A DNA stretch of 42,085 nucleotides from an uncultured bacterium (GCA_964534375.1 CAZHPN010000030.1:1-42085), one strand, 5' to 3'; positions 1 to 42,085 are shown, counted from the first letter of the stretch. Program-made: numbers and translations. Notes: generated from the letters alone by a model not told the origin.

Positions 1-2
1 CC

Positions 3-533
3 CTGCGCGGCGCGCCGTTCCTTTATTACGGCGAGGAACTGGGCATGACCAACCGCTGGCTGCCGCGCCGCTGGATGAAAGACCCCATCGGCAAAAAATC
101 CTGGCCGCTGTTCAGCCGCGATTGCTGGCGCACGCCGATGTTGTGGACGCCGGGCCCCGGCGCCGGTTTCACCACCGGCGACCCCTGGCTGCCGCTCGAC
201 CCCGACGCCGATCGCCTCAATGCGCAGACCGCCGGCGCGCGGCCCGATTCGCTGCTCAATTTCTATCGACGCCTGATCTGGCTGCGCAAGGAACTGCCCG
301 CCCTGCAAATCGGCGCGTACGAACCCGTCGCCGCCGCCGACCCGGCCGTGTTCGCCTTCCGCCGCCGCACGGCGAATCAGTCGCTGTTCGTGGCGCTCAA
401 TTTCACGGACCGCGCAATTCCCGTCGCCGGCGCGGCCGGCGGCAACGTGCGCTTCAGCAGCGAACCATGGCGCACCGACGCCGGCGCGCGGCTGACCCTC
501 GCGCCGTACGAAACAGTGATCCTGGAGGAATGA
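3..533 (+). CDS. GH13 alpha-glucosidase/alpha-amylase family protein, C-terminal part (5' truncated by window)
   Basis: Frame open from base 3: LRGAPFLYYGEELGM...SRDCWRTPMLW...GFTTGDPWLP...SLLNFYRRLIWLRK, typical oligo-1,6-glucosidase-like motifs. Confidence 0.9.
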   Translation: MRGAPFLYYGEELGMTNRWLPRRWMKDPIGKKSWPLFSRDCWRTPMLWTPGPGAGFTTGDPWLPLDPDADRLNAQTAGARPDSLLNFYRRLIWLRKELPALQIGAYEPVAAADPAVFAFRRRTANQSLFVALNFTDRAIPVAGAAGGNVRFSSEPWRTDAGARLTLAPYETVILEE

Positions 534-923
534 GCGGGGGAAGAGCTTCCACGGATTGCGCAGCGCGGCCGTTGTCCTAAGTTGGGTTAGTTCGGGCAAT
601 CTACAGATTACGCCGATTGCACAGATTTCCGCGGACGGTCCGCGACGCAGCCGCCAAATCTCTGTCCGTCTCTGCGGCATCTCCGTGTGAGGTCCGGATC
701 TGTGAGGGCGTTTAGGTCCCTGGATTCCCGCCGCCTCGCGATGTTATTTTGATAGATTTCTAGCGCCACGGAATGCGTTGAGTGTCGGTTTTCGTAGTTT
801 TGCAGTCGGCAACAACGACGACTTCGGCCGTTCCAATAGGCCAAAACAAGCAAAATTACAGAAGTAAGCCAATTTGCCCCCGGTGCGCTCGGCGGGAGCC
901 CGCCGCCTGTGGATGCTCGCAGC

Positions 924-3900
924 CTAGTCGACCATGCCGCCGAGCTGCATGAGCAGCGACCGGGCTTGCCGGTCGTCGGGCCGGATTTCCAAGACGCGCT
1001 GAAACACCGCCCGAGCTTCCGGCAACCGCTTCTGCCGCATGTACAGCAAGCCGAGGTTGCCCAGGGCGATCGTGTCCTGCGGGTCCAATTCCAGCGCCTT
1101 TCTCAGCGCCTGTTCCGCCTCGCGATCACGCCCGGCGTCGCCGAGGTAATACCCGTAGAACATCTGCATCTTGGCGCTCTTGGGGAATTTCGTCAGCGCC
1201 GTGCGGAACAGGTCGTCCGCCTGGGCCGCTTCGCCGGTCCGGCGCAGCGCAATGGCCAGCCGCGCGTAAATCTCCGGATTGGGGCCGGCGGTCTCCAGCA
1301 CGGCGGCGAGCCAGCCCTTGGCCTGCGCGAAATCGCCGAGCTCGAAATAGGCTTCCCCGATTTTGGCGACGGCCGCGGCGTCGTGCGGATCGAGTTGATG
1401 CACCCGCGCGAAATACGAAATCACGGCCCCGTAATCGCGCTTTTGGAATTGCACCTCGCCCATCGTCGCCAGGGCGACGAGGCTGTCCGGATTGTCCTTG
1501 AGTTCCTGCGCGAGCATCTTCTCGGCCTCGGACAGTTTTCCGGTTTGCAGATACTCGCGGACCTTCCCCAGCCGCGAATCGGAAACCGTGGTGCGACCGA
1601 AGAGCGCCGTGGCGGGGTCCACCGGCGCGTTTTTCGGCGGCGGCCCCGGCTCCGGCGGCGGCTTGTCGGCGCCCAGGACGCCCGGCGACAGGCGTAGAGC
1701 GTTCGCCAGCAACTCCCGGCCGGCGGCGGCCCCGCGCCATTTCCCAGCCATGAAATCGAGCACCAGGCCGACCGCGACGTAGCGGTCGCGCTGGGCGGCG
1801 AGCAAGTCCGGCTTGTTCTCGACGCCGGCGAGATCGACGACGGCCAGCGGGTCGCCCCGCTGCGCCATCATGCCGCTCAAGATCGCCGTGTACGTGGCCG
1901 ACGCGATGTTGCCGACGTCGGCAAGCGCGGCGAACTCGAGATACGGCCGGTTGTCGGTGGAGACCGTCGCCTCATGCGCGTACGCCGCAAGCTGGTCCCG
2001 GCCCAGGAGGATAAAATTGATCAGGTCCAGCGGTTCCTTGATCTTGAGCTCGTCGAGGTGCGCCTTGATCGACTCGTTCGCCATTTGTTCGGCCAGGCGC
2101 TGGTAGTTGTAAAACGGGCCGGAGCCTTTCTTGCCGATCAAGAGCGCGTGGCCGTTGCGGCCGACGTGGGGGAACACGAGGATGCTGTTCGGGAAAACCT
2201 CGACGAAACTGCGCATCATCGATTTCACCGCCGATTCACCGAGCAGGAACAGCGGGACCGCGCACGACATGACGCCGTCGTCGCGCAGCCGGTCGCGCGC
2301 CGCGGCGAACGCCTCGCGGGTATAGAGGCCGGCGGCGCCCGGCGCCCGCGGATGCGCGGCGGCGAGCGCGATCAGATCGTATTTGTCGGCGGACAAATGG
2401 ACATAATTCCGGCCGTCCATGATGATCTTGCGCAGCTTCTTGTCCGCCTGGATGTCGTGGTTGAGGTCGTCGAACTGCGACGCCGCCTCGAACACGCCCG
2501 GATACGGCTCCGCCACGTCGAGCCGCCGCAGGTCGTACAATGTCAGCATTCGCGCCGTCTCGCCGCTGCCGAAACCGACGAGCAACGCGTCTTGCGGATG
2601 CGGATGCGCCAACGCCAGCATGTGCAATTGCACCACGGGCGCCAGGCGCGGCGTCAGGTCGCCGGCGGAGGCGATGATCTCGCCGTTGAGATAGAGCCAG
2701 CGCCGCTCGGGGGAGCCGACGACGACGACCGCCGCGGCGGCGTCTTCTTTGGCGTAGCGGACCTGGTCGCCGGGGCTCTTTTCCTCGAACAACGCCGGCA
2801 GCAGATCGTCGGTCGGGCGGATGATCGCGAACGCCGCGACGATCAGGCCGATCGCCACCGGCGTCAAATGCCGCGCCTGTTTCGCCGCGGAGAGAAACAG
2901 CGCCGCTGCGCCCGCGAGAAAGGCGAAACCGGCCGCGCCGAACAGCGTCCACTGCGCCCCGCAGACCGGCAGAAAAAGGAATCCGGCGCCGCCCAAGCCG
3001 CCAAGGCCGCCAAGCGCGCCGGCGGCGACGAGCAGGCCCGTGCGCCGCGCCGGCCGCAACGCGTCGCCGAAAAACGCGCGAACCAGCGGCGGCACGGCGC
3101 CGCCCGTAAAGAACGCCACCAAAAAGTAAGCGGCCCAGACCATGTCGAACTGCACGGCAAAGGGGCTGACGAAGCTCCCTCGGCCGAAGACCCGTTTCGC
3201 CGCCGCGAGAATTTCGGGCGTCGGGGTCAGCAGCACGATGATCGCCCAGGCGAAGATCGCCGCCCACACTACCGCTGCGGCGCCGGCGTGGAGCGGTTGG
3301 GCGGTCTTTTCCGAGCGGCGCGCCATCGCCGCGGCGCCGGCGGCCAGACCGGCGAGATAAAGGGCGATGGTTTTCGCCCACAAATAAGTGGTGGCCTCGC
3401 TCTTCAGCACAACCAGGCGGAAGAACATGGCTTCGATCCCGAACGCAACGAGCGCGCCGGCCGCGACCAGCAACAGCGCCAGCCAGGCGGTGCGTTCCGG
3501 CGCGGCCCGGTGCTTGGTGCGCGCCGGTTCCGTCGGCAACGCGCTTGGCGCCTCGCGCCGGAAGAACGCCAAGGCGGCCAACCCGGCCAGCGCATTGCAG
3601 GCCACGGCGGCAAACGCAGTCTGATAAACGCCGAGCGCACGGATCAGCAGGTGCGTGGTCAGCAACGCGCCCGCCGCAGCGCCAAACGTAAAGGCCGCGA
3701 AAAGCCGGCCAACCTGCTTGCCGGCTTCTTCGGCTTTCGGCCGGGCCGCGCGCGCGAGCGCCGGCAGCGAGGCGCCCATCAACGCGGAGGGGATCGCCAG
3801 CAGTAGGAAGCAAAATACGACGCGCGCCGTCGCCACGAACGCCGACCCGGGGCCGGCCCAGCGGAAAATCGCGGTGTAGATCGCGTCCGCGCCGAAGCGG

Positions 3901-4163
3901 CCGGCGAGCACGAGCGCGGCGGCGGCGGCAACGCCAAGCTGAAGCAGTCCGAAGAGGCGGTACGGCCGCGGCGACGCGTCCGCGCGGTTGCCGAACCACC
4001 ACGCGCCCAGCGCCAGGCCGGCCAGAAACGCGCCGACCACGGCGGCGCCGGCCGGCGCCGTGTTGCCGAACGTCAACGAAAACAGGCGCAACCAGATAAT
4101 CTCGTGCGCCAGCCCGGCGCACCCGGAAATGAAAACCAGGGCAAAAATCACGACTTGCGGCAC
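924..4163 (-). CDS. Fused multi-TM (MFS-like)/spermidine synthase protein with C-terminal TPR repeats
   Basis: N-terminal FISGCAGLAHEIIWLRLFSLTFGNT and many TM helices; SAM-fold motifs LLVGFGSGET, MDGRNYV, KYDLI, LYTREAF; C-terminal TPR helices (ALELDPQDTIALGNLG). Confidence 0.85.
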   Translation of the reverse strand: MPQVVIFALVFISGCAGLAHEIIWLRLFSLTFGNTAPAGAAVVGAFLAGLALGAWWFGNRADASPRPYRLFGLLQLGVAAAAALVLAGRFGADAIYTAIFRWAGPGSAFVATARVVFCFLLLAIPSALMGASLPALARAARPKAEEAGKQVGRLFAAFTFGAAAGALLTTHLLIRALGVYQTAFAAVACNALAGLAALAFFRREAPSALPTEPARTKHRAAPERTAWLALLLVAAGALVAFGIEAMFFRLVVLKSEATTYLWAKTIALYLAGLAAGAAAMARRSEKTAQPLHAGAAAVVWAAIFAWAIIVLLTPTPEILAAAKRVFGRGSFVSPFAVQFDMVWAAYFLVAFFTGGAVPPLVRAFFGDALRPARRTGLLVAAGALGGLGGLGGAGFLFLPVCGAQWTLFGAAGFAFLAGAAALFLSAAKQARHLTPVAIGLIVAAFAIIRPTDDLLPALFEEKSPGDQVRYAKEDAAAAVVVVGSPERRWLYLNGEIIASAGDLTPRLAPVVQLHMLALAHPHPQDALLVGFGSGETARMLTLYDLRRLDVAEPYPGVFEAASQFDDLNHDIQADKKLRKIIMDGRNYVHLSADKYDLIALAAAHPRAPGAAGLYTREAFAAARDRLRDDGVMSCAVPLFLLGESAVKSMMRSFVEVFPNSILVFPHVGRNGHALLIGKKGSGPFYNYQRLAEQMANESIKAHLDELKIKEPLDLINFILLGRDQLAAYAHEATVSTDNRPYLEFAALADVGNIASATYTAILSGMMAQRGDPLAVVDLAGVENKPDLLAAQRDRYVAVGLVLDFMAGKWRGAAAGRELLANALRLSPGVLGADKPPPEPGPPPKNAPVDPATALFGRTTVSDSRLGKVREYLQTGKLSEAEKMLAQELKDNPDSLVALATMGEVQFQKRDYGAVISYFARVHQLDPHDAAAVAKIGEAYFELGDFAQAKGWLAAVLETAGPNPEIYARLAIALRRTGEAAQADDLFRTALTKFPKSAKMQMFYGYYLGDAGRDREAEQALRKALELDPQDTIALGNLGLLYMRQKRLPEARAVFQRVLEIRPDDRQARSLLMQLGGMVD

Positions 4164-4601
4164 GTGCGGCCCTCCGGCCTAAAAACCTTCCCAACCCCGC
4201 GAGAAATATCGTCGAACTCGCGGCGAAAGGCAATGGCTGGAACGGCTCACGCAGGGGTTTACAACGTTCCTGGGCCGTTGACCGCAGCCCCAAATCGCTC
4301 CCGAAGTTAACGCTTTTGTCTTGCGGTTTCCGGCTTCTGACTTCCGAGCCTCTTGCATGACCACCGGTTCAATGCGCGACCCGTCGCGCCGACCCCTCCC
4401 CGAAAATTTCGGGTCCCGAAATTTTCCGCCCCTCCCCGACACGGAGAGGGGCCAAGGGCAGGAACCGCAGTCGGTGTCGGGTCCGCAAACGATCTCGCCT
4501 AACCCTCGAATTCCCTTTCGCAGATGCAAAAAGTGATTCTTGCAATAAGCTCCTCTGGTTTCCGACTTCTGCCTTCTGACTTCTGTCTCCCGGCGCGGCC
4601 G

Positions 4602-6509
4602 TTATTTCGCCGCGGCGTCCGCCGGCTTCGCGGCCTGCGCATCTTTGGCGATCAGATCGTTGATGCGCCGGGCGAAGGCGGCCGGATCCGCCGGCCGCGA
4701 ACCTTCGGCGAGCACGGCCTGGTCGTAGAGCAGGCGCACGTAATCGGCGAGCCGCGGGTCGGCGGCGTTTTGTTCGAACAGCCCGCGCATGGCCTGCACC
4801 GCCGCGTGATCCGGGTTGAGTTCGAGGATGCGCTGCGCCTTGGCCATCTTTTCCTGCCCCAGTTGCTTGAGCACGGATTCGAGGTACGAACTCATCTCGC
4901 CCTCTTCGACGACCAGCACCGCGGCGCTTTCTTTCAAGCGCGACGAGAGGCGCGCGTCTTTGATTTCCGGCAGCTTCTCCTTGAAAAAGGCAAGCAGCGG
5001 CTGGAATTGGCCCTCGACGGTCTGCCGTTCGGCGTCGGTCGCGCCGGGCGCTTCGCTTTTGTCGGCGGCCTTGAAATGCTTTTCCTTGTATTCGTGCAGG
5101 CTGCCGACGACCCATTCGTCGATCGGGTCGGTCATCAGCAGCGTCTCCCATTCGCGGGCCCGCAGATTTTCGAGGTACGGCGAACGTTCGAGCAGGTCGC
5201 GGGACACGCCGATCAGATAATAGATATCCTTTTGCTCAGGTTTCATGCCCGCGACGTAGGCCGCCAGCGAGGTGTATTTGCCGGGCGCGGTTTTGGTCGA
5301 TTCGTAGCGCAGCAACTCGGCCAGCCGTTCGCGATTTTCGAAATCGGTGTAGGCGCCGGCCTTGAGAATGAGGCCCCATTCGCGGAAAAAGTCGGCGTAT
5401 TTGTCGGGCTCTTCCTGCGCCATGTCGATCAACGTTTGCAGAATCTTGTTGGTCAGCGCCTTCTGGATTTTGCCGATCAACGGGTTGTCCTGCAGCATTT
5501 CGCGCGAGACGTTCAGCGGCAGGTCCGACGAATCCACCAGGCCCCGCACGAAGCGCAGATAGGGCGGCAGCAGGGCCTCGGCGTTTTCGGTGATGAACAC
5601 GCGTTTGACGTACAGCGACGGCCCCTGGCGAAACGGATCGCCCGCCATGAACGCCGGCGGCCGGCGCGCCGGCACGAACAGCAGGGCGCGAAATTCCATC
5701 TGGCCCTCGGCGGCGTAGTGGATGGTCTTCAGCGGCGCCTGCGTGTCGCGGGTCAGGTGCTTGTAAAAATCCGTGTACTCCTCGTCTTTGATTTCGCCTT
5801 TGGCGCGCACCCAGATCGCCTTTTGCAAGTTGAGCGTTTCCTCGACCGTTTGCTTCTTGCCGTCGACTTCTTTCTCGACGTCGATGACGATCGGGTGCTC
5901 GACGAAATCCGAGAACTTCTTGACGATCGCGCGCAACTGCCAGTCTTCGAGATACTCCTTGGCGTCGTCTTTCAGGTGCAGCGTGACGTCCGTGCCGCGC
6001 TTTTCCTTGCGCGTCTTCTCGACGGTGTACGTGCCCTCGCCGGCGGAGGTCCAGCGCACGCCGTTTTCCGGATCGCCGGCCTGCCGCGATTCGACGGTCA
6101 CTTTGTCGGCGACCATGAACGCCGAATAGAAACCGACCCCGAACTGCCCGATCAATTCCGGCTGGTTTTGCACGTCGGCGGTCTTCAGGTTGTCGAGAAA
6201 TTCCTTGGCCCCCGACTTGGCGATGACCCCGAGTTCCTCGACGATCGATTCGGGCGACATGCCGATGCCGTTGTCGCTCACCGTGAGAGCGCTGTTCGGC
6301 TTGTCGACGCGCAGCACGATCTTCCAATCGGCGTTGTCTTCGAGAATCGCGGGTTGCGTCAGCCCGAGGAACCGCGCTTTGTCGATCGCGTCGACGGCGT
6401 TGCTGATCAACTCGCGCAGGAAAATCTCTTTGTTCGAATAGAGCGAATGGATGATGATATCCATCAACTGCTTCATCTCCGCCCGGAATTTTTTCGTGAC
6501 GGCGGTCAT
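4602..6509 (-). CDS. htpG: Molecular chaperone HtpG (Hsp90)
   Basis: IIHSLYSNKEIFLRELISNA, DNGIGM, IGQFGVGFYSAF, DLPLNVSREMLQ; ATG at 6509 preceded by GAAGGGGG RBS. Confidence 0.97.
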   Translation of the reverse strand: MTAVTKKFRAEMKQLMDIIIHSLYSNKEIFLRELISNAVDAIDKARFLGLTQPAILEDNADWKIVLRVDKPNSALTVSDNGIGMSPESIVEELGVIAKSGAKEFLDNLKTADVQNQPELIGQFGVGFYSAFMVADKVTVESRQAGDPENGVRWTSAGEGTYTVEKTRKEKRGTDVTLHLKDDAKEYLEDWQLRAIVKKFSDFVEHPIVIDVEKEVDGKKQTVEETLNLQKAIWVRAKGEIKDEEYTDFYKHLTRDTQAPLKTIHYAAEGQMEFRALLFVPARRPPAFMAGDPFRQGPSLYVKRVFITENAEALLPPYLRFVRGLVDSSDLPLNVSREMLQDNPLIGKIQKALTNKILQTLIDMAQEEPDKYADFFREWGLILKAGAYTDFENRERLAELLRYESTKTAPGKYTSLAAYVAGMKPEQKDIYYLIGVSRDLLERSPYLENLRAREWETLLMTDPIDEWVVGSLHEYKEKHFKAADKSEAPGATDAERQTVEGQFQPLLAFFKEKLPEIKDARLSSRLKESAAVLVVEEGEMSSYLESVLKQLGQEKMAKAQRILELNPDHAAVQAMRGLFEQNAADPRLADYVRLLYDQAVLAEGSRPADPAAFARRINDLIAKDAQAAKPADAAAK

Positions 6510-6768
6510 GGCTGCCCCCTTCTCAATCGTAGCGTATTCAAGCAAAACCGGCTTGGCGATGAAAGATTAATCATTTTTGTCCGGCGCGCAATCGCCGCGC
6601 GGAGGGCGCGAATGAGCCGTCGTACGCTGGCCGTTACGGCACACACCCGCTCGCAACGGGACGGCGCCACAGACTGGCTGCCGCGTCACCCGGCCGAGCT
6701 ACCGCTGCGCTGCTCACTGTTCGCTGTTCCCTGTTCGCTGACCACTGACCACTGACCACTCTGGCCCC

Positions 6769-7362
6769 TCACTTTCCGAAGAAGCCGGTCTTGCGCAAGG
6801 CGGGCACGATGACGTCGATTACGGAATTCATCAGATAATTCGCCGACGCCGGGCCGTGCGTCTGGGTCAAGAGCGACCAGATCGCGTCGCCGCGCGTCGT
6901 TTCGTAAAGCATGGATTCGACTTTGACGTCCACGGTGGCGTCGTAGAATTGCTTATCGACCGGGTTGTACACGTACGTCTTGGTGAAATCGTAGTACTTG
7001 GTGTCGCTCGCGGGCCGCAGCGTTGCTTCTTTTTCGAGGATTTGCACGACCAGAACGCCGCCGATGCCGGTGTGCCGCACGGTGTTTTCCACCGTTTCCC
7101 GCGTCAATTCCTTGTCGGTCGGCAGGACCTCCACGCTGGGGATCGCTTCAATGCCGTCGCTGCGCAAGCGCTCCGCCATCTTCTGTTCGAAATCCTTCCG
7201 ACTCACGGATTTTTCGGCCACGCCGACCACCATGACCGTCTTGATCGGCCCGCCGGCGAATTGCTCGTTTTTCCAGACGGCCAGCGGATGCGTCAGCGAA
7301 CAACCGGCAGCGGCCCAGCACAGCGCGAACAGCGGCAGCAGCGACAGAAACCTTGCTTTCAT
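6769..7362 (-). CDS. Hypothetical lipoprotein
   Basis: Signal peptide with lipobox AAGC; AAGGATGAGG upstream of ATG 7362. Confidence 0.75.
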   Translation of the reverse strand: MKARFLSLLPLFALCWAAAGCSLTHPLAVWKNEQFAGGPIKTVMVVGVAEKSVSRKDFEQKMAERLRSDGIEAIPSVEVLPTDKELTRETVENTVRHTGIGGVLVVQILEKEATLRPASDTKYYDFTKTYVYNPVDKQFYDATVDVKVESMLYETTRGDAIWSLLTQTHGPASANYLMNSVIDVIVPALRKTGFFGK

Positions 7363-7649
7363 TTGCGCCTCATCCTTGCTTCGACGAATCGCGTAGAGCG
7401 ACATGTTAAGGAAACCGTTTCCGGATGCCCGCCAACATATTGCCTTCGCGTCCGAGTTGCAATTGCCGGTCGCTGCGGCGGCGCCGCCGCGCGCCCGAAC
7501 GCAAGAGGGCGATGAGACCTATAGGACCTATGGGACGTATCGGACGTATGGGGCCGACAAGTCACATTACCGCACAGGGGAATGCAATGACCTCTGCGCC
7601 CTCGGCGTCCTCGGCGGTGAAAATCAAAAATGCAACAAACGAAACCCGG

Positions 7650-10600
7650 TTAACAGCCGCAGCCGCCCTTCCCGCTCGCGTGCGCGGCCGGCGGCGCGGG
7701 CGGGCTCGCGTCGTCGTTGTCGTTATCGTCATCGTCGTTGTCGTCGTCATTGTCATTATCATCATTATCGTCGTCGTCCGGGCCGGCCTGATGCGGCAAC
7801 GGCCAGCCGTAGTTGCCGCTGTGCTGGGCATCGTGCTGGTACGACGGCCACTGAATGTCGCCGTCGGCGCGGCCTTTCGTTTTCCAGACGAACAGCCCGC
7901 CCTCGCGGGTCGCGGCGGCGACCTCGAGCAGGCCGTCGCCGTCCATGTCGCCGACCACCGCCGTGCCCATCAGCCAGCCGCCGGTGAATTTCGGCCAGCC
8001 GGCCGGCTCGACGCCGAGCGCGTTGTAGGCGTGCAGAAAGTAGCCGCCGGAGCCGGCGATGACCGACGGGCGGCCGTCGCCCGTGATGTCGGCCACGGCG
8101 CTGGATCCGAGAAAGACGTTGTCTTCCAAAATGCGCGGGAAATAGGTCAGGCCGGCCCCGTCGTCGGCGGTCCAGGCCCCGATCAGCATGTCGGCCGGGA
8201 TGCGCAGGCCGGTGATCGCCAATTGAATCCCTTCGCGAATGCCCGGCCCCGCCTCGATGATCGCCAGCCGCCCGTCGCCTTCCAGATCGGCGATGGCCAC
8301 GTTCGCGTCGAGCGGAATCATGATCGGTTCGACGCTGCCGGAATGCGGGCTGCGGATCCACGGGCACATCACGTGGACGATGCTGCCGTCGGCGTCGTAG
8401 ATCACCGGCGGGGCGACGCCGGCGTGCGTCACGATTCGGTCCTTGCCGTCGCCGGCGAAGTCGGCGGTCGTCACCGAGGTCGAGACGCCGGTCGCCAGGA
8501 TCGGCAGCGTGTTCAAGTTGTACCCGTACACGTCGATCGGCCAGCCGGGCAGAAACGGTCCGCCCGCGTGGCCATTGCCGTCCGGCCACAGCGCATAGAC
8601 GCGGCCGGTGTTGCCGTAGACTTCATTCGTGCCGACGAGGATTTCGTAGCGTCCGTCGCCGAACAAATTGGCCGCCGCGGGCGTGGCGGCGATGCGCGCG
8701 CCGTCGTTGCCGCTCGGATCGCGGCAGAGCACGGGCCAGCCGGCGACGGCGCTGCCGTCGCCGCGCCAAGCGTACACGTATTGATCCATCCCGGCGGCGA
8801 CGATGTCGAACTTCCCGTCGCCCTCGAGATCGGTCAGCAGCGGCGCGCCGAAAAATCCGGTGTCGAGGCGCATCGTCGGATCGAGGTGCGCCGGGTCCAT
8901 CGCGACCGGGAAGCCGGCCCGCAGTTCGCCGTCGGCGCGCCACGCGTAGAGTTCGCCGCCCAGCGTGCCGACCACGACGCTCATTTCGCCCGTGCCGTCG
9001 AGATCGCCGACCGCCGGCGCGCCCACCACGCCCTGCCGCCACGCGCTGGGCATCTGGCCGCTGCGATACGCCGCCGAATTGAGATAGTTCGGGCCGGCCG
9101 GGTCCTGGCCCGCGACGAGATCGACGTACTGCGGCCAGCCCGGCATTTCCTGCCCGCCGGCGCGAAACGCGTGAATGGCGCCGTCGCCGGCCGCGACGAT
9201 CAGGGCGAAGACGCCGTCGCCGGCGAGGTCGGCCATCGTCAGCGGCGCTTCGCCCGACGCGCCGAGGTCGATGGGGAAACCGGGAGCCCAATCCGGATCG
9301 CTGTAAAAGAAGAATTGATGATAATACTCGGTCGTATTGCCCCGCGAATCGGTCACCGTCAGCCGCACCAGCGCCGCATGCTCGCCGGTGACGTCGTCCG
9401 ACACCGCCTTCGTCCCCCGCAGACGCGCCGACGCGATCTTGCCGAGCACGCCGTGCACCGGCGCCGTCAGATTTTCGGCGTGGCCGAAGAGCGTCCACGA
9501 ACTCGGGTCGGGGTCGACGCCGCCTTGCGCTTCCAACTTGTAGCTGAACGACGACGCGCGGCGGGCATTCACATAGCCGACGATCGCCGCCGAACCCGAC
9601 GCCGGGTTGACCAGCTCGAACCAGCCCGGCGAGTCGATGTACGCCTCCGGCGGGATCGTCGTCGGCGTCACCATGTCCACCGCCGCGCGCGCGTTGAAGC
9701 GACCGTGGCCGGTGTACTTGTCCCACCCCGGCAGCGTGCGGTACTTCCACCACTCGTATGCCGCCTCGGGCAGATAGACGTCGGTCGCGCTGGCCGCCAC
9801 GATCGAAAACACCTCGTCGGCCGTCAGCGGCGGATTCAGGCCGGTCTCGATGGCGCGCGAGTAAATCAGGCCGAGCCCGCCGCCGACCACCGCCGTCGCG
9901 CACGAGCTGCAACAGCCGCTCGAGCCGTCGACCGTGATTTTCGACCCCCAGTTGGTGCAGGCGTCGAGGGCCATGAAGCTGGTCGTATTCGGCATCGGCA
10001 GGTCGTAGAGGAGATTGTTGACGGTGATCGTGCGCGAGTAGTTCGCCGGGTAATTGTGATGAAACGCATTTTCGTCCGCCGCGCTGGCGGAGATCGCGAC
10101 GTTGTGCGACAGCGCGTATTCCACCGCAGCGCGCGCGAACGGCGTGTTGTTGACCGTCCCGAGCGCCTCGGAAATGACGCTGGCGCCGCTGTCGGTCGCA
10201 AAGACGACGCCCTGCGCGAAGCGGTTGGCGTCGGCCACGAAGGTGTCGCCGACGCGGACCGGCAAAAGCAGGCAGTTCGGGCAGACGCCGGCCCCGCCGA
10301 TGCCGTTGTTGGTCTGCGCGGCGGCGATCTCCGACTCTTGCGTGCCGTGCCCGAAGCGGGTCTCGTCTTCGGGGTAATTCGTGTTGCGGAAGAAATCCCA
10401 GCCGCAGATGTCGTCAATGTAACCGTTGTGGTCGTTGTCGATGCCGTCGGAAAAAATCAGGATCAGGTCGCCGGGGTCGAGGATGCCGTTGCCGTTGGCG
10501 TCGAAGACGCGCGGGTCGTTGGCGTACTGCTGGACGTTGAACACGCCGCTGCCGTTGCAGTCCCAATTCGGGCAAAGCTGGTCGCCGTTCATCGGCTGCG

Positions 10601-10961
10601 GCAACTCGCCTTTGTTCAAATAGTATTTGTTGACCAGGTCGGGGTCTTCGAAATACACGCCGGAGTCGAGGATCGCGATCACCACCTTCGGCGAACCCGT
10701 CGTCACCTGCCACGCCCGATCGGCCGAAACGCCGGAGCCGAGCGCAATCTCGGCCTGCCGAATCGTCGGCAAGCATTGCTCCGGAATATAGGAAAACAGG
10801 TTCCACTGATTCGGGAAATTCGGGTCGTCCGGCGGCTCGAGCTGCGGGTTGTCGTTCGGCCCGTTCGGCCAATTCGGATTGGCCGCCGCCGCCAGTCCGC
10901 AAAGCGCGAGAACAACCGCCGCGGCCAAAACCGCGCAAACAAACCATTGTTGCGTACGCAT
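7650..10961 (-). CDS. Secreted S8 (subtilisin-like) serine peptidase with FG-GAP/VCBS repeats, Asp-rich linker and terminal GGCGC
   Basis: Signal peptide; VVIAILDSG (Asp), GHGT (His), GCCSSCAT (probable Ser); repeated xDLxGDG and GWP/GFP motifs; alternative start at 10976. Confidence 0.85.
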   Translation of the reverse strand: MRTQQWFVCAVLAAAVVLALCGLAAAANPNWPNGPNDNPQLEPPDDPNFPNQWNLFSYIPEQCLPTIRQAEIALGSGVSADRAWQVTTGSPKVVIAILDSGVYFEDPDLVNKYYLNKGELPQPMNGDQLCPNWDCNGSGVFNVQQYANDPRVFDANGNGILDPGDLILIFSDGIDNDHNGYIDDICGWDFFRNTNYPEDETRFGHGTQESEIAAAQTNNGIGGAGVCPNCLLLPVRVGDTFVADANRFAQGVVFATDSGASVISEALGTVNNTPFARAAVEYALSHNVAISASAADENAFHHNYPANYSRTITVNNLLYDLPMPNTTSFMALDACTNWGSKITVDGSSGCCSSCATAVVGGGLGLIYSRAIETGLNPPLTADEVFSIVAASATDVYLPEAAYEWWKYRTLPGWDKYTGHGRFNARAAVDMVTPTTIPPEAYIDSPGWFELVNPASGSAAIVGYVNARRASSFSYKLEAQGGVDPDPSSWTLFGHAENLTAPVHGVLGKIASARLRGTKAVSDDVTGEHAALVRLTVTDSRGNTTEYYHQFFFYSDPDWAPGFPIDLGASGEAPLTMADLAGDGVFALIVAAGDGAIHAFRAGGQEMPGWPQYVDLVAGQDPAGPNYLNSAAYRSGQMPSAWRQGVVGAPAVGDLDGTGEMSVVVGTLGGELYAWRADGELRAGFPVAMDPAHLDPTMRLDTGFFGAPLLTDLEGDGKFDIVAAGMDQYVYAWRGDGSAVAGWPVLCRDPSGNDGARIAATPAAANLFGDGRYEILVGTNEVYGNTGRVYALWPDGNGHAGGPFLPGWPIDVYGYNLNTLPILATGVSTSVTTADFAGDGKDRIVTHAGVAPPVIYDADGSIVHVMCPWIRSPHSGSVEPIMIPLDANVAIADLEGDGRLAIIEAGPGIREGIQLAITGLRIPADMLIGAWTADDGAGLTYFPRILEDNVFLGSSAVADITGDGRPSVIAGSGGYFLHAYNALGVEPAGWPKFTGGWLMGTAVVGDMDGDGLLEVAAATREGGLFVWKTKGRADGDIQWPSYQHDAQHSGNYGWPLPHQAGPDDDDNDDNDNDDDNDDDDNDNDDASPPAPPAAHASGKGGCGC

Positions 10962-11101
10962 GCGATGCTCCCCCATTGCATGAGCAAACAGCAGATGTGT
11001 TTACTGGAAATATCCCGCGATGTCCAGCGGCAGGCGAGGCTGTGATTTTTTGCGCCGAAGCGTCTTGAGGCTGATGGAAGCCTGCTTCCCGGCGGACAGG
11101 G

Positions 11102-11220
11102 CGCGGAAGGAACTGCTGCGCGACCTGCCGGCCATCGTGGCGCGGGAAGCTGAAATAACCATCCTTCTGTTTCTTCTGCGGATGCTCGCCGAAGTGAAGA
11201 GGTGGGCGGCGGCGGATTAG
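11102..11220 (+). repeat. Dispersed repeat R, copy 1 (no terminator part)
   Basis: Encodes RKELLRDLPAIVAREAEITILLFLLRMLAEVKRWAAAD*; homologous to copies at 11838, 13795 and 17207. Confidence 0.85.
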
Positions 11221-11474
11221 TCTCCGGCGCGAAGCCCGACCGGCGACGGCGTCTGCTGCCGGAACTCTTCCCGCGGCAACCCGGATTGTCGGATGATGGA
11301 TTGCAGGGTTCCGACGCGTAATTCTTTGTGATTTGGAATGGGAATCGTGACCGCGCCTTCGTCCTAGATTTTTTGCATGAGGATGTGGCTGCCGCGGCGC
11401 CGCACTTCGCGAAAACCATGACGCGCCAGAAGCTTGCAAAGCTCTTCGCCGGAAAAGACGCGAAGCCTAACCAA
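11217..11474 (-). pseudogene. hicA: HicA-family toxin interrupted by an in-frame TAG
   Basis: TTG start with GGAG RBS overlapping the hicB end; MVRLRVFSGEELCKLLARHGFREVRRRGSHILMQKI*DEGAVTIPIPNHKELRVGTLQSIIRQSGLPREEF; TAG at 11364-11366. Confidence 0.88.
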
Positions 11475-11682
11475 CGGCGATCTCCAGTTGCGTAACGAAA
11501 ACCTCGCGATGCAAACGCCGTTCGAGTTCGGACGGCGGCGCCGCCTCGAAGAAAAGCTCCAGCGCCTCGCGTAGGTTATCGCGCGCCTCCTCGATCGTGC
11601 CGCCCTGGCTGGCGATATCCAATTCCGGGCACAACGCCACGTAGCCGTCGCCCTCTTGCTCAATGATTGCGGTCAATCTCAT
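11467..11682 (-). CDS. hicB: HicB-family antitoxin (short form)
   Basis: MRLTAIIEQEGDGYVALCPELDIASQGGTIEEARDNLREALELF; GGAGG RBS before ATG 11682. Confidence 0.92.
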   Translation of the reverse strand: MRLTAIIEQEGDGYVALCPELDIASQGGTIEEARDNLREALELFFEAAPPSELERRLHREVFVTQLEIAVG

Positions 11683-11837
11683 GGCACACCTCCCAACGGC
11701 CCAGCGCCTACCGTAGGGCGACCGGCCCGCCGCGTCAAGAAGCCGCAACCTGTCGATCCTGCCCCAATTACGGCTTTGCTGCTCTCCTCAGTTCGCGGCC
11801 ACCGGGCGGCGTCCACTGGTGCAGATGCCTGAGCGAC

Positions 11838-11862
11838 AAAAAAGGGGCCAGCGCTTCGGCCC
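11838..11862 (-). terminator. Rho-independent terminator within repeat R
   Basis: Minus strand GGGCC-GAAGCGCT-GGCCC followed by C and TTTTTT. Confidence 0.65.
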
Positions 11863-11989
11863 AGCGGCGAACCGGCGTCTGCCGCAGGAACTGTCGCACG
11901 ATCCGCTGCCGCTGGTGGCGCGGGAAGATGAAATGCCCATCCGGCTGCGGCTGGGGATGCTCGCCGAAATGAGGAAGTGGGCGGATTGA
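11838..11989 (+). repeat. Dispersed repeat R, copy 2 (includes minus-strand terminator hairpin)
   Basis: AAAAAAGGGGCCAGCGCTTCGGCCCAGCGGCG followed by a frame encoding QELSHDPLPLVAREDEMPIRLRLGMLAEMRKWAD*. Confidence 0.9.
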
Positions 11990-12068
11990 ATCGCCGCGCA
12001 CGATTCGCGTTGCGATCACGTGGGCTGCGGGTGATCGCGGGGGAATAACTCCCTCACCCGCGCCGCGG

Positions 12069-13634
12069 TCACTGCGGCGGGCCGTAGTGGAGGATCGCGC
12101 CGCCGTCGCCGACCGCGAACACATCCGAGGCGGAACTGCCCCAAACGCCGTTCAAGTTTGCCGCCGCGCCGTTCGGCATCGGCGTCCACGCCACGCCGTC
12201 GTAATGCAAGATCACGGGGCCGGCGGCGTTCGCGCCCACGGCGAACACATCCGTTGCGGAACTTCCCCAAACGCCGTTCAAGTTCGCTGCGACGCCGGGC
12301 GGCATCCGTGACCACGAGGAGCCGTCGTAGTGCACCGTCGTACTGCCGTAGTTGCCCACGGCGAACACGTCCGACGCAGAGCTTCCCCAAACCGCTCGCA
12401 AGTCCCACGTCGTGCCCGCCATCGGCGACCACGACGAACCGTCGAAATGCATAATCACCGGTCCCGAGAAGCCAAAGTTACCCGGATTCGTGTTGCTTCC
12501 CACCGCGAACACGTCGGACGCGGAACTTCCCCAGACGCCGTACATCTCCGCCGCAGCCTGGGTCATCATCGCCGACCACGAGGAACCGTCGTAGTTCACG
12601 ATTACGCCGCCGTCGTAAGGCGTGGACAGCCCGACCGCGAATACATTCGAGGAGGAAGTCCCCCAAACGCCGTTCAACCCCTCTCCCCAAACGCTCGCCA
12701 TCGCCGACCACGAGGAACCGTCATAGCGCAAGATCAGATTCGTTCCCGTCGAAGTCCCCGCGGCAAACACATCCGACGAAGAGCTTCCCCAGACGGCGGC
12801 CAACGCCGCCGCCGCACTGTTCCACATTGGCGACCACGAAGAACCGTCGTAGTGCAAGATCACGCTCGTTGCCACGGCGAATACGTCCGAGGAAGAGCTT
12901 CCCCAAATGCCGGTCAAATCCACGGTCGTCCCGCTCGTCATCGGCAACCAGGAAGGCGCGCTGTCGTCGTTGTCGTCGTCATCGTCGTCGATCGTCCGTA
13001 CGCAGCGTACGCAGAAGCTGAACATTGCGGAAGTCCCGCCGACGCTGCCGGTCGTGAAATCGACGAACCAGGCCCAGAGTGATTCGCCGCCCCAAAGAAA
13101 AGACGAGGACGACCAATAAATATTCACGTTGCCCGTGACTTCGGGCGGCCAATAGGCGCCGCCCGGCCCCGGACCGCCGTGAGTGGTGCCGCTTCCCCGG
13201 AGCAAACTGGCGAGCTCGTTGATGTCCGGCAACTGCCAATCGCTGTAACCGTCCCAAGTCAGGCCCGCACAGTAACCAAACCCACCCCCCGGGTCATAGA
13301 GGTTTGCCCCGACCGCGGCGCCGTTCTGCCACATCAAGCCCGTTGTGGGGTCGGTCCAAACCGTTTCAACAGTGTCGTTGTCGTCGTTGTCGTCGTTGTC
13401 GTCATTGTCGTTGTCGTTGTCGTCGTTGTCGTTGTCGTTGTCGTCGTTGTCGTTGTCGTCATTGTCGTCGTCGTCCGCGGCCGGCTTCGTGTCGTCGTCG
13501 GCCGCAGTGTGATCGTCGTCGCCCGCGTGGTGATCCGGCGCGCAGGCGGCCAGGTATCCAAGCAGGGCTAGAACGAACAGAAAGGCCACGAAGCCGGACG
13601 GGCAGCGCCGCAAAACCACAGTTCCATTCGTCAT
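12069..13634 (-). CDS. Lipoprotein: Asp-rich linker, DUF1566 (Lcl/CLec) domain, seven VWGSSxxDVFAVG repeats (probable beta-propeller)
   Basis: Lipobox LAAC; WTDPTTGLMWQ...DWQLPDINEL...YWSSS...VRCVR; seven WG(S/T)S..(D/N)VFA repeats with ILHYDG. Confidence 0.85.
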   Translation of the reverse strand: MTNGTVVLRRCPSGFVAFLFVLALLGYLAACAPDHHAGDDDHTAADDDTKPAADDDDNDDNDNDDNDNDNDDNDNDNDDNDDNDDNDTVETVWTDPTTGLMWQNGAAVGANLYDPGGGFGYCAGLTWDGYSDWQLPDINELASLLRGSGTTHGGPGPGGAYWPPEVTGNVNIYWSSSSFLWGGESLWAWFVDFTTGSVGGTSAMFSFCVRCVRTIDDDDDDNDDSAPSWLPMTSGTTVDLTGIWGSSSSDVFAVATSVILHYDGSSWSPMWNSAAAALAAVWGSSSSDVFAAGTSTGTNLILRYDGSSWSAMASVWGEGLNGVWGTSSSNVFAVGLSTPYDGGVIVNYDGSSWSAMMTQAAAEMYGVWGSSASDVFAVGSNTNPGNFGFSGPVIMHFDGSSWSPMAGTTWDLRAVWGSSASDVFAVGNYGSTTVHYDGSSWSRMPPGVAANLNGVWGSSATDVFAVGANAAGPVILHYDGVAWTPMPNGAAANLNGVWGSSASDVFAVGDGGAILHYGPPQ

Positions 13635-13794
13635 GACGGACTCCCACGGGCGATCATCGTCCGTTTTTTCGTTTTCGTTTTGGTCGCCAGCCGCAACATT
13701 CGGCGAGGCGACGTTTGGCGATGGTCCGCCCGCTCGACGGCGAAGTCAACGGCGGCGGCGCGACCGGTGTGCGGCGGGTCCACAAGGCGAAAAG

Positions 13795-13954
13795 AAAAAA
13801 AAGAGGCAGCACTTCGGCCCCAGCGGCGAGCCGGCGTCTGCGGAAGACACTGCGGCATGTCCTGCTGGCCCTGGTGGCGCGAGAAGACGAAAAAACGATC
13901 CGGCTGCTGCTGGGAATGCTCTCCGAAGTCAGGAAGTGGGCGGAGGGGGATTAG
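13795..13954 (+). repeat. Dispersed repeat R, copy 3
   Basis: A-run, GAGGCAGCACTTCGGCCCCAGCGGCG, then LRKTLRHVLLALVAREDEKTIRLLLGMLSEVRKWAEGD*. Confidence 0.9.
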
Positions 13955-14118
13955 CTTCCGAGCCGGTGGCTCAACGCAAAGAAATCGTTGTCCTTGGGTA
14001 CGGCATATTTTTTTCTTGTGGGCAGATTCGTTCAAATCTTACAGAATTTCCCCGTCTCAGATCATGAACGTTGGGAGCGCGGACATACGCACCAAAGCGA
14101 ACCTGTATGCGGCAAAAC

Positions 14119-14904
14119 CTAATTTACGAGATCGTCGACAATTTCGAGTATCCGGCAATCGCCGCGACCATTGCCGCGGCAGTTGTTGTTTTCCAAGATC
14201 AGGCGCGAGGGCGATATATAACTGATGCCGTAGCCTTCGTTGTAGTTGCATTCGTTGCCGAGCGCCTTGCCGCCTTTTGCCTGGAATGAATATCGTATTC
14301 CGTCCAGCCGATTTCGTTCGCAGAAATTCTTTTCCAGTTCCGGGACGGCGTTGTAATTCACTTCTATGCCGTATCTTTCGTTGCGGCAGCAAATGTTGTC
14401 CCTCGCCGTCCCGCCGGCCTCTTGTTCATAAAGTATGGCAGTCCGATTGTGCAGCAGCTTGTTGTTCACCAGTTCCGGTCGAGCCCGATCCGTGACCGTT
14501 ATTGCCTTATCCGACCGGCGAACATCGCAATCGGCAACTGTTCCTGTCAGCGAACCGCCGAGCACTAAGGTGCGAGCGCCCTCGATTATCCCGTTCAAAT
14601 AAAGGGGATGGGTCCTCTCATAAAAGTTGCAGCCGGATATGTCGATGCGCCCGTTCCTAATCTCGACCAGGGCCCCGGCGATCCCCTCCGGACGGCTGAT
14701 GTTGACATCACGGATGACAAGCTGATCCTGACTCTTCAATTCAAAGCACATGGCGCAATCCAAAAGCGATTTCCCGCGCACGCCGATCAATGAAAGCGGC
14801 TTGTCGATCGTCAAGCGCTCATTGATCGAGTAGTGCCCTTGCAAATGGATTATCGTGTCAGGCTTGGCCTCTATTATCTGCCTGCGAAGATACTCGCCCA
14901 ACAA
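14119..14904 (-). CDS. Right-handed parallel beta-helix repeat protein
   Basis: LTIDKPLSLIG and repeated N.C..N...GI units; TTG start uncertain; lower GC than flanks. Confidence 0.75.
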   Translation of the reverse strand: MLGEYLRRQIIEAKPDTIIHLQGHYSINERLTIDKPLSLIGVRGKSLLDCAMCFELKSQDQLVIRDVNISRPEGIAGALVEIRNGRIDISGCNFYERTHPLYLNGIIEGARTLVLGGSLTGTVADCDVRRSDKAITVTDRARPELVNNKLLHNRTAILYEQEAGGTARDNICCRNERYGIEVNYNAVPELEKNFCERNRLDGIRYSFQAKGGKALGNECNYNEGYGISYISPSRLILENNNCRGNGRGDCRILEIVDDLVN

Positions 14905-14930
14905 TTTCTCGGCCCCTTCCGGCGCCCTGG

Positions 14931-14990
14931 TTCAGCCTGAAATGGGCTGAAGTCTTTTTTTGCTATGCAGAGGCCCATGCCTCCGCACCG
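14931..14990 (-). promoter_or_regulatory. Conserved leader motif B, copy a (structured RNA or promoter)
   Basis: Near-identical to 19684-19745; both end about 27-31 nt upstream of minus-strand starts. Confidence 0.55.
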
Positions 14991-15051
14991 GCATTTTTCG
15001 TTCTTCGAGCATGGGCCCAGCAGAGCCCGCCGCCGGTTCGCCCGGCGACCA

Positions 15052-15477
15052 TCAGTCCACCACCGCCGGAACGTTCGTGTCAAGACCGTGGCGGCGGTGC
15101 CGACGAACTTCCCGCGCCGCTCTTCCGCCGGCGCCCCGACGAACGTTCGCGCCTCGCGATCGCGGAAGTGCGGGGGAAATAGCGCTGGTCGTTTCTGTCA
15201 TTGCAAATAACGTTGTGAGTGAGCCGATGCGCCACGTGGTAGTTGTCTTGCTGGCCGCCGCCTGCTCGCGAGCCTTGCTGGCCTTGAGCAGCTTGGCGAT
15301 GGCGGGGCCGAGGACTTTGGCTCGCTCTGGAAAGCGGCACAAGCCTTCGCGCAGCAGCGGCACGAGCGCGTAGTCGCCGGCGGCAAGGATTTCGGCCAAA
15401 GCTGCGGTAAACACTTCAGCGTCGGCAGAGAAAAAGCGCGTCAAGTTCCGCGAGGTCCGACAGCGTCATTGGAGACA
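15052..15477 (-). pseudogene. Hypothetical helical protein with a +1 frameshift in a T5 run
   Basis: MSPMTLSDLAELDALF continues as SADAEVFTAALAEILAAG if one T is removed near 15431-15435; AAGGAG/GGGG RBS upstream. Confidence 0.45.
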
Positions 15478-15639
15478 TTTCCCCGTGCTCCTTTTTGAAT
15501 AGCGGGCAACGGAGGCGTCGGCGATGAGGATGGCGGAGTAGAAACAAGCCGATCCGGCATCCTGTTGGGCGAGGACGAACGAAACGCAGGCGATGAGCGC
15601 GCCATATGCCGGTAGCGAGAGAAAGCTCTTGTTGCGCAT
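15466..15639 (-). CDS. Small hydrophobic hypothetical protein (57 aa)
   Basis: Strong GGAGGAGG RBS before ATG 15639; MRNKSFLSLPAYGALIACVSFVLA... Confidence 0.5.
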   Translation of the reverse strand: MRNKSFLSLPAYGALIACVSFVLAQQDAGSACFYSAILIADASVARYSKRSTGKCLQ

Positions 15640-15660
15640 GGCCAACCTCCTCCAAGGCAA

Positions 15661-15710
15661 GACCGTCCCGCCTTCCGTTGAAAGCTCTGAAGAGGCGATT
15701 ATTGATTTCA
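15661..15710 (-). promoter_or_regulatory. Conserved upstream motif C, copy a
   Basis: Reverse complement aligns ungapped with 17381-17430 at 37/50 positions; each precedes a gene start. Confidence 0.5.
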
Positions 15711-16048
15711 TCGTCATGCCGCACGAATCCGGCTGTCAAGCGCGACGCCGCGGCCTATTCCAGGAACGCGGCGGCGGCACAACGCAGCACCGTGTTGCCG
15801 TCGCGCCAACGGCTGACGCGCCCCGCGCATTGCAGCACACCCTCATTGGGACTTTCGATCACATTGGCCGTAATCGTCGGGTCTGTTGGCGCTCGTCGTT
15901 GGTGGCGGTGAACACGATCTCGGAAAAGTATTTTGGCCCGACCATGCCCTCGATTCACCACGCCACGCGGGGCTTCTTATTTTTTTCGCCGTCTGCTAAG
16001 ATAAAAATCGGGCTGCCCGAAAGGCGGCCCGGTGGGGCACGGACGAAC

Positions 16049-16189
16049 ATGAGCATTCTCTTTTTTATGAAAAACGCGTTTTGGTTTTGGCTCGCTGGGC
16101 AGGTAGTAACCTTTTTGATAAGTGAAGACTTAGGAGCCCTCTATTTTCTGATCAGCGTGACCGTCCTTGGCTATCTTCTACTTTTTTAA
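16049..16189 (+). CDS. Small two-TM membrane peptide (46 aa)
   Basis: MSILFFMKNAFWFWLAGQVVTFLISEDLGALYFLISVTVLGYLLLF; AT-rich; start uncertain. Confidence 0.4.
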   Translation: MSILFFMKNAFWFWLAGQVVTFLISEDLGALYFLISVTVLGYLLLF

Positions 16190-16313
16190 CCTTCCGGTGT
16201 GATGCCTCGATCGAAAACGGACTGTCAAGCGGTTTGACTGTTTCGAGTTATTCCGCTTGAATTGCGGTCTCCTCTCCACGCCGTCATGGCGCACAATCAC
16301 CAAAGCACCAATT

Positions 16314-17111
16314 TCACGGTCGGCTACCCCGCACACAACGCGCATGGCTGTCGACGGGGCTGTAGCCGACGAAGCCGGAGTCGAAATCGACGCCCCACAC
16401 TCCGGCCCGGTCCGAAACCGACGAGGACGAATAATACCAGGCACCTTCCCCCGTAAGCTCGGATGGCCAATACTCGCCGCCCACAGCAGGACCGCCATCG
16501 GCTGAACAACCGCCGCACCCGATTTTTTTTGCGAAGGACATGCAATCGTTGTTCAAACACGAGTCCGTTACGCCACAGGAACCGCCCTCCTTTGTCGCCG
16601 GACAGCCTCGAATCAAGCTCCGAAGCTCGGAGATCGTCGGTAGACGCCAGTCATTGTAGCCACCCAATCTCAGGCCCACGCAATGCGATTTCGCCGCCGA
16701 CCAACTCATCGCTCCGCCGGTCTGTACCACCTGCCACATCAAATCCGATTGCGGGTCCGTCCATGTGCCATGAGGCGAGCGCGCGCGCGGAAGTGATTTG
16801 GCCTTGGTCGTCGGTGCTGACGCGCCGCCGCATTGCAAACGCGCCAGTAAATCGGCCGCTTTCTTGGCATAGGGCGAATTCGGGTACGCCGCTATCACGC
16901 CTTTCAGCACATCGATGGCTGCGGGCACGTCGCCTTCCACAACCAATGCGGCCCCACGCTCGTAAAGCATCTTCGCCGGGTCGGTGGGCGCTGCGGGCGG
17001 CGGCGGGCTCGACCCTTCGTCGGCTGCGCGCGCCCGGAACCGCGCGCCGAGCACGAGCGTCATCGCCGAAACGACCAAAAGCGCGACCAGCAAAGTTCTG
17101 TACTTATTCAT
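16314..17111 (-). CDS. Secreted protein with a TPR-like helix pair and C-terminal DUF1566 (Lcl/CLec) domain
   Basis: Signal peptide, GGGAGG RBS; LYERG...VIAAYPNSPYAKKA; WTDPQSDLMWQ, DWRLPTISELRSL, ARCVR. Confidence 0.85.
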   Translation of the reverse strand: MNKYRTLLVALLVVSAMTLVLGARFRARAADEGSSPPPPAAPTDPAKMLYERGAALVVEGDVPAAIDVLKGVIAAYPNSPYAKKAADLLARLQCGGASAPTTKAKSLPRARSPHGTWTDPQSDLMWQVVQTGGAMSWSAAKSHCVGLRLGGYNDWRLPTISELRSLIRGCPATKEGGSCGVTDSCLNNDCMSFAKKIGCGGCSADGGPAVGGEYWPSELTGEGAWYYSSSSVSDRAGVWGVDFDSGFVGYSPVDSHARCVRGSRP

Positions 17112-17206
17112 TACGGTCCTCCCGTTTGTATCGGCTCCCCATGGAAATGCGCTTGTATCGTCCCGCTCTCAATTCGGGTTGTCAACAAGTCTTACAAAGC
17201 CAATTC

Positions 17207-17346
17207 CTTCGGCCCAGCGGCGAGCATGGCATCCGCGGAACGAACTGCTGCACGACCTGCTGGCCCTGGTGGCGCGGGAGGATGAGAAGAACGTCCGGCT
17301 GCTGCGGGGGACGCTCGCCGAAGTGAAGAGGTGGGGGGGGGGGGAC
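17207..17346 (+). repeat. Dispersed repeat R, copy 4 (ends in a G12 tract)
   Basis: CTTCGGCCCAGCGGCG then PRNELLHDLLALVAREDEKNVRLLRGTLAEVKRWGGG. Confidence 0.9.
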
Positions 17347-17380
17347 GACCGTTGGCAGCCAGGACCGGGTTGCGTAAGTG

Positions 17381-17430
17381 TGAAGTCAACAACCGCCTTT
17401 CCAGAACTTTCAACTGAGTTTGGGACAGGC
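17381..17430 (+). promoter_or_regulatory. Conserved upstream motif C, copy b
   Basis: TGAAGTCAACAACCGCCTTTCCAGAACTTTCAAC..., homologous to 15661-15710 (minus strand). Confidence 0.5.
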
Positions 17431-17439
17431 TCGGGCTCG

Positions 17440-18610
17440 ATGGAAATGACGCCGCCGGATGTCGATGCGATCTTATCGCGAAGAAAACGCGAAATCGATA
17501 CTCTGGTGCGGGATTTTTTGCATGCGATCAGGACCGGCCAAAGGCCGGTGATTCCGTCGCAGCGTAACAAGGCCCGGAAAGTCGCATGGGAGTTGGCCGA
17601 CGCGCGTCGGGCGATGGCCGCGGAAGTCGAGGTCTTGGCGCAATTTGGCTCGGCACGGCGAATTCAGGGACGACGAAGACCGCCAACGCCTCACCCGACT
17701 TGCGCTGGCGGTTTATTGGCTGGGTGCCGTCGAACGCTGGACGCGATTTGCGCTGCGGTCGAACAACGCCGGCCTCGTTTCCTTTGTGCAAGTCACTGGG
17801 CAGGAGATCGCCGAAGTCCTATCCGAGGGCTATTACCATGGACCAACGGACTCCATCGTCAAGGCATTCCTCGATAGAGAACCTGTATTTAAGGCCTGCG
17901 CTATCGCCTGTGGCGAAGAACTGTTGACGTTTGAGCAGGCGTTCAAACAAAATAAAGGGAAAGTCGCTGCCATGGTTGGTTTAACACGCTCGCCGAGGGC
18001 CGAAGAAAAACCGGCGAACCGCACCGACGCGCCGTGCCCCGCAAACCAAATGCAGGAATCCGAATCGCGGTCTGATTTCGCGCCCAGCAAGACGACTGTA
18101 AAACCGGCGAAAGATTTGCCTAGAATAGATAAAAGGTTGCCGCGGGGAGAAAATTCATTATTGTCTTTGCCGGCGATCTCGGGCTCAAAGGCCTTCGATA
18201 TTAGGATCTCTGCAAGCGGTGACTCCACGACTCTTACTGTCCTTTTCCCCGGTGAAGAAATAATCGCCGAAGCGGGAACGGATTTGGGCGTCAAGTTGAT
18301 ATCTCCCAGCGGAACGGTTCGCGGCTATGTCATCCCCTATTTGGGGCGCTACGGAAAGCCCGCCGAATACCATTTGGCGACTCCTTACTCGGGGACCATC
18401 TTGACCATTAAGAGAACCGACGAAGGGGACGTGATTTTGAATGTCGAAGGCGCCGATTTGACAACGGCGACACGCGAAATTGATGGCGCAAACCCCTATC
18501 TCACAATTTACAAATCGAATGGGAAAGTAATCGGATATGGATTTGATGATTTTTTGGATATTATAAACGGAAAATTTTGCGATGTATTCCTCCAGTTGGA
18601 AAAAAGATGA
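17440..18610 (+). pseudogene. Hypothetical protein, apparently frameshifted near 17644
   Basis: MEMTPPDVDAIL...EVLAQ joins LARHGEFRDDEDRQ...QLEKR* (ORF 17645-18610) if one T of CAATTTGG is removed; lower GC. Confidence 0.5.
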
Positions 18611-18798
18611 CGCATTTGCTTTTCGGCTGACCCGCGTGGCCGCTGTCGCCGTTTGACGATGGTTCATTATCAACGCCGACATTTCGTTTCTTGCTGAATT
18701 CTTCACCGCGGCCTTCATGTGAACCGGCAGTTCCAGCGCCTTTTCATAAATCAGCAAATATTTCGAAGAATCACACCGCCAATTTGACGGTCGGCCGA

Positions 18799-19653
18799 TC
18801 AGCGCACACAGCGCACGGCAACGGCATAGGGGGGGACGAGGCAGACGAGGACCCCGCCGGAGGAGAAAGAGACGATCCACCCTGAGTCGTTCTTGCCACG
18901 GTCCGGGTCCGATGACGACCAATATTCGTTTACTTCCCCCGAAAGCTCCGGCGGCCAATACGCGCCGTCCGAACCAGGACCGCCGTGATTCGAACATCCA
19001 CCGCATAGATTCACGTCCCAGCAAGAGGCAGTCAGGCACGAATCCGTCAGTTCACACGACCCGCCTTTTTGTGTCGCCGGGCAACCTCGGATCAAGCTCC
19101 GAAGCTGGGAGATCGTCGGCAAGCGCCAGTCGTTGAAACCACCAAGGCTCAGGCTCTCGCAATGCAATACGGCGTCCGTCCGCGTCATTCTCGCGCCCGT
19201 CGGATTAACCTGCCACATCAAGCCCGACTGCGGGTCCTTCCACGTGCCGCTCGGCGCAGGCGCAGGCGTCGCGGCGGTCAGCGACGGCTCCTCACAGATG
19301 CTGTCCCGGACGTGGCAATAGAGGCCGTCTCTACAGTCACTGTTTCGCGCACACACCGCCCCGGCGAGCCCTCGCACGCGGCACTTGGCGTTCCGAAAGT
19401 CCGCGCGGTTGCACACCAACCCTTGATCTGAACCACAGTCCCCGTCTGCGCGACACTTCGTGCCCTCGGTCGGCACATGGCATTCCGGCGGATCATAGGC
19501 CTGGTTGCAGACGCTTGCGCTCCGTACACATAGATCGCCGTTTCTACATTCCTTCCCCTCGGAACGAAGCGGTCGATGATGGCAACACGCGGAACAACAA
19601 ATGCCGACGACGATCAAGACCATCAGAAGCCAACGGCCACCCGGATTTTCCAT
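18799..19653 (-). CDS. Secreted/lipoprotein with Cys-rich N-terminal modules and C-terminal DUF1566 (Lcl/CLec) domain
   Basis: GAGG RBS; hydrophobic leader; C..D.DC...L.C units; WKDPQSGLMWQ, DWRLPTISQLRSL, YWSSS, VRCVR*. Confidence 0.85.
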   Translation of the reverse strand: MENPGGRWLLMVLIVVGICCSACCHHRPLRSEGKECRNGDLCVRSASVCNQAYDPPECHVPTEGTKCRADGDCGSDQGLVCNRADFRNAKCRVRGLAGAVCARNSDCRDGLYCHVRDSICEEPSLTAATPAPAPSGTWKDPQSGLMWQVNPTGARMTRTDAVLHCESLSLGGFNDWRLPTISQLRSLIRGCPATQKGGSCELTDSCLTASCWDVNLCGGCSNHGGPGSDGAYWPPELSGEVNEYWSSSDPDRGKNDSGWIVSFSSGGVLVCLVPPYAVAVRCVR

Positions 19654-19683
19654 CTGCGCATCCTCGTCGGAAAACTGTCCTGA

Positions 19684-19745
19684 TTCAACCTGGAAATGGA
19701 CTGAAGCCGTTTTTTGCAAGTGCAGAGGCCCATTCCTCCGCACCG
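19684..19745 (-). promoter_or_regulatory. Conserved leader motif B, copy b
   Basis: Near-identical to 14931-14990. Confidence 0.55.
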
Positions 19746-19920
19746 CCGCACTAGGTTTCGAAGATTCCGAGTTGTTCGATCTCTATTGTCGGCGGAAGTT
19801 TCCAATCTCCGCTTCTGATTGTCAATGGCATGGCACGCCGGTCATAATTCCCGATCACATCTTCGCCGTGCTCAATCCCGACCAGTCGGCGGTGTCCACA
19901 CGTCTGGACACCTGGGCGGT

Positions 19921-19953
19921 AAAAAAGGGGCCATCGCTTCGGCCCCAGCGGCG
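19921..19953 (-). terminator. Rho-independent terminator; partial copy 5 of repeat R
   Basis: Minus strand GGGGCC-GAAGCGAT-GGCCCC-TTTTTT directly after the stop of ORF 19955-20221. Confidence 0.75.
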
Positions 19954-20152
19954 GTCACGCCTTCGGCATGTCCGCCCACAGTTCAACTGCACCTTCCCGC
20001 TTCAACCGCCGGTAGCCTCCGGTTTCCTCCGCGGACAGCCGCCGGAGTTCGTACCGCTCGCGCTCCGGCATGTGCGGCTCCCAGCCGACAAAGGCGAACA
20101 CCACGCCGGTGATTTCGACGAACGGCGGCATGGTCGGTGGGAGAGGTGAATG

Positions 20153-20203
20153 GCCCTCACCCGCCGCGCTGCGCTCGGCGACCTCTCCCGGTGGGAGAGG
20201 TGA
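20153..20203. repeat. REP-like palindromic element
   Basis: CCCTCACCCGCCGCGCTGCGCTCGGCGACCTCTCCCGGTGGGAGAGG; related to 29023-29106. Confidence 0.6.
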
Positions 20204-20217
20204 ATGCGCCGGATACC

Positions 20218-20370
20218 TCACGGCAATTGGGCGGGGTCGAAATTCCAGGCATAGGCGTGGCGGCGGCGATCGAGCAGCGCGTAGTGGCCGCGATCGAGGA
20301 TGTGCTTCATCGCGTGTTTCGGCGTCCAGCCGAGCAGCAGGGTCGCCAGCGCCGCCAGCGCCATGCCGTG
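20218..20370 (-). repeat. Orphan duplicate of the last 50 codons plus stop of the histidine phosphatase gene (direct repeat of 22056-22208)
   Basis: HGMALAALATLLLGWTPKHAMKHILDRGHYALLDRRRHAYAWNFDPAQLP* versus ...LLDRTRNAYAWNFDPAKLP*. Confidence 0.95.
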
Positions 20371-20446
20371 GGCCCGGAGGCGCTTGCCAACCAAAGCAAA
20401 GTCATGGAATCTAAGTCTCGCTCAAGTCGGGAAGGATCGGGCGCCG

Positions 20447-21988
20447 ATGAACGACAAGGTTAAATTCGGTTGGGTGCCAGGGCCGTTGGCGCCCAAGGAA
20501 TTGGTCCAAGAATGCTCCGATCTCTATTCCGCGCACTACGGCACATGGAGCGACAGCGCTCCTCATTCTCGCGGACAGCGCGTCCGCCTTTCGGCCCAGC
20601 GAATACGCGATGAATGGCTGGACGAAGATTCCCGGATCGCGACCGCCAAACTGAATGGGGCCCTAATTGGCTATGCCATCGTGATACCGGCGAAGTTGTG
20701 CGGGAACGGCATTGTCTCTTGGGTCACGCAACTTGTGGTTCACAAGGACTATCGGCAGCGCGATATCGGCAAAACGCTGTTGTTCTCTGTCTGGGGTTTT
20801 TCCACGCATTTTTGTTGGGGCTTGATAACGGCGAGCCCTTACGCCATCCGCGCCTTGGAGAAGGCAACTCGCCGACGATGCGTTTCCGAGCGCATCGCCA
20901 CGCACAAGGGCAGGCTCCAAAAACTTGGCGCGAGAAAAATTCCATACGTGGCCCAAAGCGAAGCGCTGGATGTTTCCCGTTCGACTTCGAAAATAAACAC
21001 CCGTTTTTTTGTCGATCACGGCGACCTCGAAGCAACCGTGGCCGGCGTCGTGGCGAAAGACAAGCCGTGGAATCTCGGCATGATCGACGAAGGATGGGAG
21101 TGGTTCGCGTTTACGTTTCACGATCAGGACCAAATCAGCCTGGATTCGAACGAAATCGCCGGCATGCTGGCCGCCTCGGACCAAATCACCAAAGACGCTT
21201 ATTCCAGAATGCCAATCGGCGAGTCGCAACCTTGGGTTCGATTCGCCGATAAGGAGGCTGCGTTCGTCGTCAGCAGTTGCGATCTGCGGACCAGCGATCG
21301 TGTTCTCGATCTGGGATGCGGGAGCGGGAGGCATGCCATACGCTTGGCTGAATTGGGGTTGGCAGTCACCGGGGTTGATTACGTTGGCTCATTCATCGAC
21401 GCGGCGCGCCAGGATGCGTCGAAGAAACAATCGATCCATGCGGAATTTGTCGAGGCCGACTGCCGCGATGTCGTTCTCCGGTCCGAATTTGACGCGGTCA
21501 TTTGCCTTTACGACGTGGTCGGAACCTACGCGGAGAATGACGAAAACCGCAAGATTCTTCAGAACCTGGCCCGCCACCTGAAACGCGGCGGCAAAGCGCT
21601 GATTTCCGTCATGAATTTTGAATTGACGGCGCGGCGGGCGACGAATTTTTTCAACCTCGGTGAGCAGCCCGACAAATTGCTCGAACTGCCCGCAAGTCCA
21701 ACGATGGAAACAACGGGCGATGTCTTCGATCCCAGATATTACCTGATTGAAGAGGAAACGAAGGTTGTCTACCGCAAGGAGCAATTCTCGGCAGGGCAAT
21801 CTCTTCCGGTTGAATTGATCGTTCGGGATCGTCGTTTTCGAACCGCCGAAATCGAAGAAATGTGCCGCGACGCAGGGCTGGATGTCGTTTGGTCGCGGTT
21901 CGTCCGCGCCGGGCATTGGGATGAGCCGCTGACCAACGACGACGATCACGCCAAAGAAATACTGATTTTGTGCAACAAATCTCTGTAA
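20447..21988 (+). CDS. Fused GNAT acetyltransferase / class I SAM-dependent methyltransferase
   Basis: WVTQLVVHKDYRQRDIGKTLL (GNAT motif A); VLDLGCGSGRH, VTGVD, FDAVICLYDV; GAAGGA upstream of ATG 20447. Confidence 0.85.
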   Translation: MNDKVKFGWVPGPLAPKELVQECSDLYSAHYGTWSDSAPHSRGQRVRLSAQRIRDEWLDEDSRIATAKLNGALIGYAIVIPAKLCGNGIVSWVTQLVVHKDYRQRDIGKTLLFSVWGFSTHFCWGLITASPYAIRALEKATRRRCVSERIATHKGRLQKLGARKIPYVAQSEALDVSRSTSKINTRFFVDHGDLEATVAGVVAKDKPWNLGMIDEGWEWFAFTFHDQDQISLDSNEIAGMLAASDQITKDAYSRMPIGESQPWVRFADKEAAFVVSSCDLRTSDRVLDLGCGSGRHAIRLAELGLAVTGVDYVGSFIDAARQDASKKQSIHAEFVEADCRDVVLRSEFDAVICLYDVVGTYAENDENRKILQNLARHLKRGGKALISVMNFELTARRATNFFNLGEQPDKLLELPASPTMETTGDVFDPRYYLIEEETKVVYRKEQFSAGQSLPVELIVRDRRFRTAEIEEMCRDAGLDVVWSRFVRAGHWDEPLTNDDDHAKEILILCNKSL

Positions 21989-22055
21989 AGTAGGCGCTCG
22001 CCTCAACGACTGGCTGGCTGGAAGAGGGAGTTGACCGGCGACCCGGATTCGGCGT

Positions 22056-22688
22056 TCAGGGCAGTTTCGCGGGGTCGAAATTCCACGCATAGGCGTTGCG
22101 GGTCCGGTCGAGCAGCGCGTAGTGGCCGCGATCGAGGATGTGCTTCATCGCGTGTTTCGGCGTCCAGCCGAGCAGCAGGGTCGCCAGCGCCGCCAACGCC
22201 ATGCCGTGCGAAACGACGACGAGCGTATCGCCTTCGTGAACCGCAGCGATCCGCCGCCAGAAGGCCGCGGTGCGCGCGCGCAGGTCGCCGAACGACTCGC
22301 CGCCGGGCGTGGCCACGTTTTCCCAGTCGTTGAAGTAGCGCAGGAACGCCGCGGCGTGGCGGTCGCGCACCTCGCGCCACGGCTGGTTTTCCCATTCGCC
22401 GAAGTGCATTTCGCGCAGGTCGCGCGTGACGTACAACGGGGCGTCGATCGTCGCCGCCAGCGGGCGCGCGGTGCCGAGGGCGCGGCGCAGATCGCTGACG
22501 TAGACGCCCGCGGCGCGGCCGACCGCGCGGCCCAGCCGGCGCGCTTCGCCGGCCGTTTTTTCGGGGTCGGCGAGCAGGGCGTCGGTCCAGCCGAGGCAGA
22601 CCTCGCTGGCCGACGCCTCGACGGGTCCGTGGCGGTAGAGCCAGACGATGGCCGGTCCGTTCGGCTCCTGGGGTCGAAGATCAGTCAA
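22056..22688 (-). CDS. Histidine phosphatase family protein (CobC/GpmB-like)
   Basis: YRHG, SDLRRA, LREMHFGEWE, PGGES, VVSHG. Confidence 0.92.
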   Translation of the reverse strand: MTDLRPQEPNGPAIVWLYRHGPVEASASEVCLGWTDALLADPEKTAGEARRLGRAVGRAAGVYVSDLRRALGTARPLAATIDAPLYVTRDLREMHFGEWENQPWREVRDRHAAAFLRYFNDWENVATPGGESFGDLRARTAAFWRRIAAVHEGDTLVVVSHGMALAALATLLLGWTPKHAMKHILDRGHYALLDRTRNAYAWNFDPAKLP

Positions 22689-23781
22689 AGAGACGTTCCG
22701 GGTTGCCCGCCCAATAGCCGAAAATCTGCGGGCTGCCGGGCCGGAAATCTTCGAGGAAGCCGACGTTCTCGAACGACACGCCGCCGTACACCGGCGCGTG
22801 CGATTTCCAGAATTTCGCGCGGCCGTTGACGAGCCCTTGCAGCGTGGCGTCGAACGTGCCGGCCGGCCGGCGATAATATTGGGTCAGCGCCTGCGGCTCG
22901 GGGTAGCCCGGAACGTCCCACGGCCGCGCTTCGTCCGGGCGGGCCGCAAAGACGACGTCGCCGGCGCGATTGCGCGCCAACTCGGCCAGACCGAACAATT
23001 TCGGCGGCGCAAATTCCCAGCCGTTGAAATGCGGCCAGAGGCCCTTCGCGTTGACGACGCCGCCCTTGAGATACAGGTCGCGCAGCCGCGTCAGGTTGCC
23101 CCAGGTGCCGGAGAGAAAACAGGTCGCCAACGCCGGGCTGCCCGGTTCGGTGAACGTCTGGAACATCACTTCGTTGGGCCGGTTTTCGCGAATGGTGACG
23201 AGCAGGTAAATCCGGGCGTCGTTGGGAAAGCGTTCGCAGCGGAAGACGAGCGACATTTCGCGCACGCCGTCCGGCCCGCGGCGCACTTCGGCCACCGTGT
23301 GCAGCGGCGGCGGCAGGCGCGACTCCCAATGCGCGATGTCGGTGTGAAACTCCGGCGGGTACGCTTTGATGATAATGCCGGGCCGGTGGTCGCGCGGGCT
23401 GTCGTCGAGTTCGCTGGCGCCGCGGCGGCCGTCGCGCGTGACCGGGCTGAGCGCGATGAAATTGATGAAATAGACGCGCCCGGCGTCTTCGTAGCCGATG
23501 CGCAGCAGCCCGCGCGGCCCGCCCGCTTCGTTGGCGCCGAAACCGACCGCGGCCGGATACAGGCCCACCATGATGCCGTCGCGGACGCCCCAGATCGGCT
23601 CGTCGGCGTCGTTGCGCGGCCCGAAAAACGGCGGCGAAATCTCGGCCGGCGGCGCCGTCGGCTCGATCGGCGCCTGCATCGCCCGCGCGGCGCAACCCGT
23701 CGTGGCGACGATGACGGCCAGCGCCAGCAGCGCGCCCCGGCGGCCCCAGCCCCGCGGCGCACTATCTCTATATTTCTTCAC
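22681..23781 (-). CDS. Hypothetical lipoprotein
   Basis: Long ORF; hydrophobic leader ending TTGC; probable GTG start at 23781 just after the heptamer repeats. Confidence 0.7.
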   Translation of the reverse strand: MKKYRDSAPRGWGRRGALLALAVIVATTGCAARAMQAPIEPTAPPAEISPPFFGPRNDADEPIWGVRDGIMVGLYPAAVGFGANEAGGPRGLLRIGYEDAGRVYFINFIALSPVTRDGRRGASELDDSPRDHRPGIIIKAYPPEFHTDIAHWESRLPPPLHTVAEVRRGPDGVREMSLVFRCERFPNDARIYLLVTIRENRPNEVMFQTFTEPGSPALATCFLSGTWGNLTRLRDLYLKGGVVNAKGLWPHFNGWEFAPPKLFGLAELARNRAGDVVFAARPDEARPWDVPGYPEPQALTQYYRRPAGTFDATLQGLVNGRAKFWKSHAPVYGGVSFENVGFLEDFRPGSPQIFGYWAGNPERLFD

Positions 23782-23910
23782 TGACCACTGTTCTTTGTTC
23801 ACTGTTCGCTGTTCGTTGTTCGCTGTTCGCTGTTCGTTGTTCGCTGTTCGCTGTTCGTTGTTCGCTGTTCGCTGTTCGCTGTTCACTGTTCATTGTTCAC
23901 TGTTTGCCGT
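23779..23910. repeat. Intergenic heptamer tandem repeat (CTGTTCG/CTGTTCA-type, about 18 units)
   Basis: Directly visible; a related tract lies at about 6706-6762. Confidence 0.9.
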
Positions 23911-24825
23911 TCATTGCCCGCTCGGGCACGCTCCCGCCAAATTCGGCAGATTGTATTGCTGGGCAAACGCCGCGCAGCCCGGAATCGGCGGAATGGTGAG
24001 ATTCGCGCTGGCCGCGATGGTCAAATTGAACTGCTTGAACGTGAAATGCCAGCCGACCAGTTCGCTCAGGCTGGGGCACGAGCCGAGCGTCAGGCCGGTC
24101 GCCTCGTCGACGATGCAAAGCAGAAACTTATCGAGAAACCCTTCGACGTCGGCGCCGTTTTCGACGTCCGCGATGCGATAGATCGCCTTGTAGGCGACGC
24201 CGATGCTGGTGGAATTGTTCAGCGCGTCAACCAATTGCGGCACGCTGTCGAGGGTGAGCGTCACGTCTTCGCCCGGTTTGAAGATAAACGAATTATCGGA
24301 CTGCCGGTGCGCGGTGTCGTCGAAAAGGATCATCACCGACGGATCCCAGTTTTTCACCAGTTCGCCGTCGCCGAGATACAGCTCGAATTGCACGGGCATC
24401 GCAATGTAGCCGCCCGTGTCGTTGGATAATTCCAGGGTCACGCCCACGTTCGTCACTTTCACTTCGCTGCGGATCGCCTGCGTGATTTGGTTCTGGATTT
24501 GGAGGGTCAACGGGCCCGGCTGCAAGATCTGCACGCTGGCCTGATCGACCAGGTTCTCGACGTAATTGAGGCCGTCCTGCACGAGGCTGGAGGTCAGCAG
24601 CAGGCTGACGCCAGGGATCGAGCCGGCCGCGTTTTCGACCGACTGCACCATGCCGTCCATCGAAATGTCCGTCGGATAGACAGGGAGGCTCAACGGCAGC
24701 AACGGCAGCGTCGCCTCGCCGGAAAGGACGCCGTTGCTCAAACTGCAGCCGCCGTTGGCGCCGCAGGACACCAGCACCGCCGCCAGCAGGAAGGCGGCCG
24801 GAATTCCGAAATAACGGTATTTCAT
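23911..24825 (-). CDS. Hypothetical lipoprotein
   Basis: MKYRYF...LVSC lipobox; GAGG RBS. Confidence 0.75.
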   Translation of the reverse strand: MKYRYFGIPAAFLLAAVLVSCGANGGCSLSNGVLSGEATLPLLPLSLPVYPTDISMDGMVQSVENAAGSIPGVSLLLTSSLVQDGLNYVENLVDQASVQILQPGPLTLQIQNQITQAIRSEVKVTNVGVTLELSNDTGGYIAMPVQFELYLGDGELVKNWDPSVMILFDDTAHRQSDNSFIFKPGEDVTLTLDSVPQLVDALNNSTSIGVAYKAIYRIADVENGADVEGFLDKFLLCIVDEATGLTLGSCPSLSELVGWHFTFKQFNLTIAASANLTIPPIPGCAAFAQQYNLPNLAGACPSGQ

Positions 24826-25017
24826 GGGGAAACCTCGTTTTTTAGCGGCGAACGTCGCGTTTCGTGACCACGTCGCCCTGGAAGTATGAATACGAACGGC
24901 GCGCTTTGCAACGTGGCGCCAGTATCTTTTTGAATGTCGTTTCGCGCAGCGCGCGTCGATTTGACGAGCCGACCCGTCCCCGCTTATCCTGGCGAAAATG
25001 CCGAAAGGGGCGACGTG

Positions 25018-26547
25018 ATGAAATCCACTTTGTTCGGTTTGCTGTTTGTGCTGGCGGCGGTCGGTCTGGCGTTCGCGATCGCCGTCGGCTGCCGGGCCTC
25101 CGCGGACAACTCTTCAAGCGACGCGACAACGGACGACGACGACAACGACGACGCGTCGCCCGGCGACAATCAGCTCTACGCCGCGGCCGGCCACGTCGCG
25201 ATCACGCCCAACGCCCAGAATCATCCGGAGCAGATTTACCTCGCCGGCGTCGTGCCGTCGCGCGTTTGCACGGGCATGCACGACGATTTGTTCGCGACGG
25301 CGCTCGCGTTCAAGCAAGGCAACACCGAACTGGTGTTGGTCGAACTCGATTTCGTCGGCTTCACCCGCACGCGGATTCGCGAAATCCAGGAGCGGCTGGC
25401 GGCGCACGGGTTGCCGAAAGAGAACGTCCTGATCGCCTCGACGCACACGCACGAAGGGCCCGACACGCTGGGCGTCTACGGACCGAACATTTTGAAGAGC
25501 GGCGTCTCGCACCAATACATCTCCTTCGTGCAGGATTCGGTAGTCAACCTCGTGCTGCAGGTGTGGAGCCAGTTGGTCCCGGTGACGGTCAAGGCCGCCG
25601 TCGCGCTGGTCGACGACCCCAACGCCAACTATCCGACCTACAGCAAAGACCAACGGGCGCCGTTTGTCGTGCCGGGTTTCCTGACGACGGCGCAGTTCAC
25701 GGGCCTTGACGGCCAAACGGTCGCAACGCTGATCAACTGGCACAATCACCCCGAGATCATGATCAAATCGACGCTGCTCAGCTCCGATTTCCCGGGCTAC
25801 GCGCGCGAACACATGGTCGCCAAGCTGGGCGGCGAATGCATCTACATTTCCGGCGCCGTCGGCGGCCTCGCCTCGCCGACCGGCGCCTCGGTGCCCGAAC
25901 GCGACGAAAACGACAACCCGGTGTACGACGGCCAGGGAAACCAGGTTTACCTCATGGAAGGCTCGTGGGACAAAGCGCGCAGCCTCGGCTACATCCTGGC
26001 GGACAAGGCGGTCGACGCATTGAAAAACGCGGAAACGGCGCCCCCGCCGACGCTGCAGGTGAAGGTCGAGCAATTGCCGCTGCCGGTGACGACCCCGACG
26101 TTCATCCTGGCGTTCATCGCCCACTTGCTGGAATTCGACAGTCAAGACCTGATCACGAACAACCCGAAATTCTGCGGCTTCATGGGCTGCTCGGACGACC
26201 GCATCGCCCTGGTGCGCCTGGGGCCGCTGGAAATCATCACGGCGCCCGGCGAGGCGTTCCCCGAGACCTTCATCGGCCGCGGCGCGAGCAGCTACGACTA
26301 CGGCTCGCCGTGGGGCGTTTCGTATTTCCCGGCGATGACCGGCGTCATCGACTACATGAACGCGCCGGCGCCGGTGTTCATGGGGCTGTGCGACAACGAA
26401 GTCGCGTACCTCGTGCCCATTGCCGACTGGCATCCGTACGGCCACCCGGCGCACTACGAGGAAGATCTCTGCTTCTCGAAAGACACCGAGTCGCTTTATC
26501 GCAACGCCGCCATTGCGCTGTTGAAGACTGACATTTCGGCGCCGTAA
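25018..26547 (+). CDS. Neutral/alkaline ceramidase-like lipoprotein
   Basis: Lipobox AVGC and Asp-rich linker; GMHDDLFATAL, IASTHTHEGPD, NWHNHPE, LSSDFPG, PGEAFPE, DNEVAY. Confidence 0.75.
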   Translation: MKSTLFGLLFVLAAVGLAFAIAVGCRASADNSSSDATTDDDDNDDASPGDNQLYAAAGHVAITPNAQNHPEQIYLAGVVPSRVCTGMHDDLFATALAFKQGNTELVLVELDFVGFTRTRIREIQERLAAHGLPKENVLIASTHTHEGPDTLGVYGPNILKSGVSHQYISFVQDSVVNLVLQVWSQLVPVTVKAAVALVDDPNANYPTYSKDQRAPFVVPGFLTTAQFTGLDGQTVATLINWHNHPEIMIKSTLLSSDFPGYAREHMVAKLGGECIYISGAVGGLASPTGASVPERDENDNPVYDGQGNQVYLMEGSWDKARSLGYILADKAVDALKNAETAPPPTLQVKVEQLPLPVTTPTFILAFIAHLLEFDSQDLITNNPKFCGFMGCSDDRIALVRLGPLEIITAPGEAFPETFIGRGASSYDYGSPWGVSYFPAMTGVIDYMNAPAPVFMGLCDNEVAYLVPIADWHPYGHPAHYEEDLCFSKDTESLYRNAAIALLKTDISAP

Positions 26548-26552
26548 GCGTC

Positions 26553-27785
26553 GTGTCGAGGCCGGCCGTGGAGTGGGCGACAATGACGTGGAACCAATGC
26601 CGCGAGGCGCTGCGCGGCGAGCGCCTGCCGGCCGCATTGGTCAACCTCAACGCCTTCGAAGAGAACATCGACCGCGTCGCGGCGTGGGTCCGGCCGCACG
26701 GCAAGACCGTGCGCGTCGCGAGCAAATCGGTGCGCTGCCCGGGCCTGCTGCGGCTGATTTTCGAACGCGCGCCGGAAGCAATGAAAGGCGTCATGGCCTT
26801 CACCTGCGAGGAAGCGGAATTTCTCGCGGGCAAGGGTTTTGACGATCTGCTTGTCGCCTATCCGTCGCTGCAACCGTCCGACCTGAAATGCCTGACGCGC
26901 CTGGCCAGGAAAGGCAAGACCGCGACGCTCGTCGTCGATTGCCGCGAGCACCTCGAAGCGCTGTCGCGCGCCGGCCGCGCGGCGAAGGTCGAACTGCGCG
27001 CCTGCATTGACGTGGACGCGTCGTATCGCCCGGCGGGCGGCCGCCTGCACGTCGGGGTGCGCCGCAGCCCGGTCCGCGACGAGCTAACCGTCGTCGAGTT
27101 GGCGCGCCTGGCGCGGCGGCTCGGCGGCGTGCGCGTCGCCGGCGTGATGATGTACGAGGCGCACATCGCGGGCCTCCCCGACGCGAACCCGTTTTCGCCG
27201 GCGATGAACCCATTGCGCCGCATGATCAAGGCTGTCGCCAAACCGGACGTTGCGGCCTTGCGCCGGCGCGTCGCCGACGCCCTCGCCGCCGACGGCGTGA
27301 CGATCGAGTTTTTCAACGGCGGCGGCACCGGCTCGCTCGATTGGACGCCGCAGGACGCCGCGGTCACCGAAGTCACCGTCGGCAGCGGCTTTCTTTGCTC
27401 GCATTTGTTCAGCTACTTTGCCGGCGTCAAATTGGTCCCGGCCGCGTTTTTTGCGCTGCAAACCGTGCGCGCCAGCGATCCGGGCTTCATCACCTGCCAC
27501 GGCGGCGGCTACGTCGCCTCGGGCGAGGCCGGGCCGGACAAACTGCCGGCGCCGTTTTTGCCCGAAGGTCTGTCGCTGGTCGATCTCGAGGGCGCAGGCG
27601 AGGTGCAGACGCCGCTCGCGGTCGGCCCGGATGCGCCGCGGGTTTTGCTCGGCGATCCGGTGCTGTTCCGCCACGCCAAGGCGGGCGAACTCGCCGAACG
27701 CTTCAACGAGTATCTGCTGCTCCGCGACGGCGCCGTCGTGGGCCGCGAGCCGACGTATCGCGGATTGGGCCGCTGCTTTCTTTGA
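26553..27785 (+). CDS. PLP-dependent alanine-racemase-fold enzyme (DSD1/D-amino acid deaminase-aldolase family)
   Basis: VRVASKSVRC, GVRRSP, MMYEAHIAG, FNGGGTGS, EGAGEVQTPL, FRHAKAGELAERF; start may be 26583. Confidence 0.85.
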   Translation: MSRPAVEWATMTWNQCREALRGERLPAALVNLNAFEENIDRVAAWVRPHGKTVRVASKSVRCPGLLRLIFERAPEAMKGVMAFTCEEAEFLAGKGFDDLLVAYPSLQPSDLKCLTRLARKGKTATLVVDCREHLEALSRAGRAAKVELRACIDVDASYRPAGGRLHVGVRRSPVRDELTVVELARLARRLGGVRVAGVMMYEAHIAGLPDANPFSPAMNPLRRMIKAVAKPDVAALRRRVADALAADGVTIEFFNGGGTGSLDWTPQDAAVTEVTVGSGFLCSHLFSYFAGVKLVPAAFFALQTVRASDPGFITCHGGGYVASGEAGPDKLPAPFLPEGLSLVDLEGAGEVQTPLAVGPDAPRVLLGDPVLFRHAKAGELAERFNEYLLLRDGAVVGREPTYRGLGRCFL

Positions 27786-27800
27786 GGCGGGAGAGTTTCG

Positions 27801-28301
27801 ATGGACTTCATTTTGTCGCGCCGCAGCATTCGCCAATACACGAACCAGCCGGTTTCCGCGCAGCAGGTGCGCGATCTGCTCGCCGCGGCGATGGCCGCGC
27901 CCTCGGCCGGCAACCAGCAGCCGTGGCATTTCGTCGTGATGGACGATCGCGCGGTGCTGGATCAAGTGCCCTCGTTTCACCCGCATTCGACGATGATTCG
28001 CGAGGCGCCGCTGGCCATCGCGGTCTGCGCCGATCTGACGAAAGCCACGCACCCCGGCATGTGGGTGCAGGATTGCTCGGCGGCGACGGAGAACCTGCTG
28101 CTGGCCGCGCACGCGATGGGGCTGGGCGCCGTTTGGCTGGGAATCTACCCGCGCGACGAACGCGTCGCGGGGCTGCGCCGCCTGCTCGCGTTGCCGGAGA
28201 ACGTGATGCCGCTGTCGCTGATTCCGATCGGCTATCCGGCCGAGGAGAAACCGCCGGCCGACCGCTTTCAGGAAAGCCGCATCCACCGGAATCGTTGGTA
28301 A
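27801..28301 (+). CDS. Nitroreductase family protein
   Basis: SRRSIRQY, AMAAPSAGNQQPWHF, QDCSAATENLLLAAHAMGLGAVWLG. Confidence 0.93.
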   Translation: MDFILSRRSIRQYTNQPVSAQQVRDLLAAAMAAPSAGNQQPWHFVVMDDRAVLDQVPSFHPHSTMIREAPLAIAVCADLTKATHPGMWVQDCSAATENLLLAAHAMGLGAVWLGIYPRDERVAGLRRLLALPENVMPLSLIPIGYPAEEKPPADRFQESRIHRNRW

Positions 28302-28319
28302 GCGAAAAGGAGACGGTTC

Positions 28320-28925
28320 ATGAAGATCGGAAAAATTGTCGCGTTGCTGGCGGCGGTGGCGCTGCTGCCGGCGCTGGCCGGTTGCCTGGTGCGCTCCGAG
28401 ACGTTGACGGCGATGCTGGCCGCGGCCGATGCGCTGCGCAACGGCAACTACGCCGAGTTCGAGAAACACGTCGATGTTGACGCGCTGATCGGCAACGTGG
28501 TCGATCTCACGTTTTCGCAGGTCAACACGCAGGTGGCCAAACAATACGGCGGCGTGCTGAAAAGCGTCGAACCGTTGGCCAAATCGCTGATGGTGAGCCA
28601 GACAAAAAACGAGTTCAAAAGGCTGGTCAACAAGGGCGAGATCACCAAGCTGGCGCCGGAACTGAAACAGTTGCCGTCGGCCGCGTTGCTGATCGGCGTC
28701 GTGAATCTCTTCGGCGTGCCGCAGAACACGGACAACTACCAGGTGCTCGACGTGAAAAAGACGGGCAATGTTGAAAATTTGAAAATGAACGTGCGCGGAT
28801 CGAAGAGCGAGCCGTGGCTGGCGCTCCACATCCAATCCGAAAAGGTCGGCGGCACGTACCGCATCAACCGGATCGCCAATCTCGACCAGATTTATGCGAA
28901 CGTGCTGAAAACCGTGATTCCCTAG
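28320..28925 (+). CDS. Hypothetical lipoprotein (DUF2939-like)
   Basis: LAGC lipobox, AAGGAG RBS, ALRNGNYAEFEKHVD. Confidence 0.65.
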   Translation: MKIGKIVALLAAVALLPALAGCLVRSETLTAMLAAADALRNGNYAEFEKHVDVDALIGNVVDLTFSQVNTQVAKQYGGVLKSVEPLAKSLMVSQTKNEFKRLVNKGEITKLAPELKQLPSAALLIGVVNLFGVPQNTDNYQVLDVKKTGNVENLKMNVRGSKSEPWLALHIQSEKVGGTYRINRIANLDQIYANVLKTVIP

Positions 28926-29022
28926 TGCGGCCTTCGGCCGCAACCGAATTGCCGATTGCGGATTGCGGAATGCGGAATGAACAGAGGCGGCGCCTTTGGG
29001 CGAAAAAAAGAAATTTGCCCCG

Positions 29023-29106
29023 CACCCCTTACCCCTCTCCCACGTCCGGGAGAGGGGAAACAAGGCTCCCCTCTCCCCTCGGTGGGAGAGGGGCAGGGGG
29101 TGAGGG
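29023..29106. repeat. REP-like palindromic element pair
   Basis: CCCCTCTCCC...GGGAGAGGGG twice, ending GGGGTGAGGG; intergenic. Confidence 0.7.
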
Positions 29107-29152
29107 CCGCCCGGGGCTAAGACCGCGGGCACTTCGAGAAAAGGATTGCCTC

Positions 29153-29980
29153 GTGCCTAGAAAATTATTTTTCGTGGTGTTGACCGCGGCAATCGCGGCC
29201 GGCGGCTGCTTCGCGCTGCTTGTCGGCGGCTGCGGCCAGCACAACACTAACAGCGGCAGTTCCGGCGACGACGACGCCTCGCCCGCCGACGATGACAACG
29301 ACGATGACGCCTCGCCCGGCGACGACGGCTTGCCCTGGGTCGCGCTCGCCGCCGGCGCCTTCGACATGGGCTGCTCGCCCGGCGACGCCGACTGCCGCAG
29401 CGACGAAACCCGCCACGCCGTGTCCGTTGGGGCGTTTGCGATCAACGCCACGTCGATCACGCAAGACGAATACGCCGCGCGCACCGGCGTGAACCCGAGC
29501 AATTTCGCCGGTTGCGGCGCCTGCCCGGTCGAACAAGTCGCCTGGGCCGACGCCGAGTCGTTCTGCGAAGCTGTCGGCGGCCGCCTGCCGACCGAGGCCG
29601 AGTGGGAGTTCGCCGCACGCGGCAGGACGACGGCCCGCACCTACTGCGGCGACGACTTGTCGTGCCTGACCGGCGTCGCGTGGTATCTCGACAACGCCAA
29701 CATGAAAACGCAACCGGTCGCCGGCAAACAGGCCAACGCGTACGCCCTGTACGACATGCTCGGCGACGTCTGGGAATGGGTCTACGATTGGTACGGTGCG
29801 CAATATTACCTGACGAGCCCGACCGTCAATCCGACCGGCCCCACGACCGGTTTCGACCGCGTCTTGCGCGGCGGCGCCTGGAACGACCAGGACACGTATC
29901 TGCGCGTTTCGTGCCGCAACCACAACCAGCCGAACGACAGCAACGCGGCGACCGGCTTCCGTTGCGTCCGCCCGCAATAA
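29153..29980 (+). CDS. FGE-sulfatase (SUMF1/CLec-fold) domain lipoprotein
   Basis: GTG start; VGGC lipobox; Asp-rich linker; FDMGCSPGD, RLPTEAEWEFAARG, LYDMLGDVWEW, RVLRGGAW, GFRCVR. Confidence 0.9.
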   Translation: MPRKLFFVVLTAAIAAGGCFALLVGGCGQHNTNSGSSGDDDASPADDDNDDDASPGDDGLPWVALAAGAFDMGCSPGDADCRSDETRHAVSVGAFAINATSITQDEYAARTGVNPSNFAGCGACPVEQVAWADAESFCEAVGGRLPTEAEWEFAARGRTTARTYCGDDLSCLTGVAWYLDNANMKTQPVAGKQANAYALYDMLGDVWEWVYDWYGAQYYLTSPTVNPTGPTTGFDRVLRGGAWNDQDTYLRVSCRNHNQPNDSNAATGFRCVRPQ

Positions 29981-29998
29981 GCGGCGAAGGAGACGACC

Positions 29999-30781
29999 AT
30001 GAAACGATTGACGATGGCCCTCGCGCTGGCCGCGCTCGTCGCCTGCGGCACGGCCTGCCGCGAGGTCGCGGCGGCGAACGGCCGCCCCGCGGCGCCCGCG
30101 AATTTCGGCGCGGTGAAACTCGAACAAGTGCAGCAATTCCTGAATGAGAACGGCAAGGCCGACGCGCGCACGATTGTGAAGACGTACAATTGGATCAAGG
30201 CGGCGTTCCACTACGAGCCGGCGGATCAGACCTACGAATTCAGCCCCGAGGAACTGCAGCAGATCGCGCAACTCGGCGTCGGGCTGCCGGTCGGCGAGGC
30301 GTGGAACGTGATTCACACCGCGCTGATGGCCCGCCATCCGGGCAAGATCGCGGCCACGCCGCGTTGGACGTTCAACAGCGCCGGCGCCGCGTTCTGCCAG
30401 ATCGCCATCGTCTACGCGTCAACAAAAGAGTACGTCGCGTTTTTCGGCACGCCGATCGGCGCCGACGGTTTCTCCGGCCGCTACGACGCCGACGTGTGGG
30501 ATTTGATGGTCGACGGCAACATGTGGACCTACGAGCCCGGCCAGTTCGAGCCGACCATCTACAAGGCCGGCGACATGGCGTACCTGCCCCAGGGCAGCGG
30601 CAAGGGCGTCCAATACGTCGACCACTCGTGGATGATCGACTACGGCCGCGGCAACATCATCTCGATGTTCCCGTTCGGCATCATCGCGCCGACGCTGTTC
30701 ATCACGCTCGATTATCAGAGCGCTTGGCAGGAGTTTGTCGACTTCGCCAAACTCGTGATTCAGAACCTGATCGGCAAATAA
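29999..30781 (+). CDS. ERG2/sigma-1 receptor family protein with N-terminal signal peptide
   Basis: WTFNSAGAA, YASTKEYVAFFGTPIG.DGFSGRY.AD, WMIDYGRG.I.SMFPFG, TLF.TLD match C-8 sterol isomerase/sigma-1 motifs. Confidence 0.8.
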   Translation: MKRLTMALALAALVACGTACREVAAANGRPAAPANFGAVKLEQVQQFLNENGKADARTIVKTYNWIKAAFHYEPADQTYEFSPEELQQIAQLGVGLPVGEAWNVIHTALMARHPGKIAATPRWTFNSAGAAFCQIAIVYASTKEYVAFFGTPIGADGFSGRYDADVWDLMVDGNMWTYEPGQFEPTIYKAGDMAYLPQGSGKGVQYVDHSWMIDYGRGNIISMFPFGIIAPTLFITLDYQSAWQEFVDFAKLVIQNLIGK

Positions 30782-30820
30782 ATCACTGCCGCAGCCGGCT
30801 CGGGCCGCCGCCGCATTATC

Positions 30821-30868
30821 TTTATGAAATCTTTACTCGTCCGCGGGACATTTTTATGTATCCTTAAC
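30821..30868 (+). promoter_or_regulatory. Probable KdpE-binding boxes
   Basis: TTTATGAAATCTTTAC and TTTATGTATCCTTAAC: TTTA-type direct repeats 11 bp apart, upstream of the kdp operon. Confidence 0.6.
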
Positions 30869-30996
30869 GCCTCCCTGCCTTTATTCTTCGGCCGGGGAAA
30901 TCTGTTCTGATCGCGCAACGTGACGTGGCAATATTGTTCGGGTCCGTCGAAGAAAATGCGACGCGGCGGCGCAAGAGCCGTAGATGAGGGGGCGAG

Positions 30997-31089
30997 ATGA
31001 TGGACTTGCTGATGGTCGCCGCGTTGGTGGGCGGCCTGGGCCTATGTTGGTTGTTGGTGGACTTCTGCGGCTGGACCGCTAAGCACTAG
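30997..31089 (+). CDS. Small hydrophobic peptide upstream of kdpF (30 aa)
   Basis: GAGGGGG RBS; MMDLLMVAALVGGLGLCWLLVDFCGWTAKH*. Confidence 0.6.
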   Translation: MMDLLMVAALVGGLGLCWLLVDFCGWTAKH

Positions 31090-31103
31090 AAGAGAGGCGG
31101 AAG

Positions 31104-31184
31104 ATGGAAACAGTCTGCGGAATTTTGGCGGCGGCATTGGCCGTTTACTTGATCGTGGCGTTGGTGAAACCGGAGATTTTCTGA
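31104..31184 (+). CDS. kdpF: K+-transporting ATPase subunit F
   Basis: METVCGILAAALAVYLIVALVKPEIF*, with the YL..AL..PE.F signature; TGATG overlap with kdpA. Confidence 0.92.
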   Translation: METVCGILAAALAVYLIVALVKPEIF

Positions 31185-32926
31185 TGAGCTATCTCAGCGT
31201 CGTGCAGATCCTGATTTATTTCGGGGTGCTGCTCGCGGCGGTCCAGCCGCTCGGGGCGTACATGGCGCGCGTGTACGAAAACGAACGCGTGCTGCTGGAA
31301 AAACCGCTCGGCTGGCTGGAGCGGCTGTTTTATCGCGCCGCCGGGGTGCGGCCCGACGACGAGATGGATTGGAAGACGTACGCCAAGAGCATGCTGCTGT
31401 TCAACCTGATGGGCGCCGTGTTTCTCTATCTCATTCAGCGGCTGCAGGGCGTGCTGCCGCTCAACCCGCAGAAGTTCGCCGGGGTCGCGCCGGACCTCGC
31501 CGTCAACACCGCGGCGAGTTTCTTAACCAACACCAACTGGCAGTTCTACGGCGGCGAAAGCACGCTGAGCCATCTGACCCAGATGTTCGGCCTCGCCGTC
31601 CAGAACTTCCTGTCGGCCGCGACGGGCATGGCGATCCTCGTGGCGTTGATCCGCGGCCTGCGCCGCAAGTCGGGCAAGACGATCGGCTCGTTCTGGGTCG
31701 ACCTCACACGGACCACGCTCTATATCCTGCTGCCGCTTTCGCTCGTGCTAGCCGTGATTCTGGTTTCGCAGGGCGTCGTCCAGACCTTCCGTCGCGACGT
31801 CGGCGCCGCGTTGCTGCAAGCGACCCACGACGACAAAGGCAAAGACGTGACCGAGCAGACGATTTCGGTCGGCCCCGTGGCGTCGCAAATCGCCATCAAG
31901 CAATTGGGCACCAACGGCGGCGGCTTCTTCAACGCCAACTCGGCGCATCCGTTCGAAAACCCGACGCCGCTGACGAATTTCCTGGAAATGCTGGCGATTC
32001 TGCTCATTCCGGCCGCGCTTTGTTACACCTACGGCGTGATGCTCGGCGATCGGCGCCAGGGCTGGGTGCTGCTGGCGGCGATGGCGGCGCTCGTTTTTAT
32101 GGTCCTGCCGCTCGTCGTCGCCGCGGAACAGGCGGGCAATCCGCTGCTGTCCAAACTCGGGGTGGATCAGCGGCTCAGCACTCTCTCGGCCGGCGGCAAT
32201 ATGGAAGGCAAAGAGGTGCGGTTCGGCATCGTCAACTCGAGCCTGTGGGCGGCGGCGACCACGGCGGCCTCGAACGGCTCGGTGAACGCGATGCACGATT
32301 CGTTCATGCCGCTGGGCGGTTTCGTGCCGCTGTGGTTGATCATGCTCGGCGAGGTGGCCTTCGGCGGGGTCGGCTCGGGCCTCTACGGATTGCTGATGTA
32401 CGTTATCATCGCCGTGTTCATCGCCGGCCTGATGGTCGGCCGCACGCCCGAATATGTCGGCAAGAAGATCGAAGCGTTCGAGATGAAGATGGCGTCGATC
32501 GCCATCCTGATCACGCCGCTGCTGGCGCTCGTCGGCGCCGCGACGGCCGTCAGCGTCCACGCCGGAACCTCGGCCGTCGGCAACCCCGGCGCGCACGGGT
32601 TCAGCGAAATCCTGTACGCCTTCTCGTCGTGCGCCAACAACAACGGCAGCGCCTTCGCCGGCCTGTCCGCCAATCCGTTCCTCAACATCGCCCTGGGCAT
32701 TGTGATTCTATTCGGCCGCTTCGTGCTGGCCGTGCCGGTGCTGGCGATCGCGGGCTCGCTCGTCGGCAAGAACATCGTCCCGACCAGTTCCGGCACGCTG
32801 CCGACCCACACGCCGCTGTTTCTCGTGCTGCTGGTGGGAACCGTGCTGCTCGTCGGCGCGTTGACGTATTTCCCGGCGCTGGCCCTCGGCCCGGTTGTCG
32901 AACACCTCATCATGATCGGCAGGTGA
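31184..32926 (+). CDS. kdpA: K+-transporting ATPase subunit A
   Basis: SFLTNTNWQFYGGE, IKQLGTNGGG, AASNGSVNAMHDS, NNGSAFAG. Confidence 0.98.
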   Translation: MSYLSVVQILIYFGVLLAAVQPLGAYMARVYENERVLLEKPLGWLERLFYRAAGVRPDDEMDWKTYAKSMLLFNLMGAVFLYLIQRLQGVLPLNPQKFAGVAPDLAVNTAASFLTNTNWQFYGGESTLSHLTQMFGLAVQNFLSAATGMAILVALIRGLRRKSGKTIGSFWVDLTRTTLYILLPLSLVLAVILVSQGVVQTFRRDVGAALLQATHDDKGKDVTEQTISVGPVASQIAIKQLGTNGGGFFNANSAHPFENPTPLTNFLEMLAILLIPAALCYTYGVMLGDRRQGWVLLAAMAALVFMVLPLVVAAEQAGNPLLSKLGVDQRLSTLSAGGNMEGKEVRFGIVNSSLWAAATTAASNGSVNAMHDSFMPLGGFVPLWLIMLGEVAFGGVGSGLYGLLMYVIIAVFIAGLMVGRTPEYVGKKIEAFEMKMASIAILITPLLALVGAATAVSVHAGTSAVGNPGAHGFSEILYAFSSCANNNGSAFAGLSANPFLNIALGIVILFGRFVLAVPVLAIAGSLVGKNIVPTSSGTLPTHTPLFLVLLVGTVLLVGALTYFPALALGPVVEHLIMIGR

Positions 32927-32929
32927 CCG

Positions 32930-35035
32930 ATGGCTTACGACAAACAACGCGGCATTGATTGGGCGATGGTCCGCCGCGCGCTCCTCGATTCGTTCCTGCG
33001 GCTGAACCCGCGTTACCAGGCGCGCAACCCGGTCATGTTCGTCGTCGAGGTGGGCAGCGTGGTGACCACCGTGCTGTTCGTGCAGGCGCTGTTCGGCCGC
33101 GGCGAGGCCTCCGCCGGCTTCATTCTGCATATCACCATTTGGCTCTGGATCACGCTCCTGTTCGCCAACTTCGCCGAGGCCATCGCCGAAAGCCGCGGCA
33201 AGGCCCAGGCCAACGCGTTGCGCAAGGCGCGGCAGGATGTCATCGCGCGCAAACTGAAGTCCCCCTCGCACGACGCGGCGTCGGAGCCGGCCGCCGGCTC
33301 GTCGCTGCGCCGCGACGACCTCGTGCTCGTCGAAGCCGGCGAGGTGATCCCGGCCGACGGCGAGGTCGTCGAAGGCATCGCCTCCGTCGACGAAAGCCCG
33401 ATCACCGGCGAAAGCGCGCCGGTCATTCGCGAAAGCGGCGGCGATCGCAGCGCCGTCACCGGCGGCACGCGCGTGCTGTCCGACTGGCTCGTGATTCGCG
33501 TGACCGTGAACCCCGGCGAGAGTTTCCTCGACCACATGATCGGCATGGTCGAAGGGGCGAAACGCCAACGCACGCCCAACGAGATCGCGCTGGCGATCCT
33601 GCTCGCGGCGCTGACGCTGATCTTCCTGCTGGCCACCGTGACGTTGCAGCCGTTTTCCAAATACGCCGTCCAGGTCGGCGCCGGGCAGATCGTCACGATC
33701 ACGGTGCTGGTGGCGCTGCTCGTGTGCCTGATCCCGACGACCATCGGCGGGCTGCTCTCGGCCATCGGCATCGCCGGCATCGACCGCCTGCTGCGGGCCA
33801 ACGTGATGGCGATGTCCGGCCGCGCGGTCGAGGCCGCGGGCGACGTCGACGTGCTGCTGCTCGACAAGACCGGCACGATCACGCTCGGCAACCGGCAGGC
33901 GGCGGCGTTCATCCCGCTCGACGGCGCTACGGAGACGGTGCTGGCCGACGCGGCGCAGCTCGCCTCGCTGGCGGACGAAACGCCCGAGGGCCGCAGCATC
34001 GTGACGTTCGCCAAGGAGCGCTACAGCCTGCGCGGCCGCGACATTCAATCGCTGGGCGCGCGTTTCGTGCCGTTCAGCGCGCAGACGCAAATGAGCGGCG
34101 TGGACTTCGCCGACCGCGAGATTCGCAAGGGTTCGGCGGCGGCGGTGAAGACCTATGTCGAACGGAACGGCGGCCGTTTTTCAGCCCAGGCGCAGCAGAC
34201 GGTCGACCACATTTCGCGGCTGGGCGGCACGCCGCTGGTCGTCGCGGAACGAGCGCGCAAGGCGGAAGCCGGGCTGCCGGTCGCGGTGGAACGGACGCGC
34301 GTGCTCGGGGTGATCCACCTGAAAGACGTCGTCAAGGGCGGCATCCAGGAACGCTTCGCCGAGCTGCGCACGATGGGCATCAAGACAGTGATGATCACCG
34401 GCGACAACCCGCTCACCGCGGCGGCGATCGCGGCCGAGGCCGGCGTCGACGACTACCTGGCGCAGGCGACGCCCGAGGCCAAGCTGAAGCTGATCCGCGA
34501 TTTGCAGAGCGGCGGCCGCATGGTGGCGATGACCGGCGACGGCACCAACGACGCCCCGGCGCTCGCGCAGGCGGACGTGGCGGTGGCGATGAACACCGGC
34601 ACGCAGGCGGCGAAAGAGGCCGGCAACATGGTCGATCTGGATTCGAACCCGACCAAGCTCATCGACATCGTGCGCATCGGCAAGCAGATGCTGATGACGC
34701 GCGGCGCGCTGACGACCTTCAGCATCGCCAACGACGTGGCCAAGTATTTCGCGATCATCCCGGCGGCGTTCGCGACGACGTACCCGGCGCTCGGCGCGCT
34801 CAACATCATGCGCCTGTCGACGCCGCACAGCGCGGTGCTCTCGGCGGTGATTTTCAACGCCTTGATCATCATCGCACTGGTGCCGCTGGCCTTGCGCGGC
34901 GTGAAGTACCGGCCGGTCGGCGCGGCGCGATTGTTGAAAGACCACCTGCTGATCTACGGCCTCGGCGGCATCGTCGCGCCCTTCATCGGCATCAAATTGA
35001 TCGACCTGGCGTTGACCGCCATCGGCCTGACCTGA
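32930..35035 (+). CDS. kdpB: K+-transporting ATPase subunit B (P-type ATPase)
   Basis: [39 protein letters not shown]. Confidence 0.98.
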
Positions 35036-35047
35036 GGAGACACGCTC

Positions 35048-35650
35048 ATGCGTTCGATGTTGCGCCCCGCGGCCGTGATGCTCGGCTTGTTTTCCCTCTT
35101 GACCGGTCTGGCGTATCCGCTGCTCGTCACGGGGATCGCGCAGTTGGCCTTTCCCGGCCGCGCGAACGGCAGCCTGATCGCGGTCGGCGGGAAGACAGTC
35201 GGCTCGCGGCTGATCGGCCAGCCGTTCACCGATCCGCAGTACTTTTGGGGCCGCCCATCGGCGACCACGCCGTTCCCGTGCAACGCCCAGAACTCCGGCG
35301 GCTCCAACCTCGGCCCGCTGAACCCGGACCTGCAAAAGGCGGTGCGGACCCGCATCGACGCCTTGCGGGCCGCCGATCCGGAGAACCAACAGCCGATCCC
35401 GGTCGATCTGGTGACGGCGTCGGGCAGCGGTCTGGATCCGCACATTTCGCTGGCGGCGGCCGACTATCAAGGCGAGCGCGTGGCGCGGCTGCGCGGGTTG
35501 GAGCCGATCGTCATCCGGCGGTTGATTGCAAGTTTCACCGAGGGGCGGCAATATTGGATTTTCGGCGAACCGCGTGTGAACGTGCTGCGGCTGAACCGGG
35601 CGCTGGATGCCGTCAAGACGACGGCGCCGGCGCCGGAGGCCGCGCCGTAA
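35048..35650 (+). CDS. kdpC: K+-transporting ATPase subunit C
   Basis: GSRLIGQPF...[35 protein letters not shown]. Confidence 0.98.
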
Positions 35651-35677
35651 GATCGCCGCTTCGTCGGCCGAGGCGAA

Positions 35678-38401
35678 ATGGAACGAACGCGTCCGAATCC
35701 CGATCAACTGCTCGCGGACGTCCAACGCGAGACCGAGCGCGAATCCCGCGGCAAACTGAAGATCTTCTTCGGCGCCGCGGCCGGCGTCGGCAAGACGTAC
35801 GCCATGCTCGAGGCGGCGCAGAAACAACGCCGCGAGGGCCTCGACGTCATGATCGGCCTGGTCGAGACGCACGGCCGGGTCGAAACGGAAAAACTGCTGA
35901 TCGGCCTGGAGCGGTTGCCGCTCAAGGAATTCACCTACCGCGGCGCCGTGCTGCGCGACTTCGACATCGAGGCGGCGCTGCGCCGCAAACCGCACATCCT
36001 GCTCGTCGACGAACTGGCGCACACGAACGCCCCGGGCGCCTGGCACACCAAGCGCTGGCAGGACGTGCTGGAACTGCTCGAAGCCGGCATCGACGTGTTC
36101 ACGACCCTCAACGTGCAGCACCTGGAAAGCGTCAACGACATCGTGGCCCGCTTGTCGAGCGTCAACGTACGCGAAACCGTGCCCGATTCGATTTTCGATC
36201 AGGCCGACGAAGTCGAGTTCGTCGACCTGACGCCCGACGATCTGCTCCAGCGCCTGCGCGAAGGCAAAGTGTATGTGGCCGCGCAGGCCGAGCGGGCCAT
36301 GGAAAACTTCTTCACGATGGGCAACCTCATCGCCCTGCGCGAGTTGGGGCTGCGGCGGATGGCCGACCGGCTCGACACGCAGATGGAGCGCTTTCGCCGC
36401 CTGCACGCCGTCGGCGAAAGCCTGCACATCGCCGACCGCCTGCTCGTCGCCGTCGGCCCGAGCCCGTATGCGCCGCGCGTGGTGCGCGCGGCGCGGCGCA
36501 TGGCCGAGCGGCTGCACGCGGAATGGATCGTCGCCTACATCGAAACGCCGGGCGCGGCGGAACTGCCGCAGACCGACAAAGACCGCGTTTTGCAGACCTT
36601 GCGCCTGGCCGAGCAACTCGGCGCGCAGCCCGTCACGCTGACCGGCGAGCACGTCGCGGCGGAACTGATCGACTACGCGCGGCAACGGAGCGTCAACAAG
36701 ATCGTCGTCGGCAAACCCGGCCGCGCGCGCTGGCGCGATCGACTGTTCGGCTCGATGGTCGACGAGTTGATCCGCAACGAGGCCGGCATCGACATCTTCG
36801 TGGTGCGCGACCTGCTGGAGGAAGTCGCCCGGGCGCCGGCCCGCCGCTTCCGCCGCTGGCCGCGCTGGGAGGGCTTCGCCGCCGCCTTCGGCGTCATCGC
36901 GGCGTGCACGCTGTTGAGCTGGCCGCTGACGTCGATTCTCGACGATGCGTCGCGCGGGGTGCTCTACATCGTCGCGATCGTAGCCGTTGCGCTCTTTTGG
37001 GGCACGGGCCCGGCCGTCGCGGCGTCGGCGCTCTCCGTGCTGGCCTACGATTTCTTCTTTGTGCAGCCGGTTGGGAAGTTCTCGGTGAACGACCCGCGGG
37101 CGGTGCTGACGTTGCTGATGATTTTCATCGTCGGCAACGCCCTCTCCGCCTTGACCACGCGCATCAAACTTCAGGCGAAGATCGCCCGGCGGCACGAGGA
37201 ACGCACTGCCGCCATGTACCAGATGACGCGCGACCTCGCCGCCGGCCGGACTCCCGAGGAAACGCGCGAACGCGTCGAGAGCAACCTGGCGACCGTGTGC
37301 GGCGGCGACGTCGCCATTCTGCTGCCCGACGCCCAGCGGCGCATCCAGGATGACGGCCGCGCCAAGAAATTCCTGCGGCCCTGGCATTTCCCAGTGGCGC
37401 AATGGACCTTCGACCACGGCAAGATGGCGGGCCTGGGCACCGAAGCCCTGCCCGCTTCCGACAGCCTGTTTCTGCCGCTGCGCGGCAACCGCGGCGTCGT
37501 CGGCGTGGTGGCGATCAAGGCGGCCGATCCGAACCTCGCCCAGGAAGCCGAACAAATGCTGCTGATCGAGACCCTGACGCGGCACGCCGCCCTCGCGTTC
37601 GAGCAACTGGAGCTGGTGTCCGAAGCGAACCACGCCCGGATGCAGGCGGAGGCCGAACGGATGCAGAACTCGCTGCTCAGTTCGGTCTCGCACGATTTGC
37701 GCACGCCGCTGGCGTCGATCACCGGCGCCGCGTCGAGCCTGCTGCAGAACAGCGACTGCCTGGACGCCGGGAACCGACGCGAATTGTTGACCACGATCTA
37801 TCACGAGGCGAATCGACTGAACCGCCTGGTGACGAATCTGCTCAACATGACGCGGCTGGAAGCCGGCGCGCTGAGCCCGAGCAAGGATTGGCAATCGATC
37901 GAGGAACTGGTGGGCGCGGCGCTCGCCAAATCCGAGCGGGCGTTGCAGAATCGCCCGGTCGCGACCCGCATCCCCGCCGATCTGCCGTTGATCCGCGTCG
38001 ACGGCCTGCTGATCGAACAGGTGTTTCTCAACATCCTCGACAACGCCGTGAAATACACGCCCGCGGGCTCGCCGCTCGAAATCGAGGCCCGCGCGGAAAC
38101 CGACGGCGTCGTCGTGACCATCGCCGACCGCGGGCCCGGTTTCGCGCCCGGCGACGAAGAGCGAGTTTTCGACAAGTTTTTCCGCGGGTCGAGCGGCGAC
38201 GATTCGAAAGGCGCCGGCCTGGGCCTCACGATCTGCCGCGGCATCGTCGCGGCGCACGGCGGACGCATCGCAGCGCGCAATCGCCCGGACGGCGGCGCGG
38301 TCTTCGAAATCTTCCTGCCGCGCGAAAACGACGCGGCGCCGGCGCCCGCGGAACCCGCCGGCGCGCCGGCGGCAAAAACCAATGACGGCGGCCCGACATG
38401 A
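35678..38401 (+). CDS. kdpD: Sensor histidine kinase KdpD
   Basis: RGKLKIFFGAAAGVGKTYAML, LVDELAHTN, USP and TM region, SSVSHDLRTPL, NAVKY, GLGL. Confidence 0.98.
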   Translation: MERTRPNPDQLLADVQRETERESRGKLKIFFGAAAGVGKTYAMLEAAQKQRREGLDVMIGLVETHGRVETEKLLIGLERLPLKEFTYRGAVLRDFDIEAALRRKPHILLVDELAHTNAPGAWHTKRWQDVLELLEAGIDVFTTLNVQHLESVNDIVARLSSVNVRETVPDSIFDQADEVEFVDLTPDDLLQRLREGKVYVAAQAERAMENFFTMGNLIALRELGLRRMADRLDTQMERFRRLHAVGESLHIADRLLVAVGPSPYAPRVVRAARRMAERLHAEWIVAYIETPGAAELPQTDKDRVLQTLRLAEQLGAQPVTLTGEHVAAELIDYARQRSVNKIVVGKPGRARWRDRLFGSMVDELIRNEAGIDIFVVRDLLEEVARAPARRFRRWPRWEGFAAAFGVIAACTLLSWPLTSILDDASRGVLYIVAIVAVALFWGTGPAVAASALSVLAYDFFFVQPVGKFSVNDPRAVLTLLMIFIVGNALSALTTRIKLQAKIARRHEERTAAMYQMTRDLAAGRTPEETRERVESNLATVCGGDVAILLPDAQRRIQDDGRAKKFLRPWHFPVAQWTFDHGKMAGLGTEALPASDSLFLPLRGNRGVVGVVAIKAADPNLAQEAEQMLLIETLTRHAALAFEQLELVSEANHARMQAEAERMQNSLLSSVSHDLRTPLASITGAASSLLQNSDCLDAGNRRELLTTIYHEANRLNRLVTNLLNMTRLEAGALSPSKDWQSIEELVGAALAKSERALQNRPVATRIPADLPLIRVDGLLIEQVFLNILDNAVKYTPAGSPLEIEARAETDGVVVTIADRGPGFAPGDEERVFDKFFRGSSGDDSKGAGLGLTICRGIVAAHGGRIAARNRPDGGAVFEIFLPRENDAAPAPAEPAGAPAAKTNDGGPT

Positions 38402-39093
38402 ACGCAGCCCCCAAGATTTTGTTGATCGAAGACGACCCGCAGATTCGCAAGTTGCTGCGCGTCACCCTGCCCGCGAACGGCTACGATCTGCTCGAAGCCG
38501 AGTGTGGCGAAGAGGGCGTGCAGATGACGGCGTCGCACAACCCCGAGGCGATCATCCTCGATCTCGGGCTGCCGGACATCGACGGCCTGGAAGTCGTGCG
38601 GCGCGTGCGCGAATGGAGCGCGACGCCGATCGTCGTGCTCACCGCGCGCGGCCAGGACCAGGAAAAGGTCCGCACCCTCGACGCCGGCGCCGACGACTAT
38701 CTGACCAAGCCGTTCAGCACGCCGGAATTGCTGGCCCGGCTGCGCGTCGCCCTGCGCCATGCGGCGCGCGCCGGGTCCGAAACGGCCGAACCCGTCGTGA
38801 CATTCGGCGACATCCGCGTCGATTTCGCCAAGCGCCAGGTGTTTCTGCGCGACGCCGAGGTGCACCTGACGCCGATCGAGTACAAGCTCTTCTCGACCCT
38901 GGTCCGCAACGCCGGCAAGGTGCTGACGCATCGCCAGCTATTGAAAGAAGTGTGGGGACCGTCGTATGTGGAGCAGACGCAATACCTGCGCGTCTTCATG
39001 GGCGCCTTGCGGCAGAAACTCGAAGCCGACCCCGCCCGCCCGCGCTTTCTGACCACCGAACCCGGCGTCGGCTATCGCTTGAAAAACGACTGA
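38398..39093 (+). CDS. kdpE: Response regulator KdpE
   Basis: ILDLGLPDIDG, GADDYLTKPF, LTHRQLLKEVWG, YLRVFMGALRQKLE. Confidence 0.97.
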   Translation: MNAAPKILLIEDDPQIRKLLRVTLPANGYDLLEAECGEEGVQMTASHNPEAIILDLGLPDIDGLEVVRRVREWSATPIVVLTARGQDQEKVRTLDAGADDYLTKPFSTPELLARLRVALRHAARAGSETAEPVVTFGDIRVDFAKRQVFLRDAEVHLTPIEYKLFSTLVRNAGKVLTHRQLLKEVWGPSYVEQTQYLRVFMGALRQKLEADPARPRFLTTEPGVGYRLKND

Positions 39094-39273
39094 TATCAAT
39101 GTTCCACCTGAAACAGCGCAATTTATGTTTTATCGCTGTTCACCGCCATGAAACTGCGAACATGGGGGATGTCTTTATTTTCTGTCTTATTCAACCGCGA
39201 ATGCACGCGAATAGGATCACGTCAAACGTGATTGGGGCTTAGTCGCAGTTTGCGACGACGAAGCCTTGCCTGG

Positions 39274-40065
39274 TCAGTCCCGCACGCAACGGAACCCGAC
39301 GTCGCCGCTGCGATGCGTCGGGTCGACCCGAAACCGGCTGCACGCGCGCACGCCCCAGGGGTCGCTGCTCCAGGAGCCGCCGCGCGCCACCCGCGTTTGT
39401 CCCGTGCCCGGTCCGTGCGGGTTGTCCGCCGGCGCCGACGTATACGGGGCGTACCAGTCGGCGCACCATTCCCAGACATTGCCCAGCATGTCGTACAGAC
39501 CGTAGGCGTTCGGCTGCTTCTGGCCCACGGGATGCGTCTTGCCGCCGGAGTTTTTCTTGTGCCACGCCACGGCATCCAGGTCGCCGTGGCGGCCGCCGGC
39601 GGCGCCGCCGCGGGCCGCGAATTCCCACTCGGCTTCCGTCGGCAAGCGCTTGCCCACTTTGGCGCAGTAGCTTTGCGCATCGGCCCAACTCACCTGCTCG
39701 ACCGGACAACCGGGGCCGCCGGACGTATGACTCGGATTGCGGTTCATTACCTTTTGGTACTGCGCCTGGGTGACCGGTTTCGCGTCCATCCAAAACGCGT
39801 TCACCGTCACTTGATGCACCGGCGTTTCATTGCCGCCGTGCTCCTTATCGCCGGGCGGGCAGCCCATCATGAACGTCCCGCCGGGAATCCGGACCATGCC
39901 CGCGGCGCCGGCGGTCGCCGCCGGCGCGGACCCGGCCAACGCCGGCGCGGACCCGGCCAACGGCGACGCGACCTTTACCGACGCCACGCGTTGGCGGCGA
40001 AGGTACAGCAACACGACCAATACGAGCAGTATCACCAAGCCCAAAACGACCGCCCACGTACTCAT
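39274..40065 (-). CDS. Membrane-anchored FGE-sulfatase (SUMF1/CLec-fold) domain protein
   Basis: N-terminal TM; IPGGTFMMG, RLPTEAEWEFAARGG, YDMLGNVWEW, GFRCVRD; AAGGAG RBS. Confidence 0.9.
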   Translation of the reverse strand: MSTWAVVLGLVILLVLVVLLYLRRQRVASVKVASPLAGSAPALAGSAPAATAGAAGMVRIPGGTFMMGCPPGDKEHGGNETPVHQVTVNAFWMDAKPVTQAQYQKVMNRNPSHTSGGPGCPVEQVSWADAQSYCAKVGKRLPTEAEWEFAARGGAAGGRHGDLDAVAWHKKNSGGKTHPVGQKQPNAYGLYDMLGNVWEWCADWYAPYTSAPADNPHGPGTGQTRVARGGSWSSDPWGVRACSRFRVDPTHRSGDVGFRCVRD

Positions 40066-40221
40066 GTCCGACTCCTTGGCCGACGATTCATCGGCATGTC
40101 TCCGCCGCCTTCGCGACGAACACAGCGGTTTTCAGTCGTTCTCGGTTGAGCGTTGCTTACGATGTGCCCCACGTTTACCAAGGCCGGATCGCGGCGTCAA
40201 GCAAGCGGCCGGTCGGCGCGC

Positions 40222-40340
40222 GGGCAGTGACGATGACGACGATAACTCGCCGGCCGACGATGACGACGACGCCCCGCTCCTTCACGCCGTGGGGGGCAGT
40301 TCGGCGGCGGACATGCTCGCCCTCGGTTGCCTTGGGGGGA
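40222..40340 (+). pseudogene. Remnant of an Asp-linker/VWGSS-repeat protein gene
   Basis: GSDDDDDNSPADDDDDAPLLHAVGGSSAADMLALG resembles the linker plus one repeat of the 12069-13634 protein; no proper start. Confidence 0.45.
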
Positions 40341-40578
40341 GGCTTTTTGCGATCAGGGCTTGATCTTGCATGTCGGTGGTAGACGCGCGTCGCGATCGGA
40401 CCCATCGGCTACTGGAAAGACCTCCTAGAATTCGGCTGGTTTTTTCAGCACATAGTGCGGCTGAACACATGTTCTTTTGAGAGCAATGCCCGTATTGGCA
40501 TTGACCCGCGCCCTCTTTCGCCTATACTTGGCGGACCGTGGCCGGCATCGGCCGTCGGAGATCGGCGTAAGTCAAAGG

Positions 40579-41508
40579 ATGGCAAGTCACATCATCGCCA
40601 AACCTTCTCGTCGGGATTTTCTTCGCGGATCATTGGCCTTGGCCGGAGCGGCGCTGCTCGTCAAGCCGCATCCGGCGTGGGCGGCGCCCGACGGGCAGGC
40701 GCTCACGGCGGAATTCGCCGGACCGTGGGGCGTCGCGTTCGACGGCCAAGGGCGGCTTTTCGTTTCCGATCCGGGGACTTACCGCATCGTCGCGATTTCG
40801 CCCGACGGCGAAGTTCTCGGCGAATTCGGCGCGCCCGGGTCCGCCGCGGGCGGACTCAACTATCCGACCGGGCTCGCGGTTTTCGGCGACGACCTTTACG
40901 TTTGCGACACCAACAACGGGCGGATTTCCGTTTGGAGTCTGGCCGGCGAGCCGCGGCAGATCATCGGCAGCCTGGGCATCGCCACCGCCAAGCTGGCCGC
41001 GCCGAACGGCGTGTTCGCCGCCGAAAAGTGGCTTTGGGTCGCCAACACGCGCGGGCACGTGCTGCAACGTTACGACCGGCGGACCGGCGTCATGGACCGC
41101 GCCTTCGGCCGGCTGGGCGACGACCCGGCGCGGCTGCCGGCGGGGACGATCGACTACCGCCTGCGCCAGCCGACGGCGGTCGCGGCCGACGATGGCGGCC
41201 GGATTTACCTGCTCGATTCCAAACACGGCCGGATTCTCGCCGTCGATGAGGATGGCCGCCTCGCGTGGGAAGCGCATCCGAACTTTCTCGGCAAGGGGCT
41301 GGTTCGGCCGCAGGGGTTGGCGTGGTTCGAGGGGGCGCTCTACGTGGCGGACGCCGGCAACGACCGCATTCTCAAACTCGACGAAAACGGCTTGACCAGC
41401 GACGCGCGCACGGGCCTGGCCGACCCGCGCGGGATCGCCATCGCCGCCGGCCGGATTGCCGTGGCGCAGTTCCAGCCGAAAACCGTGCGTTTGATGGACG
41501 TCTTCTGA
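40579..41508 (+). CDS. Tat-exported NHL-repeat (beta-propeller) protein
   Basis: SRRDFL twin-arginine signal; repeats FAGPWGVA, LNYPTGLA, LYVCDTNNGRI, LYVADAGNDRI. Confidence 0.88.
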   Translation: MASHIIAKPSRRDFLRGSLALAGAALLVKPHPAWAAPDGQALTAEFAGPWGVAFDGQGRLFVSDPGTYRIVAISPDGEVLGEFGAPGSAAGGLNYPTGLAVFGDDLYVCDTNNGRISVWSLAGEPRQIIGSLGIATAKLAAPNGVFAAEKWLWVANTRGHVLQRYDRRTGVMDRAFGRLGDDPARLPAGTIDYRLRQPTAVAADDGGRIYLLDSKHGRILAVDEDGRLAWEAHPNFLGKGLVRPQGLAWFEGALYVADAGNDRILKLDENGLTSDARTGLADPRGIAIAAGRIAVAQFQPKTVRLMDVF

Positions 41509-41831
41509 TGGAATCGCTCGTTTTCCGGGCGACGGCCGTGCTGCTCGTCGGCGGTTGGCTGTACGCCGAATTGTTCGTGCGCCGCCGGGCCGCGCGCGGC
41601 ACGCTCGTCCGCGCGCTCGACGCCGACGGCCCGGGCGCCTGGCTGCAAACCGCGTGGCTCGTGCGCACCGACGCCGGCGCCCTGGTCGAAGCGCGCGCCC
41701 AGGGCTGCGTGCAATGCCAGGGCGGCCTGCGGCCCGGGCGGCGGGTCGGCCTGCTGCGCGAACGCGGCGGTTTCGTCGTCGCGCTCTCCGAACGCCCCTG
41801 CGACGGGCCGCGTTGCGGCGAAGGGGCATGA
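41508..41831 (+). CDS. Small membrane protein with CxxC
   Basis: TGATG coupling to the upstream gene; one TM; GCVQC. Confidence 0.65.
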   Translation: MESLVFRATAVLLVGGWLYAELFVRRRAARGTLVRALDADGPGAWLQTAWLVRTDAGALVEARAQGCVQCQGGLRPGRRVGLLRERGGFVVALSERPCDGPRCGEGA

Positions 41832-42085
41832 TGGCGAACCCGATCGGCTATCTCACCCTGGCCATCTTCCTCGCGGCGATGATTCTGACGCTGTTGCGCA
41901 AGATCAATCTGCCGGTGCAGACGGTGCTCGTGCTCGTGGCGCTGCTGTGCCTGGGGATCGGCGCCGTCGCGCGCGGCGCCGCCGAGGGCTGGAACGGCGT
42001 GCTGGCGCTGCCCAACGAAATGATGGGCGGCATCATCCTGCACCCGGTCACGGCGCTGCTCGCCGGCTTGTTCATGGCCGGCGCG
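41828..42085 (+). CDS. Multi-TM transporter (possibly citrate/ion transporter family), N-terminus, truncated by window
   Basis: ATGA overlap; MMANPIGYLTLAIFLAAMILTLL...IILHPVTALLAGLFMAGA. Confidence 0.6.
   Translation, partial: MMANPIGYLTLAIFLAAMILTLLRKINLPVQTVLVLVALLCLGIGAVARGAAEGWNGVLALPNEMMGGIILHPVTALLAGLFMAGA

Follow-up and report, generated by a model that had tools for sequence, protein, structure and literature searches.

In a barely studied, uncultured wetland lineage, a run of unrelated genes is punctuated by copies of one short repeat. The window (the whole 42,085-nucleotide stretch of DNA analyzed here) raises the question of whether the repeat is a recombination site of an integron-like system that shuffles cassettes, as the original prediction proposed from the sequence alone, or has some other origin. 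As set out below, the repeat looks like a fossil left where genes accreted at a single site in a worn-out mobile element, not like part of a working integron.

A two-part repeat punctuates the array

The repeat family was recovered by a repeat search and MAFFT alignment. It consists of four long copies and one terminator-only copy, all on the plus strand:

~11070-11220, plus strand: c1, without a terminator and reaching further into the parent gene
11838-11992, plus strand: c2
13796-13954, plus strand: c3
17202-17349, plus strand: c4, in which only the 3′ half of the terminator is left
19876-19964, plus strand: c5, a terminator with ~45 nt of left flank common with c2, without the peptide part

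The copies are 75 to 85% alike, and the repeat has two parts, X (the tail of an XRE gene) and T (a minus-strand terminator). A DNA profile made from the four long copies returned them from the whole 6.3-Mb genome with E values of 1.9e-33 to 4.9e-45. Outside the window, it found three further copies on two other contigs, one on C91 (3147..3019) and two on C84 (21222-21383 and 22816-22955; called C84a and C84b below), and a genome search added an HTH-only fragment of the parent gene on contig C267. With just these copies and this fragment, the repeat is not scattered genome-wide. The predicted repeat of ~120 to 160 bp in one orientation was thus recovered by repeat search, alignment, and DNA profile alike, and the fifth copy indeed comprised a terminator and left flank with no peptide part. 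The predicted spacing was close to that measured: c1 to c3 lie 0 bp (c1, with its stop codon overlapping that of the upstream minus-strand gene hicA), 77 bp (c2), and 165 bp (c3) downstream of minus-strand genes (0 to 165 bp predicted), and c1 to c4 lie 91 to 162 bp from the next start codon (about 95 to 160 bp predicted).

The repeated peptide is the tail of an XRE-like regulator

The start-less peptide had been tentatively assigned to an XRE-like regulator, and a search for the full-length parent gene found it in related genomes and metagenomes, which supports this assignment. X corresponds to the last ~38 codons of a 116-amino-acid (aa) XRE/controller-like HTH regulator (P0002; Pfam HTH_3/HTH_31), which matches the repeat copies (tblastn against the genome: C91, 1.3e-29; c1, 6.7e-15; c3, 3e-12; c4, 1.1e-11; c2, 8.7e-8). 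Full-length genes were found in two genomes of the same class (G013 and G014) and on metagenome contigs (L039 to L042). A DNA profile of four full-length XRE genes matched the window copies at E values of 4e-17 to 2.6e-10, the matches starting at nucleotides (nt) 204 to 240 of 351. By its domain matches, the parent appears closest to restriction-modification (R-M) “controller” proteins: PADLOC ranks the R-M Control_protein PDLC03665 first (1.8e-13; residues 6 to 71), and the sole whole-length match found is a weak one to PDC-M69A (2.2e-4). It carries an extra helical C-terminal tail of ~45 residues, and this is the part that is repeated. Pfam gave no match over the open reading frames (ORFs) covering c1, c2, and c3, and tblastn detected no full-length XRE copy in this genome (94% complete). 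The XRE-derived parts in the window are as follows:

10987-11069, plus strand: possible XRE-body remnant (residues ~31 to 63), badly decayed, on weak evidence
11070-11220, plus strand: X1, T-less XRE tail (profile nt 204 to 337), contiguous with more of the XRE gene
11864-11992, plus strand: X2, XRE tail (profile nt 240 to 341), with a TGA stop and several Leu-to-Pro changes
13830-13954, plus strand: X3, XRE tail (profile nt 237 to 342), with a TAG stop
17202-17349, plus strand: T4 remnant (3′ hairpin half) and X4 (profile nt 233 to 334)

The possible body remnant was reached by tblastn with P0002, which extends to 10987 with 48% identity and a 10-aa gap; the DNA profile detects XRE homology only from 11070 and not within 10987-11069. 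Three long copies (c1, c2, and c3) end in a stop at the conserved place, as predicted, the TAG of X1 (11218-11220) overlapping the hicA stop. X4 has no stop there and is the least decayed copy in the window. Public annotation places a 77-aa ORF (P0005) over X3 and has a gene call, P0001, over the C91 copy.

The terminator part and its shared joint with X

The T part has the features of a rho-independent terminator, namely, a G+C-rich stem-loop and a T run on the transcribed strand, downstream of a gene:

11780-11870, minus strand: T2, intrinsic terminator (stem-loop 11862-11845 and T run), with ~45 to 60 nt of left flank common with T5
13727-13830, minus strand: T3, degenerate terminator, with ~70 nt of left flank common with the C84b copy
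19863-19954, minus strand: T5, best-scoring minus-strand terminator (stem 19946-19927 and TTTTTT)

The stem has seven pairs in T5 and six in T2. Among the 15 terminator-like sites listed for 10800-20400, a number not above chance (11.5 ± 3.1), T5 ranked first and T2 fourth, and no other minus-strand site scored better than these two. As terminators, T3 and T4 are degenerate. In the present array, the T parts are probably still working terminators, each parting one minus-strand gene from the next, and the X parts are passengers in 3′ untranslated regions.

All four T-bearing X copies match the full-length-gene profile from nt 233 to 240, that is, from one shared breakpoint; the T-less copies match from nt 135, 193, and 204. 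At both multicopy loci, T is missing from the copy farthest to the left: c1 and C84a reach profile nt 204 and 193, and the copies to their right start behind a T. The T sequence is common to the four copies up to CAGCGGCG, and upstream of T, the DNA profile detected no homology to XRE. At the breakpoint, the XRE sequence (CCCGGCGGACA) briefly resembles the right end of T (CCCAGCGGCGA); instead of being microhomology, this resemblance could mark the core of a site used in site-specific recombination. On C91, in c2, and in C84a, X is followed by as much as ~20 nt from the 3′ end of a further gene, D.

The array occupies the XRE/D junction of a mobile element

The array is bordered on the right by this gene:

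19955-20131, minus strand: D, a conserved small gene (58 aa) of no known family

T5 adjoins the stop codon of D directly, with no X in between. At each full-length locus, XRE has D as its convergent neighbor; the two abut with overlapping stops in L039, L042, and L034 and form a distant pair at G013:C23. This genome has two copies of D: one closes the window array on the right, and the other lies on C91. In intact relatives, a mobile-element module (by Pfam, ArdC/IrrE-like, Rad52, PD-(D/E)XK nuclease, and D) ends with D, and two tyrosine integrases lie nearby, ~4 to 5.5 kb from XRE. Little of this backbone persists in the window beyond the X remnants and D, and the array there reads XRE-body remnant, four units of X–cargo–T, and D. 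Four related sequences have nothing inserted at the XRE/D junction, which holds one unit on C91 and four in the window; a third locus (C84) has at least two units. Together with a G+C content that differs by unit, these states bear out the proposed spot of gene accretion.

Unrelated cargo, mostly on the minus strand

The cargo units and the left neighbor of the array contain the following:

7650-10976, minus strand: left neighbor, secreted subtilase with FG-GAP repeats, 1108 aa (PF00082, 4.4e-18; FG-GAP_3, 3.6e-13)
11217-11471, minus strand: hicA toxin (Pfam HicA_toxin, 2.1e-6), with an in-frame TAG
11467-11682, minus strand: hicB antitoxin, 71 aa, intact (weak Pfam UPF0150-like match, 4.6e-4)
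12069-13634, minus strand: lipoprotein, Lcl_C (DUF1566), 521 aa, with a poly-Asp linker and seven ~126-bp propeller-type repeats
14119-14904, minus strand: right-handed beta-helix protein (Pfam Beta_helix, 4.1e-17), G+C content of 0.533
16314-17111, minus strand: exported Lcl_C (DUF1566) protein, 265 aa (Pfam Lcl_C, 2.6e-19)
17350-18798, plus strand: low-G+C (0.534) cargo with a plus-strand ORFan, 321 aa (17645-18610)
18799-19743, minus strand: Cys-rich exported Lcl_C (DUF1566) protein, 314 aa (Pfam Lcl_C, 4e-16)

The subtilase gene starts ~95 to 125 bp from X1. The hicA reading frame runs out antisense to the region of the X1 stop and is interrupted by a TAG at 11366-11368 (derived by hand from the translation), before which the HicA_toxin profile is matched at positions 1 to 27 of 58; hicA is therefore a probable pseudogene. 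The propeller half of the 521-aa lipoprotein, together with both flanking repeats, has a paralogous unit on C84. The homology runs through X, the spacer, and the propeller half and then through the leader, T, and X, ending at the outer ends of the repeats. To the right of the beta-helix gene, 14905-16313 contains no confident gene. The 321-aa ORFan, whose sole database match is itself, is co-oriented with the XRE remnant, so the co-orientation of the cargo is incomplete. The predicted cargo names were otherwise upheld by Pfam, the exceptions being the TAG-bearing hicA and this unit with a plus-strand ORF. The G+C content of the cargo units ranges from 0.53 to 0.63 (0.533 and 0.534 in two units) versus 0.64 (0.642) for the genome. 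Lcl_C has 79 matches across the genome; of these genes, b and c in the array match each other at 72% and their dispersed paralogues at 68 to 70%, so they are no closer to each other.

No attC core or recombinase found with the repeats

Integron attC sites have an R′ core of the form GTTRRRY and imperfect inverted repeats that form a hairpin in single-stranded DNA. None of the 37 GTTRRRY matches in the window (48 expected by chance) lies inside a copy, folding either DNA strand of c2, c3, and c4 gave no hairpin signal (z-scores of −0.81 to +0.31), and the repeats showed no covariation. Pfam searches over the window ORFs found no integron integrase next to the array. The genome has seven matches to the tyrosine recombinase family PF00589 and one to a serine recombinase, none of them on C30, C84, C91, or C267. 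The core count, Pfam, and the PF00589 search thus agree with the earlier remark that no attC cores or integrase are visible and, with the missing hairpin and covariation signals, speak against an integron-like cassette system.

Contigs of three sequencing runs (shares of 0.98, 0.92, and 0.52) bridge every repeat with the order unchanged; the run with a share of 0.98 may be the source run, and the agreement of other runs is that of two or three wetland runs. None of the 15 joints listed from four wetland runs (186 more lie beyond those) ended at a repeat. Since contigs drop rare variants, this absence of excision joints is weak evidence.

The copies decay neutrally

The T-bearing copies differ pairwise at 21 to 28 of 99 nt and diverge neutrally, with a dN/dS of about 1 (0.53 to 5.3 over six pairs, four of which lie between 0.5 and 1.1). 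Among the full-length XRE genes, dN/dS is 0.08 to 0.14. One breakpoint common to the T-bearing copies, followed by neutral divergence, lends no support to the proposed shuffling of cassettes. The synonymous differences between c3 and c4 had been read as a sign of past coding evolution, and third codon positions are indeed the most often changed (10), but there are also three and eight differences at positions 1 and 2, respectively, and a dN/dS of 0.53. Leu-to-Pro changes are numerous across the copies. A hand count from the alignment gave ~7 synonymous and ~7 nonsynonymous private changes in X3, a hint that selection, or gene conversion by a live allele, has acted on it. Recombination among the copies was also considered: the four-gamete test is failed by 35 of the 55 pairs of sites, and a PHI-like permutation was not significant (P = 0.26).

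The repeat might alternatively be kept for a present role, as a structured 3′ untranslated region or minus-strand antisense RNA or as a small peptide made of the tail alone, which might, for instance, act as a dominant-negative partner to a full-length XRE regulator. Such a role would be in line with the start-codon ORFs that cover c1, c2, and c3 (66, 56, and 79 aa, with P0005 over c3, as P0001 is over C91), the low dN/dS values for c3-C91 (0.24) and c4-C91 (0.33), and an 11-nt inverted repeat (CTTCGG..CGGCGAGC versus GCTCGCCGAAG) that brackets X in the T-bearing copies. Yet no full-length XRE partner was found in the genome (94% complete); Leu-to-Pro changes that would break a helix, or an indel, are present in c1, c2, and C84b; and the stop codon is lost in C84b and in c4, otherwise the best-preserved copy in the window. 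The near-neutral dN/dS, the fold z-scores, an unfavorable RNAalifold covariation term (one compensatory pair of 27), and the lack of any Rfam match at an E value of 0.1 or better point the same way, and we regard a present role as highly improbable.

Origin of the array

On balance, we lean toward a now-frozen accretion array, in which cargo entered at the XRE/D junction, a single illegitimate duplication produced the T|X joint, and the later changes came about by homologous exchange. The order of events, read from one genome, would be as follows. Cargo with its own terminator T would have inserted between XRE and D, a state that would survive on C91. One illegitimate tandem duplication of [X–cargo–T] may then have created the single T|X joint common to the four copies; such an origin accounts for a leftmost copy without T and for a last T that touches D. 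Before the copies diverged, X and T could have served for unequal crossing-over and homologous exchange that multiplied the units and swapped their cargo, and in the same phase, one unit may have been copied to contig C84. Finally, the XRE gene would have died and the copies drifted apart neutrally, which would leave the array frozen. A difficulty is that the four units carry different cargo, for which simple duplication is insufficient without later exchange.

A site-specific cassette platform, active or recently active, would explain the same joint differently. Circles of [X–cargo–T] would insert at the XRE tail, with T|X as the attachment site and a recombinase acting in trans, such as the tyrosine integrases of the XRE/D element, making it an analogue of an integron without attC or a tandem accretion of mini-elements. 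The fixed breakpoint in four of four T-bearing copies and the T-end/XRE similarity would suit this, as would the contiguity of each leftmost copy with the XRE body (as in an attL), the D-derived nucleotides after X, the unrelated cargo of varied G+C content, the integrases near XRE in intact relatives, and the known empty and single-unit sites. However, no tyrosine or serine recombinase lies on the four contigs, the last T abuts D without an X (so that an extra deletion is needed), fold and covariation signals are lacking, and the gene order is the same in three runs. Given the divergence of the T-bearing copies and their dN/dS of about 1, a single old joint fits better than repeated recent integration, and we consider this platform unlikely. 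It is distinctly unlikely that T|X is the attachment site of a nonintegron cassette platform of which the window is an old, stranded array; if it were, the integrases of the intact element would capture X–cargo–T circles in trans at the XRE tail or at the XRE/D junction, and the lineage would have a means of gathering and shuffling genes for defense, toxin-antitoxin pairs, and exported lipoproteins of a lectin-like kind.

Each X could also have come as a passive hitchhiker, from a separate element or from a separate XRE gene that regulated the cargo beside it from a divergent or convergent position, making the array a set of independently decayed regulator-target pairs. L039 and G007 have full-length or near-full-length XRE genes divergent to exported poly-Asp lipoproteins that resemble the cargo of the window, and 5′-truncated XRE remnants occur in other genera (G003 from residue 64, G006 at residues 71 to 103, and L043 from residue 40). 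Independent decay, however, would not yield the same breakpoint and the same T up to CAGCGGCG in four copies, which largely refutes this reading. Furthermore, the 91 to 162 bp from X to the next start are less than a decayed 231-bp XRE body plus promoter would take up, and the profile finds no XRE homology upstream of T. We therefore view hitchhiking as quite unlikely and retain the frozen accretion array as the preferred history.

On that history, one convergent-gene junction of a mobile element became a place where surface-protein genes, toxin-antitoxin genes, and probably defense genes gathered lastingly, and a dead gene tail with a terminator was multiplied as the punctuation of the array. 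For annotation, short ORFs over such repeats (e.g., public calls of 77 and 62 aa) are to be read as pseudogene fragments. If the minority reading were true, it would reveal a second, integron-independent way to build cassette arrays, which the present evidence does not show.

Comparison with known systems

The array resembles those of integrons in that mostly co-oriented, unrelated genes, including a toxin-antitoxin pair, are each followed by a repeat copy at one chromosomal spot. Here, however, no integrase lies on the contig; the repeat joins a piece of a gene to a terminator and is not an attC, having neither a GTTRRRY core nor a hairpin signal; one unit has a plus-strand ORF; and the copies, 75 to 85% alike, are decaying neutrally.

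Orphan toxin-immunity modules downstream of rhs and cdiA are displaced 3′ ends, thought to arise when homologous recombination adds a new end instead of replacing the old one. They share with our array the serial, conserved 3′-end copies, each followed by different cargo, but the displaced pieces there carry a variable toxin tip with its immunity gene and are members of one gene family, whereas here the repeated piece is constant and nonfunctional and the cargo is unrelated to it. In “moron” or defense hotspots of prophages and satellites, accessory genes with their own terminators sit at a fixed junction. The single conserved junction, the differing cargo, and the empty sites in relatives are found here as well; unlike in those hotspots, the backbone is almost gone and the junction sequence itself has been multiplied.

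Accretion of genomic islands at the 3′ end of a gene is described for the ssrA islands of Dehalococcoides (PMC3146451) and for PAISt at bacA (PMC4057263). As at tRNA genes, ssrA, and bacA, the direct repeats are 3′-end copies of one gene that part foreign gene blocks, and the gene body runs on without a break into the closest copy (c1 and C84a). In such accretions, at least one block has its own integrase and the target gene remains intact; here, the Pfam, PF00589, and serine recombinase searches found no recombinase in any block, and the XRE body is decayed. The repeats here are ~115 to 150 bp long and not short att cores, the dead target gene belonged to a mobile element as its regulator, and the blocks measure 0.5 to 3.3 kb, none with an integrase, with four joints of one origin. 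Finally, the parent is, like R-M controller (C) proteins, a small XRE-type HTH protein (as the PADLOC Control_protein match suggests), but it differs from them in its ~45-residue tail, in not lying upstream of a restriction gene, and in being convergent to D in a recombination module.

Extent of the repeat family

The repeat family is real: it was recovered by repeat search (families D5, D7, D10, and D11, with its terminator part as D15/D17), and the five stretches were aligned with MAFFT. The four long window copies (c1 to c4, plus strand) served to build a DNA profile, which we ran against the whole 6.3-Mb assembly, in which the window makes up all of contig C30. The long copies were found with E values of 1.9e-33 to 4.9e-45, and the profile yielded only three further convincing copies:

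C91, 3147..3019, minus strand: one copy
C84, 21310-21390, later extended to 21222-21383: copy C84a
C84, 22816-22955: copy C84b

An nhmmer match on contig C42 (E = 2e-4) is part of a long open frame that reads ...LRDLLAARVAE... and was taken as chance. The original prediction had proposed a genome-wide search as a check; with three further copies only, the repeat is not a REP/MITE spread over the genome, and it is not a chance match. The predicted distances between repeats and neighboring genes hold, as do the stops in three copies.

A regulator tail in the repeat

The plus-strand peptide of the repeat (part X, numbered by copy) is the tail, at the C-terminal end, of a regulator of the XRE family. 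C91 has the longest copy, which also retains part of the helix-turn-helix (...NITSPKVVKLATSLAVTPAELMAACFPADK...), and a protein search with its peptide found the full-length parent gene sought in the original prediction (P0002, 116 aa, with precomputed Pfam HTH_3/HTH_31). The same search returned several public gene calls of 62 to 79 aa that are truncated remnants. The HTH part most resembles the controller proteins of R-M systems (PADLOC Control_protein, 1.8e-13). PADLOC also gave the parent a weak whole-length match to PDC-M69A (2.2e-4), and a literature search found no papers with the term PDC-M69. No full-length XRE copy was found in the source genome, which is 94% complete. Tail-bearing matches occurred in 5 of 60 other genomes, with XRE full length in G013 and G014 and partial in G007, G003, and G006. 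We set aside 13 loci that matched P0002 in the contig scan, as these are generic XRE HTH proteins of Firmicutes-type MAGs and Morganella without the tail, and two distant XRE matches in the viral scan, which lack the adjoining gene D (see below).

In another genus, a 5′-truncated XRE tail covering residues 64-111 (L035 9915-10160; G003:C59) follows immediately after the terminator of a gene for a C25 (gingipain-type) peptidase, with a Fic gene downstream, an instance of XRE-tail remnants recurring beside secreted-protein genes.

The terminator part and the shared joint

T, the other part of the repeat, has the form of an intrinsic terminator for minus-strand transcription; of the region's terminator-like sites on that strand, T5 and T2 rank highest. 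A blastn-short search matched T at known copies only, which rules out a dispersed element. The T flanks fall into two subtypes, with T2 resembling T5 and T3 resembling that of C84b.

We then compared the copies with a second DNA profile, made from four full-length XRE genes. The T-bearing copies match this profile from nucleotide 240 (c2), 237 (c3), 233 (c4), and 236 (C84b), and they have no XRE homology upstream of profile nucleotide 233. As these starts all fall at nucleotides 233 to 240, the four T-bearing copies have one joint in common, at which T extends to ...CAGCGGCG and XRE follows from about residue 78. The three T-less copies continue into the XRE body, with matches from nucleotide 204 (c1), 193 (C84a), and 135 (C91). 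At each of the two multicopy loci, the leftmost copy is T-less. We considered whether T might derive from XRE coding sequence: some similarity between the two can be seen by eye around GCTTC..GCGG, set against the lack of profile homology upstream of the joint. An interrupted 11-nt inverted repeat brackets X in the T-bearing copies (CTTCGG...CGGCGAGC versus GCTCGCCGAAG; in c3, window 13809-13830 paired with 13918-13930, with equivalent positions in c2, c4, and C84b); it is conserved, without covariation.

Gene D and the XRE/D module in relatives

In every full-length locus, XRE ends against a small convergent gene, D, of 58 to 60 aa (pattern MPPF[IV]EI..GWEP..ERYELR..ELW), and the two stop codons overlap (GATTAGTC). 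The source genome has exactly two D genes, listed here with two from relatives:

Window 19955-20131, minus strand: D, directly after T5, its stop codon touching the terminator
G000 C91 464-643: D
L039 2064-2246: D
L042 1108-1290: D

D has no Pfam family and gave no atlas lead (scores of ≤0.76). D and the XRE-tail regulator may work together as a pair. D closes a minus-strand module, which in L042 (covering the G013 contig) and L034 (G014) consists of ArdC/IrrE-like, Rad52-like, and PD-(D/E)XK (Cas4-like) genes and D. L034 in addition carries BREX brxA/brxB and two tyrosine integrases nearby. There, the intact module stands between the BREX genes (brxB and a weak brxA match) and the two adjacent integrases (L034 2694-4102 and 10602-13148; G014:C56), which suggests a defense-carrying integrative element.

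Architecture of the loci

Empty sites, where XRE abuts D, are present at L039/L040, L041/L042 (G013), L034 (G014), and G013:C23, the last with a distant XRE/D pair. The window instead holds, in order, an XRE-body remnant; the units X1–hicBA–T2, X2–Lcl_C (DUF1566)/propeller lipoprotein–T3, X3–beta-helix protein and Lcl_C protein–T4, and X4–plus-strand ORFan and Lcl_C protein–T5; and D. C91 has a single unit, in which the body remnant and X are followed by a 719-aa NERD-like gene, a different terminator, D, and a metallophosphoesterase gene. At least two units are seen on C84: a T-less X, a propeller lipoprotein, and T–X, after which the contig ends. Homology between the window and C84 units runs through X, the spacer, and half of the propeller, then through the leader, T, and X, and ends at the outer edges of the repeats. 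On C91, in c2, and in C84a, X is still followed by a piece of the D 3′ end, at most ∼20 nt long.

The 719-aa protein between the XRE remnant and D (C91 715-2874; L044 6370-8529) has a weak NERD/PD-(D/E)xK signature (Pfam, 0.002) and may be a defense gene under an XRE/controller-type regulator. To the right of D in the window, a GNAT acetyltransferase–SAM methyltransferase fusion of 562 aa (20300-21988, plus strand; G+C, 0.565) was found in none of the seven family relatives searched, and the variable region may thus reach past D.

Cargo genes

The cargo varies in base composition:

Beta-helix gene: G+C, 0.533
Window 17350-18798: G+C, 0.534
hicBA: G+C, 0.604
Lcl_C genes: G+C, 0.61-0.63
Genome: G+C, 0.642

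The gene names of the original prediction stand, with two qualifications. hicA (window 11217-11471, minus strand) has an in-frame TAG after ...GSHILMQKI, so that the HicA toxin looks inactivated, while hicB is intact; beyond the TAG, the hicA frame continues to the antisense of the X1 stop codon. In addition, one unit contains a plus-strand ORF of 321 aa (17645-18610) within the low-G+C block (0.534), which matches nothing but itself in a set of 5.8 billion clustered proteins. PHROGs and PADLOC returned nothing for the unknown cargo ORFs.

Across the genome, Lcl_C has 79 matches. In the array, the pair of C-terminal Lcl_C genes is 72% alike, in that domain only, and thus no closer to each other than to dispersed paralogues (68-70%); simple tandem duplication of one unit therefore does not account for the cargo units. 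DGRs typically target Lcl_C and FGE-sulfatase genes; a DGR was rejected here, as Pfam found no reverse transcriptase among the window ORFs and the repeat search found no repeat pair linking Lcl_C gene 3′ ends to a noncoding template. Poly-Asp linkers were also seen among the lipoproteins. Elsewhere in the window, a bacterial gene (29999-30781, plus strand) strongly matches ERG2/sigma-1-receptor-like proteins (PF04622, 4.4e-45), a family mostly discussed in eukaryotes.

Decay of the copies

Among full-length XRE genes, dN/dS is 0.08 to 0.14. Among the T-bearing copies it is 0.53 to 5.3, with four of the six pairs between 0.5 and 1.1. Differences between copies fall on all codon positions (for example, positions 1/2/3: 8/10/6 for c1-c2 and 6/10/5 for c2-c4). 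A trace of a coding past, as noticed in the original prediction, is kept in the dN/dS of c3-C91 (0.24) and c4-C91 (0.33). c1, c2, and C84b have helix-breaking Leu-to-Pro changes or an indel, and the stop codon is lost in C84b and in c4, the best preserved window copy. Distances computed from pairwise difference counts are star-like, with C91 nearest the center. The four-gamete test for recombination among copies fails for 35 of 55 site pairs (PHI-like permutation, P = 0.26).

Machinery and present-day mobility

Pfam found no recombinase in the window. The genome has seven tyrosine-recombinase matches and one serine-recombinase match, none of them on the window contig, C84, C91, or C267, which carries an HTH-only fragment. 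No repeat copy contains GTTRRRY, the attC core motif. With neither of these two defining features (integrase and core) present, the array falls outside the integron family to which it had been likened.

The metagenome loci L044, L045, and L046 are 99.97 to 100% identical to the genome and come from the same sample set; they are the same population and add no variation. We also compared the region with contigs (not reads) of four wetland runs, with word shares of 0.98, 0.92, 0.52, and 0.19; one may be the source run. As to the proposed comparison of cassette content, these contigs bridge every repeat in the same order with no array part missing, but contigs hide rare variants. The 15 joints listed (186 further exist) all lie inside internal repeats of the Lcl_C/propeller gene and none at a T/X repeat copy, which is no evidence against rare excision. 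Within window 13303-13669, contig word depth reaches 233 to 3,805, versus 5 to 15 elsewhere; this is a poly-Asp coding repeat (GTCGTT/GTCGTC) that recurs in numerous further genes and organisms of these samples.

Origin of the array

The most likely history, to which we give slightly better than even chances, combines cargo insertion, one tandem duplication, homologous exchange, and neutral decay. Cargo with a terminator would have been inserted between XRE and D, giving the state of C91, and one illegitimate tandem duplication of X–cargo–T would have followed. This single event would produce the one T|X joint, the T-less leftmost copy, and the last T touching D, with no further events needed. 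Before the copies had diverged much, units could have been multiplied, cargo replaced, and the C84 locus seeded by unequal crossing-over and by homologous exchange, both at X and T; the XRE gene would then have died, leaving the copies to drift neutrally.

The main rival, that X–cargo–T circles were captured site-specifically by an integrase acting in trans, would account for the fixed joint and the short similarity at it, and the intact XRE/D element has integrases nearby. We nevertheless regard it as unlikely, given that the joints have diverged neutrally, that X is missing before D, and that no recombinase is present here. That separate XRE genes decayed independently is contradicted by the shared joint and seems improbable. 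Least credible is a present function of the repeat as RNA or peptide, which we consider very improbable. Folding of the repeats gave z scores between −0.81 and +0.31 and hence no signal, the covariation term was unfavorable (compensatory pairs, 1/27), and Rfam had no match at an E value of 0.1 or better, its two subthreshold matches being unrelated to the repeats. The window has no tRNAs.

The array is a clear and well-bounded example, albeit a fossil whose mechanism we infer. Its closest likeness is to tandem accretion at a gene's 3′ end or to the orphan-module arrays that stand behind rhs/cdiA genes.
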